In this document: positions 1 through 64,000 of the stretch, one piece after another | How the letters are laid out: the number at the start of each line of letters is the position of its first letter | Numbering within the stretch: the stretch's first letter is position 1 | Source of the DNA: Patescibacteria group bacterium | GTDB taxonomy: Bacteria; Patescibacteriota; Minisyncoccia; Minisyncoccales; UBA10102 | Assembly (NCBI GenBank): GCA_022563395.1 | Contig: JADFNM010000001.1 | Span: forward strand, 590,342-654,341 | Reading direction: 5' to 3' | DNA: 64,000 bases | Position numbers and translations under genes: made by a program | Notes under the pieces: generated by a model | The model's input: the letters and a program-made list of their open reading frames with translations, nothing else | Databases searched by the model: none | What the model was told of the DNA's origin: nothing

Positions 1-139
1 ACGGAGTAATGCCCAAAACAGTAAAGAAATGGGCAAAGAAAGTCCCAGGCGCTTCAGATTTGATTCCTGATAAAGAGCGGTCTAAGAGAAAGACAAGGTG
101 ACAAAATGTTCCGGCAGCCTAAGGCTGGAACCCAAAAGA

Positions 140-163
140 GCCGGGATCTTTCGAGATCCCGGC
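140..163. terminator. Intrinsic-terminator-like hairpin just 3' of pth (possibly bidirectional)
   Basis: Perfect 10-bp stem GCCGGGATCT/AGATCCCGGC with a 4-nt loop, 5 nt beyond the pth stop. A T-rich run follows on the minus strand. Confidence 0.55.
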
Positions 164-167
164 CTTT

Positions 168-728
168 CTATTGTTCCAGTAATTTAAGGATGGCTTGGCT
201 CGCAACGGCAATGCTTGATTTGAGAAGTGCTTTCTCTTCTTGAGAAAAAGGTTTTAAGACAAAAGTCTCAACGTTGCTGGGTTTTCCTTTTGCGGGCTGA
301 ATGCCAACTCGCATTCTGGTAAAGTTCTTTGTTCTTAAAGCTTGGATAACGGAATCAACTCCCTTGTGTCCTGCAGACCCCCTATTTTCAGAAACCTTCA
401 CTTTTCCCAAAGGAATATCAATATCATCATGTATCACGATGAGGTTTTGAATGTTTCCTAAATCTCGTTTAGGAGCTCCTAAACGAGATTTAGGCAAGAG
501 GGATCGCACTGCCTTGCCAGAATTATTCATGAAGGTCTGCGGTTTTGCCAATACTACCTTAGTCTCGTTAAGGATGCCCTCAGAGACCAAAGAAGCATGC
601 TTCTTTGAAAGAGAGAATTCGGGGAAGCCATATTTTTTTTGAAACTCATCCAATACCAAAAAGCCAACGTTGTGACGGGTCTTTGCATACTTCTTTCCTG
701 GGTTTCCCAGTCCTACAATGAGATACAT
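168..728 (-). CDS. pth: Peptidyl-tRNA hydrolase
   Basis: 186 aa. Has N-terminal LIVGLGNPGKKYAKTRHNVGF, then FMNNSGKAV, HDDIDIP and GSAGHKG motifs typical of Pth. Contains an extra segment encoded by the palindrome at 457-494. Confidence 0.93.
   Translation of the reverse strand: MYLIVGLGNPGKKYAKTRHNVGFLVLDEFQKKYGFPEFSLSKKHASLVSEGILNETKVVLAKPQTFMNNSGKAVRSLLPKSRLGAPKRDLGNIQNLIVIHDDIDIPLGKVKVSENRGSAGHKGVDSVIQALRTKNFTRMRVGIQPAKGKPSNVETFVLKPFSQEEKALLKSSIAVASQAILKLLEQ
457..494. repeat. P-family palindrome inserted in-frame inside pth
   Basis: Perfect 38-bp inverted repeat CCTAAATCTCGTTTAGGAG|CTCCTAAACGAGATTTAGG. It shares the TAAACGAGATTTA arm with the intergenic palindromes at 24385, 33165 and 38444. 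It encodes PKSRLGAPKRDLG in pth. Confidence 0.8.
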
Positions 729-747
729 AAAAAATTTAAAGTATTTA

Positions 748-833
748 AATTTTCAGTTTCCCCCGTGTAGGAAATTATTCAAAACCGAGGGTTTTGAAAA
801 GAAGGGGGGTCGGGGGAAACTGTGTGACCGTAT
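748..833. repeat. ~85-bp structured repeat, copy 1 (inverted partner at 57015-57100)
   Basis: Nearly identical to the reverse complement of 57015-57100. The outer stem is CAGTTTCCCCCG/CGGGGGAAACTG and the inner hairpin is CAAAACC-gag-GGTTTTG. Lies in the pth/lepB divergent intergenic region. Confidence 0.8.
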
Positions 834-852
834 ATATAATGTATCATTATTT

Positions 853-890
853 CCTTAGCAAGACTAAGGATTCCTTAATTTCCGTTAAGG
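853..890. repeat. Degenerate P-family twin hairpins
   Basis: Sequence is CCTTAgcaagacTAAGG-att-CCTTAAtttccgTTAAGG. It resembles the CCTTAATTTCATTTAAGG arms found at 15.2, 15.9, 33.3, 38.5 and 47.2 kb. Confidence 0.5.
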
Positions 891-895
891 AGCAC

Positions 896-924
896 TTGAA
901 TTCACCATAATGATACAGTATAAT
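896..924 (+). promoter_or_regulatory. Sigma-70-type promoter of lepB, with a very short leader
   Basis: TTGAAT, 17-nt spacer, TATAAT. The -10 box ends 11 nt before the ATG at 936 and there is no Shine-Dalgarno. Confidence 0.6.
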
Positions 925-935
925 GAGGCACAGCT

Positions 936-1505
936 ATGAATATGAAAGGACTTTTCCAGTTTGGTTTTGAGGTGGCCAAGGTGGTTATCATTGCCCTGGT
1001 TATCGTGGTGCCCCTCCGGGTTTTTGTGTTCCAGCCATTTTTGGTTAGGGGAGATTCCATGGAACCAAACTATCACAGCGGAGACTACCTTATAGTAGAC
1101 CAGCTTTCCTACCGCTTGCGCTCTCCTGAACGGGGCGAGGTTATTGTCTTGAAGTTTCCTTTTGACCTTTCCCAGCGTTTCATTAAGAGAATCGTGGGAC
1201 TGCCAGGAGAGACCGTGGAGGTGAAAGACGGTAAGGTGCTGGTATATGGAGAAGAGGAGGGTCAAAGAGATGCCGTTGTTTTGGATGAATCAATATATCT
1301 TCCTCTTGACCTTACAACCCCGGGTTCTGCGCGCATTGACTTAAAAAAACAAGAATACTTTGTATTGGGAGACAACAGGCCCTTTTCTTCAGATTCCCGG
1401 AAGTGGGGAGTTCTTTCAAAAGAACTCATTGTGGGCAAGGTACTCTTTAACGTCTTTTCTCTGGAGGCTTTTGCAAAAGAGATTGTTCCAAAAGAAGCTT
1501 ACTAA
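936..1505 (+). CDS. lepB: Signal peptidase I
   Basis: 189 aa. Has an N-terminal TM helix plus GDSMEPN, RIVGLPGE and GDNRPFSSDSR motifs (S26 family boxes). Confidence 0.93.
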   Translation: MNMKGLFQFGFEVAKVVIIALVIVVPLRVFVFQPFLVRGDSMEPNYHSGDYLIVDQLSYRLRSPERGEVIVLKFPFDLSQRFIKRIVGLPGETVEVKDGKVLVYGEEEGQRDAVVLDESIYLPLDLTTPGSARIDLKKQEYFVLGDNRPFSSDSRKWGVLSKELIVGKVLFNVFSLEAFAKEIVPKEAY

Positions 1506-1512
1506 ATACTAT

Positions 1513-2853
1513 ATGGCAAGAAGACCAAAGTTTCAGCGCCCGACTGGCATGCGAGACATCCTGCCAGAGGAACAGCCATACTTTGAGAAAATCTACCGCA
1601 CCGTGGACGATATCGCAAGGTTTTATGGCTTTGGGAAAATAGATACCCCCATGGTAGAGGACTTAGAATTGTATGAAAGGGGTACGGGGCAGTCCACCGA
1701 CATCGTGGAAAAACAGATGTATACCATGAAAACCAAAGGGGGAGACGCCTTGGCGATGCGCCCTGAGTTTACCCCGGGAATTGTTCGAGCGTACAATGAG
1801 CACGGCATGCTTAATCTCTCCCAGCCAGTAAAACTCTATACCTTTGGACCCTTGTTTCGGTATGAACACCCTCAGGCAGGAAGGTTTCGCCAGTTCCACC
1901 AGTTTGACTTTGAGGTATTTGGAGAGGAAAGTGCTGCCATTGATGCTCAAGTAATCCAAATCTTCTACGCCATTTTAAGGGAATTGAAATTCAGCCACCT
2001 CATTATTGAGGTAAACTCCATTGGAGACGTCCAGTGCCGTCCCTACTACAAAAAGGTGTTGGTGAACTACTTGCGTCCCCGCCAAAACTCTTTGTGCGCT
2101 GATTGTAGAAGGAGAACGAGAGAAAATCCTCTGAGGGTTCTGGATTGCAAGGAAGAGAAATGCCAGAGAGTAAAGGCCCAAGCTCCCCAGATTTTAGATC
2201 ATCTGTGCGACAACTGCAAGGCGCATTTTAAGTCCCTGTTGGAGTTTTTGGACGAAACCGACCTCCCCTATCATCTAGACCCCTATATGGTTCGAGGATT
2301 GGACTACTATACCAAGACCGTGTTTGAGATTTTTTCTGAGGCAGAAGTGTCTCCCCCGGGGAGATCCTCCGAAGGAGAAGAGCAAAAGGAAGGAGAAGAA
2401 ACGCTTTCTCGAAACGCTCTGGTGGGAGGGGGAAGGTATGACAATTTAGTAAAGCTCTTGGGAGGAAAAGATGTCCCTGCCACGGGGGCTGCTGCCGGTG
2501 TTGAGCGCATTATTACCCTAATGAAGGAAAAGGGATTTCCTGCAGCAGAGATACCCGATCCCAAGGTGTTCCTGGCCCAGCTGGGAGATTTGCCGAAGAA
2601 AAAGAGTTTGAAACTTTTAGAAGAACTGCGCAAAGCAAAGATTTCCATTGCAGAATCTCTTGGGCGGGATTCTTTGAGAACACAGCTTGCACGGGCAGAC
2701 AAGCTTGAGGTTCAATACACCTTGATTTTGGGCCAGCGGGAGGTATTAGACGAAACCATTGTTATTCGAAGGATGGATACGGGCGAGCAGGTGACCGTGA
2801 AAATGGAGAAGATTGTAGATGAATTAAAGAAAAGACTTAAAAAAACCGCATGA
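1513..2853 (+). CDS. hisS: Histidyl-tRNA synthetase
   Basis: The ATG at 1513 (MARRPKFQRPTGMRDILPEE) gives the canonical HisRS N-terminus. Has class II motifs (FRYEHPQAGRFRQFHQ, GGGRYDNL) and a C-terminal anticodon-binding domain. The track ORF start at 1360 overlaps lepB and is rejected. Confidence 0.93.
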   Translation: MARRPKFQRPTGMRDILPEEQPYFEKIYRTVDDIARFYGFGKIDTPMVEDLELYERGTGQSTDIVEKQMYTMKTKGGDALAMRPEFTPGIVRAYNEHGMLNLSQPVKLYTFGPLFRYEHPQAGRFRQFHQFDFEVFGEESAAIDAQVIQIFYAILRELKFSHLIIEVNSIGDVQCRPYYKKVLVNYLRPRQNSLCADCRRRTRENPLRVLDCKEEKCQRVKAQAPQILDHLCDNCKAHFKSLLEFLDETDLPYHLDPYMVRGLDYYTKTVFEIFSEAEVSPPGRSSEGEEQKEGEETLSRNALVGGGRYDNLVKLLGGKDVPATGAAAGVERIITLMKEKGFPAAEIPDPKVFLAQLGDLPKKKSLKLLEELRKAKISIAESLGRDSLRTQLARADKLEVQYTLILGQREVLDETIVIRRMDTGEQVTVKMEKIVDELKKRLKKTA

Positions 2854-3200
2854 ATGCCGTAGAAGATTGTTTATTTTGCAAGATAGCACAAAAAGAGGCA
2901 TCCTCCGACGTTGTCTTTGAGGATGACAAGTTTATTGCGTTCCATGACGTTCATCCACAAGCTCCTCTTCATCTCTTGATTATCCCGAGAAAGCACATTC
3001 ATTCCATTGATCATATTCAGGAAGAAGACAAAGAACTAATGGGAGATTTAATCTTGACCGCCCAAAAGGTCGCACGCCAGCACAACCTTGCCGGATACAA
3101 ACTTCATTTCAACGTTGGCAGGGAAGGAGGACAGGTGATAGACCACATCCATCTTCATTTATTGGCAGGTCTGCCTGCGCAAACAGGTAAGAAACCATGA
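2850..3200 (+). CDS. HIT-family nucleotide hydrolase/transferase
   Basis: 116 aa. Has CLFCKI and the histidine triad HIHLHLL. Its start overlaps the hisS stop by 4 nt. Confidence 0.88.
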   Translation: MNAVEDCLFCKIAQKEASSDVVFEDDKFIAFHDVHPQAPLHLLIIPRKHIHSIDHIQEEDKELMGDLILTAQKVARQHNLAGYKLHFNVGREGGQVIDHIHLHLLAGLPAQTGKKP

Positions 3201-3421
3201 AAAATTCCAAGTTCGAAATTAAAAGACAAGAACGGGAAACTAATCAAGCCCTTATTCGTCGTTTCAGCAGAAGATTGAAAAACAGTGGGATTTTGATAAA
3301 CGCAAAAAAGTCCCAGTTCAGAAAGCGGGTAAAGTCAGCTCAAATGAGAAAACGAGCGGTGTTAAGAAAGCTGGAGATACGAAAAGAGTACGAGAAAAAG
3401 AGAAAATTGGGCGCCGCATAA
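3197..3421 (+). CDS. rpsU: 30S ribosomal protein S21
   Basis: 74 aa and highly basic. ALIRRFSRRLKNSGIL....RKR..EKKRK is an S21-like pattern. Overlaps the HIT gene stop. Confidence 0.75.
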   Translation: MKNSKFEIKRQERETNQALIRRFSRRLKNSGILINAKKSQFRKRVKSAQMRKRAVLRKLEIRKEYEKKRKLGAA

Positions 3422-3458
3422 TGAACCCCGTTAGAAATTAAGACAATGTTTATTATGT

Positions 3459-3953
3459 ATGAAAAGCGAAATTTCTAACGGGGTGGACCTCAAAAAACAA
3501 TTAAAAGAAGACCTGAAAACCTCCCTCAAAGAGGGGGACGAGGTTAGAACTGGCACCTTGAGAATGTTGATGGCTGCCATGGTGAACAAAGAAAAAGAAG
3601 CCCTCAGGCAAGCTCAGGGTAAAGATGAAGAACTTTCAGACGAGGAGATACAGGCAGTGGTGGCAGCTGAGGCAAAAAAGAGAAGGGAGGCAGAAGAAGC
3701 CTTTTTGAAAGGAGGAAGGCCCGAGCTTGCAGAAAAGGAAAAGCAAGAACTCAAGGTTCTTTTAACATACCTCCCAGAGCAACTCACACAAGACCAGATC
3801 AGAACCCTTGCGAAAGAAGCCATTCAAAAGACCGGAGCTGCAAGTATAAAAGACATGGGCAAGGTGATGGGTGAACTTACCCCCCAGATTAAAGGAAAAG
3901 CAGATGGCGCCTTGGTGGCAAATATTGTAAAAGACCTGTTGACTTCAAAATAG
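3459..3953 (+). CDS. GatB/YqeY domain protein
   Basis: 164 aa. Has the LKEDLKTSLKEGDEVRTGTLRMLMAAM.NKE pattern and the C-terminal MGKVMGEL....KADG pattern of the YqeY family. Confidence 0.8.
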   Translation: MKSEISNGVDLKKQLKEDLKTSLKEGDEVRTGTLRMLMAAMVNKEKEALRQAQGKDEELSDEEIQAVVAAEAKKRREAEEAFLKGGRPELAEKEKQELKVLLTYLPEQLTQDQIRTLAKEAIQKTGAASIKDMGKVMGELTPQIKGKADGALVANIVKDLLTSK

Positions 3954-4012
3954 GAGGGGGTACCATGAATAAAAGGCGAGTTTGGAGAATACTACCATTC
4001 TTTAATATAATT

Positions 4013-6472
4013 ATGAGTTTTAAAAAAATAGTCTTTCTCGCAGCGTTTTTTGCTATTTTGAGTGGAGTTTTCGTTGTGAATGTTCACCCCGCAAAAGCAG
4101 TAACAGTGGATGAACTTCAAGCTTTGATTATTCAACTTCAAGCCAAGATAGCTCAACTCCAGCAGCAGCTTACAGGAGCCCCGGGTCAACCGGCAGCTTT
4201 TTGTTATGATTTTAATATTAATCTTGGTTTTGCTCAGAGCACCACTGCCGCCGTAAAAGCGCTTCACACAGCGCTTCAGAAGCAAGGATTTAGTGCTGGA
4301 AGCGATATTACTACGGGCGTATTTACAGAGAACACCGCTTCTGCAGTTGTTGGATTTCAACAGAAATACAAAGCAGACGTGCTCGCTCCCCATGGACTAC
4401 AATTTGGAACCGGGTTTGTAGGAACAACCACACGGGCGAAGTTGAACGAGTTGTATGGATGTAAAGGTATAACGCCTCCACCCACTGAAAAACCAGAAGA
4501 AACACCAGTAGAAATTCCAGAAAAACCTCTTTGGGATTGGGCTTACTGTACTGCAGCGAGCCAATGTACCGTTGAGCAGGGTGATTGCGATACCGATGCT
4601 GACTGCGCTGCAGGTTTGTACTGCGCCCAGAATGTGGGAGTAAAATATGGCCAAGTTAGCTCCATGGACGTTTGTGAAGTGAAATCAGAAAAATCCATCA
4701 CCGTTCTTTCTCCAAATGGATGGGAAATCTGGCAGATTGGAGCGACTTATACAATTCAATGGAGCGCAACGGGATATCCTTCATATACAGCAGTTCAAAT
4801 AGGGTTGCGGGATAATAGATACAGTACAGAGCTGGGAAGCGGAGAAGCGGTTATTGTTAACACTACTAATACGGGCAGTTACAGTTTTACCGTTCCAGCC
4901 TCGTTGGGAGCATTATCTGGAGGTTTATTGGGGGGTACAAATGTCTATTCAGCTATTATATATGTTGATGGAGGGGGTCCAGGAAAATCTGATACAAGCA
5001 ATGCACCATTCAGCATTGTTTCGGCAACGACTGCAACTCCTTCTCTCATCATTACTTCTCCTGGCATCGGAGAAACATGGGTTGGAGGATCACAGCAGAC
5101 GATTCGATGGCAAACTTCTGGAATTTCTTCTCAAGGGAACATTAACGTGATTGAGCTTTACAATATCGGAACGGATCAAGCATGGGCCCTAAAATACAAT
5201 ACCCCAAACGATGGGAGTGAAGTAGTCACTGTTCCAATCTTTGAAAAACCGGCAGATCTTCTTATGCAGATAGATGTTACCGTGAGCGGTATAAGCGAAG
5301 TTTTTCGCACCAGATACACCGTGCGTATAAACCCTCCTTCTACCCCCTTCATCACCGTCTCTTCTCTTAATCCAAACGGTGAAACCCTGGAAAAGGGGAC
5401 CACGAGGTATATAAATTTGAAGTTTTCGCCTTCTGTGCCGCTCGGCGGATTTGTCATCAATTTGCTTCGTTCAGACATAGACGTGGCAGTTGCAGTTCTT
5501 AAGTTTTGTGGGACCGCAAGTGATTATATTGCAGATAATGTCGTTCCACCCAATGTAAGCTGGCAGTGGAAAGTTGGGTATGCTGCAGATGGGAAGGAAA
5601 TCCCCACCGGTTCATACAGAGTTTTTGTGTATGACTGTGGGAGCAAGATTGACAATGTTTGGACTGGAAGTGTTGCCCATACAAAAAGCAATGTATTCAG
5701 CATTGTTTCGGCAACAACTACAACTCCTTCCGTTACCGTTCTTTCTCCCAACGGAGGGGAAAGCTGGAAAGTCGGCGAGATCAGAAGAATATCCTGGATT
5801 GCCAGTGGTGTGAATTATGTCAGAATCTATATTGAAGATGATACCATTACTGGTTCTGGTTCAACCAACTATACTTACGACGGAGTCATTTCTGCTGTCC
5901 AAGGATATTACGATTGGACAATTGTCCAAAACCAATTACCAGGAGGCAGCACTCTGCCAAGAAATTACAAGATAAGAGTAGATGGTGTTAATACTGTAGC
6001 AGTGGGGGCAGATGTGGTTGCAAGAGATTGGAGCAATAATACCTTCAGCATTGTTTCACTGTCCATCACATCATTCAACTACACAGAAACCGATGCTTAT
6101 GGTGGATCAATACAATTCTCCTGGACAAGCGCTGGGGCCGATGGTGTTGAGTTGCAAATAGCTTGCCATTCAGGGCTTACTAGCACCGATGCTATTACCG
6201 GAGCAAACTTCTTTTGTGGTGATATTGATAGAAGTCTCGCGCCAAACAGTTCTACATATCTAAAGTTTACCAACACTTCTGGTGCCTTAATTAATGTTAC
6301 AGCTACTTTAACTCCGGTTATTGGAAACATTGGTTACGGTACTTATTCTAAAACCCTTAACTTCAGCATAGTTTCGGGATTAGGACTAGAAAATATAGAA
6401 AATCAGTTAGCTTCTATTTCTGATGCTGCTGCGAATCTCCTTTTTGAGATAAAGAAACTGTTGGGAAAGTAG
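4013..6472 (+). CDS. Large secreted/anchored surface protein (coiled coil, PG-binding-like domain, Cys-rich module, tandem beta-sandwich repeats)
   Basis: The ATG at 4013 gives MSFKKIVFLAAFFAILSG, a signal/TM sequence. Has coiled coil VDELQALIIQLQAKIAQLQQQL and a PG_binding_1-like segment (AVKALHTALQKQGF...VVGFQQKY...GTGFVGTTTRAKLNELYG). The repeat (F)SIVSATTxTPS-[IV]T[VS]LSPNGGExW...I.W occurs 3-4 times. Confidence 0.8.
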   Translation: MSFKKIVFLAAFFAILSGVFVVNVHPAKAVTVDELQALIIQLQAKIAQLQQQLTGAPGQPAAFCYDFNINLGFAQSTTAAVKALHTALQKQGFSAGSDITTGVFTENTASAVVGFQQKYKADVLAPHGLQFGTGFVGTTTRAKLNELYGCKGITPPPTEKPEETPVEIPEKPLWDWAYCTAASQCTVEQGDCDTDADCAAGLYCAQNVGVKYGQVSSMDVCEVKSEKSITVLSPNGWEIWQIGATYTIQWSATGYPSYTAVQIGLRDNRYSTELGSGEAVIVNTTNTGSYSFTVPASLGALSGGLLGGTNVYSAIIYVDGGGPGKSDTSNAPFSIVSATTATPSLIITSPGIGETWVGGSQQTIRWQTSGISSQGNINVIELYNIGTDQAWALKYNTPNDGSEVVTVPIFEKPADLLMQIDVTVSGISEVFRTRYTVRINPPSTPFITVSSLNPNGETLEKGTTRYINLKFSPSVPLGGFVINLLRSDIDVAVAVLKFCGTASDYIADNVVPPNVSWQWKVGYAADGKEIPTGSYRVFVYDCGSKIDNVWTGSVAHTKSNVFSIVSATTTTPSVTVLSPNGGESWKVGEIRRISWIASGVNYVRIYIEDDTITGSGSTNYTYDGVISAVQGYYDWTIVQNQLPGGSTLPRNYKIRVDGVNTVAVGADVVARDWSNNTFSIVSLSITSFNYTETDAYGGSIQFSWTSAGADGVELQIACHSGLTSTDAITGANFFCGDIDRSLAPNSSTYLKFTNTSGALINVTATLTPVIGNIGYGTYSKTLNFSIVSGLGLENIENQLASISDAAANLLFEIKKLLGK

Positions 6473-6483
6473 AATCTATATTT

Positions 6484-6948
6484 GTGGAAGAGCCACGATT
6501 TTTTAACAAGAGCGCATGGAAAGGCGTTGCCATAGCCATTATTGCAGTGGTGGCAGGGCAGCTTGTGCTTGCCTGGCAGTACTATCGCTTGGAAGAAAAG
6601 CGCCTGCCTTTAATTGAACAGCAGTTAGCCGAGCAAAAGGAAGAGATTGAAAGACAGTCTGCAAAGACAACCATCACGTCTTTTCTTAATGCATTAGAAG
6701 AAGGAAACTCAAAGCTTGCTCTTCGCTTTCTCACAGAAAACGCAGTGGTGCAAGAACAGCAAGGCGTCTTTTCTTTAAAAGAGCGCATCTTGGGTTACAA
6801 GGTAGTAAAACTGGAGCAGGTGGGTACAAACGAGTTCAGGGCGCAGGTGGAGATTGAGAACGCGGCATTGCTCCCGCAGGTTCGGCTCTTGCGTGTTCTC
6901 AAGGTGCTCGACACCTATTACATAGATTCTGTAGAGATAGCCGGCTGA
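6484..6948 (+). CDS. Hypothetical membrane-anchored protein
   Basis: 154 aa with one N-terminal TM helix (GVAIAIIAVVAGQLVLAW). No motif recognised. The 3' end overlaps the convergent capA-like gene. Confidence 0.55.
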   Translation: MEEPRFFNKSAWKGVAIAIIAVVAGQLVLAWQYYRLEEKRLPLIEQQLAEQKEEIERQSAKTTITSFLNALEEGNSKLALRFLTENAVVQEQQGVFSLKERILGYKVVKLEQVGTNEFRAQVEIENAALLPQVRLLRVLKVLDTYYIDSVEIAG

Positions 6949-7919
6949 AACTCAGAAGAGATTTCTATCATAAGAGGCATAACTTGGGTTATGCTGTTTT
7001 CGTGCAGAAGAACTTTGAGTATCATTCCTTCCATGGTTTCTTTTGAAAAGCCCTGGTCAAACACAAAGTTTCCCAGGCTGTAGACAATCCACCCCTGCTT
7101 GTAGCGTTCTATGGGTTGTATGACATGGGGATGGTGGCCAATAACAAGGTTGGCGCCAGCATCAATCGCGGTCCTGGAAAGAAGCTGCTGCACGGCGTTT
7201 GGCTTTGTTTGATACTCTTCTCCAAAATGAAAAGAAACAACAACAATATCTGCCTGCTGTTTTGTTTTCTTGATGTTTAGCTTGAGTTGTTCAAGCAAAG
7301 AGGAATCTATCCATGCAATACCAGGAGTCTTTTCTCCGGCCTGCCAGAAAGGGGAGCCAAGAGCGGTGTAGGCAAGAATTCCAACGGTTGTGCCTCCCGC
7401 GTCATAGAGAACAGGAGCCCTGGCTTCCCTCTCCGAGTTCCCTGCACCCACAGGAGTAATCCCGGCTTGCTGTAGCCGTTCTCCAGAGTCCAGCAGCGCT
7501 TCAATGCCGTAGTCCAAGCTGTGGTTGTTTGCGACAGAAACAACATCGATGCCAGCAAACACTAATCCTTCCAGAGTTCTTGGATCTGCCCTGAAAGAAT
7601 AGATACTTCCTTGTTTTTCTCCTTTATCTGAAATGATGCTTTCCAGATTTGCAAAGACAAGGTCTGCGCCTTTTAAGTAATTACCTATCTTTAAGAAGGG
7701 CCATTTCCAGTCCTGGTGTTCTTTTATGTAAAACTCTACGCCTCGGTCCAGCATAATATCCCCAACAAAAAGCAGGGTTATTTGTTCTTTGTTTGTTTCT
7801 TGCGTTAGTAGGGGAGGAACCAAAGAGGCTTGAAACTTGTCTTGCCAAAAGAGAAAGGAGCCCCCCAGGATTGAGGCGTAGAAAACAGCCATAAAGAGGA
7901 TGAGGAGAAAACGATTCAT
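6918..7919 (-). CDS. CapA/PGA-synthesis family metallophosphatase-like protein
   Basis: 333 aa with an N-terminal TM helix. Has LLFVGDIMLDRG, ANLES, VANNHSLDYG and GHHPHVIQP motifs of the CapA (PGA_cap) family. Confidence 0.82.
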   Translation of the reverse strand: MNRFLLILFMAVFYASILGGSFLFWQDKFQASLVPPLLTQETNKEQITLLFVGDIMLDRGVEFYIKEHQDWKWPFLKIGNYLKGADLVFANLESIISDKGEKQGSIYSFRADPRTLEGLVFAGIDVVSVANNHSLDYGIEALLDSGERLQQAGITPVGAGNSEREARAPVLYDAGGTTVGILAYTALGSPFWQAGEKTPGIAWIDSSLLEQLKLNIKKTKQQADIVVVSFHFGEEYQTKPNAVQQLLSRTAIDAGANLVIGHHPHVIQPIERYKQGWIVYSLGNFVFDQGFSKETMEGMILKVLLHENSITQVMPLMIEISSEFQPAISTESM

Positions 7920-8002
7920 TGTTTCTTAGAATAGCTAAATTGAATAGAAAAGAGAAAAAGAGGCTGCATGGGAAAAATAGTCCCTATTTTATCCCAATTT
8001 TC

Positions 8003-9727
8003 TCAGAAAGTAAGACTTTTACCTTTACTTAATGCCCCATCAAAATCTCCTATAAACTCCCACCAATCTCTCATTTGGCTACCCAGATATGTCAAGACGT
8101 TATTTTTACCTGGGATATTCTGCATCCACCACTTCTTAAATTCAACTCCGCCATTCGCAAGGCACGTTGTCCCATACCATGTATGGCAGCTGACATCCTT
8201 TACTTCACCGCTTCCATCCGGGCGCCAGTCCTCGCAGTTGGATTTTACTATTGTTTCGCTGGTCCATCCTGGGTCGTATTCTTCTTTGGAATTAGGGCCA
8301 GTGTGTGTCCACCCGCAGCTGTTGACAGTAGGAGAAGGTTCTCCATAGGGAAGCTGGAATTTGTTCCAAAGTGTTGCATCGACAAATCTGAAGATTGATT
8401 CGATATGATGACCGTGATTTTCAAGCGCTTCAGCAAGTCCACGTGCATAATTATAATTGTAGAGTGTGTATGATTGCGTACAGGTGGGCAAATCGTCAAT
8501 TTGCTCGCTGTTGCTTACATCTCCATATGTCCCATGGTTCCACTGGACTTGCGACGTGGTACCCATTGCCATGTTACTTTCAACTGGATTGATGTTGCCA
8601 AAATGGTAACCCCATATCCACACCTCCCTGACACCAAGATTGTCCACATAGTTGCATATACTAACATCAGTAGTCAGTATGAGATTATAATCAGGCCTAA
8701 ATACACCTGGATCCCAGGGGATTGCATTGGTCGAAATAGGCTTGGGTTTCAAAAATTCCTTATCCTCTATAACACTATATTGCAAAGAAGGTGTAGCAGC
8801 GGCATCTTTGTATCCATGATAGGTGCTTGCGCTCCCAAGCGAATTCACTATATCCGTTGTTAGCTGATTTACTTTTGTCCTTATAGAAACGAGGCTGTCG
8901 TTCATTCCGGTTATTTCGGGGTCAAGGTTGCCGTCCCCGTTTTCGGCAGGGAAGTATTTCAAAACGAGAACGGAAACAGAAATTGCGGGTGGAGAAGAGA
9001 AAGTGGTTGGAGCTGAAACAGTATAGCTTACGTTTGCATAGTTGTTACCCTCATTGGATTCGGTGATTGTGCATGCCATGTCGACAAACATCCTTGCGGC
9101 ATAAGTTCCTTGAGATACTGGTACTTGGAAACTTACCGACCATGAATCAGAACTGCTCGGCGAAAAACTATATGGCGTCCAGTGGTCAATACCGCCCGGG
9201 GCGCTGCACCCAGGGTTTGAGTTTGTGTTGGAGTAAAGGTGGGTGTTGAATGCGCTTGAGTCGCTCTGTCCCAAGTTGGTAACGCTTATGGTGGCAGTAG
9301 CTGTTTCTCCAGGTGTGTAGCTTGACCTATTAAGCGAAAAAGAAGAAATGACAAGGTCTGGTTGTCCTAACGAAGGGGTTGAAGTGGAAGTTGGTGTCGG
9401 CGGTGGTACGGGCGCTGGTGACGGCTCCGAACTTGGTTCGTCTGTTGGTGTGGCTGTGGGTGTTGGGATAGGACCCGGAGGTTGTGCTGGTTTTAGGATG
9501 GGTGAGGTTGGGGAGGTAGTTTTCTCAGGCGCTTGAGATGATTTTGTAGCAGTGGGTGGTGTACCAATCTTATTCTCAGATGGAGGCGTGGGTTCTTCGC
9601 TCTGTTCCGTTGACGTCTCTTTGGACTGTGATAGCCGCTGATATACTATGACAATGTCGACAACGATGAACGTTATCAAAGCTACGAGGATTGAGATAAT
9701 TTTGATTTGTCCCCTTGACTGTATCAT
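8003..9727 (-). CDS. Secreted protein with Pro/Thr-rich linker, CARDB-like domain and a Trp/Cys-rich C-terminal domain of unknown function
   Basis: 574 aa with an N-terminal TM helix and a long P/T/S linker. PDLVISSF...TPGETATATISVTNLG...GNNYANVSYTV is a CARDB-like pattern. No catalytic motif recognised. Confidence 0.7.
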   Translation of the reverse strand: MIQSRGQIKIISILVALITFIVVDIVIVYQRLSQSKETSTEQSEEPTPPSENKIGTPPTATKSSQAPEKTTSPTSPILKPAQPPGPIPTPTATPTDEPSSEPSPAPVPPPTPTSTSTPSLGQPDLVISSFSLNRSSYTPGETATATISVTNLGQSDSSAFNTHLYSNTNSNPGCSAPGGIDHWTPYSFSPSSSDSWSVSFQVPVSQGTYAARMFVDMACTITESNEGNNYANVSYTVSAPTTFSSPPAISVSVLVLKYFPAENGDGNLDPEITGMNDSLVSIRTKVNQLTTDIVNSLGSASTYHGYKDAAATPSLQYSVIEDKEFLKPKPISTNAIPWDPGVFRPDYNLILTTDVSICNYVDNLGVREVWIWGYHFGNINPVESNMAMGTTSQVQWNHGTYGDVSNSEQIDDLPTCTQSYTLYNYNYARGLAEALENHGHHIESIFRFVDATLWNKFQLPYGEPSPTVNSCGWTHTGPNSKEEYDPGWTSETIVKSNCEDWRPDGSGEVKDVSCHTWYGTTCLANGGVEFKKWWMQNIPGKNNVLTYLGSQMRDWWEFIGDFDGALSKGKSLTF

Positions 9728-9828
9728 GTATTATTGAATGTCTTCCTTAGAGTATAATATCATCTAGAGGGCCTTGCTGAAACAGGTTGAAGAGAAGGAG
9801 AGGGAGGAGTACAATACAGCATTATCCC

Positions 9829-10221
9829 ATGGTCGAAATACAGAATTCCACCAAAGAGCGAATAAGGGTCAAACAACTCAAGACCCTTGCAGAACGCATC
9901 TTGAAGAAAGAAAAATCGGGGAAGAAAGACCTCTCGGCAGTTCTGGTGTCTCCCCAAAAGATGCGGGAGCTTAATAAAGTATGGCGAGGCAAGGACAAGG
10001 CAACCAACGTGCTTGCTTTTCCCGGCGGCAAAGAGGCCCTGGGAGAGGTTGTTTTGTGCCCTTCTGCAATACGTAAAGATGCGCTAGAATACAAGATATC
10101 CTTTCAAAGGGCTGTTTCTTGGATGTTTGTGCACGGCCTCTTGCATCTCTTGGGGTATGACCACAAGACTTCAAACGACGAAAAGAAAATGACTCAAAAA
10201 GAACAGCGATATCTTTCATGA
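9829..10221 (+). CDS. ybeY: rRNA maturation endoribonuclease YbeY
   Basis: Has the HGLLHLLGYDH zinc motif and WRGKDKATNVLAFP. The ATG at 9829 gives a family-typical N-terminus, whereas the track ORF begins at a TTG at 9787. Confidence 0.85.
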   Translation: MVEIQNSTKERIRVKQLKTLAERILKKEKSGKKDLSAVLVSPQKMRELNKVWRGKDKATNVLAFPGGKEALGEVVLCPSAIRKDALEYKISFQRAVSWMFVHGLLHLLGYDHKTSNDEKKMTQKEQRYLS

Positions 10222-11420
10222 AACAGCGTACCCTTGCGGCATTAGACATTGGAACAAAGTCTTTAAAGATGGCAGTGGCAGAAGTTGGAGAAGATGGGGC
10301 TCTGGAGATTTTGGGTGTGGCCGAGGAACCCTCATTTGGAGTGAGAAAGAGCGTGGTGGTCAGGCCCGAGGAAACAACAAAACACATTGAAATTTTGGTG
10401 CGTAGGGCAGAGCAGATGACCTCTTCTCGTATCGAAGAAGTATCGGTTTCTTTGGGAGGGAGCAGATTGTTTGCGGTTTCTTCCCATGGTCTGGTTGCGG
10501 TATCCCGGGCCGACGGCAATATTTCAAAAGAAGACGTGGACCGAGTTTTACAGGCTGCCCAGACCTTTTCTCTTTCGCAGAACCAGGAGATTTTGGAGGT
10601 ATACCCCACCCAATATGTGGTGGACGGGGAGCAGGGTATTCGAGAACCCATCGGCATGAAGGCTGTGCGCTTGGAAACAGACATTATTGCAGTATGCCTG
10701 TTTTCCCCTGATTTAAAAAACCTGACCGATGCTGTGCTAGAAGCAGGGCTTGAAATTGTTGGCGTGGTTCCAAGTCCCTTGGCGGCAGCTACCGCAGTAT
10801 TGAGCCCGCAAGAAAAAGAGATGGGGGTTGCCGTAGTAGAGCTGGGAGCCGGAACCACGTCCCTGGCGGTGTTTGAAGAAGGAGATTTAAAACACATTGC
10901 GGTTCTTCCTGTGGGGGCAGAAAATATCACCCATGACATTGCCATTGGTTTGCGGATTGAACACGACCTGGCAGAGCGCATCAAGACCGAGTTTGGGACG
11001 GCCTCTTTAATAAAAGGAAAAAGAATGGAAAAGATTGAGCTTGGCAGCGGGGAAACCTTTACCTTTTCTTCAAAGTTTGTCACCCATATCATTGAAGAGC
11101 GGGTAAAAGAGATCCTGCAGCTTTTAAACAAGGAGTTAAAGAAATTGGGGAAACAGGGTCAGCTGCCAGGAGGCGTGGTACTGTGCGGCGGGGGAGCAAA
11201 GTTGCCGAAAATCGCAGAATTTGCCAAAAAAGAGTTAAAGCTTTCTGCAAAGGTAGGGAGTCCTCGGGGTTTGACCACCTCAAAGGAAGACCCCGCGTTC
11301 CTGGGGGTTTTTGGCCTCCTGGTGGATGCAGCAAAAGAGCAGGAATCAGGAGGCAAGATACAAAAGCCTGCCCGCGTAGCAGGATTTCTTAAAAGATTGT
11401 TTAAGTCTTTCATTCCATGA
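10218..11420 (+). CDS. ftsA: Cell division protein FtsA
   Basis: 400 aa actin-fold protein (ALDIGTKSLKMAV, VVELGAGTTSLAVF, GVVLCGGGAKLP). Has a C-terminal amphipathic helix GFLKRLFKSFIP. Confidence 0.92.
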   Translation: MKQRTLAALDIGTKSLKMAVAEVGEDGALEILGVAEEPSFGVRKSVVVRPEETTKHIEILVRRAEQMTSSRIEEVSVSLGGSRLFAVSSHGLVAVSRADGNISKEDVDRVLQAAQTFSLSQNQEILEVYPTQYVVDGEQGIREPIGMKAVRLETDIIAVCLFSPDLKNLTDAVLEAGLEIVGVVPSPLAAATAVLSPQEKEMGVAVVELGAGTTSLAVFEEGDLKHIAVLPVGAENITHDIAIGLRIEHDLAERIKTEFGTASLIKGKRMEKIELGSGETFTFSSKFVTHIIEERVKEILQLLNKELKKLGKQGQLPGGVVLCGGGAKLPKIAEFAKKELKLSAKVGSPRGLTTSKEDPAFLGVFGLLVDAAKEQESGGKIQKPARVAGFLKRLFKSFIP

Positions 11421-12364
11421 CAGCAAAAACAGTAATTAAGGTGTTTGGGATAGGGGGAGCCGGAAACAACGCGATAGACAGAATGGTACAGGCCAAGATT
11501 CGGGGAGTCGATCTCATTGCCATTAACACGGACGCCCAGGACTTAAAGAAAGTCAAAGCTCACCACAAGATTCGCATTGGCAGGGAGAGTACCAAGGGGC
11601 TGGGAGCTGGCATGAACCCGGAGCTGGGAAAACGGGCTGCCTTGGAAAGCAAGGAAGAACTTGAGAGTGCGCTTAAGGGAGCCGACATGGTGTTTCTGGC
11701 AGCAGGCCTTGGAGGAGGAACAGGGGGAGGTGCCATTGTTCCTATAGCTGAAATGGCAAGAGCGCAAAAGATTTTGAGCATTGCCGTGGTGACCAAACCC
11801 TTCACCTTTGAAGGCTCCTGGAGAAACAGGCTGGCTGACCGGGCATTGCAAGAACTTCAGGGCAAGGTAGACACCCTTTTGGTTATTGAAAACGACCAGA
11901 TTCTAGAGCTTGCAGGCCAAGACACCACCGTACTTTCTGCCTTTTGGCAGGTAGATGAGATCCTGCGCCAGGCAGTGCAGGGCATTTCAGATCTCATTGC
12001 GGTTCCTGGCATCGTTAATGTGGACTTTGCGGACGTGAGAAGAATCATGGCCTCTGCCGGACAGGCGGTGTTTGGGGTAGGCAAGGCAAAGGGTGAGCAG
12101 CGTATTGAGCAGGCCCTGGAAGCAGCTCTCCACTCACCGTTGTTGAACATGTCCATTCAAGGGGCCCAGGCTGTGCTCTTTAACGTGGCAGGAGGAGACG
12201 ACCTTTCCTTAACCGAGGTGAATGAGGCAGCGCAAAAGATCAAAGAGAAGCTCGCACCAGGAGCTACCATTATCTTTGGTGCCGTGTATGACAAGAGTTT
12301 GAAAAAAGGTGAGGTAAAGATTACCCTCATTGCCACGGGTTTTAAAAAAGGAATGTTTTCTTGA
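11417..12364 (+). CDS. ftsZ: Cell division GTPase FtsZ (core only, no C-terminal linker or tail)
   Basis: 315 aa. Has GIGGAGNNA and the tubulin signature GLGGGTGGGA. The protein ends about 10 aa after the ...ITLIATGF strand that closes the globular core. Confidence 0.93.
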   Translation: MTAKTVIKVFGIGGAGNNAIDRMVQAKIRGVDLIAINTDAQDLKKVKAHHKIRIGRESTKGLGAGMNPELGKRAALESKEELESALKGADMVFLAAGLGGGTGGGAIVPIAEMARAQKILSIAVVTKPFTFEGSWRNRLADRALQELQGKVDTLLVIENDQILELAGQDTTVLSAFWQVDEILRQAVQGISDLIAVPGIVNVDFADVRRIMASAGQAVFGVGKAKGEQRIEQALEAALHSPLLNMSIQGAQAVLFNVAGGDDLSLTEVNEAAQKIKEKLAPGATIIFGAVYDKSLKKGEVKITLIATGFKKGMFS

Positions 12365-13806
12365 TGCTGTTTTCTCAGTTTGTGTTTGGTGTTGTTCTGG
12401 CCTTTGGAGCCGGAATTTTTTTCGCCTCGTTTTTCTCTTCTTCCTACTTTTTCATCCTTCCCCTCCTTGTAGTCGGCATTATACTTGCCAGTGTCTTTTG
12501 GAGAAAGTGGAGCGTGGTGCATATGGGGGTATTGATTGCGGTGTCGGCCTTTAGCATGGCGTACTATCTTACTGCAGCAAAGCTTCCAGAGCCGCTCTCT
12601 TTTCCCCAGGACGTTTCCTTTGAAGGAAGGATTGTGACGTCACCAGAAAGAGACGAGCAGGCAATGAAAGTAATAGTGAAACCCGCACACATGAAAGGCA
12701 GGGTGCTGCTTTACGTTTCTTCTTTTGAGGAACTCAGGCAAGGGGATAGGGTTTTGGTTTCTGGCAAAATCCTTACGCCCACGGTGTTTGAGGATTTCAA
12801 CTATCCTTTATATCTAGCAAAGGAAGGAATTTTCTGGGTCATGTTTCGTCCCAGCATTGAAGTTCAACAAAAAGGAACATCATTTCTTTTTAACCTCAGG
12901 GAAACACTGCAAGAAAGAATTGATACATCCCTTCCCCTGCCTGAATCCTCTTTATTGGCCTCCATGCTTTTGGGAAATAAGGCGGGCCTGCCAGAAGAAT
13001 TGAAAGAAGACCTGAATGCCACGGGCACAAGGCACATTACTGCAATCTCTGGAATGCATGTTGCCATACTCTCTGGCATGCTTTTTGTCTTTTTGTTACA
13101 TCTTGGAATACCAAGAAAGAAGAGTTCGCTTGTGGTTTTGGGGTTTCTGCTCTTCTTTGTGATGTTCACGGGTTCTCAAGCTTCAGCCCTGCGCGCCGGG
13201 ATTATGGGAAGCGCCTTTTTGATTGCGGGTCTTTTTGGGAGGAGAAATGTTGGTTTGCGCGTTTTGGTGTTTGCCGCGGCCTTTATGCTGTTTTTTAACC
13301 CTTTGCTCTTGGCGCACGACATTAGCTTTCAGCTTTCCTTTCTTGCGGTATTTGGCATTCTCTTGTTTCTTCCTTTGTTTAAGTATGTATTTGGGCGCCT
13401 GCCCAACCCCCTTGGGTTAAGAGATGTGGTTTTTATGAGCATCACGGCTCAGATTTTCACTCTACCCTTGGTGCTTTACCACTTTGGCATACTCTCTTTT
13501 GTTTCTTTAGCGGGCAACCTCCTCATTGTTCCCTTAATTCCCCTCGTGCTCTTTCTCGGCGTTCTCTTTCTTTTGTTGAGCATGCTTCTTCCTTTTTTAG
13601 CCTACCTTTTTGCCTTTCCCGTGGGGCTGCTCCTTTCCTATCTTTCCTTTGTTATTACAGCGCTCTCTGAGTTTCCTTTTGCAGCGGGCAGTGTTGAGGG
13701 GTTTCCCTTGTGGGTGTTACTTCCCTTATTGCTGCCAGCTTCCTTTTTTGCATGGAGAGTGCAACAGGAAAAGCGATTTCGATTCCGAGAGGAAACAATG
13801 ATATGA
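12361..13806 (+). CDS. comEC: ComEC/Rec2-family competence channel protein (short form)
   Basis: 481 aa polytopic membrane protein. Has an N-terminal OB-like region (GRIVTSPERDEQAMKVIV) and the competence-domain motif TGTRHITAISGMHVAIL. No C-terminal metallo-beta-lactamase domain is present. Confidence 0.82.
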   Translation: MMLFSQFVFGVVLAFGAGIFFASFFSSSYFFILPLLVVGIILASVFWRKWSVVHMGVLIAVSAFSMAYYLTAAKLPEPLSFPQDVSFEGRIVTSPERDEQAMKVIVKPAHMKGRVLLYVSSFEELRQGDRVLVSGKILTPTVFEDFNYPLYLAKEGIFWVMFRPSIEVQQKGTSFLFNLRETLQERIDTSLPLPESSLLASMLLGNKAGLPEELKEDLNATGTRHITAISGMHVAILSGMLFVFLLHLGIPRKKSSLVVLGFLLFFVMFTGSQASALRAGIMGSAFLIAGLFGRRNVGLRVLVFAAAFMLFFNPLLLAHDISFQLSFLAVFGILLFLPLFKYVFGRLPNPLGLRDVVFMSITAQIFTLPLVLYHFGILSFVSLAGNLLIVPLIPLVLFLGVLFLLLSMLLPFLAYLFAFPVGLLLSYLSFVITALSEFPFAAGSVEGFPLWVLLPLLLPASFFAWRVQQEKRFRFREETMI

Positions 13807-13904
13807 TATATTTGAATAGTTTTCACCACGGGCCTTTGCCCGCCGAAGCGGGCTACTGCCCGCGAAGGCGGTGGAAACCGCAATTTTATGAATAAAATTG
13901 GCAT

Positions 13905-15212
13905 ATGAAAAAGGCGTGGGTTGTTGCAGTGGACATGGGATACGGGCACCAGCGGGCCGCGTTTACCTTGCGGCGCATTGCTCTTAAAGGGAAAATAATC
14001 ACGGCAAACGATTATCCTGGCATTCCAGAGCTTGACCGCACCCTGTGGCGGGAAACCCGGAGGGTGTATGAGTTTATCTCAAAGTTCAAGAAAATCCCGG
14101 TTTTAGGAGATTTGGTATTTTCCTTAATGGACAAGGTGCAAGAGATAAAGCCCTTTTATCCAAAAGAACGCCCCTTGGAACCCCCAGGACTCCAACTAAG
14201 AACCATCTATGGATTAATCGAGAGAAAGGAGTGGGGCAGGCATTTAATAGAAAAACTGGATGAGCACCCATTACCCATGGTCTGCACCTTTCCGGTTCCA
14301 GCTTTTATGGCAGAGCACTGGAAATACCGGGGAGACATCTATCTTTTGGTGACCGACAGCGATGTTGCCCGTGCTTGGGTCCCCTTCTTTCCCAAAGAGA
14401 CCAAGATTCACTACCTTGCTCCCAGTCAGCTGGTTGCAGAGCGCCTTTTGCAGTATGGAATCTCAAAGAAAAAAATTACTCTGACCGGGTTCCCATTACC
14501 AGAGGAGTTCACAAGCTCTGAGGGATTCACCCAGACAAAAGAGGACTTAAGGAGAAGGTTGGTGCGCTTGGACCAAAAGAGAAAATACATAACCCGGTAT
14601 GCTGATGTGGTGCGTTCATACCTTGGCAAGGTGCCAACAGGCCGCAACGGAGCTCCAGTTATCACATTTGCCGTAGGGGGAGCGGGTGCTCAGCAAGCTC
14701 TGGGCCAGAGCATGATTCACCACCTAGCCCCTCTTTTGAAAAAAAAGAAGCTCAAGTTGCAGATGGTAGCCGCCACCCATAAAGATGCAGCCACAAGATT
14801 CAAGGAAGCTGCAGCAAAAGAGGGATTATCTAAAAAAGAGGTTCAGGTGGTCTTTTTAAAGAGCAAGGACAAGTACTTCAAAAGATTTACTGAGGTTTTA
14901 CGCGCAACGGATATCTTGTGGACCAAGCCTTCCGAACTCTCCTTCTATGCCGCCCTCGGCATTCCTTTGCTTCTTGCCCCTCCCATCGGGTCTCAAGAAG
15001 TGCAGAACCAAAAGTGGCTGGCGCGCTTGGGGGTTGCCATACCACAGCTCAAGGTGGAGCATGCCGATGAATGGATTCCAGACTTTTTAAATCAAGGCTT
15101 GTTTGCAGAAGCTGCCATGCAAGGATTTGTAGAGATGGAGAGAAATGGCGCCAAAAATATTGCGAGTGTCATAGAATCCAATAGTTCCTTAATGAAATTA
15201 AGGAATCCTTAA
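13905..15212 (+). CDS. Putative glycosyltransferase (MGDG-synthase/UgtP-like N-terminus)
   Basis: 435 aa. The N-terminal VAVDMGYGHQRAA resembles the G-x-GH-x-x-A motif of GT28/MGDG-synthase-like enzymes, and a GGAGAQQ segment occurs later. The last 11 codons are encoded by the 65-bp repeat. Confidence 0.45.
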   Translation: MKKAWVVAVDMGYGHQRAAFTLRRIALKGKIITANDYPGIPELDRTLWRETRRVYEFISKFKKIPVLGDLVFSLMDKVQEIKPFYPKERPLEPPGLQLRTIYGLIERKEWGRHLIEKLDEHPLPMVCTFPVPAFMAEHWKYRGDIYLLVTDSDVARAWVPFFPKETKIHYLAPSQLVAERLLQYGISKKKITLTGFPLPEEFTSSEGFTQTKEDLRRRLVRLDQKRKYITRYADVVRSYLGKVPTGRNGAPVITFAVGGAGAQQALGQSMIHHLAPLLKKKKLKLQMVAATHKDAATRFKEAAAKEGLSKKEVQVVFLKSKDKYFKRFTEVLRATDILWTKPSELSFYAALGIPLLLAPPIGSQEVQNQKWLARLGVAIPQLKVEHADEWIPDFLNQGLFAEAAMQGFVEMERNGAKNIASVIESNSSLMKLRNP

Positions 15213-15236
15213 TTTCATTTAAGAGGTATGCGTATG
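15172..15236 (+). repeat. 65-bp direct repeat, copy A (contains a P-family palindrome)
   Basis: TAGAATCCAATAGTTCCTTAATGAAATTAAGGAATCCTTAATTTCATTTAAGAGGTATGCGTATG. Identical to 15901-15965 except for one base. Confidence 0.9.
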
Positions 15237-15941
15237 CAATTTTCTTTTGATTCTTTCAAACGATATATTCAAAAGGTAGAGCGACTTATTCCCGAGGGTT
15301 CAATCTCTAAGAAAGAGTTTGATTTTTTTGTTTCCTTGTTAAAAAAACATGCAGACATACAAGACGTAGGAGAAATTGGGTTTAATGTAGGATTTTCCAG
15401 TTATGCCTTTTTGTCTGCTAGAGATAACATACAGGTTACCTCCTTTGACATCGGAACTCACAAGTATGTGAAGCACGCCAAAGAATTCATCGATGCCCGA
15501 TTCTCAGGGAGACATACGCTCGTGCGGGGAAATTCTCTTAAAACAGTCCCCAGTTTTGTAGAGCACAATCCCAATACAAAGTTTGGCCTTATCTTTATTG
15601 ATGGGGGCCATGATTACCATACGGTTATCACCGATTTGCATAATATGAAGAAGTTGGCGACTCAAGATACGATTGTAGTCATGGATGACCTGACTCCATG
15701 GGAAGGGTGGGGAAGAGGACCGACAAAGGCATGGAGGGAAGCGGTTGGGACGGGACTGATACGAGAAATTGGCGTGTATAAAAACGGGGTGTCCGTCAAG
15801 AGCTTAGAAGGAGGTTCTCCGGATCGAATTTGGGGAGTTGGATGCTATCAAGAGCTAGAGAAACAGGTCTTAACATCATCTCGCAGGCGGAGATATTCTT
15901 TAGAATCCAATAGTTCCTTAATGAAATTAAGGATTCCTTAA
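15228..15941 (+). CDS. Class I SAM-dependent (O-)methyltransferase
   Basis: 237 aa. GEIGFNVGFSS, the FIDGGHDY motif and VVMDD are typical of Methyltransf_24-like enzymes. Start and C-terminus both lie in the 65-bp repeats. Confidence 0.75.
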   Translation: MRMQFSFDSFKRYIQKVERLIPEGSISKKEFDFFVSLLKKHADIQDVGEIGFNVGFSSYAFLSARDNIQVTSFDIGTHKYVKHAKEFIDARFSGRHTLVRGNSLKTVPSFVEHNPNTKFGLIFIDGGHDYHTVITDLHNMKKLATQDTIVVMDDLTPWEGWGRGPTKAWREAVGTGLIREIGVYKNGVSVKSLEGGSPDRIWGVGCYQELEKQVLTSSRRRRYSLESNSSLMKLRIP

Positions 15942-15965
15942 TTTCATTTAAGAGGTATGCGTATG
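15901..15965 (+). repeat. 65-bp direct repeat, copy B
   Basis: Same sequence as 15172-15236 with one A/T difference. Supplies ...ESNSSLMKLRIP-stop to the methyltransferase and ATGCGTATG to the next gene. Confidence 0.9.
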
Positions 15966-16943
15966 GCTAAGAAATTTATTGTTATTACAGGAATTGTTCT
16001 TGTCTTGGTATTTGTGTTTTTGTTTGTGGGAAGCGGCAAGGAGGCAGAGAATATTACCTGGGGGGTGAACTTCTCTCAAAAACAGGCAACGTATTTAAAC
16101 TTAGACTGGCAAGAAGTGTACCTGGCGTTGCTTGAAGACCTGAACGTCAAAAATCTGAGGATTGCTGCCCATTGGAATTTACTGGAGCCAGCAGACCAGC
16201 AGTTTTCCTTTGAAGGTTTAGACTGGCAGATGGACAAGGCAGCATCTTATGGAGCTAAGGTGCTTTTGGCAGTAGGTATGAAAACCCCCAGGTGGCCAGA
16301 GTGTCATATCCCAGAATGGGCAGAGAAACTTCCAAAAGAAGAATTGAGAGCGCAGGTGCTCGAGATGCTTAAAGCAGTAGTTTTGAGGTACAAAGAGCAC
16401 GAAGCTCTCTTTGCCTGGCAGGTGGAGAACGAGCCCCTGCTTCCCTTTGGAGAATGCCCTTTTCGGGATTTCTCGTTCTTGCAAGATGAGGTAGAGCTGG
16501 TACAATCGTTGGATGCAGAGCATGAAGTCCTTACCTCAGACTCAGGTGAGATGTCCTTGTGGTTCAATATGGCTCGCCTGGGAGATAAGGTGGCGGTCAC
16601 CTTGTACCAAAAGGTGTGGTCAGAGGAACTGAACACCTATCTTTCTCTCCCGCTTCCTTCAGTATTTTATGCAAGAAAAGCATGGTTGGTGAAACAGTTG
16701 TTTGGCAAGGAGGTGGTGGTAGGGGAGCTGCAGGCAGAGCCCTGGGTGCAAGGGGAGCTAGAAAACTCCACATTTCAAGAACAAGAAAAGACCATGACTC
16801 TCACGCAGCTCCAAGAGAACATTGCATTTGCAAAAAGTACTGGACTGGATACTTTCTATTTGTGGGGCGGCGAATGGTGGTACTTTATGAAAGAAACCCA
16901 CAACAGAGAAGAGTTTTGGCAAGAGGTAAAGAACATATTTTAG
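15957..16943 (+). CDS. Membrane-anchored glycoside hydrolase (clan GH-A TIM barrel, NEP motif)
   Basis: 328 aa with an N-terminal TM helix. Has NLRIAAHWNLLEP and WQVENEP (acid/base Glu motif of GH5/GH42-like enzymes). Confidence 0.6.
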   Translation: MRMAKKFIVITGIVLVLVFVFLFVGSGKEAENITWGVNFSQKQATYLNLDWQEVYLALLEDLNVKNLRIAAHWNLLEPADQQFSFEGLDWQMDKAASYGAKVLLAVGMKTPRWPECHIPEWAEKLPKEELRAQVLEMLKAVVLRYKEHEALFAWQVENEPLLPFGECPFRDFSFLQDEVELVQSLDAEHEVLTSDSGEMSLWFNMARLGDKVAVTLYQKVWSEELNTYLSLPLPSVFYARKAWLVKQLFGKEVVVGELQAEPWVQGELENSTFQEQEKTMTLTQLQENIAFAKSTGLDTFYLWGGEWWYFMKETHNREEFWQEVKNIF

Positions 16944-16953
16944 AAGTTTATTC

Positions 16954-17550
16954 ATGATTATTGCAAACTTCGTACGCTGGTTGGTAGACAGTATTGGGAG
17001 GAGGCGAGCAAAGCAACTCGTTGGCAAGCTTGAGCATTTCCTTCAAGACGGAGAGAGCGTGCTGGATATTGGAGCTGGAGGAGGATGGAACGGAGAGCGA
17101 ATCCACCAGGAAAAAAAGTGTAACGTCACCCTGCTGGACATTAGTAGTAACCTGAACCGAACTCAGCTCCCTCTTTTGCTGTACGATGGAACCACAATTC
17201 CTTTTGCCGACAATTCTTTTGATACCTCCCTGCTTTTGTTTGTGCTTCATCATTGCCAAGATCCAGCCAAGGTGTTGAAAGAAGCGGTCCGAGTGAGTAA
17301 AAAGCGCGTTATTATCATGGAAGACACTTTTGGTTCTTGGTTCGGACGTATCCTGCTGTGTTGTTATGACACGTTTGAGAATTTCCCTGCTTTATTGGTA
17401 GAACCCTCATACAAGATGAATCTTCCCCATAACTTCAAGAAGGTTCCTGAATGGAAAGAAGCATTTGAACATCTTGGCCTTAAGCTTGTGCACACAGAAC
17501 ACATTCAGCGTTTTCCCATTACTCAGATTCTGTTTATCCTTGAGAAATGA
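16954..17550 (+). CDS. Class I SAM-dependent methyltransferase
   Basis: 198 aa. Has VLDIGAGGG (motif I) and a Methyltransf_11-like layout. Confidence 0.75.
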   Translation: MIIANFVRWLVDSIGRRRAKQLVGKLEHFLQDGESVLDIGAGGGWNGERIHQEKKCNVTLLDISSNLNRTQLPLLLYDGTTIPFADNSFDTSLLLFVLHHCQDPAKVLKEAVRVSKKRVIIMEDTFGSWFGRILLCCYDTFENFPALLVEPSYKMNLPHNFKKVPEWKEAFEHLGLKLVHTEHIQRFPITQILFILEK

Positions 17551-18299
17551 TCAGCGTTATCATCCCCACCTTAAATGAGGAAGAGTATCTTCCTATCGTG
17601 CTGCGTTCTGTCAGAAGGCAGGGGATTAAAGATCTTGAAATTATTGTTGCAGATGCCAGCTCAAAAGATAGAACGGTGAAGATTGCAAAATCTTTTGGGT
17701 GTAAGGTCACGAAAGGAGGCATGCCGGGAAAAGGACGAAACGAAGGGACAAAGGTTGCAAAGGGAGACATTCTTGTGTTCTTGGATGCTGACGCCAATCT
17801 TCCCCCAAACTTTTTGAAAAAGTTCTTAAAAGAGTTTGAGCGGCGTCGTTTAGACGTTGCAGGGTGTGTAATGAAACTTCCTGGCAAGAAAAAGATTTAT
17901 CGTGTTTTTGAAAAACTCTACAAACTCTATTTTAAAAACACCGAGAAGTTTTACCCCCATGCGACCAACTGTATTGTGGTGAAAAAGTGGCTTCATGAAG
18001 AGGTAGGAGGTTTTGATGAAACTGTGAAGCTTGGGGAGGATTTCAAATACATTCAGGCGGCGTCAAAGAAAGGAAAGTTTGGATTTTTAGCCAACGTTTG
18101 GTTCTACAGTTCCCCGCGCCGCGCAGAAGAAGATATGACAAAGATTATTACCCAATACTTTTTGGCCGAGGCATATATGACCTTTATTGGCCCCATCCGG
18201 ACGGACATATTTAAATATCGTTTTAACCATCTTCCCAAGGGATGGAAAAGCAAATCGCCTCAACGGCGGTCCGCCGACGAGGCGGTAAAGAAACCATGA
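17547..18299 (+). CDS. Family 2 glycosyltransferase
   Basis: 250 aa. Has ISVIIPTLNEEEYL, the D-A-D motif (VFLDADA) and GGFDE. Overlaps its neighbours by 4 nt on both sides. Confidence 0.85.
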   Translation: MISVIIPTLNEEEYLPIVLRSVRRQGIKDLEIIVADASSKDRTVKIAKSFGCKVTKGGMPGKGRNEGTKVAKGDILVFLDADANLPPNFLKKFLKEFERRRLDVAGCVMKLPGKKKIYRVFEKLYKLYFKNTEKFYPHATNCIVVKKWLHEEVGGFDETVKLGEDFKYIQAASKKGKFGFLANVWFYSSPRRAEEDMTKIITQYFLAEAYMTFIGPIRTDIFKYRFNHLPKGWKSKSPQRRSADEAVKKP

Positions 18300-19477
18300 G
18301 GAAAAAGCTCGTCTATCTAGATTACGCAGCTTCCACGCCTGTAGACCAAAAGGTGCAAAGAGCAATGACGCCTTTTTTACGTTCTGAGTTTGGCAATCCT
18401 TCTTCTGTACACCAGCTGGGACAACGCTCTAGAGTTGCAGTGGAGACCGCAAGAGAGCGGATTGCCACATTTCTTGGTTGTTCTGCAAACGAGGTTGTGT
18501 TTACCTCGGGGGCTACGGAGGCAAACAACCTTGCAATTCAAGGAATTGTTGCAAGGGAGTCTCCCTTGCAAAGACCACATGTTGTTACCTCGGCAATTGA
18601 GCATGAGTCAGTATTGGCCCCTATTCAAGCGTTAGAGAAAGAAGGCACGATTGAAGCCACCTACGTTAAGGTTGGCAAAGAGGGAATTGTAAACCCTCAA
18701 GACGTAGAAAAGGCAATACAAAAGAACACTATTCTCGTATCCATTCAATATGCAAATAGTGAGGTTGGTACCATCCAGCCCATACCTCACATTGCAAAGA
18801 TAATCAAGAAATACAAAATACAAGATACAAAATACCAGATACTATTTCACACAGATGCCGTGCAGGCAGCGTTGTATCTTGACTGCAGCGTGGAGAAGCT
18901 CGGGGTTGATATGCTTACCTTAAGTTCTCATAAGATATACGGGCCAAAAGGAGTTGGTGTCTTATATATAAGGAAAGGGATTTCAATTCACCCCCTGTTC
19001 TTTGGTGGAGGGCAAGAACAAGACATTAGGTCCGGCACAGAGAATGTTGGAGGCATTGTTGGCATGGGAGAGGCGATACGAGAAATCCAAAATCCAAAAT
19101 CCAGAGTCCAAAACATTAGGATACGGCAGTTAAGAGACAGACTCATGAAAATTATCCCACAAAGAATCTCTGGCGCAAAACTAACGGGTTCTTTATTGCA
19201 AAGGCTACCAAACAACGTGCATGTTTTAATTAAGGGAGTTGAAGGAAAGGATGTTGTTTTGCTGCTTGATCAAAAAGGGATTGCGGTTTCCACTGGTTCG
19301 GCATGCTCGGAAAGGTCTCAAGAACCCTCGCACGCGCTCTTGAGTATGGGGTATGAACAAGCAGAAGCCCGCTCTGCTTTGCGCATAACCTTGGGAAAGC
19401 ATACAAAAAAAGAAGAGATAGAGAAAACCGTGAAGATTCTGGAAAAGACGGTTGAACAACTCAGGGCAAAGAAGTAA
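18296..19477 (+). CDS. Cysteine desulfurase (NifS/IscS class V aminotransferase)
   Basis: The ATG at 18296 (MRKKLVYLDYAASTP) overlaps the preceding stop (ATGA). Has SSHKIYGPKGVG (PLP-Lys) and SGTENV.GI...GSACS motifs. Confidence 0.9.
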   Translation: MRKKLVYLDYAASTPVDQKVQRAMTPFLRSEFGNPSSVHQLGQRSRVAVETARERIATFLGCSANEVVFTSGATEANNLAIQGIVARESPLQRPHVVTSAIEHESVLAPIQALEKEGTIEATYVKVGKEGIVNPQDVEKAIQKNTILVSIQYANSEVGTIQPIPHIAKIIKKYKIQDTKYQILFHTDAVQAALYLDCSVEKLGVDMLTLSSHKIYGPKGVGVLYIRKGISIHPLFFGGGQEQDIRSGTENVGGIVGMGEAIREIQNPKSRVQNIRIRQLRDRLMKIIPQRISGAKLTGSLLQRLPNNVHVLIKGVEGKDVVLLLDQKGIAVSTGSACSERSQEPSHALLSMGYEQAEARSALRITLGKHTKKEEIEKTVKILEKTVEQLRAKK

Positions 19478-19492
19478 AGTAGAGGATACGAT

Positions 19493-20821
19493 ATGGAGAA
19501 CACTAGAAGGCCTCAGATGAATCCACTGCAAAAACTCATAAAGAAACTAGGGCACCGTGAGCTGATTTCTCTTTTGATTTTGGTGGTTGCGGTTTCCTCG
19601 TTGTCTGGTTTTGCGGGAGGAGCTGTAGTTGGGGGAGTTTTATATCAACAGGTTGCCTCTTTGCTTAAACAGGTTGAATTTGAGTTGCCAGACCGCATCA
19701 TACAAGAGACGGTGGTAGAAAAAGAGTATATCCCCCAGACTTCGCAAGAGCAAAAAATTATTGACGTGGTAAAGAATGTTTCTCCTGCCGTGGTAAGCAT
19801 CATTATTACCAAGGATGTTCCGGTCATTGAACAGTTCTTTGTTGACCCTTTTGGAGATTTCTTTGGGGGGCACAGCCCATTTGAGTTTCAGGTTCCGCAA
19901 TTCCGCCAGCAGGGAACTGAAAAACGCGAGGTGGGAGGAGGATCGGGATTTATTGTTTCGCAGGATGGGTTCGTCATTACCAACAAGCACGTGGTGTTAG
20001 ATGAGGAGGCAGATTACACGGTTTTTACAACAGATGGACGCTCTTTTCCTGCTCGCGTTCTGGCAAAAGATCCTTTGCAGGACCTTGCGGTCTTGAAAAT
20101 TGACCAAGAAAACATTATTGACGCTCAGGGCAACTTTACCGCAAAGCCTTTTCCTGCGGTAGTCTTGGGAGATTCTGCAAACCTTAAAATAGGCCAGACC
20201 GTCATTGCCATTGGAAACGCATTAGCTGAGTTTCGCAACACGGTTTCCGTAGGAGTTATTTCTGGGCTTGGGCGCACCATTACAGCTTCCGGGGGAAACT
20301 TTGTTGAAACCATAGAGGATGTCATACAAACCGATGCCGCCATTAACCGGGGCAACTCAGGAGGCCCCTTGCTTAACCTGGCAGGTCAAGTTATTGGTAT
20401 TAACACCGCAACCGTGCTAGACGCGCAAAACATCGGTTTTGCAATTCCTGTAAACAGGGCAACGCGTGATATTGAGCAGGTAAGGACACTTGGCAAAATA
20501 GTGTACCCCTTTTTGGGAGTACGCTATGTTGTAATAACAGAGGCAATAGCGCGCAAAGAAAATCTGCCGGTCACGCACGGGGCATGGATTAGGCCCGGCC
20601 CCAGTGGGGAAGCTGCTGTTACCCCAGGGTCAGCTGCAGAGGAGGCAGGGATTCTTTCTCAAGACATTCTCTTGGAAATGAACGGGGAGCGCATCACGCA
20701 AGAGAATTCTTTGGCAAAGATTATCCAGCAGTACAACCCCGGAGACCAGGTTGTGCTTAAGGTGCTGCGCTCGGGGCAAGAACGCATTCTCAATGCCACC
20801 TTGGGCGAACGCTCAGAATAG
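19493..20821 (+). CDS. htrA: HtrA/DegP-family serine protease with PDZ domain
   Basis: 442 aa with an N-terminal TM helix. The catalytic triad context is ITNKHVV / DLAVLKI / GNSGGPLLN. Has a C-terminal PDZ-like region. Confidence 0.9.
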   Translation: MENTRRPQMNPLQKLIKKLGHRELISLLILVVAVSSLSGFAGGAVVGGVLYQQVASLLKQVEFELPDRIIQETVVEKEYIPQTSQEQKIIDVVKNVSPAVVSIIITKDVPVIEQFFVDPFGDFFGGHSPFEFQVPQFRQQGTEKREVGGGSGFIVSQDGFVITNKHVVLDEEADYTVFTTDGRSFPARVLAKDPLQDLAVLKIDQENIIDAQGNFTAKPFPAVVLGDSANLKIGQTVIAIGNALAEFRNTVSVGVISGLGRTITASGGNFVETIEDVIQTDAAINRGNSGGPLLNLAGQVIGINTATVLDAQNIGFAIPVNRATRDIEQVRTLGKIVYPFLGVRYVVITEAIARKENLPVTHGAWIRPGPSGEAAVTPGSAAEEAGILSQDILLEMNGERITQENSLAKIIQQYNPGDQVVLKVLRSGQERILNATLGERSE

Positions 20822-20827
20822 CTTGCC

Positions 20828-20892
20828 CCCACACTAATCGTGTTGTGTGCTGTGCACAAATCCAGCAAATGCTGCGACACAATTAGTGTGGG
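20828..20892. promoter_or_regulatory. Long inverted repeat between htrA and clpB (terminator or heat-shock operator candidate)
   Basis: Arms CCCACACTAATCGTGTTG (20828-45) and CGACACAATTAGTGTGGG (20875-92) form an 18-bp stem with one mismatch and one G-U. It is followed by T6 and TGgTATGAA, 11 nt before the clpB ATG. Confidence 0.45.
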
Positions 20893-20935
20893 AGCTTGCG
20901 CCGCCCCCTTTTTTGTGGTATGAAGAACCCATCCT

Positions 20936-23644
20936 ATGAACTCAGGCAATTTTACCCATAAGGCGCAAGAAGCCTTGTTTCAAGCGCAAAATCTCGCCCA
21001 AGAGCGCAGCCAACAGCAGGTTGATGCTTTGCATTTGCTGTTTTCTCTGCTTTCGCAAGATGAAAGCGTGGTGTTAACACTGCTGCAAAAGATTGGGGCA
21101 GATGTTGACGGTTTAAAACGCAAGGCAGAAACGGCCTTAGAACGGCTCCCTGTGGTAACAACCGTAAACCCCCTTGGCCAGTTTTACCTTACCCAGGATT
21201 TAGCAAAGGTGCTGGAACGGGCTCGCCAAGATGCCTCAAAGATGGGAGACGAGTATGTTTCTGTAGAACATTTGTTTTTGGCATTGCTAGACACGGATTC
21301 AAAAGCAAAAGAAACCTTGGAGCGCACCAGCTTTCTCAAACCCAGTATTGGAGGACCAGAAACAGTAGAGTTTGGCCGCTTAAATTATGAAACGGCCTTA
21401 AAGATTTTAGCCCAGATTCGGGGGGGAGTTCGCATTACAGACCCTACTCCAGAGAGCAAGTACCAGGTGATAGAAAAGTATGCCAGAAACCTCACTCGTT
21501 TAGCCCGTCAGGGCAAACTTGATCCTGTTATTGGCAGGGAACAGGAAATCCGAAGATTAATGCAAGTGTTGTCACGCAGAACAAAGAACAACCCAGTGCT
21601 CATTGGAGAGGCTGGCGTTGGGAAAACAGCCGTTGTGGAAGGCCTGGCGCAAAAGATTGTAAGAGGGGACATTCCAGAATCGCTGAAAGAAAGGGAAATC
21701 ATCGCCTTGGATATTGGGGCTTTGGTGGCAGGAACCAAGTACCGGGGCGAGTTTGAAGACCGAATTAAAGCTTTGTTAAAAGAAATTGAGAGAGCAGCGG
21801 GGAAATATCTTTTGTTTATTGATGAGCTTCACACCTTGGTGGGAGCTGGGGCAGCCGAGGGAGCAATTGATGCTTCCAACCTGTTAAAGCCGGCTTTGGC
21901 ACGGGGAGAATTGAGGGCAATTGGAGCCACCACGTTAAAAGAATATCAAAGATACATTGAAAAAGACCCTGCTTTAGAACGAAGGTTTCAGCCTATCTTG
22001 GTGGTAGAACCCAACATTGAAGATGCCATTTCAATCTTGCGGGGCATTAAAGAAAAGTATGAGCTGCACCACGGGGTGAAGATTAAGGATTCGGCCTTGG
22101 TGTCTGCTGCAAACCTGGCAGCCAGATACATTTCAGACAGGTTCTTACCAGACAAGGCAGTGGACTTAATGGATGAGGCAATGAGCTCTTTGCGTTTGGA
22201 AATGGAATCTGAGCCCGCAGAGCTTGATTCTTTAAAACGGCAGATTCAAAAACTTGAGATTGAACAGGAAGCATTTAAGGCAGAGGGAGTCCAAGAAAAA
22301 AAGGTAAAGGCCAATGCCAGGGCCTTGGCTGATTTTAAGGAAAAGGCAAAGGCAATTGAGTCAAAGTGGAGGTCAGAAAAAGAGGTTATCGACGCCATAA
22401 AAGACATTAAAAAGGACTTGGAAGATGCAAGGTTTAGGGTAGAAAGGGAACAGACAGCAGGAAACTCACAAAAGGCAGCTGAGATAAAGTATGCAACAAT
22501 CCCGGATTTGATGAAGCGCCTTAGCGGAGAAGAAAAAAAGCTGGCACGGTTTCAAAAGACCAACCCCCTGCTCAAAGAAGAGGTGGTGGAAGAAGACGTT
22601 GCCAGGGTGGTTTCAAGTTGGACCGGCATTCCCGTTATGCGTTTGATGGAAGAGGAGGCAAAGAAACTGGAAAAGATGGAAAACGTGTTAAAGCGCAGAA
22701 TTATCGGGCAAGAAGAGGCGGTTGTCGCCATTTCAAATGCGATTAGAAGAAACAGGGCAGGATTATCTGAAGAAAACAGACCCTTGGGTTCTTTCCTGTT
22801 TTTGGGTCCTACGGGAGTAGGCAAGACCGAGACCGCAAAGGCATTGGCTGAGTTTTTGTTTAATGATGAGAATGCTTTGGTTCGTCTGGATATGTCAGAG
22901 TACATGGAGCGCCACACCACCTCACGCATGATTGGTTCTCCTCCGGGGTATGTGGGATATGAGGAAGGAGGTCAGTTAACTGAGAAAATCAGAAGACGAC
23001 CTTACAGCGTCATCTTGTTTGACGAGATTGAGAAGGCTCATCCCGAGGTATTCAACGTGCTCCTGCAGATAATGGAAGATGGCCGTCTCACCGATGCCAA
23101 AGGCAGGACTGCCTCTTTCAAAAACGCTATTATTATTATGACCTCAAACGTTGGCTCCCAGCACATAGCTGAAATGTCTCCCCTGGGCTTTATGGGAGAC
23201 AACCTTCAAGAAAAAAAGAGCGCAGTTAAAGACAAGGTTATGGAAGCCCTCAAAGAAGAGTTTCGGCCCGAGTTTTTGAACCGCATTGACGAGATTATCA
23301 TCTTTAACTACTTAACAAAGCCAGAAATCAAAAAGATTGTGGAGTTGGAATTAACTAAAGTTGCCTCGCGCATCTCTCTTAAAGGAATTACAATGGATGT
23401 CACAGAAAAGGCAAAAGAACTTTTGGCAGAGCTGGGGTTTAACCCTTCTTTGGGCGCCCGGCCTTTAAAGAGAATCATTCAGCGTAAGGTGTTGGATCCT
23501 CTATCTTTAAGAATTGTGGCAGGAGAGATACAGCCAGGGAGCAGAGTTCGGGTGGATGCAGAAAACAAAGAGATTGTATTGCTTTCGTCTATGGATTCTT
23601 TAAAAACCTCTCCAAAGGGAAAGTTCGCAAAAACAGCACGGTAA
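20936..23644 (+). CDS. clpB: ATP-dependent chaperone ClpB
   Basis: 902 aa. Has a Clp_N repeat, two AAA+ modules (GEAGVGKTA; GPTGVGKTE) and a long coiled-coil middle domain between them. Confidence 0.95.
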
Positions 23645-24364
23645 ATGCCAAAGCGTATTCTTTTACTCTTGCTTCTGTTTTTGGCGGGAGCCGTTGGAGG
23701 ACTCTGGTCCCAGGCCTTTTTGTTGCCCTCATTGGCAGCAAACCCTGCTTTTCAGAATTGGCAGTTTCTCAAAGACTGGAACGCAAGAACCCAGGTAATA
23801 GCCCCGGTAGAGCAGATTTTTGTGCGTGAGAACGAGGCAGTACAGCGAACCATTCAACAGATAAAAGGTACTGTGGTTGCCTTAAAGAGTGCCGGCGCCA
23901 GACAGGGCTCAGGTCTTGTGTATACCTCAGACGGTTTAATTGTTACCCTCTCTTCTTTAGTTCCGGATGGTTGGAAGGTTACGGTGTATCCTGAAGGGCA
24001 AGATTCCTTGCCAGCAAAGATTCTTAAGCGAGACGTTGCAAGCAACCTTGTGTTATTGAAAATAGAAGATGCAGGGCTTAAAACAGCTGGCTTTGTTAAA
24101 AATGGGGGAGTTGAGCTTGGAGAACGAGTGGTGTTGTTGGCAAAGATTGTTGAGGCGGACGAGAGTACTTTGACTGTGAACGTAGGGGTTGTAAAGAAAA
24201 TAGAAGAGGATTCTTTGGTAACTTCAATTGTAGAACAGGAGAATGTTGACGGAGCCCCTTTGTTTAACGTAGAAGGCAGGGTAGTAGGGCTTGCAGATGC
24301 CGACCTTCAGGGCAATATCTTTGTCATTCCATCCTTAGTTTTAAGGGAATTCCTCGGCCTCTAA
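23645..24364 (+). CDS. Membrane-anchored trypsin/HtrA-like protein lacking the catalytic triad
   Basis: 239 aa. Has an S1C-like fold signature (GSGLVYTSDGLIVT, NLVLLKI, GRVVGLA). The His position has no His, Asp is replaced by Asn (SNLVLLK) and Ser by Ala (VDGAPLF). Confidence 0.65.
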   Translation: MPKRILLLLLLFLAGAVGGLWSQAFLLPSLAANPAFQNWQFLKDWNARTQVIAPVEQIFVRENEAVQRTIQQIKGTVVALKSAGARQGSGLVYTSDGLIVTLSSLVPDGWKVTVYPEGQDSLPAKILKRDVASNLVLLKIEDAGLKTAGFVKNGGVELGERVVLLAKIVEADESTLTVNVGVVKKIEEDSLVTSIVEQENVDGAPLFNVEGRVVGLADADLQGNIFVIPSLVLREFLGL

Positions 24365-24384
24365 TTCTTATTAATTAATACATC

Positions 24385-24424
24385 CTAAACGAGATTTAAG
24401 CAGCACTGCTTAAATCTCGTTTAG
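24385..24424. repeat. P-family palindrome (copy at the left edge of the accessory region)
   Basis: CTAAACGAGATTTAAGCAGCACTGCTTAAATCTCGTTTAG, followed by TTATCCACAGGTTTT..CAGCTCTTTT. About 72 bp is repeated directly at 33165-33236. Confidence 0.85.
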
Positions 24425-24499
24425 TTATCCACAGGTTTTTCTCAACAGCTCTTTTTTAAATCATCTCGCAATCTGTAGACTAGAAAATTAAGATAGTCA

Positions 24500-24564
24500 G
24501 TTCGAATTCTACCCGCGGAGCTCGTAAAGTTGAACCAAAGAATCGCCAAGAAGGCGGTTTTTTG
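24500..24564 (+). repeat. Junction repeat J0 (right-half unit with hairpin and T-tract)
   Basis: GTTCGAATTCTACCCGCGGAGCTCGTAAAGTTGAACCAAAGAATCGCCaagaaGGCGGTTTTTTG. Confidence 0.8.
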
Positions 24565-24626
24565 TTAGACTTAAAATAGAATGAAAAGTCGAATATAATA
24601 GTTATTAAAATAACCAAAAAAATATT

Positions 24627-25052
24627 ATGAAAACTCTCATTGAGAAGGGGATCGTCTTCTTCGGCGCTCTCACGGTGTTCCTGCTGCTTCTTCACGCCAC
24701 GGACGAGATTGCGCGCGGCGCGGCCGCCCAGCAATACGCGATCGTCGGAGCCGGAGTGGCCGTCCTATTCTTCATCCTGCTGATGATCCTTTACGTCTTC
24801 GGCATCGGATGGGCCTGGAAGCAACGTAGGCTGGGCTACGGGATCGTCCTCGTGGCGTCCGCCGCCGCCTTCTTGCGGACCTTCGCCGTGATCCTCGGCT
24901 TGGGCAACCCGGATCTGGAGGCCCTCTTCGCTGCCTACGCCAGCGAGGCCGTAGGCGTCTTCTTCGTCTTCGTCTACCTGGCCATTGCCCTGACGAGCCT
25001 GATGGCTCTCTTCCTCTCCATCTACGCACTGGTTATCCGGAAGCGGGAATAA
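24627..25052 (+). CDS. Cassette 1: small 4-TM membrane protein, GC-rich
   Basis: 141 aa with four hydrophobic helices. In a hand count, one 60-nt line (24661-24720) has 40 G+C, far above its neighbours. Confidence 0.65.
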   Translation: MKTLIEKGIVFFGALTVFLLLLHATDEIARGAAAQQYAIVGAGVAVLFFILLMILYVFGIGWAWKQRRLGYGIVLVASAAAFLRTFAVILGLGNPDLEALFAAYASEAVGVFFVFVYLAIALTSLMALFLSIYALVIRKRE

Positions 25053-25231
25053 GGTTCGCAGGCCGAGGCAAAGCTGTTTACTGAACCAGTAGAAGTCCTC
25101 GTCGAAGTCAGGACTCTGGAGAATTACTGAGAAGTTACTATCGACCCCTGACTTTTTCGTATGGTTGAATTTCCGAACGCCTTCGCAAGCATTAACCGCA
25201 TGGTTCGCCCAGCGGCCTTTATCTTTGCACC

Positions 25232-25308
25232 AAACAGGTTCTAACGTCGTCCAGTAGGGGGAGCTCGTAAAGTTGAATCAAAGAATCGTCAAACAGGCGG
25301 TTTTTTGG
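25232..25308 (+). repeat. Junction repeat J1 (full short form)
   Basis: AAACAGGTTCTAACGTCGTCCAGTAGGGGGAGCTCGTAAAGTTGAATCAAAGAATCGTCaaacaGGCGGTTTTTTGG. Confidence 0.85.
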
Positions 25309-25321
25309 TAGAGTAGGAGAC

Positions 25322-26455
25322 ATGAAATACCTTCTATTCGCACTCATTGGAATTGTTGTTCTGGCAGGTGGGTTTTTCTTTTTCCATTTTCAAGGAAACC
25401 CTGGAGAAGAGGAACCCTTATTTCCTCAAAAGGAGGAGTCAATGCCTGGAGAAAGCATTGAAACTGGGGCATCAAAAAAGGAAGTCTTGGAACAAGAGGA
25501 ATCTTCTGCGTCAGAATCAGCCCCTGCAATTTCTCAAGTTGAAGAAGCAACTGAAGAGGTCGTACAAAAAGATTTTAGGATGGCCTTTGTGCTTTTAATT
25601 CGTAGTTCTTCTGATGCAACGCCAGGAAGAATAAATAAAATTAATGAAATCAAAAATGCCTTTCCGAATTCTTTCAAAACGGCAACAAGAAATTTAGCAA
25701 CGATGGATACATCTTCAGACATTGTAATAATGACTGTAGACTCGGGTCCTGACATTACTTCATTTCTATTTGATTGGGGTAAATATCCACAAAAGTTTTA
25801 TGAAGATCACGAAGACAACTTTGACTTTATAAGTTTCTATACAGCATTCGAAGATCAACAATCTCAAGCTCATTTACCAGTAAGCAATGCCATAAAGGGT
25901 ATTGGAAATGTTAACTTAATGAATTCAGCAAGAGGATATGGTTCAGGGGGTAGGCTAAAAGGATTAAATTTTATGGGTGATATTACAATATTCGAAAGAT
26001 TGCAGCTTTTAACTATAGAATCTGCATTAAATGCTTTAAAACATGAAACAGGTCATCAGTGGTGTTGCTATATAATGGACAGTAGAGAAGAAAATGGCAA
26101 TGTGCCATTAATACAGGAGTATGTTCACTGGAACTTCTTTTTGGACTTAAAAAGTATCAATGATGGCTATATTGATCCATTAGGGGGAACTGATTGGATT
26201 GAAGTAGAGAAAAATAAATTCAAAGTATCAGATCGGTTAAGATATATAGAAGCTCGGTATTCACCGCTTACCTTGTACTTAATGGGACTTTTGTCAGCAG
26301 AAGATGTGCCACCAATACCATTAATAAGACCCTTTGATTCAGTTATAGAAAAATCAACCTATCCTCCTAATGAAGTTGATGGGATTAAAGAATTTGTTTC
26401 CATGGAAGACATAATTGCAAGAGAAGGAAAGTGGAGATGTTGTTTTAGTCCTTAA
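25322..26455 (+). CDS. Cassette 2: membrane-anchored putative zinc metalloprotease (HExxH)
   Basis: 377 aa with an N-terminal TM helix, an acidic linker and LKHETGHQW (HExxH). The gene is AT-rich: one 60-nt line (25621-25680) has 17 G+C. Confidence 0.6.
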   Translation: MKYLLFALIGIVVLAGGFFFFHFQGNPGEEEPLFPQKEESMPGESIETGASKKEVLEQEESSASESAPAISQVEEATEEVVQKDFRMAFVLLIRSSSDATPGRINKINEIKNAFPNSFKTATRNLATMDTSSDIVIMTVDSGPDITSFLFDWGKYPQKFYEDHEDNFDFISFYTAFEDQQSQAHLPVSNAIKGIGNVNLMNSARGYGSGGRLKGLNFMGDITIFERLQLLTIESALNALKHETGHQWCCYIMDSREENGNVPLIQEYVHWNFFLDLKSINDGYIDPLGGTDWIEVEKNKFKVSDRLRYIEARYSPLTLYLMGLLSAEDVPPIPLIRPFDSVIEKSTYPPNEVDGIKEFVSMEDIIAREGKWRCCFSP

Positions 26456-26610
26456 CTTTCAATGTTCTTACGTGAACATATCGAGTAGCAGAAGAGGAGG
26501 GAACATTCTAGGTAGACGATATCATCCGTAGGGGGGGTCTCTTTTGGGGTGTAGGGGGGATCTAAGGAACGAGTTCTGGAGTATGGAGAATCTCCTGGTT
26601 CTCTCTTATC

Positions 26611-26684
26611 CAGGTTCTAACAGCCTCCACGCTCCGGAGCTCGTAAAGTTGAGTCAAAGAATCGCCACGATGGCGGTTTTTTGG
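26611..26684 (+). repeat. Junction repeat J2 (full short form)
   Basis: CAGGTTCTAACAGCCTCCACGCTCCGGAGCTCGTAAAGTTGAGTCAAAGAATCGCCacgatGGCGGTTTTTTGG. Degenerate GTAGGGGGG units lie just upstream at about 26535-26580. Confidence 0.8.
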
Positions 26685-26696
26685 TATACTAAAAAT

Positions 26697-27329
26697 ATGA
26701 AGAAGACTATCTTGGTTCTTTTTGGAGGTACAGCTATTATTGTAGGTGGACTCTTTGTGTACGATAGTTATATTGTTGATCAGAGACAGGATAAGGAAGA
26801 AAGGATCCAGGAAAGTTTAACACAAGAGATAGTGAAGGATCTTGGTATTAATATCGCAGACTGGCAAACCTACCGCAACGACGAGTTCGGATTCCAGATG
26901 AAATATCCTGAAGAATGGGAGGTGAAAGAATTTGAGACAAAAATTGATATTGGTATTTTTGGATTGCCTAAACATTATTTCGTTACTGTATCTAAAAGCG
27001 AAAACCCAGAAGGTCTAAATGGTAAACAATATGCTCAACAATGGCTAAGGAGGTTAATTCGTACTCTTCCAGAACAGACAATTATATCAACAAGCACTGA
27101 GGCGATTGAGGTAGGTGGATATGGTGGGTCTATAGTTCGAGATTTTCATATAGAGATAGAAGATGAGCCAAACCTTGATGTGATTTTCGTAGTCTTACCT
27201 GATCAAGAACTAATCTACCAAATCCAATTCCCAATAGGTGAAGGGCAATTAAGCAAGCGTATTCTAGATCCTGAAAAAAATTACAGAACTGCAAATCAAA
27301 TCCTCTCTACGTTTCAGTTTATTAAATAG
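26697..27329 (+). CDS. Cassette 3: secreted/anchored protein with ADWQTYRN-EFGF-KYP-W motif
   Basis: The ATG at 26697 gives MKKTILVLFGGTAIIVGG (TM). The motif ADWQTYRNDEFGFQMKYPEEWEV is shared with cassette 5. The track start at 26544 runs through J2 and is rejected. Confidence 0.7.
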   Translation: MKKTILVLFGGTAIIVGGLFVYDSYIVDQRQDKEERIQESLTQEIVKDLGINIADWQTYRNDEFGFQMKYPEEWEVKEFETKIDIGIFGLPKHYFVTVSKSENPEGLNGKQYAQQWLRRLIRTLPEQTIISTSTEAIEVGGYGGSIVRDFHIEIEDEPNLDVIFVVLPDQELIYQIQFPIGEGQLSKRILDPEKNYRTANQILSTFQFIK

Positions 27330-27330
27330 A

Positions 27331-27430
27331 AGCAGGTTCTAATAATCCTCCGACTTGTTTTAACACAGACTCAGGATATTTGATTTCTTCTATCCACCTA
27401 AAAGTTCGAAAATCGTCCCACCCGCGGAGC
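27331..27430 (+). repeat. Junction repeat J3 (left motif plus a second degenerate unit, no hairpin)
   Basis: AGCAGGTTCTAAT..., about 60 nt, then ...AAAAGTTCGAAAATCGTCCCACCCGCGGAGC. Confidence 0.65.
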
Positions 27431-27434
27431 AATC

Positions 27435-27463
27435 TTGACAATATCACAAAAATGTGGTATTGT
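27435..27463 (+). promoter_or_regulatory. Promoter of the cassette 4 small ORF
   Basis: TTGACA, 17-nt spacer, TGgTATTGT (extended -10). A TAAGGAG Shine-Dalgarno lies before the ATG at 27500. Confidence 0.55.
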
Positions 27464-27499
27464 TTTAGTAGACTGAATTTGTACAGTAAGGAGCTAAGG

Positions 27500-27679
27500 A
27501 TGGCAAAGAAGATTGTTGTAATTCAGCGTGGTGACCCAGGCTACACAGACTGGTATGCTTCCACAGAGGAGGGGGGAGGAATTGGAGCGGGAAGCAATGG
27601 TAGTACAGCAGCAGAGGCAGTTGGGAATCTTATACTCAACCATTCTAAGCTGTTCGACTGTGAAGTCGAAATCAAATAG
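27500..27679 (+). CDS. Cassette 4: small hypothetical protein (59 aa)
   Basis: MAKKIVVIQRGDPGYTDWYAST..., preceded by TAAGGAG. The track ORF start at 27380 runs through J3 and is rejected. Confidence 0.5.
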   Translation: MAKKIVVIQRGDPGYTDWYASTEEGGGIGAGSNGSTAAEAVGNLILNHSKLFDCEVEIK

Positions 27680-27742
27680 TCCCGTAGCAGAAAAGTTCCA
27701 TTAGGTTCAATTCTGTATGGGACTTTTCTGTTAGGAAAATAT

Positions 27743-27890
27743 AAAACAGGTTCTAACATCGTCTCGTCAGTAGGACCATTTCTCGATTTAAACCAGCCAT
27801 ATATTCTGAGTCCTCTAAAAGTATAATAAGCTTTGGACTGGGGAGCTCGTAAAGTTGAATCAAAGAATCGTCAAACAGGCGGTTTTTTGG
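27743..27890 (+). repeat. Junction repeat J4 (long form, 96 nt between AAC and GTT)
   Basis: The left part is AAAACAGGTTCTAACATCGTCTCGTCAGTAGG. After a variable centre, the right part GGGGAGCTCGTAAAGTTGAATCAAAGAATCGTCaaacaGGCGGTTTTTTGG is identical to J1. Confidence 0.85.
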
Positions 27891-27902
27891 TAGAATATAT
27901 CC

Positions 27903-29792
27903 ATGCAAAAGAATGATTTTGAACACACTCAACGAGAAACATCCGAGCCCACTTCTTTGGGCTGGAAGAGTGCTTGGAAGGTTACAAAGGAGGTATATAT
28001 ATGGATCATTGGAGTTAATCTCCTTCTCCTATTGTTCAGTGTGGTATTTGGGGGTGTGCTCGATCCATTACTCGCATTGCTTTCTATAGTTTTGCCGATT
28101 GCTGGTATTGTTGTTGGAATCAAAAAATCATTTCCTCAGGCACAGAGAGGATTTCCAATCTTCCGTACAGCCTTTCTTATTGGAGTAATACCACTGGCTG
28201 CATTGTTTTTGTTTGGGCTATGGGCTATTCTCATAAATCTAGATCATCTAAGAACAAATGGTCTAGCAGCAGTTGTCCTATTGGTTGGACAAATTTCTGA
28301 GTTTGCTTCCATAGGACTTTTCTCTTCCTTGGTTTTTGGTACTGTATCCTACTTTGTTCTCTTAAAGAAAAGAATTTCCACGGATACCTCTTTTAAATCT
28401 ACATCTTTAAAATTTCTCGGATTATTTTTTCTCTTACTATTTATTTATATTTTCATAGGAGCAGTGTTTGCTTCTCTTCTTTTCATAACTTCTGCAGCTT
28501 GGTCTAAAGATAGCAAGTCTCAAGAAAATATATCAGAAGTTGAAATTAGCAAGCAAGATGAAACAGCCGATTGGCAAACTTACCGAAACGAAGAGTTTGG
28601 GTTTGAAATAAAATATCCTGATCAATGGGGAATAAGAGAGACAGGCGATGGTTCTTTTGAAATTTATATTCAACAAACAGGTGTAAGTGATATTGGCTCA
28701 ATAGTCTTTACAGGAGATTCAAATATCGATACAGCAATACAAAACCATCTGGCAAGGTATGTTGTTGGAACGCTAATTCAGAGAGAGGAAAATATAAGCT
28801 TGGATGGGAAATATGGAAAGCTTGTATATCAAAATACAGGTGGACGGGATTTGCAGGAGGATGATTTGAGTAAATGGTACTTTGTTGTAAATAATGGACA
28901 AATACTTAAACTTGGTCTTTATTTCCGCCCAAAAGGTTATGACTATGATGAATTATTTGATTTAATGCTCTCCACGTTTCGGTTCATTGAAAATGCGAGG
29001 GTAACTCTACCAACTACTTGTAAAGACGAATTAGATGGGGTTCCTGTTATTACTTCAATCTCACCAGCTTCTGGGTTAGTAGGTACAGAGGTTGAAATCA
29101 GAGGATGTAATCTTGGAGGATTTGAAGGTGACCTCGATGCTGTATTTGTACGGAGCGACGGGGAAGAAATCCCGCTTTATGGTGGAACATGGTATCCAGG
29201 ATATGGGGGAGCAGAACCAGGAAAACTTATCAAGATAATTGTACGGCCATACTGTGAATCTGGCTCTGTAACTGGACGTTATTCTGGAATTACCTCACCA
29301 TGCGAAACAGTAAATGTAACCCCAGGTACGTACAAAGTTTATACAGAAGCTTGGGGGAAGAAGAGCAATGAAGCTCTTTTTATTATTAAGTCTTCAGAGA
29401 ATATGCAAACGATTAAACTTTATTATTATAATGAAGAACATGATCCTAACTTTGATTGTATAGCTGAAGCAGTTATTTCGGTTGAGCGAGAGATTCCTAT
29501 AACAAATACACCCATTCAAGATACAGTCAAACTTCTTATAGAAGGAAAATTAACAGTAGAAGAAAAAGCCGCCGGATTTTCAACAGAGTTTCCTCACCCA
29601 GATTTCGAACTTCTTGGTGCAAACCTTACAGATGATGGAATTTTGACATTAGACTTTCCAGAAGTCTTTGGATTTACTAGTGGAGGATCATGTAGGGTTG
29701 GTATATTGAATGCAGAGATCGAAAAAACAGTTAAACAATTCTCACAAGTTAAAGAAGTTAAGTACACAAACATAGGGATATTTCAGCCATAA
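27903..29792 (+). CDS. Cassette 5: polytopic membrane protein with extracytoplasmic ADWQTYRN-motif, IPT/TIG-like and GerMN-like domains
   Basis: 629 aa with about 5-6 N-terminal TM helices and ADWQTYRNEEFGFEIKYPDQW. PVITSISPASGLVGTEVEIRGCNLGGF is IPT/TIG-like. C-terminal IKLYYYNE...IPITNTPIQDTVKLLIEG is GerMN-like. Confidence 0.7.
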   Translation: MQKNDFEHTQRETSEPTSLGWKSAWKVTKEVYIWIIGVNLLLLLFSVVFGGVLDPLLALLSIVLPIAGIVVGIKKSFPQAQRGFPIFRTAFLIGVIPLAALFLFGLWAILINLDHLRTNGLAAVVLLVGQISEFASIGLFSSLVFGTVSYFVLLKKRISTDTSFKSTSLKFLGLFFLLLFIYIFIGAVFASLLFITSAAWSKDSKSQENISEVEISKQDETADWQTYRNEEFGFEIKYPDQWGIRETGDGSFEIYIQQTGVSDIGSIVFTGDSNIDTAIQNHLARYVVGTLIQREENISLDGKYGKLVYQNTGGRDLQEDDLSKWYFVVNNGQILKLGLYFRPKGYDYDELFDLMLSTFRFIENARVTLPTTCKDELDGVPVITSISPASGLVGTEVEIRGCNLGGFEGDLDAVFVRSDGEEIPLYGGTWYPGYGGAEPGKLIKIIVRPYCESGSVTGRYSGITSPCETVNVTPGTYKVYTEAWGKKSNEALFIIKSSENMQTIKLYYYNEEHDPNFDCIAEAVISVEREIPITNTPIQDTVKLLIEGKLTVEEKAAGFSTEFPHPDFELLGANLTDDGILTLDFPEVFGFTSGGSCRVGILNAEIEKTVKQFSQVKEVKYTNIGIFQP

Positions 29793-29820
29793 AAATTGCA
29801 AAGCGAACAATATTTCAGCA

Positions 29821-29981
29821 AAAACAGGTTCTAACTTCGTCCAGTAGCCCCCAGCAATTCCTCCATTTCTTTCATTTCATTCTTAATATTTACCCAATCA
29901 AGAGTTCTAAACTCGTTCAATAGGGGGATTTGATTAGCCTTATTATACTTTTTCAAGAATCGCCACGGAGGCGGTTTTTTG
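29821..29981 (+). repeat. Junction repeat J5 (long form with a tandem degenerate unit)
   Basis: AAAACAGGTTCTAACTTCGTCCAGTAGCCCCC..., then ...AGAGTTCTAAACTCGTTCAATAGGGGGA..., then ...AAGAATCGCCacggaGGCGGTTTTTTG. Confidence 0.75.
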
Positions 29982-29994
29982 ATAAGGTAGAAAT

Positions 29995-30213
29995 ATGGGA
30001 ACTTTGATAACCATTAAAACCTACCCAGATAGGACAGAGGCAGAACTTGTAAAAGGAGTTCTTGAGTCAAAAGGTATCAAAGCTATGGTTTCTGCAGATG
30101 ATGCTGGCGGGATGAATCCCGCCCTCTTATGGGCCACAGGGGGAGTGCGCTTACTCGTTAAGAAGAAAGATATTCAGATGGCAACTGAGGTTTTAGAAAG
30201 TTTTAGTAAGTAG
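29995..30213 (+). CDS. Cassette 6: DUF2007-like small protein (putative signal-transducing fold)
   Basis: 72 aa. The pattern ...TEAELVKGVLESKGIKAMVSADD...GGVRLLVKKKDIQMATEVL matches the DUF2007 family layout as I recall it. Confidence 0.55.
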   Translation: MGTLITIKTYPDRTEAELVKGVLESKGIKAMVSADDAGGMNPALLWATGGVRLLVKKKDIQMATEVLESFSK

Positions 30214-30223
30214 ATAAATCCAC

Positions 30224-30250
30224 GAAACAGGTTTTAACTTCGTTCCATAG
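30224..30250 (+). repeat. Junction repeat J6 (left motif only)
   Basis: GAAACAGGTTTTAACTTCGTTCCATAG. The right half and hairpin are absent. Confidence 0.55.
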
Positions 30251-30334
30251 ACGACTCAAGGCGATATTGTTCTTTCAAGAAGTGTGTAGTATCATTTAAT
30301 ATAGTCATAATTCCTTAATCTAATACAATACAAG

Positions 30335-31348
30335 ATGAATAAAATCATTGTAGTTATACTTGTGGTGGTGGCAGCGATATTGCTCATCAGTACTATTACG
30401 GGGTCACCAACTGAGTCTCTTACTAAGACAACGTATGCCTCTATTCCTGATTCAGCTTTTGGGCCAGTTATTCCAGAAAAAGGATACCGCGTTGAAGAAA
30501 TAGGCGATGGCCTTTACTGGGTAACTGAAGGAGTCTACCATATGATGTTTTTAACAACTGGAGAAGGGGTTATCGTTGTTGATGCTCCGCCATCCATTGG
30601 AGAAAATATATTGAAAGCCATTGCAGAAACAACTGACGAACCCATAACTCATGTTATTTACAGTCACTCGCATGCAGATCATATCGCTGCAGCAAGTATG
30701 TACCCAGAAAATGCAATATATATTGCTCATGAAGAAACTGCTTTGAGATTAGCTCAAGATAGACCTTTTGAATTTGGTTTGTTTGTGGGAGGCTCTGATG
30801 TTCCAGATCCTACGGTAACCTTCTCAGACACCTATACATTAACTGTCGGCACGCAAACATTAGAGCTCGAGTACAAAGGACCTGCCCATAGACCAGGCAA
30901 TATCTTTATCTATGCTCCTCAGCAAAAAGTGTTGATGTTTATTGATGTTATCTTCCCCGGATGGACACCGTTTAAATGGTTAGCCGTTGCGGAAGACGTG
31001 CCTGCCTTTGTTGATGCTCATGATTGGGTATTAAGCTATGACTTTGATGCATTAATCAGCGGGCATGTAGGACGTTTAGGAACAAGAGAAGATGTTGAAA
31101 TGCAAAAAGAGTATATCTTAGATACTCAAGCTAATGCAGCGAAAGCACTACAAACAGTTGATTTTAGTGCTATTGCGGCGGAAATTGGGTTTTCAAATGT
31201 ATGGTTACTATTTGACACCTATTTAAATGCTGTCAGCGAAGAATGCGCAAAACTAACAGAGGAAAAATGGGTAGATAGATTAGGTGCGGTTGATGTATTT
31301 ACCAAAAGTCATTGTGATAAGTTAGTTGAGAGCTTAAGAATTGATTAG
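30335..31348 (+). CDS. Cassette 7: secreted metallo-beta-lactamase-fold hydrolase
   Basis: 337 aa with an N-terminal TM/signal sequence. Has the HxHxDH motif in HVIYSHSHADHIAA. Confidence 0.8.
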   Translation: MNKIIVVILVVVAAILLISTITGSPTESLTKTTYASIPDSAFGPVIPEKGYRVEEIGDGLYWVTEGVYHMMFLTTGEGVIVVDAPPSIGENILKAIAETTDEPITHVIYSHSHADHIAAASMYPENAIYIAHEETALRLAQDRPFEFGLFVGGSDVPDPTVTFSDTYTLTVGTQTLELEYKGPAHRPGNIFIYAPQQKVLMFIDVIFPGWTPFKWLAVAEDVPAFVDAHDWVLSYDFDALISGHVGRLGTREDVEMQKEYILDTQANAAKALQTVDFSAIAAEIGFSNVWLLFDTYLNAVSEECAKLTEEKWVDRLGAVDVFTKSHCDKLVESLRID

Positions 31349-31425
31349 TCTTATGGGGCTAGTAATCCTCAAAATACTGTAATCATAGTTTAATTTTAAA
31401 AGCGTTGACTCTCTGTTTTATTGAG

Positions 31426-31500
31426 AAAACAGGTTCTAACGTCGTCCAGTAGGGGGGAGCTCGTAAAAGTGAACCAGAGAATCGCCAAGTAGGCGGTTTT
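31426..31500 (+). repeat. Junction repeat J7 (full short form)
   Basis: AAAACAGGTTCTAACGTCGTCCAGTAGGGGGGAGCTCGTAAAAGTGAACCAGAGAATCGCCaagtaGGCGGTTTT. The TGGTAGAGT box is displaced to 31524-31532. Confidence 0.8.
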
Positions 31501-31569
31501 GAGTTTACACTGAGTACTCGAAGTGGTAGAGTGAAGTAAAGAGTTTCTTAAACCAATATCTACACGTTT

Positions 31570-32502
31570 ATGAAAGCAGTTCAAATTAATAAATATGGCG
31601 ACAACAGTGTCGTTGAAGTCAATGAGAAAGCAGCCAAACCAGAGGTGTCTGCTGGTACAGTTTTAGTGGAAGTCCACGCCGCAAGCGTTAATCCTGTGGA
31701 CTGGAAAATCCGGGAAGGATATCTTAAAGAGATGATGCAGCTTGAGTTTCCAGCCACCCTGGGGGTTGATTTTTCAGGTGTAATAGCAGAGGTTGGTGAG
31801 AGTGTTTCCGGGTTTAAGCCAGGGGATGAAGTCTATGGCATGGCCAGCGCCATGACTGGCGGTTCGTTTGCTGAATTTATAATTGTACCATTTGCATCAG
31901 TAGCCCTTAAGCCAAAAAGCGTCTCGCATAGTGAGGCTGCGGCCGTCCCACTTACGGGATTAAGTGCGTTGCAAGTCTTAAAGGACCAGATGAATATTTC
32001 CAACGGACAAAAAGTACTAATTCATGGCGGTGCTGGTGGAATCGGCACGTTGGCAATTCAGATAGCAAAACAGCTTGGCGCTGAAGTTGCAACAACCGCA
32101 AGTAAAGAGGATAGTGACATTGTGAAAGAATTGGGTGCGGATACGGTTATTGATTATAAGAATGAAAAGTTTGAGGATATGGTGAAAGACTACGATGCGG
32201 TTTTTGACACTATCGGCGGTGAAACATATCAGCGATCATTTCAAGTACTCAAAAAGGGTGGAGTTATCGTTTCCATGGTCGAGAAGCCGAATGAAGAACT
32301 GATGAAGCAATACGAAGTTGAGGCGAAGATGCAATTTACTCAACCCAACGGCGCGCAGCTTGCAGAACTTGCCACCTTGGTTGATGAAGCGAAGATGAAA
32401 ATAAAGATTGACCGCGCATTTCCCTTGGATGCAGTAAAAGAAGCACTTGATTATTTACAAAACAGCCACCATCAAGGCAAGGTGGTGATTACTGTTAAAT
32501 AA
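31570..32502 (+). CDS. Cassette 8: NADPH:quinone oxidoreductase / MDR-family zinc-type dehydrogenase
   Basis: 310 aa. Has VLVEVHAASVNPVDWK, a GxGxxG-like cofactor loop (IHGGAGGIGTLAIQ) and C-terminal GKVVI. Confidence 0.85.
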   Translation: MKAVQINKYGDNSVVEVNEKAAKPEVSAGTVLVEVHAASVNPVDWKIREGYLKEMMQLEFPATLGVDFSGVIAEVGESVSGFKPGDEVYGMASAMTGGSFAEFIIVPFASVALKPKSVSHSEAAAVPLTGLSALQVLKDQMNISNGQKVLIHGGAGGIGTLAIQIAKQLGAEVATTASKEDSDIVKELGADTVIDYKNEKFEDMVKDYDAVFDTIGGETYQRSFQVLKKGGVIVSMVEKPNEELMKQYEVEAKMQFTQPNGAQLAELATLVDEAKMKIKIDRAFPLDAVKEALDYLQNSHHQGKVVITVK

Positions 32503-32534
32503 TAAGTAAGTTTTTTTGATTGTTATTTGCCTAT

Positions 32535-32612
32535 AAAACAGGTTCTAACGTCGTCCAGCAAGGGGAGCTCGTAAAGTTAAGCCAAAGAATCGCCATGCAG
32601 GCGATTTTTTGG
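32535..32612 (+). repeat. Junction repeat J8 (full short form)
   Basis: AAAACAGGTTCTAACGTCGTCCAGCAAGGGGAGCTCGTAAAGTTAAGCCAAAGAATCGCCatgcaGGCGATTTTTTGG. The G-to-A change in the 3' arm keeps the stem paired. Confidence 0.85.
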
Positions 32613-32624
32613 TAGCTTTAAGAT

Positions 32625-33053
32625 ATGCAGACTAAGCTTTTCTTGAAAGAAACGGTTCTTCTTACAAAGTCTTTTGATGCACATCAAGATTGGGAGGTTC
32701 CAATCCCCGGATTTTTTATAATTGCCTCAAAAGATACTACAAAAAAATCAATAGCTGAGTTTACAAGTGAAGAAGTAAAAGAGCTTGGTAGTGTAATCCA
32801 TAGAGTACGGGTGGGGATGCGAGAAGTATTAGACATAAAAGATGTATATCTATTACAGAACGAAGCTTCCAAACACGGGTTTCACGTCTGGATGTTTCCT
32901 CGTTATTCATGGATGGAGAAGTTTGGATGGAGCCCTAAGTCTATAGCTTTGATTATGGAACATGCAAACAAACACATGAAAACAGACGGTAATATTAAAG
33001 AAGTAAAGGATGCGGTTATTCGGGTAAGAGAATATCTTGAAAACAGGTCCTAG
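32625..33053 (+). CDS. Cassette 9: HIT-like fold protein
   Basis: 142 aa. Has a degenerate histidine-triad-like segment HGFHVWMFPR. The stop codon lies inside the J9 left motif (GAAAACAGGTCCTAG). Confidence 0.55.
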   Translation: MQTKLFLKETVLLTKSFDAHQDWEVPIPGFFIIASKDTTKKSIAEFTSEEVKELGSVIHRVRVGMREVLDIKDVYLLQNEASKHGFHVWMFPRYSWMEKFGWSPKSIALIMEHANKHMKTDGNIKEVKDAVIRVREYLENRS

Positions 33054-33156
33054 TATCATTTCACCAACAATTCTTCTATTTCTCTCATCAAGTTTTCAGG
33101 GTTTTCAATAGCTTCTATCCACCTAAAAGTTCTAAACATGTCCCATAGGGGGGAGC
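33039..33156 (+). repeat. Junction repeat J9 (terminal: left motif plus a second degenerate unit)
   Basis: GAAAACAGGTCCTAG..., about 70 nt, then ...AAAAGTTCTAAACATGTCCCATAGGGGGGAGCT. It abuts the palindrome at 33165. Confidence 0.7.
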
Positions 33157-33164
33157 TACTTCCG

Positions 33165-33205
33165 CTTAAACGAGATTTAAGCAGCACTGCTTAAATCTCG
33201 TTTAG
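33165..33205. repeat. P-family palindrome (array / LTD-module boundary)
   Basis: CTTAAACGAGATTTAAGCAGCACTGCTTAAATCTCGTTTAG followed by TTATCCACAGGTTTTCCTCAGCAGCTCTTTT. It is a direct repeat of 24385-24457. Confidence 0.85.
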
Positions 33206-33282
33206 TTATCCACAGGTTTTCCTCAGCAGCTCTTTTCAACCCAACTCAAAACCCTGTACAATAGAAAAGGTGTGTCGAATAC

Positions 33283-33321
33283 CTCCTTAATGAAATTAAG
33301 GATGCTTTAATTTCATTTAGG
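33283..33321. repeat. P-family palindrome upstream of the 33346 gene
   Basis: CTCCTTAATGAAATTAAGGATGCTTTAATTTCATTTAGG. This and the following ~35 nt are repeated at 38498-38552. Confidence 0.8.
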
Positions 33322-33345
33322 CACTATTAACCTTTTGGATTTTGT

Positions 33346-34008
33346 ATGCAAAAACAAGTGCTTATTATAGGGGCAATCCTTCTAGTGATTGTTATTGGAG
33401 GGATTTTTTTGTTGGTGAATCAAACAGAAACTAAATCTCGTTTAGGAGAACCTGAATACAGTACCACCCCAACCCAGTGGAGCCAAGCCGAAGATTACAA
33501 AATAGAAGAAACTCCCACCGGCACCGTTGTGGCGAACGAAAAAGCTGGCTTCAGCTTCAAAGTCCCTGAGGGGTGGAGTGTGGAAGGAGAGGAGGGGATT
33601 ACGGTAGGAGAATATGCACTTGTAATCCTTTCTTCTGAGGCAGAATTTGAAGAAGATCAGTATGGCAATAAAACTACATTTCTCAGAGGATGTGCTATTA
33701 GCTTAGAAACCTTATATCAGAAAGACGAGGTTGTTTCTGTCAAGAATTTAATTGATACTTATAATGAGAAACCCGAGGCAAAACCAGAAGACGAAAGCAT
33801 TATTATTGTTGATAATCAGTCAGCTCTTAGGGCGATTTTCGTACCAGAAGACCTAGAGATTTTAGAAAAAATCGGAGAGTTTATTCAAATACGAGTTCCA
33901 ATTTCTGAAGAAACTCTAATAGGGTTTGGGATAAGGATGAAGCCAGAATACAGATCTGATTGCATTGCTGAATTCGACAGCTTTATCTCAAGTTTCTCCA
34001 TTAACTGA
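33346..34008 (+). CDS. Secreted/anchored hypothetical protein
   Basis: 220 aa with an N-terminal TM helix (VLIIGAILLVIVIGGIFLLV). Contains a half P-family element in-frame (CTAAATCTCGTTTAGGAG encoding KSRLG) at 33431-33448. Confidence 0.65.
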   Translation: MQKQVLIIGAILLVIVIGGIFLLVNQTETKSRLGEPEYSTTPTQWSQAEDYKIEETPTGTVVANEKAGFSFKVPEGWSVEGEEGITVGEYALVILSSEAEFEEDQYGNKTTFLRGCAISLETLYQKDEVVSVKNLIDTYNEKPEAKPEDESIIIVDNQSALRAIFVPEDLEILEKIGEFIQIRVPISEETLIGFGIRMKPEYRSDCIAEFDSFISSFSIN

Positions 34009-34028
34009 GTATAATTTTGTATCTACTA

Positions 34029-37000
34029 ATGGAGAAAGGATCTCTTCTATTCATTGGCATCTCCTTAGTTCTTGGGTTATCTCTCTTTTTCTTAGCTTTT
34101 GCGCAGTATGAAGAGACGTTTGCTTTGTCAGAAAAAGATATTAAGGACGCACTCATACTATCTAAAAAAGATACTACTCTTATCCTGGGCGTTGCGCAAA
34201 GCGAAACCTCTAAACTAGTACCTAATGGTAGAATTTTTGCTTACTCATCTCGAGGACAAGCCGCACTCACACTTTTTAGAAGCTCTTCTAGAAAAGCGGT
34301 ACTGGATTTTCTCCCCGGATTTGCTGCTACCGAGACCGTAAAAGTTGTTATTAAAGCAGCCTCCTCGTTCCAGAAGCTTTCAACAGTAACAGCAAAAGAA
34401 GTTTTAGAAGAAATAGAAAAACAGACGGTTCAAAAAGCGGTAGAAACTGGAGTCAATTGGCTTTTTCAAAATAAGATAAAGATCGGGAGTGGGAGTATAA
34501 CAAAAACGTACCGTAACTATGAAGGCGTTCAGACAGAAGCAATTTTCCAGTACGTAGTGGCTTATGAGAGTATTGATTCAGAGAGCGCTAAGGCGATGGT
34601 GGAGTTTTATTCTCCAGATTTCGTTGATGCCCCAGAGGCAAAGAGTTCCATTTCGGGTTTTATCGGATTTGTCGGTGATTCGCCTCACAGTGGCACCGTA
34701 GATCCTTTTGTGATCCATCTAGAGACTCAAGTTACAAAATCCGCCTTAGGCTGGGTAGTCGATTCGTCTGCTCGAACAAAAATCACGGTCGAGTTTCCCG
34801 ATGAGGTGCCGAGGTTGGAGCTGACAAAGGAATTGCCCTACCCAATAGAAGAACAAAAGATTAATCTCCTCAATAAGCTTACTGCGATAAAGAAAGTTTT
34901 TGATACACTTGGAAATGCTGGAATTGAGATATTTAACATTCTTAGCAAGGGGGTGGGAATGGTACAAGGAACTGCCGAGGATTTTTTTTCCTTTATATCC
35001 AAGGTAATCTCTCTTGGTGGCGCCGGTTTAGTAGACCCTGCTGTTGAATCTCAACTTAACGAGATTAAGGAAGAGTTAGATGTAAAAGAGAATCAAGCGC
35101 AACTTAGTTTAACTAAGGATGAGGGCGATGAGCCTTTCCTTCAACCCCAATCTGAAGTTAACCAAGTAGAATTAAGCGAGACTAAGGAGGATTTGAAACT
35201 ACAGGAAAACCAGGAGGGTGAGGAGAAACTTAGTCTCGTGAAGGAGATATGCGTCATTAATCCTCTGAAATCTCCTGTTTTTGGCGGTGTAATTTTAAGC
35301 GAGATCGCTTGGATGGGTACTGTTGCCTCGGCAAATGATGAGTGGATTAGATTGCAAAATGTTTCCCATCTGCAGAATATCTCAAATGTGTCGGTAAACC
35401 TGCAAGGGTGGCAGCTCATTGATAAAAATGGGGATATTGAGGTGATTTTTGAACAGGACCACCTTATTTCTTCACGGGGAGCATTTCTTTTGGAGCGTAC
35501 CGATGATACCTCGTTGCCGAGTGTTTCAGCAGACTTCATTTACACAGGGGTTCTCAATAATACAAATGAGGCATTGTATCTTTTTGACAGCAACTGTGTG
35601 TTGCGAGACAAGGTGGAAGCTAGTCCTAACTGGCCAGGGGGCGATAATGATATCAAGCAACCTATGGTGCGTCTTTCAGATTTAAGCTGGGAGCAGGCAA
35701 AACTTGATTTAGTCAAGGATGAAGAGGTGCAAGAAAGGGTGTTTGCAGGATGCCTTGATGGACAAATAAATATTAACGCGGTAAATAACGACTTGCTGCA
35801 AGAGATTGTTCAGATTGGAGACGTCACAGCAGAACAAATTATTGAGGCGCGTGTTTTGCAGGCCTTTTATACGATAGACGAGCTTGAGAGAATTTCAGGA
35901 ATTGCAGAGAGAACCGTTGCAAAAATTAAAGAGCAAGGGTGGGCCTGCGCAGCAGACGCGAAGGATGTCAGCTTTAGGTCCTTTCAAAAGCCAGTTTCAT
36001 ACGGAGGAGGGGGAGGTGGCTCTTCAGGCTCTCAATCTTCGCAGGAGAATCAAAGCGAAGAAGCGCAACTTTGTTCTCAAGCAAATATAGGTAGTCCCAG
36101 CAATACTCCCGTTATCATCAACGAGATAGCTTGGATGGGCACTACAAATTCTGCAAATGACGAGTGGATAGAATTAAAGAATGTTAGTGAAGAAGAGGTT
36201 ACACTTGAAGGATGGCAATTACTTGATGCCAGCGGTCAGATTGAAGTTATTTTTACAAACCAGGATATCATTGCTGCATCTGGCTTTTATATTCTGGAGC
36301 GCACAGACGATACTACTCTTTTGGGTATCACAGCAGATACTATCTATGTGGGAAGTTTGGGTAATAGCGACGAATCTTTAAGACTTTTTGATAATACCTG
36401 TACTCTTATCGATGAGATTATAGCTGATCCGGATTGGCCAGGGGGTGATAACGATACGAAATATACTCTTGAAAGAGCAGAAGATTTATCCTGGCAGACC
36501 CATTATGGAGAGGATAATAGCGGGACCCCGGGTGCAGAGAATAGTACGGCTCCAGAGGATCCACCGACGCCCGTTGTCTTGCCCCAAACCGTGGTTATAA
36601 ATGAGGTAGCTTGGATGGGAACAATAGCTTCTGCAAACGAGGAGTGGTTAGAACTTTACAATACCACGGCTGCAGATGTTGATCTCATTGGGTGGAAACT
36701 GCAAGCAGAAGATAGTGCCCCAACCATTGAGTTGATAGGTACTATTGCAGCGAATAGTTACTTTTTGTTAGAGCGGACTGATGATACTACAATTTCTGAC
36801 ATCGCTGCAGACCAGATATATACAGGTGCTCTAGAAAATGAGGGAGAAATTTTGAAACTCTATGATGCAGAAAATAATCTTATTGATATTGTTGATGCGT
36901 CCGCTGGCTGGATTGCAGGAGATAATGCAGTAAAACAGAGTATGGAGCGCATAGATGCGGCAAAAGGGGGGTCTGACCCCCCTAACTGGGCAAATAACAA

Positions 37001-38438
37001 TCTTATTACACATAACGGAGAAGATTCAGATGGGGGATATGTGAATAGCACTCCACGAGCGCAAAACAGTGTTTCTTATTCTTCTACAACAATAATTAAC
37101 ACTGCGTTTCTCCGCTTTAACGAATTTGAAGAAGTCACCCTTGCTTTTCTGGGAAGTCCCTACGAAATGCTAGGGAATATTGAAGTGCCCCCTGGCAAGA
37201 CATTGATTGTGGAACCAGGGGTCACTATTCGCTTGAAAGCTCTAAAGTCCCACGTGATTATTCATGGTACGCTGCAGGCTGTGGGCAGTGAAGATAACGT
37301 TATTACCTTTATTGACGGCGCTGACGGAAATTTTGGGAATTGGTGCGGCTTTTCCTTTTCTTCTACCAGCACTAACTCTCAGTTGGAATACGTGAAGGTA
37401 GAACAATCAGCGAGCGTTACACCCACCTGCGGCACATTAGGAGGAAAGACCTATGCTTTGTTTGTGGATGGGACTGACATCATCATGAAGAATTCTGTCA
37501 TTAATAAAGGTAGTTCTGATCACAAACTCTCTCTTAGAAACTCAAATTCCACTATTGATTCTCTGACGATTACAGGTGATACAACCAAGACAGCGTTCGC
37601 TGCAGGAATATACATAGAAGGAGGAAGTCCGAGCATAACCAACTCTACGATTAAAGATAGCGCCATTGGTATATTTGTGGAGAATAATGTGTCGGACCCT
37701 GCAAGCTTGCCTACTATTACTAATAATACCCTAACGGATAATACCTATGCTATTATTCTGGCGGGAGCCGATGCTGTGGTTTCTGGCAATACGGCAACCG
37801 GCAATACGTATAACGGTATTTGGGTAAAAGATGCCATATCAACTGCAAACGCCGTCTGGGAAGCAGACACCATTCCCTACATTGTAAACCAGCTGGAAAT
37901 AGAAGCAGGAAAAACCCTAACGATACAATCTGGTGTTGTTGTAAAGTTTCTTGCCGCACCCCTAAGTAATACGGAATTTATCGTACACGGCACCCTATTA
38001 GTTCAAGGCACCGCAGCAAACCAGGTGGTATTTACAAGAATTGGGGATGACACAGTAGGAGGAGATACAAACGGAGAAGGGCTTTCTTCTACCGTATACT
38101 GGAAAAGAATGCGCTTTACTTCAACAAGCACTGGTTCTGTTTTGAATCATACGGTTTTGAAATATGGGGGGCATGCGGCTGTGAAATATATAGGGGAGAC
38201 AGAAGGAGATGGTGCTTTGCATGTACAAGGGGAGGTTGATTTGCAGAATGTGACTGTGCAAGATAGCCCTAGGGTTGGCTTGTATTCTTCAGGTATAATA
38301 ACGGGGTCTGGTATAACGCTTGTAGATAATGCATATGGCCTTAACCTTGTAATGGCAGAGTGCCCGGTGCTTACCAATGTAACCATTTCTGGTTCTGGAG
38401 AAGATTTCTACCCTGGTTCTTTGGAGTGCCAATTTTGA
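34029..38438 (+). CDS. Giant secreted protein: three lamin-tail (LTD) domains, ComEA-like helix-hairpin-helix region and C-terminal right-handed beta-helix
   Basis: The ATG at 34029 gives MEKGSLLFIGISLVLGLSLFFLAF. LTD signature [IL]xEIAWMGT..SANDEW[IL]EL.N......L.GW.L occurs at about 35289, 36111 and 36591. An HhH segment is at about 35770-35940 (NINAVNNDLLQEIVQIGDVTAEQIIEAR...ISGIAERTVAKIKEQG). PbH1-like repeats span about 37090-38438. Confidence 0.8.
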   Translation: MEKGSLLFIGISLVLGLSLFFLAFAQYEETFALSEKDIKDALILSKKDTTLILGVAQSETSKLVPNGRIFAYSSRGQAALTLFRSSSRKAVLDFLPGFAATETVKVVIKAASSFQKLSTVTAKEVLEEIEKQTVQKAVETGVNWLFQNKIKIGSGSITKTYRNYEGVQTEAIFQYVVAYESIDSESAKAMVEFYSPDFVDAPEAKSSISGFIGFVGDSPHSGTVDPFVIHLETQVTKSALGWVVDSSARTKITVEFPDEVPRLELTKELPYPIEEQKINLLNKLTAIKKVFDTLGNAGIEIFNILSKGVGMVQGTAEDFFSFISKVISLGGAGLVDPAVESQLNEIKEELDVKENQAQLSLTKDEGDEPFLQPQSEVNQVELSETKEDLKLQENQEGEEKLSLVKEICVINPLKSPVFGGVILSEIAWMGTVASANDEWIRLQNVSHLQNISNVSVNLQGWQLIDKNGDIEVIFEQDHLISSRGAFLLERTDDTSLPSVSADFIYTGVLNNTNEALYLFDSNCVLRDKVEASPNWPGGDNDIKQPMVRLSDLSWEQAKLDLVKDEEVQERVFAGCLDGQININAVNNDLLQEIVQIGDVTAEQIIEARVLQAFYTIDELERISGIAERTVAKIKEQGWACAADAKDVSFRSFQKPVSYGGGGGGSSGSQSSQENQSEEAQLCSQANIGSPSNTPVIINEIAWMGTTNSANDEWIELKNVSEEEVTLEGWQLLDASGQIEVIFTNQDIIAASGFYILERTDDTTLLGITADTIYVGSLGNSDESLRLFDNTCTLIDEIIADPDWPGGDNDTKYTLERAEDLSWQTHYGEDNSGTPGAENSTAPEDPPTPVVLPQTVVINEVAWMGTIASANEEWLELYNTTAADVDLIGWKLQAEDSAPTIELIGTIAANSYFLLERTDDTTISDIAADQIYTGALENEGEILKLYDAENNLIDIVDASAGWIAGDNAVKQSMERIDAAKGGSDPPNWANNNLITHNGEDSDGGYVNSTPRAQNSVSYSSTTIINTAFLRFNEFEEVTLAFLGSPYEMLGNIEVPPGKTLIVEPGVTIRLKALKSHVIIHGTLQAVGSEDNVITFIDGADGNFGNWCGFSFSSTSTNSQLEYVKVEQSASVTPTCGTLGGKTYALFVDGTDIIMKNSVINKGSSDHKLSLRNSNSTIDSLTITGDTTKTAFAAGIYIEGGSPSITNSTIKDSAIGIFVENNVSDPASLPTITNNTLTDNTYAIILAGADAVVSGNTATGNTYNGIWVKDAISTANAVWEADTIPYIVNQLEIEAGKTLTIQSGVVVKFLAAPLSNTEFIVHGTLLVQGTAANQVVFTRIGDDTVGGDTNGEGLSSTVYWKRMRFTSTSTGSVLNHTVLKYGGHAAVKYIGETEGDGALHVQGEVDLQNVTVQDSPRVGLYSSGIITGSGITLVDNAYGLNLVMAECPVLTNVTISGSGEDFYPGSLECQF

Positions 38439-38443
38439 TTCTG

Positions 38444-38484
38444 CTTAAACGAGATTTAAGCAACATTGCTTAAATCTCGTTTAG
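38444..38484. repeat. P-family palindrome (right boundary of LTD module)
   Basis: CTTAAACGAGATTTAAGCAACATTGCTTAAATCTCGTTTAG, starting 6 nt after the stop of the giant gene. Confidence 0.85.
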
Positions 38485-38497
38485 TTTCTCATAACTA

Positions 38498-38525
38498 GAT
38501 TAAGGAATCCTTAATTTCATTTAGG
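38498..38525. repeat. P-family element plus duplicated upstream region of the 33346 gene
   Basis: GATTAAGGAATCCTTAATTTCATTTAGG, then CACCATTAACC...TTTTGCATGCAAAAA. This parallels 33296-33357, including the ATG-CAA-AAA start. Confidence 0.75.
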
Positions 38526-38564
38526 CACCATTAACCTCTTTTATTTTGCATGCAAAAAAAGAAA

Positions 38565-38591
38565 GGCGTCCAGTTCCCCCTACTGGACGCC
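38565..38591 (-). terminator. Intrinsic terminator of the minus-strand HTH gene; carries a 15-nt core of the cassette junction repeat in inverted orientation
   Basis: Stem GGCGTCCAGT/ACTGGACGCC with a 7-nt loop and a T-rich tract on the minus strand. The minus-strand sequence CGTCCAGTAGGGGGA (38575-38589) is identical to the J1/J7 core. Confidence 0.6.
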
Positions 38592-38617
38592 TCTTGGGTT
38601 CTCGAGACCCTTTTCAC

Positions 38618-38854
38618 TTAGCTGACCCTCGTTATCTCCAGAGTTTCGCCTGGAGCGAGGGCAACTTTACGGACGTTGATGCCGAGCTTGAGGAACCAGT
38701 AGTTCAACGTGGCTTTGCTGACGTCAAGCTGGCTGGCTATCTCCTGAAGGTCCGATTCCTCCTGGTCGTTGATCATTGCCGGGAGAAGCTGCTCCAAAGG
38801 TTGTTTGAAGTGTCTCTCCACAGACAACATGAGGTTGGTCTTTTTTTGGGCCAT
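38618..38854 (-). CDS. Small helix-turn-helix DNA-binding protein (GC-rich, foreign-looking)
   Basis: 78 aa starting at MAQKKTNL..., preceded by AGGAG 9 nt upstream. The HTH-like segment is LQEIASQLDVSKATLNYWFLKLGI. Confidence 0.55.
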   Translation of the reverse strand: MAQKKTNLMLSVERHFKQPLEQLLPAMINDQEESDLQEIASQLDVSKATLNYWFLKLGINVRKVALAPGETLEITRVS

Positions 38855-38965
38855 GGGTGGTTTCTCCTTATACAGGATCTTCCTCCCCGTGCCCTCCCCA
38901 TTTACTGCCACGGGAGCGGTTTTGTTCGACGAGTCTCGAGTGTTATGTTGCTGAAAAGATCTGGT

Positions 38966-39166
38966 TTAGGGCACCTTGGCGGGTACCCTAGAAATGTAGG
39001 AAAGAGGAACATTTCTCAATACCACTGTGTCGAGCTGCACAGTGGCACGGGGAGTAGGTCCTCCTGTGAGGGCGATGATGAGGGCCCCGGTCAGGGTAGT
39101 GCCCCCACTCCTTGTGTCGACAGGGGTTTTGTTTTTCATGCATGCCCTTGCTTCTAGAGGTCCCAT
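38966..39166 (-). CDS. Small hypothetical protein (GC-rich), upstream partner of the HTH gene
   Basis: 66 aa with AGGAG 6 nt upstream of the ATG. It is in the same reading frame as the downstream HTH ORF, separated from its open upstream extension by a single TAA. Confidence 0.4.
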   Translation of the reverse strand: MGPLEARACMKNKTPVDTRSGGTTLTGALIIALTGGPTPRATVQLDTVVLRNVPLSYISRVPAKVP

Positions 39167-39265
39167 GATCTGCTCCTTTTCATGCTAGTCCAATGAGTGT
39201 TTCTGCGGGCTAGAGACTATAGAGTGTTTATAGCATAGTTGGTTGTCCTTGTCAACTTCCCCTTT

Positions 39266-39294
39266 TTGACCTACCGCTAGGTCTTTGGTATATT
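39266..39294 (+). promoter_or_regulatory. Promoter of the 39341 regulator gene
   Basis: TTGACC, 17-nt spacer, TGgTATATT. A leader hairpin CCCCCACCACTC-aaatat-GAGTGTGGGGG follows before the ATG. Confidence 0.5.
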
Positions 39295-39340
39295 GGGGTG
39301 AGCCCCCCCACCACTCAAATATGAGTGTGGGGGTAAAAAA

Positions 39341-39985
39341 ATGACTCCTGATTTTTTTGTTCGCCTTACAATGGCGGTCCATAAAGTAGTTGATATCCTG
39401 CCCCGGCAAGATCCTTTGAGGGTACAGATGCAAGATTCCGCAAACAAGCTTTTGGCAAGTTTGGTTTTACTTGCACAAGAAAATCCGGTTACCAAAGAGC
39501 AAAAGCGCCAGGTTGCCCCAAGGGCCATCAGGGAGCTTGGTATGCTTATTGCCTATTTAAACTATGCAAAGCGCACGACCCAGATAAACCCAGAGAACTT
39601 CTTGGTGCTGGAACGGGAATATAATAGGGTAGGAGAATTTTTGCGAAAGATTCACGAAACCCAGGGCGATTTTTACGGCTCCGCGGGAGCTTCGCCTAAA
39701 TCGCCCGCCGAAGCCAAGCAGTTGGCTTCGGCCCCACAGCCTCTACCCGATGCTGCGCTTGAGCGAACTCCCTCATCCATACCTCCTAAGTCTCGCTTAA
39801 GCACAAGGCAGACCCGCATTTTGGAGCTTATGCGCAACAAGCCCAAAACCCAGGTTTGGGAGCTGCAAAAGGTTCTTCCCGAGGTAACAAAAAGGACCCT
39901 GCGCCGGGACTTAGACGACTTGCTCCATCGTCATCTCATTATCAGGCAAGGGGAGTGGAATGAGGTTTTTTACCAGATTCGCTAA
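39341..39985 (+). CDS. Two-domain regulator: four-helix-bundle N-terminal domain plus DeoR-type winged HTH
   Basis: 214 aa. The C-terminal LSTRQTRILELMRNKPKTQVWELQKVLPEVTKRTLRRDLDDLL is a DeoR-like HTH pattern. Confidence 0.65.
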   Translation: MTPDFFVRLTMAVHKVVDILPRQDPLRVQMQDSANKLLASLVLLAQENPVTKEQKRQVAPRAIRELGMLIAYLNYAKRTTQINPENFLVLEREYNRVGEFLRKIHETQGDFYGSAGASPKSPAEAKQLASAPQPLPDAALERTPSSIPPKSRLSTRQTRILELMRNKPKTQVWELQKVLPEVTKRTLRRDLDDLLHRHLIIRQGEWNEVFYQIR

Positions 39986-40072
39986 GAATTGGGGAATAAC
40001 TGTGGAAAAAACTAGGACATCGACTTTTTATGGAATTTGTCCTATCCTATGCGGTAGGACATTCTCATAAGT

Positions 40073-40576
40073 ATGGAGGAAATCAATCAATATTTCAGCC
40101 AGGTATACGACCAATACGTCAAGCGCATCTACCGGTTCATCTACCTTAAGGTCAGTTTAACGGAGACGGCAGAAGACCTGTCGTCTGAGGTGTTTTTGCG
40201 TCTGTACCGGCATATTCAAAAGAACAATCCCATCATTGAAAACCCCCAGGCCTTTCTCTACCAAATAGCAAGAAATGTGGTGGCAGACCACTACCGGAGC
40301 AAAAAAGTCTCTTTAGTGTCTATTGAGAGGACCACCATTGAGATTGAGGATATTAGCGAGAAAACAAGGGAACAGGGCGAGATAAGCTTGGAAATGGACC
40401 GGATAAGGCAGGCCATAGCCCAGCTGCAAGACGACTACCAAGACCTTATTATCTGGCGGTACATAGACGAGCTCACCGTACCCGAAATAGCCCAAATTAC
40501 CGGCAAGACCGAAAAGAATGTGAGAGTAGGAGTCCACAGGGCTATTAAAGCCCTTAAGGGCAAAGTAGCTGCTTAA
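40073..40576 (+). CDS. ECF-type RNA polymerase sigma-70 family factor
   Basis: 167 aa. Region 2 is YVKRIYRFIYLKV...AEDLSSEVFLRLY. Region 4 is YIDELTVPEIAQITGKTEKNVRVGVHRAIKALK. Confidence 0.88.
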   Translation: MEEINQYFSQVYDQYVKRIYRFIYLKVSLTETAEDLSSEVFLRLYRHIQKNNPIIENPQAFLYQIARNVVADHYRSKKVSLVSIERTTIEIEDISEKTREQGEISLEMDRIRQAIAQLQDDYQDLIIWRYIDELTVPEIAQITGKTEKNVRVGVHRAIKALKGKVAA

Positions 40577-40590
40577 ATCTCGTTTAAGCA
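40570..40590. repeat. P-family half element/hairpin across the sigma-factor stop codon
   Basis: TGCTTAAATCTCGTTTAAGCA (stem TGCTTAAA/TTTAAGCA). Confidence 0.6.
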
Positions 40591-40652
40591 ACAGGCTCGG
40601 GCGGCTATGGCCGGTAGTGTAACAAATAGGCGTATTTTACGTCATAATATAA

Positions 40653-41408
40653 ATGAAGGACGAGAAGAATCTCGTACAAAAACTCACTCTTTTAAAAAGC
40701 ATTGAACCCAAAGACAATTGGGTGCTTTTTGCTAAGAACAGGATTTTAGAGGATGGAGCTAAAATGCCTCAAGTGGTAGGACATTTTGTATCCTATCTAC
40801 GATACCTTGAAAAGGCCACCTTCGCTCTGCGAGCTACGGTGGCTAAACCAGCCTATGTATTTGCAGCCCTGGCCTTTGTGGTATTGGGAGGGGTTGGCTA
40901 CAAGATTTCCCAAAATAGCTTGCCAGGGGATGCCTTGTACTCGGTTCGTTCTGTCATTGAAAAGGCAACTATTGGAAGCGACCCCTTGGCTTCTTTGGAG
41001 GTAGCCCAAAGGCGCTTACAAGACCTAAGAAAGGTGGTTGAGGGCAACAAGGTAAAGAACCTGCCTCAAGCAACAAAGGACTTTAACCTAAGCGTTACAG
41101 AGGTTTCCAAGGGTCTTTTAGCCCTTGTGGAAAACGAGCCAGACAAGGCTTTACAGCTCTCTCGCGAACTAGTACAATTGCAAAAGGACAAAGCTCAAAT
41201 AGAGCAGATTTTAGGCGCTGCCATTGGCGAGGAGGAAGCATTAGAATTGACAAACGCAACCAAGGTTTTTGTTGAGTCAGAGCTTACCTATTTGTTGAAC
41301 CATACCCTCACAGAAGAACAGAATGCCCTTTTGAGAAAAGCGCTTTTTGACTACCAGGCAGAAGATTATGAGGCAGCATTAGAAAAGATCTGGGCGATTT
41401 CAAACTAA
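40653..41408 (+). CDS. Putative anti-sigma / DUF5667-like membrane protein
   Basis: 251 aa with a single central TM helix (PAYVFAALAFVVLGGVGY) followed by a helical extracytoplasmic domain. Sits immediately 3' of the ECF sigma gene. Confidence 0.55.
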   Translation: MKDEKNLVQKLTLLKSIEPKDNWVLFAKNRILEDGAKMPQVVGHFVSYLRYLEKATFALRATVAKPAYVFAALAFVVLGGVGYKISQNSLPGDALYSVRSVIEKATIGSDPLASLEVAQRRLQDLRKVVEGNKVKNLPQATKDFNLSVTEVSKGLLALVENEPDKALQLSRELVQLQKDKAQIEQILGAAIGEEEALELTNATKVFVESELTYLLNHTLTEEQNALLRKALFDYQAEDYEAALEKIWAISN

Positions 41409-41548
41409 ATTTACGTGAAGGCTGAACCCACTCTTTTGTTGTGGGATTGAAAAATCACTAAAGGTCGAAACTCGAGAATAAGTCGAAAGAATAATCCCTG
41501 CCCGCAATGCTACGCATAGCGTTGCAGGCGGGAAAACAAAAATAGAAA

Positions 41549-44500
41549 ATGAGAAAATTCAAAAGGATTTTTGCTGCTGTAACTGTCATGACTATGTTGG
41601 GAGTGGCAGCTGTTCCTGTACCTGCTTCTGCTTTAACTGCAGAAGAACTGCAGGTACAGATTGATGCCCTTTTGGCACAGTTGGCAACATTACAGACAGA
41701 GTTAACTGAATTAACAGGAGAAGAAGCCCCAACAACAGGTGCAATTACAGGAGTCCCCGATGGCTTTACCTTTGAGACCAATCTGGCTCAAGGAGACTCT
41801 GGGAGCGACGTAATGTACCTCCAGATTGTGCTGAACTCTGATTCAGACACCAAGCTGGCAGATTCAGGAGCCGGTTCTCCTGGAAGTGAAACAACCTTCT
41901 TTGGTCCTATAACCAATGCTGGTGTTGTAAAATTCCAGGAAAAGTATGCCGATGAGGTTTTGGCAACTTATGGACTAACATCTGGAACAGGTTTTGTGGG
42001 CACTACCACAAGAGCAAAACTTAATTCTCTGCTTGGTGCAGCTCCCGCAGGTGAAGAGGAGCCAACAGGAGAAGAGCCAACAGGAGAAGAGCCGATAGTA
42101 GAAGGAGATTTGTCAGTTGCCACGCCTGGTCCTGCAGTTACAACGTTTGTTGCAGGTCAAGCCACCGCAAACCTGATTGATCTTACATTTGTTGGAACAG
42201 CCACCGTTACAGGACTTACGTTAGAAAGAATTGGTGTTTCTAGTAATACCACGGCTTCAAACGTATACCTGTTTGACGGCGTTGTTCGTTTGACCGATGC
42301 TGGCACAGTGAATTCAGACGGCGTTGTTACCTTTAACAATGCAAACGGCCTGTTTATTGTGAGCGGCGTAAAGACCATTTCAGTGAAATCAGACATCTTA
42401 AACGGTTCGGGCGAAACCCTTGGTATGCAGTTGACTGCAGTTACCCTTGCAAGCGGCACGGTGAGCGGCCTTCCCGTTACGGGAAACCTTAACACCATTG
42501 CTTCAGCCAGTTTGGGTACTGTTACCCTTGGTCTAATAACTCCAACCACGTCAACTATTGACGCGGCAAACGACGTTATCGTTTGGGAGAGTACTGCAAC
42601 TGTGGGTCTACGCAAGGTTTCATTGACCAGACTTGCGCTTCGCAACATCGGTTCCATTAACTCAACGGATGTTCAAAACTTCCGCTTGCAGGTTAGTGGC
42701 GTAGAAGTTGCCCAGACTCAAAGCCTGGACTCAAGCGGATTTGTTACCTTTGACCTTTCTGCTTCACCATATGTTCTGGATACGGGAAACCGCATACTCA
42801 GAGTTATGGCCGACGTGATAGGAGGAGCTTCTCGAAACCTGCAAATGTCATTGCGCAGAGCCGCAGACATTGGTTTGGTTGACAGCAGCTTCAACGTCAA
42901 CATTACTGCAAGTGATACTTACCCGGCAAGTACCGGAGTTGTTGATATCAACGCAGGAACAATGACGGTGGTAAAGGCATCTGATTCGCCTTCCGGTAAC
43001 ATTACCGACGCAGCAGTAGATGCTGTCTTGGCACGCTACACGTTTACTGCATTCGGGGAGCCAATTAAGGTTGAAACCTTAAACGCTGTCGTTGATTCCA
43101 GTGATAATGCCGTGGCCCAGTTAAGAAACGGCCGCATTATGGTGAATGGAGCTCAGGTTGGAAGCACTGCCGCACTTGTAGAGGAGAATACAACAGCAAC
43201 AGGTACGCAGTACACAACCAACTTCATTGTGAACCCTGGCACTCCGGTAACCGTGGAAATTCGCGCCGACATCTTTGACGACGACGGAACAAACGATGTT
43301 ATCTCAGGTGTCACCCTTGTAGCCAGCCTGGCTCAAGTTACAGGCAATGCTGTGCCTCAGACGTCACTTGGTACCATTAATGTTCCAACTGCTAACCAGG
43401 CTGCAAACCAGGTATCCGTAGCAACCGGCTCTGCCACATTGGTTGCAACAGCAAGTTACCCCAACCAGACCTTTACGGTTCCAATTACAGCTTACAAGAT
43501 TGCTGAGTGGGATTTGACGAATGGTTCTACAGAGGCAGTGAACATTACAACCCTTGACGCAGACTTTGCAAGAACTGGCAATCTTCTTATCGGAAGCTTG
43601 TCTGACGTATGGGTTAAGTACGGTAGCAACACTTCTACCGTTAAGTCTTCGGTAATCTTGACTCCCAATGTTTGGTCTGTAAACTTCCAGCTCGCTAAAA
43701 GCGAGACCATGAAGATTCAGGTGTTTGCAAACATCAGCAGCTTTTCGATTACAAGCGACACGGTAACCGTAACAATGGAAGTTTCAGGAACTGGTGTTGA
43801 TTCTGCAACCACTGTTACTACCAGTGCACAACCCGGCCAAACCATGACTGCCGGAACAGGTACCCTAGTAGCTGCATTAGATGCCTCATCGCCTAATTCT
43901 GCATTGATTGACGACTCAGGCACTGTAAACGTTGCAGCATTTGAGTGGACAACCACAAACGACATCTTCACGATTACCGAGATAAACGTCAATCTTTCAA
44001 CCGCAACCGCAGTAACAAGCGTGCACTTGATGGATGGTACCACTGCGCTTTCGACGAAGCCCGGTGCCATCGACGTAACATTCGGAGGTCTTTCTATACC
44101 GATTGTTGCAAACGGCACCAAGACATTAGGTATTGACCTTGTAATGTCTACGGTTGGATTTGGATTCGGTCTTACCGCTTCAGATGTGGCTGTAACGCTC
44201 GACGTTGTAACATCTAAGGATTCACAGGGTGTGGAGTACGTTGACGCGAGTCCTAACAGTGATCAAGGTAGCCTGAATGATGATGGCGGTGATCCTGTGG
44301 GTAACGCAACCTACGCCTACAAAGCAGTTCCAACCATTACTTTGGTAAGTCTGCCTACAGGCCTATTGGGTACGGGTACCAAGACACTTTCTAAGTTCAC
44401 CATAAATACCAATGGTACAGGAACCATTGCCTGGAGAAAGCTTCTCTTTACGGTTACCAAGTCAATAGTTGCTGGTGATGGAGTCATTAGTGCCCCAGCC

Positions 44501-45373
44501 CTATGGGAGGGCAATGAACAGGTTACCGGTACTGCAATTGTAACTAACCTTGGCGTTGGTCAGAGTCCAGGGAGCATTACATTCTTGGCTACGAGCGAAG
44601 AAGCGATTTCAGGAGCCAAGACCTATGAGTTGCGTGCAACTATAGCTGGAACCATTGCAGTGAATGACAGCATTAACACGAGCATTGCAAACCCGCTTAC
44701 TACCTTTGCAGCTTCTCTTGGAGCTTTCGCATCACAAACCACAGGTGGTAGCAACGTCTACTACGATGTAGGTGATGGAGGTACGGCAGATGTTGGTGAT
44801 GTTCGCCAAAGCACTGCTCTCTCTGTAGTTTCTGCTTACGTACAGACAGACACAGGAATTGCAACGTTCTTAACGTCTGATAATACTGATGAAGTATTGT
44901 CATTCGGCACCGTTGGCACTGGCCTAACCATTATCCTGACGGAAACTGGTGCAGGTACAGACCTGATTACCAACCCGCTTACCGGTACATTGGTAGACGC
45001 TGGATTTACTTGTAACGCGCATGCTGCGGCAAATGGTGGTGGTGCTGTTGAGCCAATCCCTGCAAACATCTTGTCAGTTAAATGCACGAATGGCGCTGGT
45101 AATGAAGTGATTCTCAACACCGCCCTAGTGGTTCCAGATGCTGCGCTACAGATAACTACAATTACTCTTACCACAAGCACATTTGCGACCAACACCGTTG
45201 TTGGGGCAAATGATTCTGACCTCAACATTCCGTTGACAGCCGGAGTTGATGCAACAGCATCATTCCTGTGGACTGATAAGTCAGCTCAGAGTCATGGAAT
45301 TACCACGACTGACTGGACGCGAGACTACTTAATAGATGTTCTGCCAACAAGTACGCAGGGCCTCAATAAGTAA
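41549..45373 (+). CDS. Giant secreted surface protein (signal peptide, coiled coil, PG-binding-like domain, long Thr/Val/Ala-rich beta-region)
   Basis: 1274 aa. Has a signal-like N-terminus, AEELQVQIDALLAQLATLQTELTEL, and a PG_binding_1-like segment (DVMYLQIVLN...VVKFQEKYADEVL...GTGFVGTTTRAKLNSLLG). Confidence 0.8.
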   Translation: MRKFKRIFAAVTVMTMLGVAAVPVPASALTAEELQVQIDALLAQLATLQTELTELTGEEAPTTGAITGVPDGFTFETNLAQGDSGSDVMYLQIVLNSDSDTKLADSGAGSPGSETTFFGPITNAGVVKFQEKYADEVLATYGLTSGTGFVGTTTRAKLNSLLGAAPAGEEEPTGEEPTGEEPIVEGDLSVATPGPAVTTFVAGQATANLIDLTFVGTATVTGLTLERIGVSSNTTASNVYLFDGVVRLTDAGTVNSDGVVTFNNANGLFIVSGVKTISVKSDILNGSGETLGMQLTAVTLASGTVSGLPVTGNLNTIASASLGTVTLGLITPTTSTIDAANDVIVWESTATVGLRKVSLTRLALRNIGSINSTDVQNFRLQVSGVEVAQTQSLDSSGFVTFDLSASPYVLDTGNRILRVMADVIGGASRNLQMSLRRAADIGLVDSSFNVNITASDTYPASTGVVDINAGTMTVVKASDSPSGNITDAAVDAVLARYTFTAFGEPIKVETLNAVVDSSDNAVAQLRNGRIMVNGAQVGSTAALVEENTTATGTQYTTNFIVNPGTPVTVEIRADIFDDDGTNDVISGVTLVASLAQVTGNAVPQTSLGTINVPTANQAANQVSVATGSATLVATASYPNQTFTVPITAYKIAEWDLTNGSTEAVNITTLDADFARTGNLLIGSLSDVWVKYGSNTSTVKSSVILTPNVWSVNFQLAKSETMKIQVFANISSFSITSDTVTVTMEVSGTGVDSATTVTTSAQPGQTMTAGTGTLVAALDASSPNSALIDDSGTVNVAAFEWTTTNDIFTITEINVNLSTATAVTSVHLMDGTTALSTKPGAIDVTFGGLSIPIVANGTKTLGIDLVMSTVGFGFGLTASDVAVTLDVVTSKDSQGVEYVDASPNSDQGSLNDDGGDPVGNATYAYKAVPTITLVSLPTGLLGTGTKTLSKFTINTNGTGTIAWRKLLFTVTKSIVAGDGVISAPALWEGNEQVTGTAIVTNLGVGQSPGSITFLATSEEAISGAKTYELRATIAGTIAVNDSINTSIANPLTTFAASLGAFASQTTGGSNVYYDVGDGGTADVGDVRQSTALSVVSAYVQTDTGIATFLTSDNTDEVLSFGTVGTGLTIILTETGAGTDLITNPLTGTLVDAGFTCNAHAAANGGGAVEPIPANILSVKCTNGAGNEVILNTALVVPDAALQITTITLTTSTFATNTVVGANDSDLNIPLTAGVDATASFLWTDKSAQSHGITTTDWTRDYLIDVLPTSTQGLNK

Positions 45374-45459
45374 TTCTCTCAGTAACTGCATCCCTATCCT
45401 TGTGCGCCCTTCGTAGCCCTTGTGGTGAAGTAGGGTGGGGGATTAACAGGAAACCCACT

Positions 45460-45487
45460 AGCCCCGCCTCTCTGGCGGGGCTTTTGG
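45460..45487 (+). terminator. Intrinsic terminator after the giant surface-protein gene
   Basis: AGCCCCGCC-tctct-GGCGGGGCT followed by TTTGGTTT. Confidence 0.7.
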
Positions 45488-45502
45488 TTTGGCGCTGAGT
45501 AT

Positions 45503-45510
45503 TGTATAAT
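45503..45510 (+). promoter_or_regulatory. Extended -10 box 7 nt upstream of the ATG (leaderless-type start)
   Basis: TGTATAAT at 45503-45510, ATG at 45518, no Shine-Dalgarno. Confidence 0.5.
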
Positions 45511-45517
45511 TTGATTT

Positions 45518-47221
45518 ATGAAGCTGCGTACAAAGATATTATTTTCTATTGTTTTTACAGTTGTTTTTTTGCCATCCGCTGTTCAGGCCGAGTTTTTGGG
45601 CCAGACTGTTGTTTTTTTTGTTGACTCTTCTTATGACGCAACAAAAAGAGAGGAATTGCCTGCGGCTTTGGTAAAGATTTCTCCCAAACTTCTTTTATAT
45701 ATTGATGATGCCTGGTGGTCAGCTCAAAACCCTTTTGTGCAAGATGAGGTAAGGCGCTCTTTTAATGCTTTGGCAACAGAGTTTGAAGGAAGAATATATC
45801 CTATTCTTACCTCAACCTTTGGAAGCGAATGGAAGCCGGGGATTGACAACGATTCTCGTATTACGGTTCTTTTTCACCCCATGACAGATGAGGCCGGGGG
45901 ATACACAAATTACGGAGACGAATATCCCAAGGTACAGAACCCCACATCAAACGAGCGTGAAATGGTTTATTTAAACACTGCTTTTATCACAAGCCCAATG
46001 CTCAAGAGCCTTCTTTCGCATGAATTGGTACATTTGATTACCTTTAATCAGAAAGAAAACCTGCACAACGTTTCAGAAGAGATGTGGCTCAATGAGGCAA
46101 GGGCAGAATATGCTTCAACGCTTTTGGGATATGACGATGTGTTTTTAGGTTCAAACCTTGAACGGAGGATACAAACGTTTATCCAAGACCCTACCGATTC
46201 CTTGATAGAATGGAATAACGAAAAATCTGATTATGCGGTGGTAAATCTTTTTATACAGTATCTTGTTGACCAGTACGGGTTAAACATTCTTAAAGATTCT
46301 CTGCTATCTAGCAAGGTTGGGGCAGCCTCTCTGTTTGAAGCACTGGAGAACAATGGATTTAGCACCACCTTTGCCGAAGTGTTTACCGATTGGACCATTG
46401 CAGTGCTTGTGAATGACTGCGCCCTAGGAGAAAGGTATTGCTATAAAAATCAAAACCTTAAAGATTTTAAGGTGGTTCCGCAAACCAACTTTTTGCCTGT
46501 TTCAGGAGAGAGTACGTTTTCTTTGGTGAACACCACAAAGGATTGGGCAGGGAACTGGTACAAACTTGTGGGAGGCAACAATGTACTTAAGGTAGAATTT
46601 CAGGGTAATCCTTTGGCAATCTTTAAACTGCCCTACCTTGTAGAAAATCGCGAAGGGCAGATTACTCTTAAGTTTGTTACTCTTAACGAAAACCAGAAGG
46701 GGCAGTTTGAGCTCCAAAATTATAAGGAAAACCGTTCCCTCATTCTCATTCCTTCTCCCCAGACAAATACCCAAGATACCGAGAATTTTCTTCCTTATCA
46801 GTTTGTTTTAACCTTTTCTACAGCCCAAAGAACTCAAGAGCAAGAGCAGGTTTTAATTGACCAGCTCTTAGCTCAAATTGATTTTCTTGCAAAAGAGATA
46901 GCCAAGATTCAGGCACAAATTTATGCTCTTTTGGCAGGCCAGGGCACGGCAAACTGCTCTTCATTTACTAGGGATTTGTCTTTTGGAATGAAAGATAATT
47001 TTGAGGTTAGCTGCTTGCAGGAGTTTCTAAAATCAGAGGGACCTGACATCTATCCTGAAGGAATTGTATCTGGCAACTTTCTTTCTTTGACGCAGGCAGC
47101 GGTAGTGCGCTTTCAAGAAAAATATGCGGATGATGTTCTGCTGCCTTTGGATTTGGAGAAGGGGACAGGATATGTTGGAGCTTCCACAAGAGCAAAAATC
47201 AACTCCATTTTATCTCCTTAA
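45518..47221 (+). CDS. Secreted zinc metallopeptidase-like protein with C-terminal coiled coil and PG-binding-like domain
   Basis: 567 aa with a signal peptide and the HELVHL (HExxH) motif. The C-terminal LIDQLLAQIDFLAKEIAKIQAQIYALL is followed by VVRFQEKYADDVL...GTGYVGASTRAKINSIL. Confidence 0.75.
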   Translation: MKLRTKILFSIVFTVVFLPSAVQAEFLGQTVVFFVDSSYDATKREELPAALVKISPKLLLYIDDAWWSAQNPFVQDEVRRSFNALATEFEGRIYPILTSTFGSEWKPGIDNDSRITVLFHPMTDEAGGYTNYGDEYPKVQNPTSNEREMVYLNTAFITSPMLKSLLSHELVHLITFNQKENLHNVSEEMWLNEARAEYASTLLGYDDVFLGSNLERRIQTFIQDPTDSLIEWNNEKSDYAVVNLFIQYLVDQYGLNILKDSLLSSKVGAASLFEALENNGFSTTFAEVFTDWTIAVLVNDCALGERYCYKNQNLKDFKVVPQTNFLPVSGESTFSLVNTTKDWAGNWYKLVGGNNVLKVEFQGNPLAIFKLPYLVENREGQITLKFVTLNENQKGQFELQNYKENRSLILIPSPQTNTQDTENFLPYQFVLTFSTAQRTQEQEQVLIDQLLAQIDFLAKEIAKIQAQIYALLAGQGTANCSSFTRDLSFGMKDNFEVSCLQEFLKSEGPDIYPEGIVSGNFLSLTQAAVVRFQEKYADDVLLPLDLEKGTGYVGASTRAKINSILSP

Positions 47222-47259
47222 TTTCGTTTAAGCATTCTTGCCTAAATGAAATTAAGGAG
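47214..47259. repeat. P-family palindrome across the stop codon of the 45518 gene (terminator-like)
   Basis: CTCCTTAATTTCGTTTAAGC-attctt-GCCTAAATGAAATTAAGGAG. The arm sequence is intermediate between the two P-family variants. Confidence 0.8.
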
Positions 47260-47262
47260 ATA

Positions 47263-47291
47263 TTGACAAAATCAAACTCATAGTGTATAAG
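47263..47291 (+). promoter_or_regulatory. Strong sigma-70-type promoter with no ORF behind it
   Basis: TTGACA, 17-nt spacer, TATAAG. Confidence 0.55.
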
Positions 47292-47297
47292 GGAGAT

Positions 47298-47366
47298 GTG
47301 AGTGCAACCCTTTTGGGTGCTCTACGTAAGACGGCGAAAAACCTCCCTCGAGCGAGGTTTTTTGCT
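47298..47366 (+). ncRNA. Candidate small RNA or terminating leader (orphan promoter-to-terminator unit)
   Basis: Predicted ~65-nt transcript with hairpin AGTGCAACCC-tttt-GGGTGCTCT. It ends in AAAAACCTC-cctcgagc-GAGGTTTTTT. There is no ORF and I recognise no known RNA family. Confidence 0.3.
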
Positions 47367-47490
47367 TTTAAAAGGACTTTTTGATACCATATAATCGGAT
47401 CGGGAGTAGCGCTCACAAAGTCTTACATGTGGAGTCTAGCGCTTCCGGTCCATATATATGCGTCTCATCTAGTAGATGAGACATATATAT

Positions 47491-48438
47491 ATGGATGCGA
47501 GTATCTTAAAACTTCTCCCGAGGACAAGAAGAAATGTTCCTCTTGCTTCCTACACCACGTTTAAGATTGGGGGGCGAGCCCGCTATTTTTTTATTGCACA
47601 AAAGACGAAAGATATTGTTGATGCGGTAGAGGCAGCAAAAAGCTTACAGGTGCCGTTTTTTGTTTTGGCAGGGGGGAGCAACGTGTTGCTTGCAGACAAG
47701 GGATTTTCTGGTCTAGTAATTTATATACAAAATACAACATACAAGATACAAGGCACAAAACTCTATGCTGAGGCCGGAGTAGATTTTCCTGTGATTGTAA
47801 AAGAGACAGGAAAGAAAGGATTGGCGGGGTTGGAATGGGCAGGTGGGCTGCCAGGTTCTGTTGGTGGAGCCGTGAGAGGAAACGCAGGAGCCTTTGGAGG
47901 CGAAGTCAAAGACAATATTCTTTCGGTTGTGGCGTTAGATACGAAGGGAAATGTGAAAGTGCTTTCTAGAAAGCAGTGCAGGTTTTCTTACCGAGACTCT
48001 ATGTTTAAAGAAAAGAACTGGATTGTGTTTTCTGCAACCTTTCAGCTAAAAAAGGGAAACAAGAAAGAGATTCAATCAGCAGCACAAGACCATATACAGT
48101 ACCGAAAGGAGCGACACCCCCTAGAATATCCTAATGCGGGAAGCATTTTTAAGAACTGCGACTTTAAAAAGTTTTCAAGGAAGCTTAAAAAAGAATTGCA
48201 ACATGTGGTAAAAGTGGATCCTTTTCCCGTTGTTCCCACCGCATATCTTATTTCTGAGGCCGGATTGAAAGGATTGCGCGTTGGAAAGGCAGAAGTTTCC
48301 AGAAAACATCCAAACTATATGGTAAACTTGGGGGGAGCTTCTTCGAAAGATGTGTTGCGCTTGATAGAAAAGGTAAAGAAAAGTATTAAAAAGAAATTTT
48401 CCGTGTCGTTAGAACAAGAAGTGCAGTATATTTCATGA
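47491..48438 (+). CDS. murB: UDP-N-acetylenolpyruvoylglucosamine reductase
   Basis: The ATG at 47491 gives MDASILKLLP.... Has an FAD-binding fold (YTTFKIGG.ARYF, GGGSNVL) and C-terminal MurB motifs (AGSIFKN, HPNYMVN). Confidence 0.9.
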   Translation: MDASILKLLPRTRRNVPLASYTTFKIGGRARYFFIAQKTKDIVDAVEAAKSLQVPFFVLAGGSNVLLADKGFSGLVIYIQNTTYKIQGTKLYAEAGVDFPVIVKETGKKGLAGLEWAGGLPGSVGGAVRGNAGAFGGEVKDNILSVVALDTKGNVKVLSRKQCRFSYRDSMFKEKNWIVFSATFQLKKGNKKEIQSAAQDHIQYRKERHPLEYPNAGSIFKNCDFKKFSRKLKKELQHVVKVDPFPVVPTAYLISEAGLKGLRVGKAEVSRKHPNYMVNLGGASSKDVLRLIEKVKKSIKKKFSVSLEQEVQYIS

Positions 48439-48598
48439 TGTAATACTTTATTTGTTTGTTTTGTGGAAAACTATCTCTAACGGGGTTGACAGCACACGTT
48501 TATAATGAAAAAATATATAAATAGTATTGCGATGGTAACATTATGAAAAGTCGAACCACCTGCAAATGTACTTCAACAATATTTTGATACATACTACT

Positions 48599-48709
48599 AT
48601 GGCAAAGAAGCGAAGAAAGAAAGCTGCTTCCAAGAAGAAAGCAGCTCCAAAGAGAAAGAAGGCTGCTCCCAAGAAAAAGAAAGCAGCAAAGAGAAAAAAG
48701 AAGAGATAG
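48599..48709 (+). CDS. Small Lys/Ala-rich basic protein (histone H1-like tail composition)
   Basis: 36 aa, MAKKRRKKAASKKKAAPKRKKAAPKKKKAAKRKKKR, followed by a 15-bp-stem hairpin. The opposite-strand ORFs are Phe/Leu-rich mirror artefacts. Confidence 0.5.
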   Translation: MAKKRRKKAASKKKAAPKRKKAAPKKKKAAKRKKKR

Positions 48710-48725
48710 TCTCCAGAAAGATGTA

Positions 48726-48770
48726 CCTGCTTTGCAAAACGATTTGCTTTTAGCAGTTTTGCAAAGCAGG
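48726..48770 (+). terminator. Strong hairpin 3' of the small basic-protein ORF
   Basis: Perfect 15-bp stem CCTGCTTTGCAAAAC/GTTTTGCAAAGCAGG with a 15-nt loop. Only a weak T-run lies downstream. Confidence 0.5.
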
Positions 48771-48884
48771 CCCTGGATTTGCATTTTTGCCCCACTCCAT
48801 TTCTTGGGGTTGTTTTTTTGACTGGCCTGTGGTAGAGTAGTGCTACAGAAAAATATAATCTTCAATCGATTTTTTCCTCTTTTT

Positions 48885-48912
48885 CCCCGCACATAACTCG
48901 TTATGTGCGGGG
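48885..48912. repeat. Twin hairpin A upstream of speH
   Basis: CCCCGCACATAA-ctcg-TTATGTGCGGGG. Confidence 0.7.
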
Positions 48913-48962
48913 TGTCCCAAGATTTTGGGCGCTCCGTCTTCACTGAAATGTGAGGGCTGAGG

Positions 48963-48987
48963 CCCCGCACATAAATTATGTGCGGGG
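48963..48987. repeat. Twin hairpin B upstream of speH
   Basis: CCCCGCACATAAATTATGTGCGGGG. The arms are the same as in hairpin A, which lies 50 nt upstream. Confidence 0.7.
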
Positions 48988-49011
48988 TAAGCGATTGAAT
49001 ACATATGCTTT

Positions 49012-49416
49012 ATGCAGCAGACAAAGAGGGTTCCTTCATGGACCAATCCTATCAATGCAATAGTTCCCAAATTTGCGTATGCTGGCACCCACGTGGTAGC
49101 TGATTTTTGGAACGGCAAAGTCATTGAAGACAAGAAAGAACTGGAACAACTCTTGCTGGGAGCGGCAAAAGCTGCAAACAGCAAGCCCTTGCAAATTTCT
49201 ATTTACAAGTTTGCCCCCCAGGGTATCACGGGGGTTGTTTTGTTGGCAGAGTCGCATATTGCCCTGCATACCTGGCCTGAGATTAACTATATTGCAATAG
49301 ATATTTTCACCTGTGGCATGGAGGCGCGGCCCAAAGATGCTCTTTCGTACTTTGAAAAGCATTTGCACCCGGAGCGAGTTGAGGTAACAGAAATGAAACG
49401 AGGAAGACAACCATGA
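49012..49416 (+). CDS. speH: S-adenosylmethionine decarboxylase proenzyme (SpeH/class 1 pyruvoyl type)
   Basis: 134 aa. LLAESHIALHTWPE contains the Glu-Ser self-cleavage site. Also has AIDIFTCG. Confidence 0.88.
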   Translation: MQQTKRVPSWTNPINAIVPKFAYAGTHVVADFWNGKVIEDKKELEQLLLGAAKAANSKPLQISIYKFAPQGITGVVLLAESHIALHTWPEINYIAIDIFTCGMEARPKDALSYFEKHLHPERVEVTEMKRGRQP

Positions 49417-50282
49417 GGATGAAACTCCTTGGAAAACAGTGGATGTTTGAGGAGTTCATTCCAGGAGAACTGAAAAGTGCCTTTACGGCATTTTCTGTTG
49501 ATCGAGAAATTCTGGAAACAAAGACGCCATACCAGAAGATTTCTATTATTGAGAATATTGAATTTGGGAGAATGCTGTTTCTTAATGACCTTGTGCAGGT
49601 CGCAGAAATGGGCGATGCAGCATACCATGAAATGCTTGTTCACCCAGGGCTTTTAACGCACCCAAAACCACAGAAAGTGCTAATCATTGGCGGCGGTGAT
49701 GGGGGTACGCTGAGAGAAGTTTTAAAACACCCCGTGCGGGAGGTTTTGCTGGCGGAGATTGATAAAGAAGTAATCAATGTTTCAAAACAATATCTTCCTT
49801 CTATATCACAAAATGCCTTTGAAGATCGCCGGACCAAGGTTTTTATTGAAGATGGTATGGAGACCCTAAAAAGGTATCGTAATGAGTTTGATTGCGTTAT
49901 TCTTGATTCCAATGATCCCGATGGCTCAATGGCCCATGAGCTATTTACGTATAATTGTTTTAAACTAGTAAAACAAGCATTAAAACCAAACGGTATTTTC
50001 ATAGCGCAGACAGGATATCTTTCAGATAAGTTTGGAAAACAAGCAAGAAAAGAAATGAAGAAAGTTTTTCCTTTTGTATGGTTTCACAGGGCTTTTGTGC
50101 CGTATATTCTTGAAGACGAGCATACATTTTCTTTTGCAAGCTCGCAAAAAAAATATAAAGAGATAACACTTTCAGCGCTCAAGAAGCGTTACGAAAGGCG
50201 GAGTCTTGTGACTTCGTATTATTCTCCAGAAATGCACCTGGCATCCGCCGTCTTGCCTAAGTATCTTCAGGAAAGCACTTAG
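49413..50282 (+). CDS. speE: Spermidine synthase-family aminopropyltransferase, paralog 1
   Basis: 289 aa. Has YQKISIIE, YHEMLVHP, IIGGGDGGTLREVLKH and ILDSNDPDG. Confidence 0.88.
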   Translation: MRMKLLGKQWMFEEFIPGELKSAFTAFSVDREILETKTPYQKISIIENIEFGRMLFLNDLVQVAEMGDAAYHEMLVHPGLLTHPKPQKVLIIGGGDGGTLREVLKHPVREVLLAEIDKEVINVSKQYLPSISQNAFEDRRTKVFIEDGMETLKRYRNEFDCVILDSNDPDGSMAHELFTYNCFKLVKQALKPNGIFIAQTGYLSDKFGKQARKEMKKVFPFVWFHRAFVPYILEDEHTFSFASSQKKYKEITLSALKKRYERRSLVTSYYSPEMHLASAVLPKYLQEST

Positions 50283-50373
50283 GGGTGGTATGGAGCATGT
50301 CTTGAAGGCGGTACAGCCAAAGAAGGTGGATGTACGAGAAATAAAAAGGGGCGCAGCAAAAGGGTAATGTAAC

Positions 50374-51237
50374 ATGAAGAAGATCTCAGTTTTTGGGAAT
50401 ACTTGGGCACTGGAAGGATTCCTTCCTGGAGAGAAAAAGATATTTCTTGCGGGTTTTGCAATAAAAACAAAGATATATACGGGAAAGAGTAAGTATCAAA
50501 GTATAGATATTTTTGATACAAAAGGATATGGTAGAATGTTTTTCCTTGATGGGTTAGTACAGCTCTCCACAAAAGATGAGGCGGTGTATCATGAAATGCT
50601 GGTACATCCCGCCTTGATGCATCATCCTTCCCCGCAGCGAGTTCTCATTATCGGTGGGGGAGATGGAGGAGCACTGCGTGAAGTACTAAAGCATCCTGTT
50701 AAGGAAGCGTTTTTAGTTGAAATTGATGAAGAAGTGATTTACGTCGCAAAAAAGTATCTTCCCACGCTGTGCCGTTCGGCCTTTGGAGACAAGAGAAGTA
50801 AGATTGTGGTGGCAGATGGAATTGAGTTTGTTGCGAAGCATAAAAACTATTTTGATTGTATAATTCTTGATTCCAACGATCCGGACGGAGTTATGGCAGC
50901 AAAACTTTTTGAAGAGAAGTTTTTGCGCGCCGTAAAAAATGCGCTTAGAAAAGATGGTATTTTTTCCGCACAGACTGGGTATATTTCTGATACCTTTGGC
51001 TTGAAAGCACGAGCTACCATGAGAAAGGTATTTTACTCCTTTGAATTGCACCGCGCCTTTGTCGGGAGTTTTCCGCGAGATGAACACTCTTTTCCTGTCG
51101 CGTCTTTAAAAATGGATCTTGCAAAGACGACAGAGAAAGTTCTTGAAAAAAGATATAAAGAAAGGAGGATCTCTACCTCATACTATTCTCCAGTCATGCA
51201 TTTTGCTTCGGGTGTTTTTCCTCCTTTATTAAAGTAA
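50374..51237 (+). CDS. Spermidine synthase-family aminopropyltransferase, paralog 2
   Basis: 287 aa. Has YQSIDIFD, YHEMLVHP, IIGGGDGGALREVLKH and ILDSNDPDG. Confidence 0.85.
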   Translation: MKKISVFGNTWALEGFLPGEKKIFLAGFAIKTKIYTGKSKYQSIDIFDTKGYGRMFFLDGLVQLSTKDEAVYHEMLVHPALMHHPSPQRVLIIGGGDGGALREVLKHPVKEAFLVEIDEEVIYVAKKYLPTLCRSAFGDKRSKIVVADGIEFVAKHKNYFDCIILDSNDPDGVMAAKLFEEKFLRAVKNALRKDGIFSAQTGYISDTFGLKARATMRKVFYSFELHRAFVGSFPRDEHSFPVASLKMDLAKTTEKVLEKRYKERRISTSYYSPVMHFASGVFPPLLK

Positions 51238-51265
51238 CATATCTTTTTTGGGTTTTCTGTGTGCT

Positions 51266-52120
51266 ATGAAGTTTTTGAATTCACCATATAATTTCAAAGA
51301 GGCAAATGTTGTTTTTTTTGGCGTACCTATTGGAAAGCGATTTTACGATGCCGCAAAAGCGTTGCGCAACACCCCTGTGTATATGGAGGATTTTGATATT
51401 GCAAGCAAGAAGGAATTGCTTGAAGGCATAAAAGTTGTAGATGTTGGGGATTTAAAGCCCAAAAAAACAGAGGATATCACGCAATATACTCGCTCCATTA
51501 TAGAGAATAACAAAATACCAGTTGCGATTGCAGGAGATCACCCATCGCTTTTTACTATTCCCGCTTTCCCGGAAGGCATTAAAGTTATAAGCTTTGATGC
51601 CCATTGCGATTTAAAAGACGAGTATAAAGATGACAATATTGTAGACTTAAGCACTCTATGGAATGGCAAATTTGATGCGAGAGTGAATGGAGCAACGTGG
51701 TTGCGCAGATTAAGCGAAACCATGGATCCAAAGAATATTTTGCTGATTGGGGTAAGGTCTTGCGATGCAGAAGAACTTAAGTTTATTGAGGAGAGCGGTA
51801 TTACATACATTACAGTAGGGGATATTCAAGAAAATAGAGAAGCAGCGCAAAAGAAAATCCAGGAATTCTCTGAAGGCTCAAAGGTATATATTACTCTTGA
51901 TGTGGATGTTTTTGACCCAAGTATTGCCCCCGCAGTTCATCAGCCAGAACCAGACGGGATATATTTTTTGGAGTTTAAGAGCTTACTGCGCGCTATCTCA
52001 GGCAATATTGTGGGTCTTGATGTCTGCTGCTTAAAACCGATAAAGGGAAACCAGATAACGGAATTTCTTGCTACAAGAGCGTTGTTTGAGATATTAAGCT
52101 TGGTTAAAAAAAGAGTATGA
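51266..52120 (+). CDS. speB: Agmatinase / ureohydrolase family
   Basis: Has GDHPS, SFDAHCDL, GVRS and LDVDVFDPSIAP manganese-ligand motifs. An alternative TTG start lies at 51248. Confidence 0.85.
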   Translation: MKFLNSPYNFKEANVVFFGVPIGKRFYDAAKALRNTPVYMEDFDIASKKELLEGIKVVDVGDLKPKKTEDITQYTRSIIENNKIPVAIAGDHPSLFTIPAFPEGIKVISFDAHCDLKDEYKDDNIVDLSTLWNGKFDARVNGATWLRRLSETMDPKNILLIGVRSCDAEELKFIEESGITYITVGDIQENREAAQKKIQEFSEGSKVYITLDVDVFDPSIAPAVHQPEPDGIYFLEFKSLLRAISGNIVGLDVCCLKPIKGNQITEFLATRALFEILSLVKKRV

Positions 52121-52491
52121 GAAAGAATTATACAAAGACCTATCATATTATTTTTGATGCTTTTGGTGTAGATAAAAAACTCTTAAGGAATGAGAAGTTT
52201 ACGTTGAATTTATTACTTCAACTCCCAAAATTAGTAGGAATGAAGATTCTCTCTGGGCCACATTTAGTGCGAGACTATGATACTGGGCACGAAGGACTTA
52301 CTGGATTTGCGATTATAGATTACTCACATATCTCTTTACATACTTTCGTTGATACGCAAGAGATTTTTATAGATATATTTTCCTGCAAACCTTTTGATTA
52401 TAAGAAAGTACGGCGATATCTTTTTAAGCAATTGAAAATAAAGAGCGGGCAAGTTGAAACATTAGAAGTTAAATACCCCTGGGAGAAATAG
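52117..52491 (+). CDS. Second AdoMetDC-like pyruvoyl enzyme (divergent cleavage motif; possible arginine decarboxylase)
   Basis: 124 aa. IIDYSHISLHTFVD aligns with ESHIALHTWPE of SpeH but has Tyr-Ser instead of Glu-Ser. Also has IDIFSC. Confidence 0.65.
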   Translation: MRKNYTKTYHIIFDAFGVDKKLLRNEKFTLNLLLQLPKLVGMKILSGPHLVRDYDTGHEGLTGFAIIDYSHISLHTFVDTQEIFIDIFSCKPFDYKKVRRYLFKQLKIKSGQVETLEVKYPWEK

Positions 52492-52497
52492 CAGTAC

Positions 52498-53367
52498 ATG
52501 AAGAAGCAAAAAGTTGCACTGGTAGATAGTGTTCCCTTTGACGAATCAAGGGTAACGGTTGCCTACAAGGTAAAAAAGGTACTGTATTCGGGGAAATCTG
52601 CATATCAAAAGATTAATGTCTTTGATCTTGAGTTTTATAGAAGAGCGCTATTTTTGGATGATATTTTGCAAACAACGCAAAAAGATGAATTTATCTATCA
52701 TGAAATGCTTTGCCAAGCACCGCTATTTTTACATTCTTTGCCAGAGAAAGTTTTAATTATCGGCGGAGCCGATGGAGGCGCATTAGAAGAAGTGTTAAAG
52801 CATGCATCGGTACAGGAAGTTTGGATGGTAGAGATAGACAGAAAAGTTGTTGATGTATCCCGAAAATATCTTCCCTCTATTTCCAAGAATGCATTTCAAG
52901 ATAAGCGGACACATCTTCTTTTTGAGGATGGGAAGGAATTCGTAAAAAAGCACAAGAGTTTTTTTGATGTTGTCATTCTCGACCTCTCAGATCCAGGAGG
53001 GCCCGCAGAAGGCCTTATCTCCCCAGCGTTTTATAGAAATGTAAAGCAATGCCTGCGAAAGAATGGGATTGTTTCTGTACAGTCTGGTTCTCTTAGCGCC
53101 CAGCCACATCTTGTGGCCTTAATCCAAAAGCGTTTGCGCAGCGTTTTTCGCTTTGTAGAAATGCGATGTGCAGTAGTTCCTTCTTACCAAGCAGGAGTGT
53201 TTACCTTTACCTTAGCTTCGGACTTTAACTTCTCTATGGTTTCCTCAAAGACCTTAGAAAAGAAGTTTAAAAGCGCAAAAAAGATGGATTTGAAGTATTG
53301 GTCTCCAAAGATTGCTGTTGCATCAGCTATTTTACCAAGGTACATAAAAGATTTTTTGGGAAAATAG
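52498..53367 (+). CDS. Spermidine synthase-family aminopropyltransferase, paralog 3 (most divergent)
   Basis: 289 aa. Has YQKINVFD, YHEMLCQ, IIGGADGGALEEVLKH and ILDLSDPGGPA. Confidence 0.85.
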   Translation: MKKQKVALVDSVPFDESRVTVAYKVKKVLYSGKSAYQKINVFDLEFYRRALFLDDILQTTQKDEFIYHEMLCQAPLFLHSLPEKVLIIGGADGGALEEVLKHASVQEVWMVEIDRKVVDVSRKYLPSISKNAFQDKRTHLLFEDGKEFVKKHKSFFDVVILDLSDPGGPAEGLISPAFYRNVKQCLRKNGIVSVQSGSLSAQPHLVALIQKRLRSVFRFVEMRCAVVPSYQAGVFTFTLASDFNFSMVSSKTLEKKFKSAKKMDLKYWSPKIAVASAILPRYIKDFLGK

Positions 53368-53428
53368 TAAAAGAAGAGGTCAATACCACTTTTTTACAAA
53401 CACTCCATTTTAGGCAATAATAGCTATT

Positions 53429-55861
53429 ATGAAGATTTTTGAGAAATTCTTTGCTCAAGACCACGAGAAATACGCGAAAAAATTCAGGCCCCAAATAGAG
53501 AAGATTGCCTCTTTTGAGGCAGAACTGAAGTTGCTTTCTCTTGAGCAGTTTAAAGAGAGGACAAGGGAACTCAAGGAACAACTTTCCAAAGACGCACAAC
53601 TGGATATTTTGCTCCCGGAGGCTTTTGCATTGGTGAGGGAGGCCTCTTTGCGTACGCTTCAGCAGCGGCATTTTGATGTGCAGTTAATAGGAGGCATGGT
53701 GCTTCACGAGGGCAAGATTGCAGAAATGAAGACAGGAGAAGGAAAGACCCTTACCGCAACGCTTCCCGTGTACCTTAATGCTTTAACGGATAACGGGGTA
53801 CACATTATTACGGTAAACGATTATCTGGCAAAGAGAGACACGGTGTGGATGGGGCAAATCTACCATGCCCTGGGTTTGTCTGTTTCTTGCATTACCCACG
53901 ACGCTTCCTATATATACGACCCGAGTTACGGACAGGACTCAACGCAGGATGAAAAACGAGATACCTTAGGTTCATTTTTAGTAGAGGAGTCTTATCTTCG
54001 TCCCGTTTCAAGAAAAGAGGCGTACCTGGCCGATATTACCTACGGGACAAACAACGAGTTTGGCTTTGACTATCTTAGAGATAATATGGCGCAGAGCTTG
54101 GAAACCCAGGTGCAGCGGGGCCACGCTTTTGCCATCATAGACGAGGTAGATTCTGTGTTGGTGGACGAAGCAAGAACCCCCCTGATTATTTCTGCCCCAG
54201 ACCAGGAAAGCTCCTCTTGGTACAAAGAGTTTGCTCGCCTCGTACCCCAGCTCAAAAAGGAAGAAGATTATGAGTTAGATGAAAAGTTAAAAGCAGTAAC
54301 CTTGACGGAACAAGGCGTAAACAAGGTAGAGCGGTTAATGGGGGTGAAGGATATTTACCAAGAGCGTGGTATTAAGTTTTTGCATCATTTAGAACAGGCC
54401 CTGAAAGCAGAGGCAATCTTTGAGCGCGACCGAGATTATGTGGTGAGAGACGGAAGCGTTGTTATTGTAGATGAGTTTACCGGAAGACTCTTGCCAGGAA
54501 GAAGATACTCTGGCGGCCTGCACCAGGCCTTAGAGGCAAAAGAGGGGGTTTTGGTGCAGCCAGAATCTTTGACGTTGGCCTCCATTACCTTTCAAAACTA
54601 TTTTAGGATGTACAAAAAGCTAGCTGGAATGACAGGAACCGCTTTAACTTCAGCTGAAGAGTTTTCTAAGGTATACAACCTTGAAGTAATCGCCATTCCC
54701 ACAAACAAGCCCATGGTGCGCCAGGATATGCCAGACAAGGTGTATCAATCACAAGAGGCAAAGTTCAATGCCATTGTAGAAGAGATCAAGGAGAGACAGA
54801 AAAAAGGACAACCTGTGCTTATTGGTACGGTCTCCATTCAAAGGAATGAATATCTGGGCAAACTTTTAGAACGGCAGGGAGTTCGCCATGAAATGCTCAA
54901 CGCAAAAAACCACGAGAGGGAAGCTGCCATCATTGCACAAGCTGGGCAAAAGGGAGCTGTTACCGTTGCAACAAACATGGCAGGAAGAGGGGTAGACATT
55001 ATCTTGGGGGGAAACCCGTTAGATGAGAAGGAGGCAGAAGGGGTCAAGAGTTTGGGAGGGCTCCATGTTATTGGAACCGAACGCCACGAAGCAAGAAGAA
55101 TTGACAACCAGCTGAGAGGACGCTCTGGCAGACAAGGAGATCCAGGGTCTACCCAGTTTTTTGTTTCTTTAGAAGACGACCTCATCCGTATCTTTGGGGG
55201 GGAGCGCATTCAAAAATTAATGCAGCAGCTCCACTTGCCAAAAGAGGAGGCCATTGAGTCCAAGATGGTATCTGGAACCATAGAGTCAGCCCAAAGCAAG
55301 ATTGAGGGGTTTAACTTTGATGCGAGAAAGCACCTGCTGGAGTATGATGATGTGTTGAATAAACACCGAGAGACCGTGTACCGAAAAAGGAGAGAATTGC
55401 TCAATATGGCCAAGGAAGGAACCTTAAAAGAGTATATTCTTGGGGTTATAGAAAAGCTTGGGAAAAACAAAGAGGAATATGACAAGAAAGAACAGGAACT
55501 GGGTCAAGAAAATCTGCGCCAGGCAGAAAAGATTGTTGCCATGCGCGTCTTGGATTCCTTGTGGCTTGAGCATTTAGAAAACATGGAGGCCTTGCGGGAT
55601 TCTGTAAAATTGCGCGCCTATGGTCAGCAAGACCCTTTGATAGAATACAAGAATGAGGCAAGAAAAATGTTTCAGTCTTTTGTAGAGAACATGGAGGCAA
55701 TGATTGCAAACGCTTTGCTTCAGATTTCGCGTGTTCAGCCGCATCAACATCAGCATGTGCACCAGGCCTCCCAGCAGGATCCGCAATACAAGAATGTTGG
55801 ACGAAACGACCCCTGTCCTTGCCAAAGCGGCAAGAAATTCAAGCGCTGCCATGGTGCATAG
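53429..55861 (+). CDS. secA: Preprotein translocase ATPase SecA
   Basis: 810 aa. Has MKTGEGKTL (Walker A), the DEAD-like DEVDS, TNMAGRGVDI and the C-terminal zinc motif CPCQSGKKFKRCHG. Confidence 0.95.
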   Translation: MKIFEKFFAQDHEKYAKKFRPQIEKIASFEAELKLLSLEQFKERTRELKEQLSKDAQLDILLPEAFALVREASLRTLQQRHFDVQLIGGMVLHEGKIAEMKTGEGKTLTATLPVYLNALTDNGVHIITVNDYLAKRDTVWMGQIYHALGLSVSCITHDASYIYDPSYGQDSTQDEKRDTLGSFLVEESYLRPVSRKEAYLADITYGTNNEFGFDYLRDNMAQSLETQVQRGHAFAIIDEVDSVLVDEARTPLIISAPDQESSSWYKEFARLVPQLKKEEDYELDEKLKAVTLTEQGVNKVERLMGVKDIYQERGIKFLHHLEQALKAEAIFERDRDYVVRDGSVVIVDEFTGRLLPGRRYSGGLHQALEAKEGVLVQPESLTLASITFQNYFRMYKKLAGMTGTALTSAEEFSKVYNLEVIAIPTNKPMVRQDMPDKVYQSQEAKFNAIVEEIKERQKKGQPVLIGTVSIQRNEYLGKLLERQGVRHEMLNAKNHEREAAIIAQAGQKGAVTVATNMAGRGVDIILGGNPLDEKEAEGVKSLGGLHVIGTERHEARRIDNQLRGRSGRQGDPGSTQFFVSLEDDLIRIFGGERIQKLMQQLHLPKEEAIESKMVSGTIESAQSKIEGFNFDARKHLLEYDDVLNKHRETVYRKRRELLNMAKEGTLKEYILGVIEKLGKNKEEYDKKEQELGQENLRQAEKIVAMRVLDSLWLEHLENMEALRDSVKLRAYGQQDPLIEYKNEARKMFQSFVENMEAMIANALLQISRVQPHQHQHVHQASQQDPQYKNVGRNDPCPCQSGKKFKRCHGA

Positions 55862-56333
55862 GAAAAAACTTTTTACCCTTTGTATTGTTTGTCGAGGAGA
55901 TCAGGTTTTGCTTGGCATGAAAAAGAGGGGATTTGGACAAGGGAAATGGAACGGGTTTGGAGGAAAGGTAGAGGCGAGGGAGAGTATTGAAAAGGCAATG
56001 AAGCGAGAACTCAAAGAAGAGATTGGTATCATTCCTCGCTCTTTTGAAAAGAAAGCGCTCTTTGAGTTTCATTTCAAAGACAATCCTGAGTATCTTGAGG
56101 TTCATGTGTTTTATATTCCTTCTTTTGAAGGCGAACCAAAAGAAACAGAAGAAATGAGGCCGCAGTGGTTCTCAAAAGAAAAGCTCCCCTTTGAGAGCAT
56201 GTGGCCGGATGACAAGCACTGGCTTCCCCTGTTTCTTGAGGGGAAAACCCTGCGCGGACGATTTTCATTTGGAGATGACGATGTCCTCATTGACTATACA
56301 CTCAAAGAAGGCGATTTCACTTTTGGAAGCTAA
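55851..56333 (+). CDS. NUDIX hydrolase (MutT/MTH1-like)
   Basis: The ATG at 55851 overlaps the secA end by 11 nt. The Nudix box is GGKVEARESIEKAMKRELKEEIGI. Confidence 0.85.
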   Translation: MVHRKKLFTLCIVCRGDQVLLGMKKRGFGQGKWNGFGGKVEARESIEKAMKRELKEEIGIIPRSFEKKALFEFHFKDNPEYLEVHVFYIPSFEGEPKETEEMRPQWFSKEKLPFESMWPDDKHWLPLFLEGKTLRGRFSFGDDDVLIDYTLKEGDFTFGS

Positions 56334-56351
56334 GCTTCCAAAAAGCTAAAA

Positions 56352-56996
56352 ATGGTATTTGCTCCGTTTCTCTTCATCATTCTCTTAATTCTCGCGATTC
56401 CATTCCTTCTTGCTTTTGGGTTTTTTCATGTTCTGCGCCTGGGGTTTGAAAACCTTGGCTTCCCACCAGAGATGGTTCTTTTAACCTTGGTGTCAATGCT
56501 TTTGGGTTCTTTTGTGAACATTCCTTTGGGAAGAAGGAAACTGGTAGAGGTTACAGAGTCGCATTTCTTTGGGCTGTTCAAAAGAAAACGGCTTTTGGTG
56601 CAGGGTCTTTCCGTGAATGTTGGAGGAGCTTTAATCCCCTTGGCCATCGCGGGTTTCTTGCTCTTTCGCGTTCCTCTTGAGGAAACGCTCATTGCAACCT
56701 TGTTCATGACCCTGGTTGCGTGGAAACTTTCTTATGTGGTTCCTGGCAGGGGTATTGCCCTGCCCGTTCTCATTCCACCCTTGTTTGCTGCCCTCTTTGC
56801 CCTGTTGCTGGCACCAGAGGAAGCTGCCTTGGTTGCTTTTGTATCTGGAACCCTGGGAGTTCTGCTGGGAGCTGATCTCCTGCGTTTGCCCCAGGTTGTG
56901 CGGGGTGAGGTTGGCATGATGTCCATTGGAGGGGCTGGAGTGTTTGATGGTATATTTCTTGTGGGGATAGTGGCTGCTTTACTCGCAGGCCTCTAA
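56352..56996 (+). CDS. Polytopic integral membrane protein (DUF1614-like)
   Basis: 214 aa with about 6 hydrophobic helices. The family assignment is from memory only. Confidence 0.55.
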   Translation: MVFAPFLFIILLILAIPFLLAFGFFHVLRLGFENLGFPPEMVLLTLVSMLLGSFVNIPLGRRKLVEVTESHFFGLFKRKRLLVQGLSVNVGGALIPLAIAGFLLFRVPLEETLIATLFMTLVAWKLSYVVPGRGIALPVLIPPLFAALFALLLAPEEAALVAFVSGTLGVLLGADLLRLPQVVRGEVGMMSIGGAGVFDGIFLVGIVAALLAGL

Positions 56997-57014
56997 ATGC
57001 TACGATAAGGTGGT

Positions 57015-57100
57015 TACGTTCACACAGTTTCTCCCGACCCCCCTTCTTTTCAAAACCCTCGGTTTTGAATAATTTCCAACACGGGGGAAACTGAAAATTT
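57015..57100. repeat. ~85-bp structured repeat, copy 2 (inverted relative to 748-833)
   Basis: The reverse complement matches 748-833 with only a few mismatches. Ends 15 nt before the secD ATG. Confidence 0.8.
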
Positions 57101-57115
57101 TATTCTAAAATTTTT

Positions 57116-58435
57116 ATGAAACCAAAAAGGAAAGCATTGTTGATACTTTTCTTTGTATTTTTCCTGGGAGCACTAGCTGCTTCTTTTGTATTCCCTCAGT
57201 ATCTTAAGGTTCCTGGCATGGCGAATGTTCCCTTTCGGTTGGGACTGGATTTGCAGGGCGGGCTTCATTTGGTGTATGAAGCTGACTTGGAAACTATTCC
57301 TTTCTTTGACCGAGACGAGAAAATGCAAGGGCTCCGCGATGTTATTGAGCGCAGGGTTAACTTTTTTGGAATTTCAGAACCTACCATTCAGCTACAGGGT
57401 AAAGGGGAAACAAGGCGTCTCATTGTGGAGCTGGCAGGCATTCAAGACACGAACCAGGCTATCTTGTTAATAGGGCAGACGCCATATCTGGAGTTCAAAG
57501 AATATAGGGAGAATTATCAAGAGATTTTGGCAAGCAACCAACAAGTGCTGGAAACAGGAGAAGGGCAGCTTGAGGACCCGTTTCAGGCAACTTTGCTGAC
57601 AGGGGGATATCTGTCGCGAGCCGAGGTTGGGCTTGACAATCTGACCCAAGAGCCCCTTATTATCCTGCAGTTTGACAAAGAGGGTTCTTTACTGTTTGAA
57701 GAGCTTACAAAAAAGAATATTGGGCTGCCTTTGGCCATATTCTTGGATGGGGCATTGCTGCAGGCTCCCGTGGTGCAAGGCGTTATTTCCGGTGGAAGAG
57801 CCCAGATTACGGGAAGCTTTACGGTCAAAGAAGCGCAGCGCATTTCAAGAGAATTAAACAACGGGGCATTGCCGGTTCCCATTACCCTACTCTCGCAGCA
57901 GAGCGTGGGGGCAACCTTGGGGGCAGAATCCTTGCAAAAGAGTTTGGCCGCGGGATTGCTTGGTCTTGCCTTTGTGTTTGTATTCATGATTCTGGTATAC
58001 CGTATTCCAGGCATGGTTGCTGGAATCGCTCTGATTTTGTATGCCTTGTTTTTTCTCTCATTGTTTAAGCTTATTTCCATTACCCTGACTCTGGCTGGAA
58101 TTGCGGGAGGCATTCTTTCTTTGGGCCTGGCGGTGGATGCGAACATTCTTATCTTTGCCCGTATGCGAGAGGAGCTGCGCACAGGAAAGAGTTTTGGCCT
58201 GGCTTTAGAAGAAGGGTTTAAGCGGGCATGGCCCTCCATTCGGGACGGCAATATTACCACGCTTGCCGTGGCATTAATCCTCTTTTGGTTCGGAAGCTCT
58301 TTTGTGAAAGGATTTGCCTTAACCTTGTCTTTGGGAATTTTGGTCAGCTTGTTTTCTGCCATTTTCATAACCAAGAACATGCTGAGGTTGTTTATAGATA
58401 CCAAGATTGCAAAAGTTTCGTGGCTTTTTCGCTAA
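57116..58435 (+). CDS. secD: Protein-export membrane protein SecD
   Basis: 439 aa. Has an N-terminal TM helix, a periplasmic domain (LGLDLQGG), and C-terminal TM bundle motifs (LAGIAGGILSLGLAVDANILIFARMREE). Confidence 0.92.
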   Translation: MKPKRKALLILFFVFFLGALAASFVFPQYLKVPGMANVPFRLGLDLQGGLHLVYEADLETIPFFDRDEKMQGLRDVIERRVNFFGISEPTIQLQGKGETRRLIVELAGIQDTNQAILLIGQTPYLEFKEYRENYQEILASNQQVLETGEGQLEDPFQATLLTGGYLSRAEVGLDNLTQEPLIILQFDKEGSLLFEELTKKNIGLPLAIFLDGALLQAPVVQGVISGGRAQITGSFTVKEAQRISRELNNGALPVPITLLSQQSVGATLGAESLQKSLAAGLLGLAFVFVFMILVYRIPGMVAGIALILYALFFLSLFKLISITLTLAGIAGGILSLGLAVDANILIFARMREELRTGKSFGLALEEGFKRAWPSIRDGNITTLAVALILFWFGSSFVKGFALTLSLGILVSLFSAIFITKNMLRLFIDTKIAKVSWLFR

Positions 58436-58436
58436 C

Positions 58437-59318
58437 ATGATATTTCAAAAACTCCAACGCATATTATTTATCCTTTCTTTTGTCGCCATGGGAGCCAGCG
58501 CCTTTGTCCTTGGATTTTTTGGTTTAAACTTAGGGATTGATTTCACCGGAGGAAGCTTACTGGAAGTAAAGTATGAAAATGAACGTCCCACCACAAAAAG
58601 CATCCAGGAGTCCTTAAAAGCTCTTGATTTGGGTTCTTTGTCTGTACAGTACACGGGGGAGAAGGGAGCGTTGATTCGCATGAAAGATATTCCAGAGCCC
58701 GTGCACCAGCAGGTACTTTCTTTATTGGGAGAAGATATACAAGAACTGAGATTTGAATCTATTGGACCTACTATTGGAAAGGAACTTCGTGAAAAGACCT
58801 TGCTTTTGGCGGGATTAGCCATGGCTGTAGTGATTTTGTACATTGCCTTTGCCTTTCGGAGAACGGCAGAGCGTGTTCGCCCTTGGCACTGGTCGGGAGC
58901 CGCAATGGTAGCTTCTTTTCACGACATTCTTTTGCCGCTTGCGGTGTTTGCGGTGCTGGGAGAGTATGCCGGGGTTCAAGTCACCATTCCCGTGGTGGTT
59001 GCCCTGCTTACGGTTGTGGGGTATTCCATTAACGATACGGTGGTGGTGTTTGACCGTATTCGAGAAAACATCTTCAAGCATGTTGGTTTTGACTTTAAAG
59101 ACACGGTACAGCAAGCGCTGCGCCAGACTTGGTTTCGTTCATTGTCCACTTCTTTGACCACGCTGGCGGTGCTTGTGTCCATGTATCTTTTTGGGGGTTC
59201 AACCTTAAAAGATTTTGCTTTCATGCTCATGATAGGAATTGTTGCGGGCACTTTCTCTTCTCTGTTTCTGGCTCCCTCCCTTTTGCTGGTGTGGAGAAGA
59301 GAGATGTTCAGGGTTTGA
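58437..59318 (+). CDS. secF: Protein-export membrane protein SecF
   Basis: The ATG at 58437 lies 1 nt after the secD stop. Has GIDFTGGS and GYSINDTVVVFDRIREN. Confidence 0.92.
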   Translation: MIFQKLQRILFILSFVAMGASAFVLGFFGLNLGIDFTGGSLLEVKYENERPTTKSIQESLKALDLGSLSVQYTGEKGALIRMKDIPEPVHQQVLSLLGEDIQELRFESIGPTIGKELREKTLLLAGLAMAVVILYIAFAFRRTAERVRPWHWSGAAMVASFHDILLPLAVFAVLGEYAGVQVTIPVVVALLTVVGYSINDTVVVFDRIRENIFKHVGFDFKDTVQQALRQTWFRSLSTSLTTLAVLVSMYLFGGSTLKDFAFMLMIGIVAGTFSSLFLAPSLLLVWRREMFRV

Positions 59319-59357
59319 CAAATTCCTTATTAAATGGTTTGATAGACCAATTGGAAC

Positions 59358-60377
59358 ATGCCAACGGTATCTTTTGAAAAGCTTAGCTTGGAACTTGTAG
59401 AACAGCTCCCGCCACGAATAAAGGATGTGGTTGTAGGGCGTTTTGGTTTGAGCGTAGTACCTCCCCTGACCCTGGAGGCGGTGGGAAGACAGCACCAGAT
59501 AACCAGGGAACGGGTGAGACAAATTGTAAAAGAAGGGTTAGCGCGGCTCAGAAAGGATATGCAGCAGGCAAAGTACAAAGATCGGTATGCCGCCACCTTT
59601 GAAGAAGTAGCTGCCACCTTGAGAAAGGCAGGGTCCATGAAACGAGAAGACCTGCTGCTTGACCTGCTTGAGGCCAAAGATGCAGTAAACCACGCCCTGT
59701 TTCTTTTGACCCTGGGAGATCAGTTCTATAATCAAAGAGAGACCCAGGACTTTTACGCTTTTTGGACCCTAAGGGAAGACATGGTTCAAAAGGCCCGCCC
59801 TTGGCACCAGCGCCTTCTTTCGTTCTTTCAAAAGAAAAAGAGTCCTGTAGCGGAGCAAGAATTGCGGCTCTTGCATGGAAAAGAGGTATTCTTGTACCTT
59901 GAAATTTCAAAGCTTATTGAGAAAAGTCCGGATGGAAGATGGGGGCTTAAAACATGGTCTGAGGTAAATCCCCGAGGCATGAGAGATAAGGCGTACCTCG
60001 CGCTTAAGCAGCAAGGTAACCCTTTGCATTTCAAGGAGGTTGCCTCTGCCATTGCAAAGTTGCAAGAAAACCTTACTCTGCAAAAAAAGAAAGCCGTGCT
60101 TCCCCAGACCGTACACAACGAGCTTATCAAAGACCCCCGGTTTGTGTTGGTTGGTCGGGGAACCTATGGATTATCTGACTGGGGTCTTAAGTCTGGAACC
60201 GTGAAGGATGTGATGCGCTCAATCTTGGCAAACAATGGAAAAACCATGCCAAAAGCAAAACTCGTCGGAGAAACCCTGCAGCGGCGCCAAGTGAAATTAA
60301 GCACCATCTTGCTTAACCTGCAAGACCGACGGTATTTTTTAAGAAATCAAGACGGCACGTATACCTTAAAACTATAA
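59358..60377 (+). CDS. DNA-binding protein with sigma-70 region-4-like HTH and C-terminal HARE-HTH-like domain
   Basis: 339 aa. The N-terminal LTLEAVGRQHQITRERVRQIVKEGLARLRK is region-4-like. The C-terminal NPLHFKEVASAIAKL...DPRFVLVGRGTYGLSDWG is a HARE-HTH-like pattern. Confidence 0.6.
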   Translation: MPTVSFEKLSLELVEQLPPRIKDVVVGRFGLSVVPPLTLEAVGRQHQITRERVRQIVKEGLARLRKDMQQAKYKDRYAATFEEVAATLRKAGSMKREDLLLDLLEAKDAVNHALFLLTLGDQFYNQRETQDFYAFWTLREDMVQKARPWHQRLLSFFQKKKSPVAEQELRLLHGKEVFLYLEISKLIEKSPDGRWGLKTWSEVNPRGMRDKAYLALKQQGNPLHFKEVASAIAKLQENLTLQKKKAVLPQTVHNELIKDPRFVLVGRGTYGLSDWGLKSGTVKDVMRSILANNGKTMPKAKLVGETLQRRQVKLSTILLNLQDRRYFLRNQDGTYTLKL

Positions 60378-60385
60378 GTTTTGCC

Positions 60386-61681
60386 ATGCAAGAAGTTTTC
60401 CTTCTTCTCGGTTTCATCTGGCAAGTTACCATTACCTGGTGGTGGCTGTTTCTCCCGTTCCTTTTGTGGAAACCAGCGGTGTTCCTGTGGCTTTATTGGC
60501 GAAAGGAAACTTTTTCGGGGCAACAGCGGTACATTCTCCTGGAGATTAAAATGCCAGAAGACGCTCCCCGGCCTTTCAAGGCAATGGAGGATGTGTTTAC
60601 TGGCTTGTGGCAGATGCATGATCCCGCAAACACCAGGGAGGCGTGGCTGGAGGGAAAGTACCAGCTTGCCTTTGCCTTAGAAATGGTTTCCGCAGAAGGA
60701 AACATTCATTTTTATCTTCGCATTCCAGAAGGAGCCCAGAAGCTGGTGGAGTCTGCCATTTATGCCCACTACCCCTTAGCAGAACTTGAGGTGGTGGAGG
60801 ACTATACCAAACTCATTCCCCAAGACATTCCCAACAAAGAATGGGATTTGTGGGGCACCAACTATGTCTTGGAGCGCCCCAGCCCCTACCCCATTAAGAC
60901 CTATGCAAAGTTTTTTGAACCAATCGCCACCGACAAAGAAGAGATGCGTATTGATCCCATGGCCCTTTTGGTGGAAGGATTCTCCCAGATTGGTAAAGGG
61001 GAGCATATCTGGATTCAGTTTGTCTTGACCCCCATTTTGCACACCAACCCGCGTGAAAGCAAGCTTGTTGAGGAGGGGCGGGAGATTGTAGCTGAGATCG
61101 TGAAACGCCCTCCCCCTGTAAAGGACAAAGGATTACTTGGAGACATTGGAGTGGTGGGAAAAACCATAGCTACCGGGCAAGTAGAAGCGCCCAAAGAAGA
61201 ATACCGGGAAATCATCCCTCCCGAAATGAGATTAACCCCTGGGGAACGGGAGATTGTCTTGTCTGTTGAAGATAAAATCAGTAAGTACGCCTTTGGCACA
61301 CATTCCAGGTTTATTTATATAGCAAAACGGGAGAACTACTTTGGACCTGCCAAAGCTCTGCCCATGTCCTGGTTTACTCAGTTTGGGACTGCAACCTTTA
61401 ACAACTTTCGGCCCCTGCGTCCCACCTTAACCAAGGTATACACCATTTTTACCTGGTTTATGGACAAGAGAAGGGTGTTTGTGAGAAAAAGGCGTTTGTT
61501 TCGAAACTATACCTTGCGTCTTTCTCCGTACTTCCCGAAGCCAGGAGGCACGTTTGTCTTGAATGTTGAGGAACTAGCCACCATTTTCCATTTCCCCGGC
61601 AGAATTACTGCTCCTTCTTCTGCTGTGGTGAGGGTTGGATCAAAGAAAGGAGAAGCTCCCTCCGGGCTTCCCACCGAGTAA
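60386..61681 (+). CDS. Membrane-anchored protein of unknown function, partner of the following ATPase
   Basis: 431 aa with two N-terminal TM helices and a large soluble domain. No motif recognised. Ends 3 nt before the next gene. Confidence 0.65.
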   Translation: MQEVFLLLGFIWQVTITWWWLFLPFLLWKPAVFLWLYWRKETFSGQQRYILLEIKMPEDAPRPFKAMEDVFTGLWQMHDPANTREAWLEGKYQLAFALEMVSAEGNIHFYLRIPEGAQKLVESAIYAHYPLAELEVVEDYTKLIPQDIPNKEWDLWGTNYVLERPSPYPIKTYAKFFEPIATDKEEMRIDPMALLVEGFSQIGKGEHIWIQFVLTPILHTNPRESKLVEEGREIVAEIVKRPPPVKDKGLLGDIGVVGKTIATGQVEAPKEEYREIIPPEMRLTPGEREIVLSVEDKISKYAFGTHSRFIYIAKRENYFGPAKALPMSWFTQFGTATFNNFRPLRPTLTKVYTIFTWFMDKRRVFVRKRRLFRNYTLRLSPYFPKPGGTFVLNVEELATIFHFPGRITAPSSAVVRVGSKKGEAPSGLPTE

Positions 61682-61684
61682 GTC

Positions 61685-63472
61685 ATGGACATTAACTTTT
61701 TTGGCATTACCAATTTCCGAAATACACAAAGGCGTTTTGGCATAAAAGTGGACGACCGAAGACGCCATTTTTACGTTGTGGGGAAGACCGGCATGGGAAA
61801 AACCGAGATGCTAAAGAATATGGCGGTGCAGGACATTCAGGGAGGGAACGGCATTGGATTTGTGGATCCGCACGGGGAAGCGGCAGATGAATTATTGCAG
61901 TTTGTCCCCACCGAGCGCTTAAAAGACGTCATTTACTTTAACCCTGCTGACACAGACCACCCTATTGCTTTTAACGTCATGGAGAATGTGAAGGCCGAGC
62001 ACCGTCATTTGGTGGCTTCTGGTTTAATGTCTGTGTTCAAAAAAGTCTGGCCCGACGTGTGGTCGGCCCGCATGGAATACATTTTAAACAACACGGTGCT
62101 GGCCTTGTTGGAGTATCCAGGATCAACCCTGTTGGGGATTAACCGCATGCTGGTGGATGTAGACTACAGAGCAAAGGTTATCAACAAGCTCACCGATCCC
62201 GTAGTCAAGGCCTTTTGGATTCAAGAATATGCAAGATATACGCAGAGGTATGAGGTGGAAGCAACCGCTGCTATCCAAAACAAAGTAGGCCAATTCGTGT
62301 CTAATCCCTTAATTCGCAACATCATTGGTCAGACAAAGTCTTCCTTTGACATGCGAGAGGTCATGGACAAAAAGAAGATTTTAATACTCAATCTTTCCAA
62401 AGGACGCATTGGGGAAGACAATTCCCGCCTCTTGGGAGCCATGCTTATCACGAAAATCCAGCTTGCTGCAATGTCTCGAGTGAGCATTCCGGAAGACCAG
62501 CGGCAGGATTTCTTTTTATACATTGATGAGTTTCAGAACTTTGCGTCAGATTCTTTTGTGAGCATTCTTTCTGAAGCGAGAAAGTATCGCTTGTCTTTGA
62601 TTTTAAGCCACCAGTACATAGCGCAGCTGGACGAGAACGAGTCTAAGGTTCGCGGGGCCGTGTTTGGAAACGTTGGCACAATTGTGTCTTTTCGGGTGGG
62701 GGCAGAAGACGCAGAATTCTTAGAAAAGGAGTTTACTCCGGAGTTTTTGGCTTTAGATTTTGTGAATCTGAACAAGTACTCAATCTATGTAAAGCTCATG
62801 ATTGACGGCATTACGGGTAAACCATTTTCTGCCCAAACCCTGCCGCCTCCAGTGCTGCCCTTTGTTTCTCCTGAAGAATCCAACCAGGACGAGATTATTC
62901 GCTGGAGCAGGGAACAGTATGCATCCCCTCGCCACCAGGTGGAAGATGAGATTGCGAAGTGGGCAGAGGTTGATGTTGCTGGCGAAAAGAAAACGCAGGT
63001 GGTTCAACCTGCCGGTCAAGAGCAGATACTCTATGATGCAAGGTGCGATAACTGCGGCAAGGATACCAAGGTGGTCTTTGCCCCGGACGGCAAAAGGAAA
63101 ATCTACTGCAAGTCGTGCAGGAAAAAGCTTCAGCGGAGCAAGAGTCAACTGCTCGACTCTGGCGGGCGCGTACCCCGAGGAGTTCCTTCCGAGGGGTCGC
63201 AGAGCGCCCAGGGGCAGGTTTCCTTAAAGGAAGCTATGCAAAAGGAACCCACCATATTTTATCCTTCAAAAGGGAAGCAGGATCATTCAAATCAAAAGAG
63301 AAAAGAAGTGGACAGACAAGGATTAAAAGAAGTTTTGGGAGAGGCTCTTAAAGAAGGAACATCTCAAAAAAAATCCCTGCCTATAGAGGCAGGCCAGAAA
63401 GACGAGCCCAACACCAAGACAAGTCTGGTGCGGGGTAAACTTCGGCCAGGGGAAACCCTGCGTTTCTCTTGA
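61685..63472 (+). CDS. VirD4/TraD/HerA-like P-loop ATPase with C-terminal CxxC-x17-CxxC zinc ribbon and basic tail
   Basis: 595 aa. Walker A is VVGKTGMGKTE and Walker B-like is FFLYIDEFQNF. Also has ARKYRLSLILSHQ, and CDNCGKDTKVVFAPDGKRKIYCKSC has exactly 17 residues between the Cys pairs. Confidence 0.75.
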   Translation: MDINFFGITNFRNTQRRFGIKVDDRRRHFYVVGKTGMGKTEMLKNMAVQDIQGGNGIGFVDPHGEAADELLQFVPTERLKDVIYFNPADTDHPIAFNVMENVKAEHRHLVASGLMSVFKKVWPDVWSARMEYILNNTVLALLEYPGSTLLGINRMLVDVDYRAKVINKLTDPVVKAFWIQEYARYTQRYEVEATAAIQNKVGQFVSNPLIRNIIGQTKSSFDMREVMDKKKILILNLSKGRIGEDNSRLLGAMLITKIQLAAMSRVSIPEDQRQDFFLYIDEFQNFASDSFVSILSEARKYRLSLILSHQYIAQLDENESKVRGAVFGNVGTIVSFRVGAEDAEFLEKEFTPEFLALDFVNLNKYSIYVKLMIDGITGKPFSAQTLPPPVLPFVSPEESNQDEIIRWSREQYASPRHQVEDEIAKWAEVDVAGEKKTQVVQPAGQEQILYDARCDNCGKDTKVVFAPDGKRKIYCKSCRKKLQRSKSQLLDSGGRVPRGVPSEGSQSAQGQVSLKEAMQKEPTIFYPSKGKQDHSNQKRKEVDRQGLKEVLGEALKEGTSQKKSLPIEAGQKDEPNTKTSLVRGKLRPGETLRFS

Positions 63473-63482
63473 CCCTTGACCC

Positions 63483-64000
63483 ATGAGATGGCTTCCTGAC
63501 CTCTTCTTGAAAGGAAAGCGCGTGTTGCTGCGAGCTGACTTTAACGTCCCCTTAAAAGAAAGCGGGGAGATTGCAGACGACTTTCGTATTACAGCCACCC
63601 TTCCCACCATGCAGCATATTCTTTCTCAAGGGGGAAAGCTTGTGGTGATGAGCCACTTGGGAGACCCCGGAGGAGTATATGATGAGCGATTAAACATGCA
63701 GGGTGTCAAAGAAAAGCTTGTAGAACACTTAAAGATTGCTGTTGAGGTCACGCAGGATTGCATTGGCAGGGAGATTGAGGAGAAGACAAAGAACATGAAA
63801 GAGGGGGAGGTCTTGCTTTTGGAGAATCTCCGTTTTCACAAAGAAGAAGAGAAAAACGACAGGAGTTTCACGCAAGAACTCGCAAAACTTGGAGACGTGT
63901 ATGTTTCAGACGCATTTGGGGTTTTACACCGCGAGCACGCTTCTGTAGTGGGAGTTCCAGCACTTTTGCCTTCAGCTGGAGGGTTTCTGCTCAAAAAAGA
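63483..64000 (+). CDS. pgk: Phosphoglycerate kinase (5' part, runs off the window)
   Basis: My own translation gives MRWLPDLFLKGKRVLLRADFNVPLKESGEIADDFRITATLPTMQHIL..GGKLVVMSHLGDPGG, the canonical PGK N-terminus. Not in the ORF track because it has no stop in the window. Confidence 0.88.
   Translation, partial: MRWLPDLFLKGKRVLLRADFNVPLKESGEIADDFRITATLPTMQHILSQGGKLVVMSHLGDPGGVYDERLNMQGVKEKLVEHLKIAVEVTQDCIGREIEEKTKNMKEGEVLLLENLRFHKEEEKNDRSFTQELAKLGDVYVSDAFGVLHREHASVVGVPALLPSAGGFLLKK

What the first reader, a model, noticed from the sequence alone, without database searches (positions are those of the whole stretch)
25261..25324. Junction repeats carry a structure-conserved hairpin with T-tract, then an extended -10-like box at a fixed 6-7 nt from the ATG
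**Seen in the sequence:**
- In J0, J1, J2, J4, J5, J7 and J8 the segment AATCG[CT]C-N5-GGCG[GA]TT forms a 7-bp stem.
- The 5-nt loop differs between copies (aagaa, aaaca, acgat, acgga, aagta, atgca), while the stem stays paired. In J8 a G-to-A change turns a U-G pair into U-A.
- T4-T6 follows the stem.
- Directly after it comes TGgTAGAGT, TGgTATACT, TGgTAGAAT, TGaTAAGGT or TGgTAGCTT.
- In five cassettes (ATGs at 25322, 26697, 27903, 29995 and 32625) the ATG follows that box by exactly 6-7 nt, with no usable Shine-Dalgarno.

**Established knowledge:**
- A stem followed by a U-tract is the form of an intrinsic terminator.
- TGnTAnAAT is an extended -10 promoter.
- Transcription usually starts about 7 nt downstream of the -10 box.

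**Inference:** each cassette is insulated from the previous one and carries its own promoter, giving a leaderless mRNA. Classical integron cassettes, by contrast, are promoterless.
Basis: partly seen in the sequence, partly recalled or inferred. Interest (0 to 1): 0.6.

Follow-up and report, generated by a model that had tools for sequence, protein, structure and literature searches.

The report
Terminator-promoter module heading mobile gene cassettes
The repeated hairpin, T-run, "-10 box" and start codon are real: they form the front end of single-gene mobile cassettes that pile up behind a tRNA-Asn gene end in marine Patescibacteria, most likely stopping incoming transcription and restarting it right at the ATG, and the other half of each junction is a split-off piece of a large serine recombinase gene, not an integron site.

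Summary
**Observation:** confirmed. Seven copies of AATCGYC-N5-GGCGRTT lie on the + strand (0 expected). Each is followed by a T-run and TGnTAnnnT. In five cassettes the ATG follows after 6-7 nt.

**Context:** not an integron. Each junction has two parts.
- **H1** is a degenerate copy of the 3' end of tRNA-Asn. It is also the last ~30 codons, on the minus strand, of a large serine recombinase (LSR) gene whose attP lies inside the gene.

**Evidence from related metagenome contigs:**
- Arrays start at an intact tRNA-Asn downstream of rpoD.
- The same cassettes recur with different neighbours.
- In L142, H2 follows the intact tRNA directly.
- Other cassettes begin with a canonical TTGACA-17-TATTGT promoter instead of H2.

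**Reading:** H2 is most likely a compact intrinsic terminator plus extended -10 promoter that starts transcription at the ATG (leaderless).
- For: the fold is stable only as + strand RNA. TG, T-12, A-11 and T-7 are kept while neighbouring bases drift. At least nine different genes start 6-7 nt after the box.
- Limits: the stem shows no compensatory double changes, and no transcript data exist.

**Verdict:** interpretation partly supported; a new variant of known tRNA-targeted accretion.

The parts
24386..24455 (+). Left copy of the 70-nt direct repeat that brackets the array. It holds a perfect 19-bp hairpin and a TTATCCACA motif.
   Evidence: D6; I2
24491..24521 (+). J0: partial tRNA-Asn, only the 3' ~31-34 nt (AGATAGTC-A-GTTCGAATTCTACCCGCGGAGC). 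No 5' half is present.
   Evidence: compared with the intact tRNA-Asn of L127 and L121
24522..24571 (+). H2 copy J0: hairpin 24541-24559, T-run, TGTTAGACT. The ATG 9 nt later opens only a 5-codon ORF; the real gene starts at 24627.
24627..25052 (+). Cassette gene 0: 141-aa membrane protein. GC is 58% against about 40% for its neighbours.
25232..25264 (+). H1 type A (AAACAGGTTCTAACGTCGTCCAGTAGGGGGAGC): 3' end of cassette 0, a degenerate tRNA-Asn end / attP left arm.
   Evidence: (D3)
25265..25324 (+). H2 copy J1, the finding itself: hairpin 25284-25302, T-run to 25306, TG 25306-25307, TAGAGT 25309-25314, 7 nt, ATG 25322.
25322..26455 (+). Cassette gene 1: 377 aa with an N-terminal membrane helix. 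NCBI annotates this same ATG.
26611..26699 (+). J2: H1 (to 26640) plus H2. Hairpin 26660-26678; TCGCCA-17-TATACT with TG, 26662-26690; ATG 26697.
26697..27329 (+). Cassette gene 2: 210 aa, weak PsbP_2 match.
27325..27435 (-). J3: fossil of an LSR gene tail (..RGWDDFRTFRWIEEIKYPES..*). On the + strand it contains H1 type B2, GTTCGAAAATCGTCCCACCCGCGGAGC (27404-27430).
27435..27679 (+). Type-2 cassette: TTGACA-17-TATTGT promoter with TG (27435-27463), SD AAGGAG, 59-aa gene 27500-27679. No H2.
27744..27905 (+). J4: H1 type A (27744-27773), degenerate second H1, GGAGC 27842-27846, then H2. Hairpin 27866-27884; TCGTCA-17-TAGAAT; ATG 27903.
27903..29792 (+). Cassette gene: 629 aa (Germane / TIG / PsbP_2-like).
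29822..29997 (+). J5: H1 type A (29822-29851); LSR-tail fossil B1 on the minus strand (29834-29935, ..PLLNEFRTLDWVNIK..); hairpin 29958-29976; TGATAAGGT; ATG 29995. The H2 5' part is replaced.
29995..30213 (+). Cassette gene: DUF2007, 72 aa.
30225..31348 (+). J6 plus the MBL-fold cassette. H1-like 30225-30254, no H2; TAGTCA-16-TACAAT 30302-30329, 5 nt, ATG 30335. The same cassette has other neighbours in L151.
31427..31572 (+). J7: H1 type A plus H2 with a short T-run. Hairpin 31480-31498; TGGTAGAGT displaced (TTTACA-17-TAGAGT, 31504-31532); 37-nt leader; ATG 31570.
31570..32502 (+). Cassette gene: Zn-dependent / NADP oxidoreductase, 310 aa.
32536..32627 (+). J8: H1 type A plus H2. Hairpin 32588-32606 (GGCGATT, all Watson-Crick), TGGTAGCTT, 6 nt, ATG 32625.
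32625..33053 (+). Cassette gene: 142 aa, no Pfam match.
33059..33160 (-). J9, the array end: LSR-tail fossil B2 (..PLWDMFRTFRWIEAIENPEN..*). On the + strand H1 ends at GGAGC 33152-33156 and is followed by non-H2 flank.
33167..33236 (+). Right copy of the 70-nt direct repeat (97% identical to the left copy).
   Evidence: D6; I3

Best explanation
The element (H2: TCGTAAAGTTGAATCAAAG-AATCGCC-N5-GGCGGTT-TTTT-TGnTAnnnT-N6/7-ATG) is the 5' module of one class of single-gene mobile cassettes.

**Where the cassettes sit (shown).** They accumulate immediately after the last nucleotides of a tRNA-Asn gene (...CCCGCGGAGC) in a clade of marine Patescibacteria. Each cassette ends in H1. H1 is an attP left arm that mimics the tRNA end, and it is the split-off 3' end of a large serine recombinase gene.

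**How cassettes move (inferred).** An LSR acting in trans inserts them.

**Why the module is needed (inferred).** A cassette lands directly behind a tRNA gene or behind another cassette, so it must bring its own expression signals. H2 supplies both in about 60 nt:
1. A 12-14-bp hairpin with a U-run acts as an intrinsic terminator for the tRNA or the upstream cassette.
2. An overlapping promoter follows: weak -35 TCGCCA inside the 5' arm, a 17-nt spacer, then an extended -10 TGnTAnnnT. Its canonical geometry puts +1 on the A of the ATG, giving a leaderless mRNA.

The repeat, its geometry, the tRNA and LSR origin of H1, and cassette shuffling are shown. Termination, initiation at the ATG and LSR-mediated capture are inferred.
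For: **Array nature**
- H1 matches the tRNA-Asn 3' end (J0: 29 of 34 aligned columns).
- An intact tRNA-Asn heads related arrays downstream of rpoD.
- The 144-aa cassette occurs directly after the tRNA (L127, L128 and L132). It also occurs after three different cassettes (L121, L122, L131). Identity always starts after GGAGC.
- The MBL cassette has other neighbours in L151.
- Contigs with identical RpoD differ downstream.

**LSR link**
- A profile of the minus-strand tails hits 104 representative proteins, always at their C-terminus. These include LSR C-terminal halves P0280 and P0254.
- The L141 LSR stops (..AHWLRG*) inside the tRNA, exactly where P0262 and P0280 continue with ..LLNDFRTFDW / ..WDAFRTLRW.
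- The L150 LSR gene contains the J3-type H1 sequence.

**Terminator**
- The + strand RNA fold is -15 to -21 kcal/mol with no shuffle as good. The minus strand gives -1.5 to -8.8 in 6 of 7 copies.
- The hairpin starts about 20 nt after the intact tRNA in L142.
- Solo hairpin/T-run copies sit right after stop codons in L121 and L145.
- Loop positions 2-5 are hypervariable, while only 3 of the 14 core stem positions vary and each change keeps the pair.

**Promoter and leaderless start**
- TGnTAnnnT is kept in 13 of 16 copies from six populations, with variable inner positions. Loop nucleotide 1 is an invariant A, which is the last base of the -35-like TCGCCA at 17 nt.
- The ATG lies 6-7 nt after the box for nine different genes: window 5, L121 1, L122 1, L142 2.
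- The background for TGnTAnnnT at 6-7 nt is 0.2% of positions.
- N-terminal membrane helices and the DUF2007 match support these ATGs, and NCBI annotates the same starts.
- Non-H2 cassettes begin with clear promoters at the same position. The MBL cassette has TACAAT 5 nt before its ATG.
- The hairpin is not needed for mobility, because type-2 cassettes move without it.
Against: - No transcript 5' or 3' end data exist.
- The stem shows no compensatory double change, and the shuffle control is not exceeded. Selection on structure rather than sequence is therefore unproven.
- The U-run is fully paired with an upstream A-rich tract, so termination efficiency is uncertain.
- The -35 is poor.
- Lack of SD is not diagnostic here, because most backbone genes also lack one. 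Only 8 of 40 backbone starts have any TAnnnT at 4-9 nt, against an 8% background.
- Five to seven of 16 H2 copies do not have a long ORF at 6-7 nt: J0, J7, L121b, L128, L145, L151 and the contig-end L122 copy.
- No recombinase is encoded in the 64-kb window.
- The window array is not attached to an intact tRNA.
- Canonical LSRs do not recombine attP with attL, so array growth by repeated insertion is not explained.
Confidence: 0.58

Rival explanations
1. H2 is only the native trailer and terminator of the tRNA-Asn gene (the B' side of attB), copied along with cassettes. It has no promoter activity. Cassette genes are translated from read-through or upstream transcripts by SD-independent initiation, and the box-to-ATG distance reflects the junction of a conserved repeat with the coding sequence.
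For: - In L142 the intact tRNA-Asn is followed directly by H2.
- SD-independent initiation must be common in this genome anyway.
- Several H2 copies are followed by long leaders or by no ORF.
Against: - If the hairpin terminates, downstream genes need a promoter.
- The conservation pattern (TG, T-12, A-11, T-7 kept; inner positions free) is that of a -10 element, not of a neutral repeat end.
- Nine different genes are fused at exactly the +1 position.
- Alternative cassette heads are clear promoters.
Confidence: 0.17
2. The hairpin is a recombination element: either part of the right half-site (P') or an accessory site bound by the serine recombinase, or a folded single-strand site like an integron attC. 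Its terminator-like shape is incidental.
For: - It lies 20-40 nt from the cassette boundary and is conserved in sequence across species whose RpoD is only 88% identical.
- There is no compensatory covariation, which fits protein recognition of sequence.
- The H2 5' part (CTCGTAAAGTTGAAT) could be a half-site.
Against: - Cassettes without the hairpin (type 2, MBL) are demonstrably found in several contexts.
- Hairpin copies occur with no H1 or GGAGC next to them, directly behind genes (L121b, L145).
- J5 keeps the hairpin but has lost the H2 5' part.
- The 3' arm and T-run lie beyond the ~25 bp reach of an LSR half-site (established knowledge of LSR att sites).
- The fold is strongly strand-asymmetric through G.U pairs.
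Confidence: 0.12
3. This is an integron-type array (a CALIN): the junction repeats are attC sites recombined by an IntI encoded elsewhere.
For: - The cassettes are single-ORF, same-orientation and functionally unrelated, with array-specific conserved repeats.
- GTTGAAT (a GTTRRRY match) occurs in H2.
Against: - No tyrosine recombinase is encoded in the window.
- Boundaries map to GGAGC, not to G|TT.
- H1 is homologous to a tRNA end and to an LSR gene tail.
- Arrays start at a tRNA, not at an attI next to intI.
Confidence: 0.02

Closest known systems
Integron cassette arrays (attI/attC, IntI), including sedentary chromosomal integrons and CALINs
   Same: - Arrays of mostly single-gene, same-orientation, functionally unrelated cassettes.
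- Conserved, lineage-specific junction repeats.
- The same cassette is found in different positions.
- New cassettes appear to enter at one fixed end.
   Different: - No IntI and no attC fold.
- The entry site is the 3' end of a tRNA-Asn gene.
- The junction's left half is the tail of a serine recombinase gene.
- The boundary is at GGAGC.
- Cassettes carry their own promoter modules instead of depending on Pc.
tRNA-targeted integrative elements that accrete in tandem: tycheposons in Prochlorococcus (bioRxiv 10.1101/2020.12.28.424599), ssrA islands of Dehalococcoides (PMC3146451) and cis-mobilizable elements (CIMEs; PMC5704250)
   Same: - Repeated insertion at a tRNA or tmRNA 3' end pushes older units distally.
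- Partial tRNA copies mark the junctions.
- Integrase-less units sit next to integrase-bearing ones.
- The region is hypervariable and breaks assemblies.
   Different: - Units here are 0.3-2 kb single genes without any mobility gene.
- The recombinase implicated is a large serine recombinase, not the tyrosine recombinase typical of those systems.
- A standard expression module heads many units.
Large serine recombinase (phage-type serine integrase) attP x attB integration
   Same: - An LSR (Resolvase + Recombinase + Zn_ribbon_recom) sits at the same tRNA-Asn site in L141.
- The H1 sequences lie within the ~30-nt reach of a half-site.
   Different: - attP lies inside the recombinase gene, so integration removes its last ~30 codons. 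This was not found in the papers searched.
- Internal array junctions are P|P' rather than attL/attR.
- P' sides are not conserved.
Genes split or truncated by integration: SSV-type archaeal integrases whose attP lies within int, and integration-dependent immunity of mycobacteriophages (both from own knowledge, not checked here)
   Same: The attachment site lies inside a coding sequence of the element, so the integrated and free forms encode different proteins.
   Different: - Here it is the C-terminal tail of a serine recombinase in a CPR bacterium.
- The split-off tails persist as the 3' ends of cargo cassettes.
Intrinsic terminators and extended -10 promoters giving leaderless mRNAs (common in Actinobacteria, Deinococcus-Thermus and archaea; own knowledge)
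   Same: - Hairpin plus U-run.
- TGnTAnnnT with the ATG at the canonical +1 distance.
   Different: - Both are fused into one ~60-nt portable unit whose -35 lies in the terminator stem.
- The unit is attached to mobile cassettes.
- Activity is untested.

Membership tests
Integron (attC cassette array) | IntI-type tyrosine recombinase next to an attI site at the head of the array | tested here: not met
   No Phage_integrase or other recombinase Pfam hit in any large ORF of the window. Related arrays start at tRNA-Asn after rpoD.
Integron (attC cassette array) | attC: R''-L''...L'-R' imperfect palindrome, with the cassette boundary at G|TTRRRY | tested here: not met
   Boundaries of shared cassettes map to ...GGAGC|. 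H1 is homologous to the tRNA-Asn end and to an LSR gene tail. No Rfam match; I did not check whether Rfam holds an attC model.
Integron (attC cassette array) | Single-ORF cassettes in one orientation that can change position | tested here: met
   Nine same-strand genes with unrelated functions. The 144-aa and MBL cassettes are found in different contexts.
Intrinsic (Rho-independent) terminator | Stable G+C-containing stem-loop directly followed by a U-run on the transcribed strand, downstream of a gene | tested here: met
   strand-specific stability; T-run; about 20 nt after the intact tRNA; right after stop codons. The simple scanner did not list them because the stem extends into the T-run.
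Intrinsic (Rho-independent) terminator | Transcripts actually end at the U-run | not testable with these tools
   Needs Term-seq or 3'-RACE.
Extended -10 sigma-70 promoter | TG one base upstream of a TAnnnT hexamer, with the most critical positions conserved | tested here: met
   13-14 of 16 copies. J2 and J4 are listed with TG and a -35-like hexamer at 17 nt.
Leaderless mRNA | Transcription start coincides with the A of the start codon | tested here: inconclusive
   The geometry fits, with 6-7 nt between the hexamer and the ATG for 9 genes. No 5'-end data.
Large serine recombinase integrative element | LSR gene (Resolvase + Recombinase + Zn ribbon) at one end of the unit, next to the att site | tested here: not met
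   Met for the L141 element but for none of the window cassettes. These keep only the last ~10-35 codons as fossils.
Large serine recombinase integrative element | Junction sequences derive from the recombinase's attP and the target attB | tested here: met
   H1 equals the sequence inside an intact LSR gene (L150). The integrated L141 LSR is truncated at the tRNA. J0 is a tRNA-Asn 3' fragment.
tRNA-linked accretion islands (tycheposon-like / CIME) | Tandem units separated by partial copies of the target tRNA 3' end, with an intact tRNA at the proximal end | tested here: met
   Met in L121, L127, L131 and L142. In the window itself the proximal tRNA is only a 3' fragment.

The most novel reading that the evidence does not exclude
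Patescibacteria of this clade have a functional analogue of the integron, built from different parts.
- A large serine recombinase, whose own gene is cut by integration, captures minimal single-gene cassettes at the 3' end of tRNA-Asn.
- Each cassette is made self-sufficient by a portable ~60-nt terminator plus leaderless-promoter head.
- The array is therefore a shuffled library of independently expressed genes, not a promoter-distance-graded stack.
Probability: 0.35. Interest if true: 0.85.

Novelty: new variant of a known kind. Interest (0 to 1): 0.66.

Why it matters
- **Gene flux in CPR bacteria.** Candidate Phyla Radiation bacteria have tiny genomes, and little is known about how they acquire and express new genes. 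This locus shows a hotspot behind rpoD-tRNA-Asn, and a second one behind clpB-protease, where unrelated single genes are swapped between populations. These genes include an MBL-fold hydrolase, an oxidoreductase, membrane proteins and a GC-rich foreign gene.
- **A minimal expression unit.** Many of these genes are preceded by one compact, conserved module. If the module works as read, it defines the minimal transcription and translation start signals of an uncultured lineage: an extended -10 with a leaderless ATG. That helps gene-start annotation, since callers disagree here (337/377 aa and 210/248/261 aa). It would also be a ready-made part for heterologous expression.
- **A candidate capture enzyme.** The link to a serine recombinase whose attP lies within its own coding sequence gives a testable enzyme with a defined tRNA target.

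Tried and rejected
1. **Genome-contig scan** with GGAGCTCGTAAARKTNA. The pattern was too short: 120 chance hits, none with the hairpin. The scan was wasted.
2. **Viral-contig scans** with the hairpin and H2 patterns found nothing.
3. **Strain variation.** Four other assemblies carry the same array at 99.96% identity, so they add no information.
4. **Degraded full tRNA at J0.** Rejected: only the 3' ~34 nt align, and the upstream part scores no better than shuffles.
5. **H2 coding on the minus strand as a continuation of the recombinase tail.** Rejected: there are stop codons in J8 and in the L142 copies.
6. **The 557-aa minus-strand gene next to the tRNA in L129/L131 as the recombinase.** Rejected: it has a signal-peptide-like N-terminus and no Pfam hit.
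7. **The 70-nt flanking repeat as a target duplication.** Unresolved: its hairpin is a recurrent post-gene element, but the two flanking copies share more sequence than the third copy does.
8. **Rfam** at gathering and E-value thresholds found nothing.
9. **Literature searches** for CPR plus integron/attC, tycheposons, CIME accretion and LSR plus tRNA found no description of this arrangement. The library is incomplete.
10. **Dyad symmetry** TTCAA-N6-GAGCTC-N6-TTGAA at H1|H2 is seen in only some copies and is not relied on.
Full report
**1. The observation**

- The window is a chromosomal segment of a small-genome bacterium. It carries pth, lepB, hisS, ftsA/Z, comEC, clpB, secA and secDF. NCBI holds the identical proteins as 'Patescibacteria group bacterium' on a 671,501-nt contig.
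- Between 24456 and 33166 lie nine same-strand genes of unrelated function, separated by related junctions.
- The pattern AATCGYC-N5-GGCGRTT occurs seven times on the + strand, against 0.00 expected.
- TTTTTGNTANNNT occurs 12 times against 1.9 expected.
Two corrections apply: the RNA stem is 12-14 bp because the U-run pairs with an upstream CAAAG tract, and the copies are related by descent.

**2. What the junctions are**

Each junction has two halves.
- **H1** (AAACAGGTTCTAACGTCGTCCAGTAGGGGGAGC and variants) follows the stop codon of the upstream gene.
- **H2** (TCGTAAAGTTGAATCAAAG, hairpin, T-run, box) precedes the next ATG.
- J3, J6 and J9 have H1 but not H2, and the break is always at GGAGC.

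Related contigs placed this in context.
- One metagenome scan with an H2 pattern returned two true relatives.
- In L121 an intact tRNA-Asn ends ...GGTTCGAGTCCTACCCGCGGAGC. It is followed at once by the same promoter-bearing sequence that follows H1 in window J3.
- H1 is therefore a degenerate copy of the tRNA-Asn 3' end. Window J0 is the most tRNA-like copy, but it holds only the 3' ~34 nt and has no 5' half.

**3. Cassettes move**

- A 144-aa cassette lies directly after tRNA-Asn in L127, L128 and L132.
- The same cassette lies after three different cassettes in L121, L122 and L131. Identity always begins right after GGAGC.
- The window's MBL cassette recurs at 90% identity or more in L151 with other neighbours.
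- Contigs encoding identical RpoD differ downstream of rpoD-tRNA-Asn, and most break there.
- RpoD relatives are named Wildermuthbacteria, Paceibacterota or Parcubacteria.
- The region behind the clpB-protease pair, where the window array sits, is also variable among relatives.

**4. The recombinase link**

- Read on the minus strand, the longer H1 versions translate to conserved tails. Type B1 reads ..PLLNEFRTLDWxxIKEEMKELNLI* and type B2 reads ..RGWDDFRTFRWxEEIKYPE...
- A profile of the three window tails found 104 representative proteins. The match is always at the C-terminus.
- The long hits are C-terminal halves of large serine recombinases, with a Zn_ribbon_recom domain and a coiled coil.
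- In L141 an LSR (Resolvase + Recombinase + Zn ribbon) lies next to tRNA-Asn on the opposite strand.
- It aligns colinearly with P0280 but ends ..AHWLRG*. The last codons and the stop are read from the reverse complement of the tRNA. P0262 continues ..AHWLALLNDFRTFDW...
- In L150 the intact LSR gene contains AAAGTTCGAAAGGCGTCCCATCCGCGGAGC. Window J3 has AAAGTTCGAAAATCGTCCCACCCGCGGAGC.
- So attP lies inside the 3' end of the LSR gene. Integration at tRNA-Asn splits off the last ~30 codons, and the window's H1 repeats are such split-off left arms.
- No recombinase is encoded in the window. Action in trans is inferred.

**5. The element itself (H2)**

*Terminator reading*
- As + strand RNA the seven copies fold at -14.8 to -21.4 kcal/mol, z -4.0 to -6.4.
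- As minus-strand RNA six of seven reach only -1.5 to -8.8, because U.G pairs become A.C mismatches.
- In L142 the hairpin starts about 20 nt after an intact tRNA-Asn.
- In L121 and L145 a hairpin/T-run copy stands alone right after a stop codon. In L151 a copy with a 24-nt insertion in the loop keeps the arms, the T-run and TGCTAGAAT.
- Loop positions 2-5 vary freely, while only three of the 14 core stem positions vary and each change keeps the pair. There is no two-sided compensatory change, and the shuffle control is not exceeded. Structural selection is suggested, not demonstrated.

*Promoter reading*
- TG is kept in 14 of 16 copies and TAnnnT in 13 of 16, from six populations. The three inner hexamer positions and the following 6-7 nt vary.
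- A -35-like TCGCCA lies 17 nt upstream. It consists of the 5' arm plus the invariant first loop base.
- Nine different genes start with ATG 6-7 nt after the box (window 5, L121 1, L122 1, L142 2). That is the canonical +1 position.
- Only 0.2% of window positions have such a box at that distance.
- Cassettes without H2 begin at the same place with TTGACA-17-TATTGT/TATCTT (with TG) plus an SD, fused to at least four different genes. The MBL cassette has TAGTCA-16-TACAAT 5 nt before its ATG.
- Every cassette head examined therefore carries a promoter-like module.

*Caveats*
- Most backbone genes also lack an SD.
- Only 8 of 40 backbone starts have a TAnnnT at 4-9 nt.
- Several H2 copies are followed by leaders or by decayed short ORFs.

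**6. Against a recombination role for the hairpin**

- Hairpin-less cassettes are mobile.
- Solo hairpins occur away from any H1.
- J5 keeps the hairpin but has lost the H2 5' part.
- The 3' arm and T-run lie outside the reach of a serine-recombinase half-site.
- The 5' ~25 nt of H2 may still double as a half-site. This was not tested.

**7. Comparison and novelty**

- The array works like an integron but fails its membership tests: no IntI, no attC, a different boundary.
- It resembles tRNA/tmRNA accretion islands: tycheposons, Dehalococcoides ssrA islands and CIMEs.
- It differs in three ways. The units are bare single genes. The implicated enzyme is a serine recombinase whose gene spans its own attP. 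A standard terminator-promoter head makes many units self-expressing.
- I found no description of this in the searchable library, which is incomplete.
- I rate it a new variant of a known kind.

**8. Open points**

- How the window array came to sit without an intact tRNA between 70-nt direct repeats.
- How an LSR could build arrays with internal P|P' junctions.
- How unrelated genes became fused at a fixed distance to the box.
- Why J3, J4, J5 and J9 carry 'empty' units made only of a tail fossil.

**Confidence by step**

| Step | Confidence |
|---|---|
| Array as tRNA/LSR-linked mobile cassettes | about 0.85 |
| Hairpin as terminator | about 0.7 |
| Box as promoter giving a leaderless mRNA | about 0.6 |

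Noticed in passing
L128 55-350; L138/L139/L140 ~11305-11590; L141 ~3435-4022: The tRNA-Asn gene downstream of rpoD is interrupted in the anticodon loop by a ~240-nt insert that looks like a group I intron. In L141 the insert is ~560 nt and carries a 110-aa ORF with an HNH-like CxxCH motif. ARAGORN misses these tRNAs. I did not run Rfam on them.
   Followed up: partly
L141 4008-5624 (minus strand) and L150 70-948: The large serine recombinase gene spans its own attP. The integrated copy ends ..AHWLRG*, with the stop codon inside the tRNA-Asn gene, while free or intact copies carry a further ~30-aa conserved tail (..FRT[LF][DR]W..ELL). The integrated and excised forms would therefore encode different enzymes.
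   Followed up: partly
window 24386-24455 and 33167-33236; also 38447-38485 and 47227-47246: A near-perfect hairpin, TTAAACGAGATTTAAGCAnCAnTGCTTAAATCTCGTTTAG, recurs just after several genes. The two copies flanking the array extend to 70 nt at 97% identity and include a perfect DnaA-box-like TTATCCACA. No other exact TTATCCACA is in the window.
   Followed up: partly
window 15189-15221, 15918-15950, 33287-33319, ~38500-38530: A second palindromic element, TTAATGAAATTAAGGAWNCCTTAATTTCATT, sits 10-30 nt upstream of four gene starts (15228, 15957, 33346, 38546). It may be an operator or REP-like element. A copy also lies in L151 next to a cassette head.
   Followed up: no
window 24627-25052: The first cassette gene (141-aa membrane protein) has 58% GC against about 35-45% for its neighbours. 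This suggests recent acquisition from a high-GC donor. It is preceded by a decayed 5-codon ORF at the position where H2 cassettes normally start.
   Followed up: no
window 27435-27463; L121, L122, L127, L128, L131, L132, L136: The alternative cassette head is a conserved promoter whose 17-nt spacer holds a perfect palindrome, ACCACAnnnnTGTGGT. This could be an operator for a regulator, which would imply co-regulation of otherwise unrelated cassettes.
   Followed up: no
window 25322 / 26697 / 30335 and L123-L125: Automatic gene callers disagree on cassette starts: 377 vs 337 aa; 210 vs 248 vs 261 aa, the last reading through the junction repeat; 337 vs 322 vs 267 aa. This is as expected if starts are leaderless and SD-less.
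   Followed up: partly
window 20826-20935: Upstream of clpB lies a long inverted repeat, CCCACACTAAT...ATTAGTGTGGG. It is followed by a G+C-rich stretch, a T-run and TGGTATGAA 11 nt before the ATG. The terminator-then-extended -10 layout is the same as in H2, and the repeat may be a heat-shock operator.
   Followed up: no
window 49012-53367: Three spermidine-synthase paralogues and two S-adenosylmethionine decarboxylase paralogues, together with an arginase-family gene, are clustered in about 4.4 kb.
   Followed up: no
window 13905, 45518, 60386; L128 ~2470: Some backbone genes also have a -10-like hexamer 6-7 nt before the ATG: TAAAAT-6-ATG, TATAAT-7-ATG, TATAAG-7-ATG, and TATAAT-7-ATG in L128. 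Leaderless starts may be used more widely in this lineage.
   Followed up: partly

Follow-up and report, generated by a model that had tools for sequence, protein, structure and literature searches.

Hairpin repeats of a dispersed family bracket a variable two-gene operon in a Patescibacteria genome

The window, by which we mean the whole 64-kb stretch of DNA from a Patescibacteria group bacterium that was analyzed, contains a two-gene module, the p220-LTD operon. Its genes and control region, parts of which are shared with relatives (genomes designated by L numbers), are as follows.

33346 to 34008, plus strand: p220, the first gene of the module (220 aa)
34017 to 38438, plus strand: LTD gene (1,473 aa), encoding three lamin-tail domains and a ComEA-like HHH_3 domain
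33205 to 33216, plus strand: conserved box GTTATCCACAGG, abutting hairpin P2
33233 to 33262, plus strand: promoter-like site of the operon, TTTTCA-18-TACAAT, from a scan and comparison with relatives
33322 to 33354, plus strand: leader and start native to p220 (CACTATTAACC...ATGCAAAAA), with conservation in the L131 leader

Inspection by eye shows a hydrophobic stretch at the N terminus of the p220 protein, and the protein has a weak PsbP-like match. On the left flank, hairpin P follows the protease gene and is succeeded by a TTATCCACAGG box, the promoter, a hairpin doublet (block 2) in the 5' leader, and the start codon. The box GTTATCCACAGG is found 5' of p220 in L131, L132, L126, L121, L124, and L013; it fits the DnaA-box consensus, but it is part of a larger palindromic element that also occurs within LTD genes. 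The promoter-like core is 100% conserved in L132 despite the absence of the operon there.

Both flanks of the operon carry direct repeats, listed here with the related copies to the left.

24385 to 24424, no strand assigned: P1, a perfect hairpin doublet of two inverted CTTAAA-N5-TTTAAG units, 21 nt 3' of the stop codon of a trypsin-like protease gene
33165 to 33205, no strand assigned: P2, a 41-bp palindrome (-16.7 kcal/mol, z -9.6)
38444 to 38484, no strand assigned: P3, the third palindrome copy, 6 nt after the LTD stop codon
33285 to 33321, plus strand: left block 2, the doublet CCTTAATGAAATTAAGG-ATG-CTTTAATTTCATTTAGG in the p220 5' leader (-9.3 kcal/mol, z -4.5)
38499 to 38525, plus strand: right block 2, truncated, with only ATTAAGG-AAT-CCTTAATTTCATTTAGG left
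24386 to 24455, plus strand: copy 1 of a 70-nt direct repeat, comprising P, the TTATCCACAGG box, and 21 nt
33167 to 33236, plus strand: copy 2 of the 70-nt repeat, 97% identical to copy 1 (family D5)

P is a 41-bp perfect hairpin made of two inverted 17-nt units. Each copy forms a perfect 17-bp stem closed by a loop of 4 nt, with a folding energy of -16.7 kcal/mol (z about -9) that none of 200 shuffles matched; the center of P3 is CAACATTG, versus CAGCACTG elsewhere in P. Intact block 2 is likewise composed of two inverted 17-nt units. Positions 33288 to 33354 and 38492 to 38558 are 84% identical over 67 nt (repeat family D11). The sequence-only reading had described two blocks in the same order on both flanks, and this arrangement was recovered, with the palindrome at 33165 and 38444 and block 2 at 33288 and 38492; the further palindrome that it placed near 24385 is P1. 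Its account of the second block needs one amendment, in that the right copy is cut down to the second hairpin unit, and its fold is weak (-3.8 kcal/mol). The distance from P to block 2 is 83 nt on the left, where the conserved box and promoter lie, and 16 nt on the right. Block 2 occurs again at 838, 15172, 15901, and 47213. A 13-mer, AAATCTCGTTTAG, is present 10 times in the window where 0.10 occurrences are expected, and the block-2 core 12 times where 0.64 are expected; these excesses exclude a chance origin of the repeats.

The duplication extends beyond the hairpins at the right junction.

38526 to 38558, plus strand: 33-nt copy of p220 sequence (leader plus first three codons), 85% identical to 33322 to 33354
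38550 to 38621, plus strand: stub open reading frame (ORF) of 23 codons, MQKKKGVQFPLLDASWVLETLFT and a stop, opened by ATGCAAAAA
38562 to 38594, minus strand: intrinsic terminator of a convergent small HTH gene, from a terminator scan
38618 to 38854, minus strand: small HTH gene, annotated at 78 aa in the source assemblies

The start of p220 is indeed duplicated, as had been proposed: ATGCAAAAA initiates p220 at 33346 and opens the stub at 38550. The right flank is a promoter-less, partly truncated copy of the left arrangement. The DNA into which the stub runs had been taken for GC-rich foreign sequence, but it is the terminator and 3' end of the conserved minus-strand HTH gene, which is kept beside the slot in L129 and L132 and is 56 to 57% identical in relatives. 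Neither L131 nor L126 has the leader copy on its right flank, and it is also missing from L003, a co-occurring strain that is 99.9% identical to the window. L003 differs at 52 aligned positions over 10.7 kb, 41 of them within a 180-bp patch at the right junction (38384 to 38563), and a 17-nt indel in this patch removes the stub. Identity between the two leader copies is only 85%, so the stub does not reflect a recent event in the window strain.

Neither P nor block 2 is confined to the module. Both are inverted doublets of a small dispersed hairpin unit, with a CTTAA, CTAAA, or CCTTA stem and a 3- to 6-nt loop, that frequently occurs in this paired form. The window contains 12 perfect units, compared to 0.73 expected and a maximum of 4 in 200 shuffles. 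Doublets lie at 454, 853, 15187, 15916, 24385, 33165, 33285, 38444, and 47213, and the folds of P and block 2 have z scores of -4.5 to -9.6. Some units lie in 5' leaders and others at the 3' ends of genes; pth, p220, and the LTD gene contain units in frame. Examples are as follows.

454 to 497, no strand assigned: P-type doublet with arms reversed, in frame within the peptidyl-tRNA hydrolase gene (LPKSRLGAPKRDLGN)
853 to 890, no strand assigned: diverged block-2 doublet within the divergent promoter region of pth and lepB
33431 to 33448, plus strand: p220-internal unit CTAAATCTCGTTTAG, in frame, encoding TKSRLG
35054 to 35118, plus strand: two LTD-linker units, ACTTAACGAGATTAAGG (QLNEIKE) and ACTTAGTTTAACTAAGG (QLSLTKD)
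40570 to 40590, no strand assigned: single unit TGCTTAAATCTCGTTTAAGCA, overlapping the sigma-factor stop codon
47213 to 47260, no strand assigned: hybrid P/block-2 doublet overlapping the stop of a 567-aa gene (-17.7 kcal/mol)

The doublet in pth coincides with an 8-aa insertion relative to solved Pth structures. Pairing is maintained as the sequences diverge. The stem of block-2 unit 1 is 97.9% paired, with covarying AU-to-GC swaps at two of six pairs, and the fifth stem pair of the 16 LTD-internal units is A-T or G-C without exception. Comparison with relatives showed that the p220-internal unit has changed from CTAAA..TTTAG to CTAAG..CTTAG with pairing kept; this unit is present with compensated stems in L121 and L124 and absent from L131 and L126. 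A P-type doublet also lies 3' of ligA in the distant Candidate Phyla Radiation (CPR) genome L139.

These positions could be explained if the repeats were purely regulatory, P acting as a terminator and block 2 as a 5'-untranslated-region hairpin or operator of several operons, with no role in rearrangement. P follows stop codons by 6 to 21 nt, and a P-type doublet follows ligA in L139; a loose terminator scan lists P3 as terminator-like (5 GC pairs, tail TTTCTCATAA) and does not list P1 and P2, which are followed by TTATCCACAGG. In the window, L131, and L132, unrelated genes carry block 2 between a -10-like box and the Shine-Dalgarno (SD) sequence, and in L126 the architecture is conserved with compensated stems. 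However, the in-frame units of pth, p220, and the LTD gene cannot be terminators, and the leader and SD-like tail on the right flank serve no gene. The duplications moreover include unique, nonpalindromic sequence, namely, the ATG-containing leader of p220 and the 32 nt that follow P1 and P2, and differences between strains cluster exactly at the repeat. We regard a purely regulatory role as distinctly improbable. The sequence-only reading had named a generic promoter region, free of structural variation, as the finding that would count against its model; this objection applies in part, as block 2 is a generic leader element 5' of unrelated genes (GH328, MT237, p220, and the 205-aa gene of L132).

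The abundance of the 13-mer, about 100-fold overrepresented on both strands and located at coding and noncoding sites, would also suit a DNA uptake signal whose lineage-specific variants are recognized in natural transformation. Neisseria DNA uptake sequences (DUS) often occur as inverted pairs after genes and also in frame within genes. The window encodes ComEC (12361 to 13806) in addition to the ComEA-like domain of the LTD protein, and the variants are indeed lineage specific. Against an uptake role, there is only about one copy per 6 kb, and the sequence of loop and stem differs between copies in the same genome, leaving a conserved core of only about 5 nt. We consider it very improbable.

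The same hairpin family borders two other segments of the window.

15172 to 15236, plus strand: copy 1 of a 65-nt repeat, with -10-like TAGAAT, a block-2 doublet, SD, and ATGCGTATG
15228 to 15941: inserted methyltransferase gene MT237
15901 to 15965, plus strand: copy 2 of the 65-nt repeat, 98% identical to copy 1, 5' of a glycosyl-hydrolase gene
24456 to 33166, plus strand: cassette array (8.8 kb, about nine co-oriented genes, GC 0.36 to 0.42)

L131 has one copy of the 65-nt repeat and lacks the methyltransferase gene, constituting an empty site. The cassette array, bracketed by the 97%-identical copies of the 70-nt repeat, is absent from all relatives examined. Its genes are single, co-oriented, and separated by repeats of about 80 nt, as in an integron, and the P arms CTAAAC...GTTTAG resemble R''/R' boxes. 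If P and the array repeats were attC sites, the LTD module could be the last cassette of a canonical integron. However, the array repeats fold no better than shuffled sequences (z -0.4 to +1.7), P is a perfect palindrome with no bulges, extrahelical bases, or unpaired spacer, the LTD module consists of two genes with their own promoter, and Pfam scans of 38 window ORFs found no IntI gene. The absence of attC-type folding refutes a canonical integron on structural criteria, and we consider this reading almost certainly wrong.

The sequence-only reading proposed that the LTD module (about 5.3 kb) could be gained, lost, or duplicated as a unit. Instead of roaming, it keeps its place. The gene order ClpB, trypsin-like protease (Tryp), slot, p220, LTD, slot, HTH, sigma factor is common to L121, L124, L126, and L131 and partially preserved in L013 and L015, and p220-LTD occupies the same locus in relatives with ClpB identity down to 81%; it is therefore not a roaming cassette. 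The operon is present in L131, L126, L121, L124, and L013 and absent from L132, L129, L012, and L016. Two of the genomes that lack it are close relatives by ClpB identity (L132, 92.7%; L129, 91.3%), and L012 is without the whole 24.4- to 39.3-kb stretch. The junction in L132 joins the left p220 promoter, a single block 2, and a tail of the right-flank type, the product expected of crossing over between the left and right copies of block 2. Alternatively, L132 could represent an ancestral empty site rather than a deletion.

Where the operon is retained, its alleles do not follow their neighbors. L121 and L124 are 96% identical in ClpB and only 52% and 54% identical in p220 and LTD, respectively; L131 and L124 are 74% identical in p220 and 48% identical in Tryp. 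This incongruence with the flanking genes indicates allele replacement, for which the crossovers may lie in the conserved flanking genes and not in the hairpin repeats. In the window, the same lineage-specific doublet stands on both flanks, where L131 and L132 have a single unit, and this sharing points to an exchange of sequence from one flank to the other. The slot after the protease gene contains the array in the window, a REP-associated tyrosine transposase (RAYT)-like gene in L121 and L138, a PaaX-like gene in L124, two small genes in L126 and L131, and a 205-aa membrane gene in L132. The second slot, after LTD, is also variable in content. Conserved flanking genes with differing content between them, as seen here, are characteristic of a replacement hot spot or minimal mobile element.

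Comparison of the locus supported the sequence-only interpretation in part. It bore out the proposed variability, both as operon presence and absence and as differing slot content. As for the module being a unit, it has been lost (L132 and L129) or replaced, but no assembly showed a duplication and it is not a free cassette. The predicted alternative junctions were not seen: the source-population contigs contain no deletion, circle, or duplication junction and only break at the repeats, as expected of any repeat, and no module duplication, alternative junction, or circular form was found in any assembly examined. The same architecture in independent assemblies shows that it is not an artifact. 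The broader proposal, that the region is built of segments exchanged at the repeats, is in keeping with the repeat-bounded segments, the losses, the incongruent identities, and the L003 junction; that the repeats themselves were the sites of exchange is what we infer.

A more specific possibility is that P and block 2 are attachment sites of a trans-acting site-specific or single-strand (Y1/HUH, RAYT, or IS200-like) recombinase. The LTD module, methyltransferase gene, and array genes would then belong to a dedicated cassette system, an integron analog in which they are excised as circles and reinserted at hairpins. Three independent segments are bracketed by direct repeats with strong hairpins, single-repeat empty sites exist for MT237 (L131) and the LTD module (L132), and the family reaches distant sites, coding regions included. 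In addition, L121 and L138 carry in the same slot a hairpin-flanked Y1 transposase gene, and a RAYT-like gene is also present in L139. The only meaningful NCBIfam match of the Y1 transposase is the REP-associated tyrosine transposase (E value 4e-19, 68.9 bits, below the cutoff of 80). The hairpins flanking these genes, which have more copies elsewhere in L138, have a GC-rich core, unlike P and block 2, and their stems begin with AACTTA. None of the best 120 RAYT-like homologs listed bore a tag of the source genome. No integrase, other recombinase, or Y1 transposase was identified when 38 window ORFs were scanned against Pfam (every long ORF from 23.6 to 41.4 kb plus 20 of the largest in the remainder). 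An IS200/IS605-type unit would have subterminal hairpins, a Y1 tnpA in cis or trans, and no target duplication; hairpins lie at both ends of all three segments, but ordinary sequence is duplicated over 65 to 70 nt and these scans found no tnpA. Such long duplications are not made by Y1 transposition. They run past the hairpins into ordinary promoter and leader sequence, so homologous recombination fits better than a defined crossover site, and the LTD module is found at no other locus. For these reasons, we consider a dedicated cassette system unlikely.

The explanation that we favor, with somewhat better than even confidence, is that the brackets are dispersed, lineage-specific units resembling repetitive extragenic palindromic (REP) elements and their REPIN doublets and that the fixed p220-LTD locus is a replacement hot spot. 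The operon is resident between the ClpB-protease and HTH-sigma genes and would have been deleted in some close relatives and exchanged as alleles between lineages; the two adjoining slots gather unrelated genes. The repeats would provide portable homology, and perhaps hairpin substrates, for recombination. A crossover between them would delete the operon or loop it out; ectopic conversion would keep the flanks alike within each genome and could have produced the stub; and Campbell-type (single-crossover) integration at a repeat would create the 65- to 70-nt duplications around the methyltransferase gene and the 8.8-kb array. By analogy, the units probably work like REPs at the RNA or DNA level, with P as a 3'-end hairpin (terminator or stabilizer) and block 2 as a 5'-leader hairpin.

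REP and REPIN elements with RAYT transposases have been described in Pseudomonas and Enterobacteria (PMC3116915, PMC3337134). Like them, the units described here are short palindromes, often in inverted doublets that form long hairpins, with lineage-specific variants and sites just 3' of genes, and a single-copy, hairpin-flanked Y1 transposase gene has a fixed syntenic position, in relatives only. Unlike them, the P and block-2 units begin with CTTAA, CCTTA, or CTAAA and are missing the GTAG/CGTC head, they also occur in 5' leaders and in-frame coding positions, their inter-unit spacer is only 3 to 8 nt, and the host is a CPR bacterium. The tie between these AT-rich units and the RAYT-like gene is putative. 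In a full-text search, literature joining the CPR with repetitive extragenic palindromic elements amounted to a single paper, in which each term appears once.

Other known systems share some of these features. Rickettsia palindromic elements (100 to 150 nt) lie in frame in protein-coding genes, including housekeeping genes, and add short peptides. The units here also interrupt such genes in frame, but they are 17 to 41 nt long and chiefly intergenic. Minimal mobile elements of naturally competent bacteria such as Neisseria are slots between conserved genes whose differing content is best explained by homologous recombination after DNA uptake, often with Correia elements or DUS pairs at their borders. 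The slots here likewise hold strain-specific content between conserved genes, but they are bordered by long duplications of leader and hairpin sequence, whose copied start codon is used again by inserted genes. The gene-sized, repeat-bracketed units and the neighboring co-oriented single genes separated by conserved repeats recall integron arrays, but an integrase and attC-type folded sites are absent and the repeats include promoter-like elements. The pdif/Xer modules of Acinetobacter plasmids are plasmid borne and use sites with two 11-nt arms and a 6-nt spacer. Discrete gene modules are bounded by short dyad-symmetric sites here as well, without that architecture.

CPR bacteria (Patescibacteria) have tiny genomes with few recognized mobile elements, and their surface-protein variation and accessory-gene uptake are poorly understood. 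It is tempting, though rather unlikely, to see in these repeats a Patescibacteria gene-capture system, possibly served by the RAYT-like Y1 enzyme, in which doublets act as attachment or homology sites for looping out, exchange, and reinsertion. Its cargo would range from single genes and arrays to a large surface-protein operon, the duplicated leader would give a captured gene a promoter-proximal hairpin, SD, and start codon, and an integron-like function would have been assembled from different parts. The locus holds a fast-evolving operon, encoding a putatively signal-anchored protein with a PsbP-like match and a 1,473-aa LTD/ComEA-like protein, that is deleted or allele swapped between close lineages, and one small-hairpin family borders this operon and two other inserted segments. 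If the repeats do not drive the exchanges, they would be ordinary REP-like elements at a hot spot. If they do, they would represent a simple, recombinase-light route of gene capture in ultrasmall bacteria and a useful marker for variable loci in CPR metagenome-assembled genomes.

The sequence-only reading had described the two-gene operon p220-LTD, encoding a 220-amino-acid protein from 33346 (p220) and a 1,473-amino-acid lamin-tail-domain protein (LTD), as a module bracketed by composite repeats. The repeats themselves were borne out: a 41-bp palindrome (P) occurs three times, a second repeat (block 2) lies at both flanks, and the start of p220 is duplicated at the right, where it opens a stub. 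The copies of P are as follows.

24385-24424: P1, the third copy
33165-33205: P2, CTTAAACGAGATTTAAGCA-GCAC-TGCTTAAATCTCGTTTAG
38444-38484: P3, near-identical to P2

The stem is a perfect 17 bp in each copy, with a folding energy of -16.7 kcal/mol (z ~ -9), and those at 24386 and 33167 form part of a 70-nt repeat of 97% identity. The two copies of block 2 (33288-33354 and 38492-38558) are 84% identical and end in ATGCAAAAA, which at the left is the start of p220 and at the right that of a 23-codon open reading frame (ORF), the stub at 38550. The core motifs occur 10 and 12 times in the window, against 0.10 and 0.64 expected, respectively. Some details change: the right copy of block 2 is truncated rather than full, and the left spacer of 83 nt is missing at the right. 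Moreover, the DNA right of the stub, taken to be foreign, comprises the 3' end and terminator of a small HTH gene, convergent and shared with relatives (related loci are denoted here by L numbers). An exact scan of 185,579 species genomes, the source species not among them, gave zero matches to the P palindrome. Scanning JGI metagenomes with one P arm gave 29 matches, which we attributed to chance because every one was a lone arm without the palindrome.

P is an inverted pair of the 17-nt unit CTTAAA-N5-TTTAAG, and block 2 is an inverted pair of the related unit CCTTAAT-N3-ATTAAGG. The two belong to one dispersed hairpin family, and the flanking blocks are generic elements resembling REPs (short dispersed palindromes) plus a copied leader. 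Further members lie across the window.

454-497: intragenic, in pth
853-890: pth/lepB promoter region
15187 and 15916: either side of a methyltransferase gene
33431: within p220
35054 and 35102: within the LTD linker
40572: at the sigma-factor stop
47213: at the stop of a 567-amino-acid gene

Perfect units number twelve in the window against 0.73 in dinucleotide shuffles, for a motif set picked post hoc with the data already seen. The stems covary: unit 1 of block 2 is 97.9% paired over eight loci, and two of its six pairs show AU-to-GC swaps. In all 16 LTD-internal units, drawn from five lineages, the fifth stem pair is complementary; because it stays so, the encoded LN..IK changes to LS..TK. 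The unit within p220 behaves as an indel and has compensated stems, and a distant CPR genome carries a P-type doublet with different loops after ligA.

Several palindromes lie within coding sequence. In pth (minus strand, 168-728), the 44-nt perfect palindrome at 454-497 is in frame and encodes LPKSRLGAPKRDLGN; relative to solved Pth structures, the protein has 8 inserted residues at this position. L131 carries a similar palindrome, GAGATTTAGGAGCTCCTAAATCTC, at 20074-20097, within the coordinates of a called HTH gene (19752-20318). The acidic linker of LTD consists of repeated palindromic units encoding (K/Q)L(N/S)xx(K) peptides, in which N-to-S is coupled with I-to-T, keeping the DNA palindromic. 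The LTD genes of L121, L124, and L126 also share a 31- to 37-nt palindrome, CTGTGGAAAACTTAAT...ATTAAGTTTTCCACAG, encoding ENLISLSFPQ.

Palindromes within the LTD genes
Window: 35054-35118
L124: 11708-11997
L126: 11762-11796
L121: 11737-11903

A perfect DnaA-box match, TTATCCACA, raised the possibility of a replication origin, which we rejected on three grounds. Cumulative GC skew increases monotonically from one end of the window to the other, with no sign of an origin; the window holds only five DnaA-box matches, against 1.6 expected; and the box adjoining P, GTTATCCACAGG, although it fits the consensus, belongs to a longer palindromic element also present within the LTD coding sequence.

Relatives carry a gene resembling RAYTs, the REP-associated Y1 transposases, and in L121 and L138 it occupies slot A, one of two variable sites (A and B) either side of p220-LTD.

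L121, 9024-9770: RAYT-like gene with hairpins on both sides
L138, 1-720 and 6512-6557: RAYT-like gene with a hairpin at its sole contig-covered side, and more copies elsewhere in the locus
L139, 9960-10727: RAYT-like gene with hairpins on both sides, within a type IV pilus operon

The L121 protein has a single meaningful NCBIfam match, the REP-associated tyrosine transposase, with an E value of 4e-19 and a score short of the curated cutoff; an HUH-like motif (THIHL) and YIHLNP can be picked out by eye in the protein. The flanking hairpins have a GC core, ..ACTTACACCCCGGGGGTGTAAGT.. The Y1 family comprises 2744 proteins at E <= 1e-15, and named matches among the top 120 are mostly from CPR lineages. 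That two genomes have the gene in one and the same slot, beside the protease gene, points to vertical descent, as with RAYTs.

The window represents core chromosomal DNA from a member of the Patescibacteria (CPR). Its genes include pth, lepB, hisS, ftsA/ftsZ, comEC, iscS, htrA, clpB, secA, and secD, and the top ClpB matches are CPR metagenome-assembled genomes. The region was found in four independent assemblies at >= 99.96% identity; because all four have the same architecture, an assembly artefact was ruled out. GC content at 25-35 kb is 0.36-0.44, below that of the flanks. No recombinases, tRNAs, or Rfam families were found in the window, and Rfam gave no match at the slot in the window and eight related loci. 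A tRNA-targeted island was rejected since tRNA scans were empty at the slot. Pfam searches of the small convergent genes and of minus-strand peptides of the array repeats gave nothing or insignificant HTH matches only.

The methyltransferase gene (15228-15941) sits between 65-nt repeats of 98% identity, each composed of a -10-like box, a block-2 doublet, a Shine-Dalgarno sequence, and ATGCGTATG. L131 has one copy of this repeat and lacks the gene. The 8.8-kb cassette array (24456-33166) has the 70-nt repeat at both borders and is missing from all relatives examined. Its own repeats (24492-32631) do not fold, and we therefore rejected them as attC sites. Their 3' half is a generic small hairpin with a T-run and an extended -10 element, found also upstream of a hydrolase gene in L126, L129, and L132. 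The 5' half encodes ..YELPLLDDVRTC.. when read on the minus strand, and longer versions of the repeats give small ORFs or fragments, such as MFRTFRWIEAIENPENLMREIEELLVK at 33066-33146 and others at 27331-27425 and 29822-29930. The repeats resemble relics of a family of small genes on the minus strand and not hairpins for recombination. Every gene of the array, like the inserted methyltransferase gene, has a separate motif, AAACAGGTTCTAAC (with variants), at its 3' end, and in L129 this motif follows small inserted segments; captured genes may carry it as a signature.

Sites of AAACAGGTTCTAAC
Window: 15862, 25233, 27745, 29823, 30226, 31428, 32537
L129: 1749, 7011

Other repeats occur in the window. 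An 86-nt inverted repeat of 97% identity (747-832 and 57015-57100, 56 kb apart) contains GGGGTCGGGGGAAAC...CCCCCGTGTAGGAAA, and L012 has a similar motif (~4180-4230) in the interval from the protease gene to the HTH gene. At 49348-52727, repeat families D7, D13, and D17 tie a spermidine-synthase-like gene (49413-50282) to neighbours at 50374-51237 and 52498-53367; these DNA repeats and the similar sizes suggest that the three are tandem paralogues.

Over 10.7 kb, the window and a co-occurring, near-identical strain (L003) differ at 52 aligned positions, 41 of which fall within 38384-38563. The L003 copy of P3 has other loop bases, the 17 nt that make the stub are missing from the L003 junction, and the L003 tail is similar to what L131 and L126 have at their right flanks, which marks the stub allele as the derived state. 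Such an allele would have formed when the p220 leader and start (33 nt) were copied onto the right-hand block 2; as the leader copies are just 85% identical, this is not a recent event. P is a doublet at both flanks of the window versus a single unit there in L131 and L132, and the shared doublet argues that the window flanks have exchanged sequence.

In L121, L124, L126, and L131, relatives retrieved via p220 and protease homologues, the gene order is ClpB, protease, slot A, p220, LTD, slot B, HTH protein, and sigma factor. The operon is absent from L132 (ClpB 92.7% identical to that of the window), L129 (91.3%), L012, and L016. What L132 retains is the hairpin unit and the box, the p220 promoter, whose core is 100% identical, and a single block 2 that runs straight into the tail and terminator found elsewhere after the right-hand copy. 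This junction would be the exact product expected of a crossover between two block-2 copies, although L132 may represent an ancestral empty site rather than a deletion product. Also in L132, ~200 nt (11640-11850) between a 205-amino-acid gene and the orphan p220 promoter are GC-rich, appear structured by eye, and have no Rfam match. Between L121 and L124, identity is 96% for ClpB and 88% for the protease, but 52% for p220 and 54% for LTD; between L131 and L124, it is 74% for p220 and only 48% for the protease. These incongruent identity matrices indicate allele exchange at a fixed locus. No alternative junctions were seen among contigs retrieved via exact copies of p220 and the protease gene, and the short contigs among them end within repeats. 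The proposal that the module is gained or lost as a unit stands, on the comparative data, for loss and replacement. The mechanism with the best support is recombination at the repeats, which we infer; rather than a cassette that roams, p220-LTD is an operon resident at a hot spot.

Follow-up and report, generated by a model that had tools for sequence, protein, structure and literature searches.

Among the closest described systems is a cluster in Vampirovibrio chlorellavorus, in which speD1, speD2 (encoding SpeDA), speE and speB lie together (Li, Liang, Phillips & Michael 2023, JBC, PMC10407285), and SpeDA-type clusters have been reported in CPR and DPANN as well (PMC10407285). The same decarboxylase family occurs in the SpeDA-SpeY-SpeB clusters for homospermidine (PMC10407285; PMC13625781), and SpeY pathways require agmatine (PMC13625781). 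Thermus thermophilus and Thermococcus kodakarensis, both (hyper)thermophiles, follow a route through N1-aminopropylagmatine, with an arginine decarboxylase that is either a PLP-dependent SpeA or a pyruvoyl enzyme of the PdaD type, an aminopropyltransferase that accepts agmatine, and a ureohydrolase that releases spermidine; additional aminopropyltransferases produce longer polyamines, and branched products need BpsA. Finally, some bacteria pair a spermidine/N1-aminopropylagmatine synthase with a spermine or thermospermine synthase, and those with two aminopropyltransferases produce spermine or thermospermine (PMC11107197). Agmatine was aminopropylated by 17 of 18 bacterial spermidine synthases (PMC11107197), and the product specificity of the SpeE family is not reliably predictable from sequence (Li et al. 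2024, PMC11107197).

The locus considered here lies in a 64-kb window, the whole stretch of DNA analysed, from a patescibacterial (CPR) genome of ~671 kb, so further ADC, ODC or ureohydrolase genes may lie elsewhere in it. At 49012–53367 there are six co-oriented, partly overlapping genes on the + strand, flanked by murB and secA. The first-pass annotation had described a six-gene polyamine cluster, and its open reading frames, gene order and domain assignments were all confirmed. From 5' to 3' the features are:

49012..49416, + strand: speH, class 1b S-adenosylmethionine decarboxylase (AdoMetDC) proenzyme (PF02675, TIGR03330)
49413..50282, + strand: speE1, DEH-type aminopropyltransferase (PF01564 + PF17284, NF002010)
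50374..51237, + strand: speE2, DEH-type aminopropyltransferase (PF01564 + PF17284, NF002010)
51266..52120, + strand: ureo*, atypical ureohydrolase (PF00491)
52117..52491, + strand: D2 (speDA-like), second AdoMetDC-fold gene, pyruvoyl proenzyme (PF02675)
52324..52326, + strand: codon of D2 Ser70, the predicted pyruvoyl precursor, in an invariant column
52498..53367, + strand: speE3, canonical-type aminopropyltransferase (PF01564 + PF17284, NF002010, TIGR00417)

Overlaps of 4 nt join speH to speE1 and the ureohydrolase to D2, and the remaining gaps are 6–91 nt. The ureohydrolase start at ATG 51266 agrees with homolog N-termini and with public gene calls (TTG 51248 is also open). Independent metagenome contigs carry the same cluster at 98–100% protein identity, so that both an artefact of assembly and a chance grouping are excluded. 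The best explanation as a whole, to which I give a probability of about 0.68 on the evidence of sequence and gene neighbourhood, is that the six genes form one operon making polyamines from arginine and S-adenosylmethionine, with D2 as the arginine decarboxylase, the atypical ureohydrolase acting downstream, and the SpeE proteins extending the product. Arginine to spermidine would be its most likely course, and a longer polyamine a plausible addition.

The resemblance to the Vampirovibrio cluster is close: two class 1b AdoMetDC homologs, of which one is bona fide and the other has lost the conserved Pro, a SpeE and an agmatinase-family ureohydrolase in the same cluster, and a predicted path from arginine through agmatine to spermidine with dcSAM. 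The window differs in having three aminopropyltransferases of three lineages rather than one, and a ureohydrolase from a divergent, mostly archaeal subfamily without the canonical Glu and His. It shares with Thermus and Thermococcus the same three kinds of enzyme and the extra aminopropyltransferases, but its arginine decarboxylase would be AdoMetDC-derived, its proteome points to ~44 °C (IVYWREL index), and it contains no BpsA. With the bacterial aminopropyltransferase pairs it has in common multiple divergent SpeE paralogs per genome, though here there are three in tandem, in a CPR genome of ~0.67 Mb. In contrast to the SpeDA-SpeY-SpeB clusters, the window has no SpeY and follows the dcSAM/aminopropyl route; spermidine or a spermine-type polyamine, not homospermidine, is accordingly its predicted product.

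The two AdoMetDC-fold proteins are 34% identical. SpeH is by its sequence a standard, self-processing, bona fide AdoMetDC that supplies dcSAM: it scores 120.7 bits against PF02675 and 131.5 bits against the TIGR03330 equivalog model (cutoff 75.65), it has the motif LLAE-S81-HIALH and the signature ES...HTWPE...FTCG, with predicted cleavage at Glu80-Ser81 and processing residues His86 and Cys101, and it groups with the T. maritima and A. aeolicus enzymes and SpeE-adjacent homologs (86% bootstrap). D2 scores lower (70.5 bits with PF02675, and 52.6 bits with TIGR03330, under its cutoff of 75.65). Its site reads IIDY-S70-HISLH, with predicted cleavage at Tyr69-Ser70, and the earlier description of Tyr-Ser in D2 against Glu-Ser in SpeH holds, as does that of the GGG/ADGG loops and D-x-x-DP motifs in the SpeE proteins. 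D2 retains His75 and Cys90; the columns of S70, H75 and C90, whose counterparts in T. maritima are S63, H68 and C83 (residue definitions from PMC10407285), are invariant across 38 members of its family. The family motif, IID[FY]SHIS[IL]HTF..., is without W-P-E, D2 having HTFV in place of HTWPE; this Pro is present without exception in bona fide AdoMetDC, whereas SpeDA enzymes do not conserve it (PMC10407285). An AF2 model of D2 (pLDDT 92.4) finds its best fold match in T. maritima AdoMetDC (TM 0.75–0.8).

In the neighbour-joining trees, built from short alignments and without support at deep nodes, D2 falls in an aromatic-Ser clade restricted to CPR and DPANN (84%; D2 subclade 97%), apart from the bona fide clade that holds SpeH, as the first-pass annotation would have it. 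It is also apart from the E-S clade of SpeY-linked homologs from Cyanobacteriota and Woesearchaeota, presumably the "third SpeDA clade" already characterised; the [F/Y]-S clade of D2 appears to contain no characterised member. Among 80 GTDB genome-representative loci with D2 relatives, about 40 have an adjoining ureohydrolase, and no SpeE lies within 10 kb at any of them; a DHS-like SpeY adjoins 25 relatives, counted over all fetched loci. A sister subclade of D2 (100% support) sits in murB-D2like-SpeY-ureohydrolase-secA clusters. Aenigmatarchaeota carry D2 orthologs as singletons (57–63% identity), and archaea need agmatine for tRNA-Ile agmatidine. Because its relatives adjoin ureohydrolases or the agmatine-dependent SpeY and not SpeE, the best call for D2 is a SpeDA-like pyruvoyl L-arginine decarboxylase derived from AdoMetDC, much as the earlier reading had proposed; the precedent it had named, the crenarchaeal SSO0536 lineage, gives way to SpeDA as known from bacteria, from CPR and from DPANN (Li et al. 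2023).

The ureohydrolase is translationally coupled to D2. It matches PF00491 at 151 bits, the agmatinase model TIGR01230 at 121 bits (cutoff 174) and the arginase NCBIfam at 82 bits. All six metal ligands are kept (H92, D111, H113, D115, D212, D214), and the binuclear-metal site is intact by sequence. In alignments made with HMMER (to 3LHL and 3PZL) and with MAFFT, Cys255 takes the place of the substrate-binding Glu (Glu277-equivalent) and Gly142 that of the proton-shuttle His (His141-equivalent), and there is an insertion of ~17 aa after DAHCDLKDEY. The AF2 model (pLDDT 92.9) best matches T. volcanium agmatinase (TM 0.81). The protein was first called a speB-like agmatinase: the ureohydrolase identity stands and the fold is nearest to agmatinases, but the active site is not an ordinary one, which had been missed. 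Its relatives are mostly archaeal (DPANN or Thaumarchaeota). Decarboxylase genes of three kinds are found beside them, for PdaD (a pyruvoyl arginine decarboxylase), for an AR-fold Orn/Arg decarboxylase and for an AdoMetDC homolog, and DS or SpeE genes adjoin them too. The predicted substrate is agmatine or a derivative such as N1-aminopropylagmatine, and both activity and substrate are uncertain because the Glu and His conserved in characterised agmatinases and arginases are missing.

The three aminopropyltransferases (51% identity for E1/E2, 39–40% for E1/E3, 42% for E2/E3) are not recent near-identical duplicates, and the dcSAM-binding and catalytic motifs are intact in all of them (GGGDGG and DSNDP in E1 and E2, GGADGG and DLSDP in E3). 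Against NF002010 (cutoff 260) they score 271, 276.6 and 302 bits, respectively, and E3 also reaches 272 bits with TIGR00417 (cutoff 249.55). E1 and E2 belong to a DEH-type clade (95%), with a pocket F-P-x-D-E-H in place of P-T-Y-P-S-G-x-W, a motif absent from five aligned SpeE structures; I am aware of no characterised enzyme with it. E1 has a pocket motif (VPYILEDEH) found in E1 only, and its nearest non-self homologs are just 55–60% identical; within that clade its lineage (74%) is sister to the lone SpeE in the simple speH-D2-speE cluster of locus L092, to which E1 is orthologous. E2 (pocket VGSFPRDEH; best PDB matches T. maritima and Pyrococcus SpeE) is of a distinct lineage (100%) with orthologs of 82% identity at the same position in loci L091 and L177. 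E3 has a spermidine-synthase-like pocket (VPSYQAGVF) and the loop DLSDPGGPA, lies within the canonical clade (90%) that contains all PDB references, and has orthologs of 72–73% identity in L091 and L177; in L176 an E3-like SpeE adjoins the ureohydrolase. The three are old lineages with different pocket residues, each conserved in other genomes. All carry a pattern compatible with spermine synthases (Asp in motif 2, Gly at +2, Glu in motif 3; PMC11107197), and the Glu typical of most thermospermine synthases is missing from each. The long-chain product once suggested is plausible; the branched product lacks support, as no BpsA-like protein was found in the window and all three SpeE proteins fit the ordinary SpeE model.

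The pathway would begin with self-cleavage of D2 at Tyr69-Ser70, giving the pyruvoyl group with which it would decarboxylate L-arginine to agmatine. An aminopropyltransferase, likeliest E1 or E2, as in simpler clusters D2 is paired with no aminopropyltransferase but one of the DEH type, would convert agmatine to N1-aminopropylagmatine, from which the ureohydrolase would remove urea to yield spermidine. The remaining aminopropyltransferase(s) might then build a tetraamine (by motif, spermine-type rather than thermospermine-type) or a longer linear polyamine. The complete arginine-to-polyamine route claimed earlier is plausible, possibly via N1-aminopropylagmatine, minus its branched part.

It is possible, if clearly less probable, that the ureohydrolase is an agmatinase converting agmatine from D2 to putrescine, with E3 making spermidine and E1 and E2 extending it. 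Only the order of steps sets this putrescine route apart from the best explanation. E3, with its best PDB matches among C. elegans, E. coli, B. subtilis and human spermidine synthases, suits it, as does the fold of the ureohydrolase, nearest to agmatinases; moreover, the window, L091, L177 and L176 all have both an E3-type SpeE and ureo*, and L092 and L093 have neither. However, the enzyme lacks the guanidinium-binding Glu of agmatinases, its more distant relatives adjoin DS or SpeY, SpeY-associated ureohydrolases are reported inactive on agmatine itself (PMC13625781), and most spermidine synthases accept agmatine (PMC11107197).

The close relatives L092 and L093 have speH, D2 and speE, with no ureohydrolase in the DNA fetched. 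Such a gene content, matching that of characterised speD/speDC/speE, counts against D2 as an arginine decarboxylase and suggests, in Li et al.'s logic, an ornithine decarboxylase, as were the CPR homologs they assayed (Kaiserbacteria, Peribacteria). D2 would then be a second, independent SpeDC-like emergence and the ureohydrolase an arginase, leading from arginine through ornithine and putrescine to spermidine and perhaps beyond. I consider this improbable: D2 lacks the four SpeDC (ornithine decarboxylase) diagnostic positions inferred in this analysis, having A65, Y69, T76 and F84 where the SpeDC domain has Q, T, F and Y; a single origin has been reported for SpeDC (PMC10407285); the sister subclade of D2 is embedded in agmatine-dependent SpeY clusters; and arginases fit the ureohydrolase worse than agmatinases, both in superposition (TM ~0.68, rmsd above 5, vs 0.8) and in profile score. 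About equally improbable is redundancy or decay, with D2 a second AdoMetDC isozyme or inactive regulatory paralog and three redundant spermidine synthases working on scavenged diamines, spermidine being the sole product. CPR bacteria do scavenge many metabolites, the catalytic motifs are all generic, and L177 functions without D2. Yet D2 stands outside the bona fide clade, having lost W-P-E and kept Ser, His and Cys; the age, conservation and distinct pockets of the SpeE lineages speak against redundancy; and D2-family genes are widely singletons or found with SpeY or ureohydrolase at loci without SpeE within 10 kb, where an AdoMetDC would be pointless unless SpeE is elsewhere in those genomes.

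Returning to the operon as an arginine-to-polyamine pathway, related CPR genomes hold simpler or alternative modules in the same murB-secA slot, either speH-D2-speE or SpeDA-SpeY-ureohydrolase, the latter with an aromatic-Ser D2-like gene and a DHS-like SpeY, which suggests that the cluster was assembled stepwise. It resembles a fusion of two modules that relatives carry separately, speH-D2-E1type and speH-E2-ureo*-E3; the cluster of L177, which is without D2, indicates that the decarboxylase is dispensable at the locus. The pathway had been thought unusual for a putative symbiont, a view not borne out in this CPR lineage, where such modules are not unusual and relatives carry alternatives. 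The type of pathway is already known (Li et al. 2023–2026); what is unusual is its three different aminopropyltransferases, a decarboxylase from an uncharacterised clade and an atypical ureohydrolase.

Six genes on the forward strand make up the polyamine cluster.

Genes of the polyamine cluster (window coordinates)
49012-49416, + strand: speH, 134 aa (SpeH, an AdoMetDC)
49413-50282, + strand: speE1, 289 aa (E1, an aminopropyltransferase)
50374-51237, + strand: speE2, 287 aa (E2, an aminopropyltransferase)
51266-52120, + strand: atypical ureohydrolase, 284 aa, its start taken as the ATG that agrees with the N-termini of homologs
52117-52491, + strand: D2, 124 aa, a second gene of AdoMetDC fold (NCBI MCH7828897.1)
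52498-53367, + strand: speE3, 289 aa (E3, an aminopropyltransferase)

The cluster, its gene order, its coordinates and its motifs, all described in the first-pass annotation, were borne out by the ORF table, by Pfam and NCBIfam matches and by motif alignment. In the ORF table, speH overlaps speE1 by 4 nt, as the ureohydrolase gene does D2, and the other intergenic gaps measure 6-91 nt; judged by this sequence, the six genes have operon organisation. The same cluster recurs on independent metagenome scaffolds. The 64-kb window (from a genome of ~671 kb) contains no SpeA or SpeC gene, nor any further polyamine genes outside the cluster, the remainder being housekeeping genes. The G+C content of D2 is 33%, as compared to about 39-47% for the other five cluster genes and about 37-50% (mostly near 45%) for 2-kb bins of the window, and this low value is compatible with a separate, possibly horizontal, acquisition of D2.

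Large ORFs of the window are found at 34017-38438, 41549-45373, 45518-47221 and 61685-63472. Among the large proteins are one of 1274 aa with no Pfam match, one of 567 aa with weak matches only, a 1473-aa protein with lamin-tail (LTD) domains and a TraG/VirD4-like coupling protein. Large proteins and coupling proteins of this sort are typical of CPR genomes.

The two genes related to AdoMetDC are 34% identical in their products and differ in character. SpeH scores 131.5 bits with the NCBIfam model TIGR03330, above the cutoff of 75.65, and carries the signature ES...HTWPE, and it thus has both the equivalog score and the signature of a bona fide class 1b AdoMetDC. D2 has neither, scoring 52.6 bits, under the same cutoff, and reading YS...HTFVD in place of ES...HTWPE. 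Its match to PF02675 (70.5 bits, Pfam) nonetheless indicates the class 1b fold, and the AF2 model (pLDDT 92.4; such models were used for fold and confidence only) finds its top PDB matches in the AdoMetDCs of T. maritima and A. aeolicus (TM 0.70-0.81; 0.75-0.8 for that of T. maritima), with no SpeDA or SpeDC structure (the AdoMetDC-derived pyruvoyl arginine and ornithine decarboxylases, respectively) among its PDB matches. Ser70, His75 and Cys90 of D2 are invariant across 38 aligned family members and are equivalent to S63, H68 and C83 of T. maritima, the processing and catalytic residues of AdoMetDC (Li et al. 2023, PMC10407285). An aromatic residue precedes the serine: Tyr in D2, and either Phe or Tyr in the family at large. 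The Pro of HTWPE, which SpeH keeps and D2 replaces with Val, is found in every real AdoMetDC, but the arginine-decarboxylating SpeDA enzymes do not conserve it (PMC10407285); since that study calls it only "not conserved" there, its loss is not strictly diagnostic of SpeDA.

An ornithine decarboxylase of the SpeDC group would carry four diagnostic residues, Gln, Thr, Phe and Tyr, near the processing site (PMC10407285). When D2 is aligned by BLASTP, without gaps, with the SpeDC domain of a D. phosphitoxidans fusion protein, its A65, Y69, T76 and F84 fall at these positions, as deduced from the alignment in the supplement of that paper; none of the four residues is present, which speaks against a SpeDC assignment. 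SpeDA genes are expected beside genes for enzymes that consume agmatine (SpeB, AguA/B or SpeY) and, where SpeE occurs, together with a distinct bona fide SpeD. The gene context is that of the SpeDA type: a ureohydrolase gene overlaps D2, and a bona fide SpeH is encoded in the same operon.

In a neighbor-joining tree (200 bootstraps), the HTWP enzymes, including those of T. maritima and A. aeolicus, the window's SpeH and other SpeE-adjacent homologs, form a bona fide clade (86%). D2 lies outside it, in a clade (84%) of 31 proteins with an aromatic residue before the cleavage serine, all of them from CPR bacteria or DPANN archaea. Within this aromatic-Ser clade, D2 belongs to a subclade (97%) with homologs from Wildermuthbacteria, Kaiserbacteria and Aenigmatarchaeota, and another subclade (100%) comes from clusters ordered murB, D2-like, SpeY (a DHS-like enzyme, PF01916), ureohydrolase, secA. 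Li et al. 2026 (PMC13625781) show SpeY pathways starting at agmatine, and the D2-like proteins of these clusters must therefore supply it. SpeY-linked homologs from Cyanobacteriota and Woesearchaeota, which have Glu-Ser and HTFQ, form a clade apart from that of D2, and this is probably the published "third SpeDA clade" of PMC10407285.

A scan of GTDB species representatives for the close family of D2 gave 80 loci, whose neighbors were checked by tblastn with the six proteins of the window. A ureohydrolase adjoins the D2 relative in about 40 of the 80, and SpeE lies within 10 kb in none. In the full set of fetched loci, 25 relatives of D2 adjoin the deoxyhypusine-synthase-like SpeY, 15 of them with a ureohydrolase as well; other D2 orthologs are singletons. 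One SpeY/deoxyhypusine-synthase homolog, from a Nealsonbacteria MAG (L025:10534-12753), is 739 aa long and contains an intein (Hint and Intein_splicing domains).

Taken from residues, tree and gene context (the position outside the bona fide clade, HTFVD and the agmatine-linked neighborhoods), D2 is predicted to be an arginine decarboxylase, with a probability of about three in four, and the earlier view of it as such rather than as a second SpeH is upheld to that extent. This reading does not imply orthology between D2 and any enzyme that has been assayed. The analogy that had been drawn to the crenarchaeal enzyme probably does not hold: membership in the SSO0536 type, a close paralog of crenarchaeal AdoMetDC from a recent duplication in Crenarchaeota, is unlikely, because every member of D2's clade is from CPR or DPANN.

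The ureohydrolase is an Arginase-family protein whose score with the agmatinase equivalog TIGR01230 (121 bits) falls below the cutoff of 174.3. Its AF2 model (pLDDT 92.9, confident except across a ~17-residue insertion after DAHCDLKDEY) is closest to agmatinase-type structures (T. volcanium 3PZL, TM 0.81), with arginases farther away (TM about 0.68). An alignment of 30 homologs shows no variation at the six ligands of the binuclear metal site (H92, D111, H113, D115, D212 and D214), and on this evidence the protein appears metal-competent. HMMER alignments to 3LHL and 3PZL, together with MAFFT, place Cys255 in the column of a canonical Glu (E277 of rat arginase) and Gly142 in that of a canonical His (H141). 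The canonical Glu binds guanidinium and the canonical His is the proton shuttle. Together with the insertion, these traits mark out a subfamily. The Cys is nearly invariant across it, and its members at 40-50% identity come mostly from MAGs of Aenigmarchaeota, Nanoarchaeia and Thaumarchaeota; the subfamily crosses the domains of bacteria and archaea.

Members of this subfamily are found near three kinds of decarboxylase. One (L098) is near a pyruvoyl PdaD. A second, 60% identical, on an archaeal contig with GatD/GatE (L175:7001-9210), adjoins a deoxyhypusine-synthase homolog and an AdoMetDC homolog of the Glu-Ser type. The third, 54% identical (L176:835-4573), accompanies an E3-like SpeE, a small AR-fold Orn/Arg decarboxylase and a deoxyhypusine-synthase homolog. 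The substrate is therefore very likely to be agmatine itself or an N-substituted form of it.

The three SpeE proteins each exceed the cutoff of NF002010 (polyamine aminopropyltransferase) and each match PF17284 and PF01564 (Pfam/NCBIfam), with an N-terminal tetramerisation domain and a Rossmann domain. By motif alignment, none of them has lost a dcSAM-binding or catalytic motif (GGG(D/E)G, EID, DG, D-x-x-DP, YQ, YHE). They are old, as had been supposed, and not recent near-identical copies, for their pairwise identities run from 39 to 51% (E1/E2 51%, E1/E3 39-40%, E2/E3 42%) and they fall into three lineages. E3 and its orthologs in two other loci (L091 and L177) belong to a neighbor-joining clade (90%) that holds every PDB reference (B. 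subtilis, E. coli, T. maritima, C. elegans and P. furiosus). E1 and E2 belong to a separate clade (95%), the E2 lineage having 100% support and the E1 lineage, sister to the single SpeE of locus L092, having 74%. The nearest relatives of E3 in an exhaustive HMMER search are metagenome proteins only, at 45-55% identity.

In the pocket segment, where canonical enzymes have P-T-Y-P-S-G-x-W, E3 has P-S-Y-Q-A-G-V-F. The family of E1 and E2 (DEH-type) has x-x-F-P-x-D-E-H, most commonly GCFPFDEH; E2 has GSFPRDEH and E1 the unique PYILEDEH. Human spermine synthase reads V-P-S-Y-L-E353-L-W at this site (sequence checked), and its E353 binds the distal amine of spermidine; the pocket Glu of E1 may align with it, which is no more than a lead. 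Motif 2 is GGGDGG in E1 and E2 and GGADGG in E3, so all three lack the Glu that in this motif, GGG(E)G, is typical of thermospermine synthases, with known exceptions (Li et al. 2024, PMC11107197). The same paper gives a pattern for bacterial spermine synthases (Asp in motif 2, Gly two residues downstream, Glu in motif 3), and E1, E2 and E3 all fit it with D-G-G and EID. The fit is compatible and not discriminating, because many spermidine synthases, such as those of T. maritima and B. subtilis, share it. Spermidine synthases and N1-aminopropylagmatine synthases are not recognisable by motif (PMC11107197).

Branched polyamines, which had been suggested as products, are not upheld: the ordinary SpeE model PRK00811 is the best-scoring one for each of the three SpeEs, and no model or structure of the branched-polyamine synthase BpsA is found among their NCBIfam or PDB matches. 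Thermophily was also considered as a reason for the extra aminopropyltransferases and set aside, the IVYWREL index (weak evidence in any case) putting the window proteome at ~44 C and the cluster at 33 C.

These assignments suggest a pathway in which D2 would decarboxylate arginine to agmatine, a DEH-type SpeE would aminopropylate agmatine to N1-aminopropylagmatine, the ureohydrolase would convert this to spermidine, and the leftover SpeE or SpeEs would lengthen spermidine further, into a tetraamine or a still longer linear polyamine. A serious alternative is the putrescine order, in which agmatine would give putrescine, from which E3 would make spermidine and then longer products would follow. 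N1-aminopropylagmatine is slightly favored as the predicted substrate of the ureohydrolase because SpeY-associated ureohydrolases are reported to be inactive on agmatine itself (PMC13625781). In metagenome loci L095-L106, none of the archaeal relatives of the ureohydrolase adjoins SpeE, SpeH or D2, and so a simple precedent for an "APA ureohydrolase operon" was not found there. Against such a pathway stand the absence of the ureohydrolase from the fetched DNA of two loci with D2 (L092 and L093), the absence of D2 from L177, and the two canonical residues, Glu and His, that the ureohydrolase lacks.

A more far-reaching reading, which I consider improbable, takes the three peculiarities jointly. 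The aromatic-Ser clade of CPR and DPANN, D2 included, would be a further, independent neofunctionalisation of AdoMetDC with its own substrate recognition; ureohydrolases with Cys for Glu and Gly or Asp for His would form a new specificity class, acting not on agmatine but on N-alkylated agmatines (N1-aminopropylagmatine, bis-guanidino-homospermidine) or on protein-bound guanidino groups; and the three aminopropyltransferases, including the undescribed F-P-x-D-E-H type, would perform three successive aminopropylations. If this were true, a mesophilic, ultra-small CPR bacterium would be making tetra- or penta-amines, compounds normally linked with thermophiles.

The history of the locus can be followed in the slot between murB and secA, where contigs with close homologs present a series of arrangements.

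Arrangements of polyamine genes next to murB (percent identity to the window protein)
L027 and others: murB, D2-like (43-45%), SpeY, ureohydrolase, secA
L092: murB, speH, D2 (78%), SpeE, secA
L093: murB, D2 (63%), speH, SpeE, GNAT
L177, 5699-8720: murB, speH, E2 (82%), ureohydrolase (85%), E3 (73%), secA; no D2
L091: murB, speH, E2, ureohydrolase, D2 (88%), E3, secA
Window: murB, speH, E1, E2, ureohydrolase, D2, E3, secA

The window locus was built stepwise. Given the three SpeE lineages in the tree, with E1 sister to the SpeE of L092 and E3 having orthologs in L091 and L177, it looks like a merger of one module consisting of speH, D2 and an E1-type gene with another consisting of speH, E2, the ureohydrolase and E3. 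Since L177 has no D2, the decarboxylase is dispensable at that locus, and the polyamine precursor may there be scavenged. The cluster had been called unusual for a symbiont, a framing that does not stand, relatives carrying alternative polyamine modules in the same slot. In L093, a gene for a GNAT acetyltransferase (5398-5904) directly follows speE and could encode a polyamine N-acetyltransferase.

Between murB and the cluster lies a conserved micro-ORF (48566/48599-48709, + strand) of 29-36 aa, ~50-60% Lys/Arg, MAKKRRKKAASKKKAAPKRKKAAPKKKKAAKRKKKR, with counterparts at L091:1803, L092:2063, L177:5376 and L016:1755 and no Pfam match. It is curious that a polycationic peptide should be encoded just 5' of a polyamine operon. 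The micro-ORF is followed by a hairpin with a 15-bp stem (48726-48770), 100% identical in L091. A pair of perfect palindromes, almost identical to each other, CCCCGCACATAA(C)...(G)TTATGTGCGGGG with spacers of 1-2 nt, occupies 48885-48912 and 48963-48987, 25-127 nt upstream of speH, and the rest of the window lacks the motif. The relatives L091 and L092 also have perfect palindromes in the matching murB-speH intergenic region, though different ones. Such palindromes may act as operators or be small palindromic elements. An Rfam E-value scan of 48300-53600 for a riboswitch or leader RNA upstream of speH gave sub-threshold noise only, and predictions of promoters and terminators were set aside because their counts were no higher than in shuffles.

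Much of the framework is already known. AdoMetDC-derived arginine and ornithine decarboxylases have been described in bacteria, CPR and DPANN, and Vampirovibrio has a cluster of the same kind as that in the window, speD1/speDA/speE/speB (PMC10407285). Routes through N1-aminopropylagmatine and genomes with multiple aminopropyltransferases have likewise been described (PMC11107197). The window differs in its aminopropyltransferase complement of three lineages, its aromatic-Ser decarboxylase clade and its Cys/Gly ureohydrolase subfamily. No publication on SpeE-based polyamine synthesis in Patescibacteria came up in a literature search.

The cluster offers three enzyme candidates outside current sequence rules: an AdoMetDC-fold decarboxylase with an aromatic residue before Ser, an aminopropyltransferase family with a DEH pocket, and a ureohydrolase in which the canonical Glu and His are replaced. 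Should the predictions prove right, they would widen the catalogue of agmatine-centered polyamine routes rather than add a new kind of pathway. Patescibacteria are usually portrayed as metabolically minimal scavengers, and here six genes, about 0.65% of a ~0.67-Mb genome, are devoted to polyamine synthesis. From this outlay, and from the swapping of modules by relatives in the same slot, it may be argued that particular polyamines matter for CPR biology.
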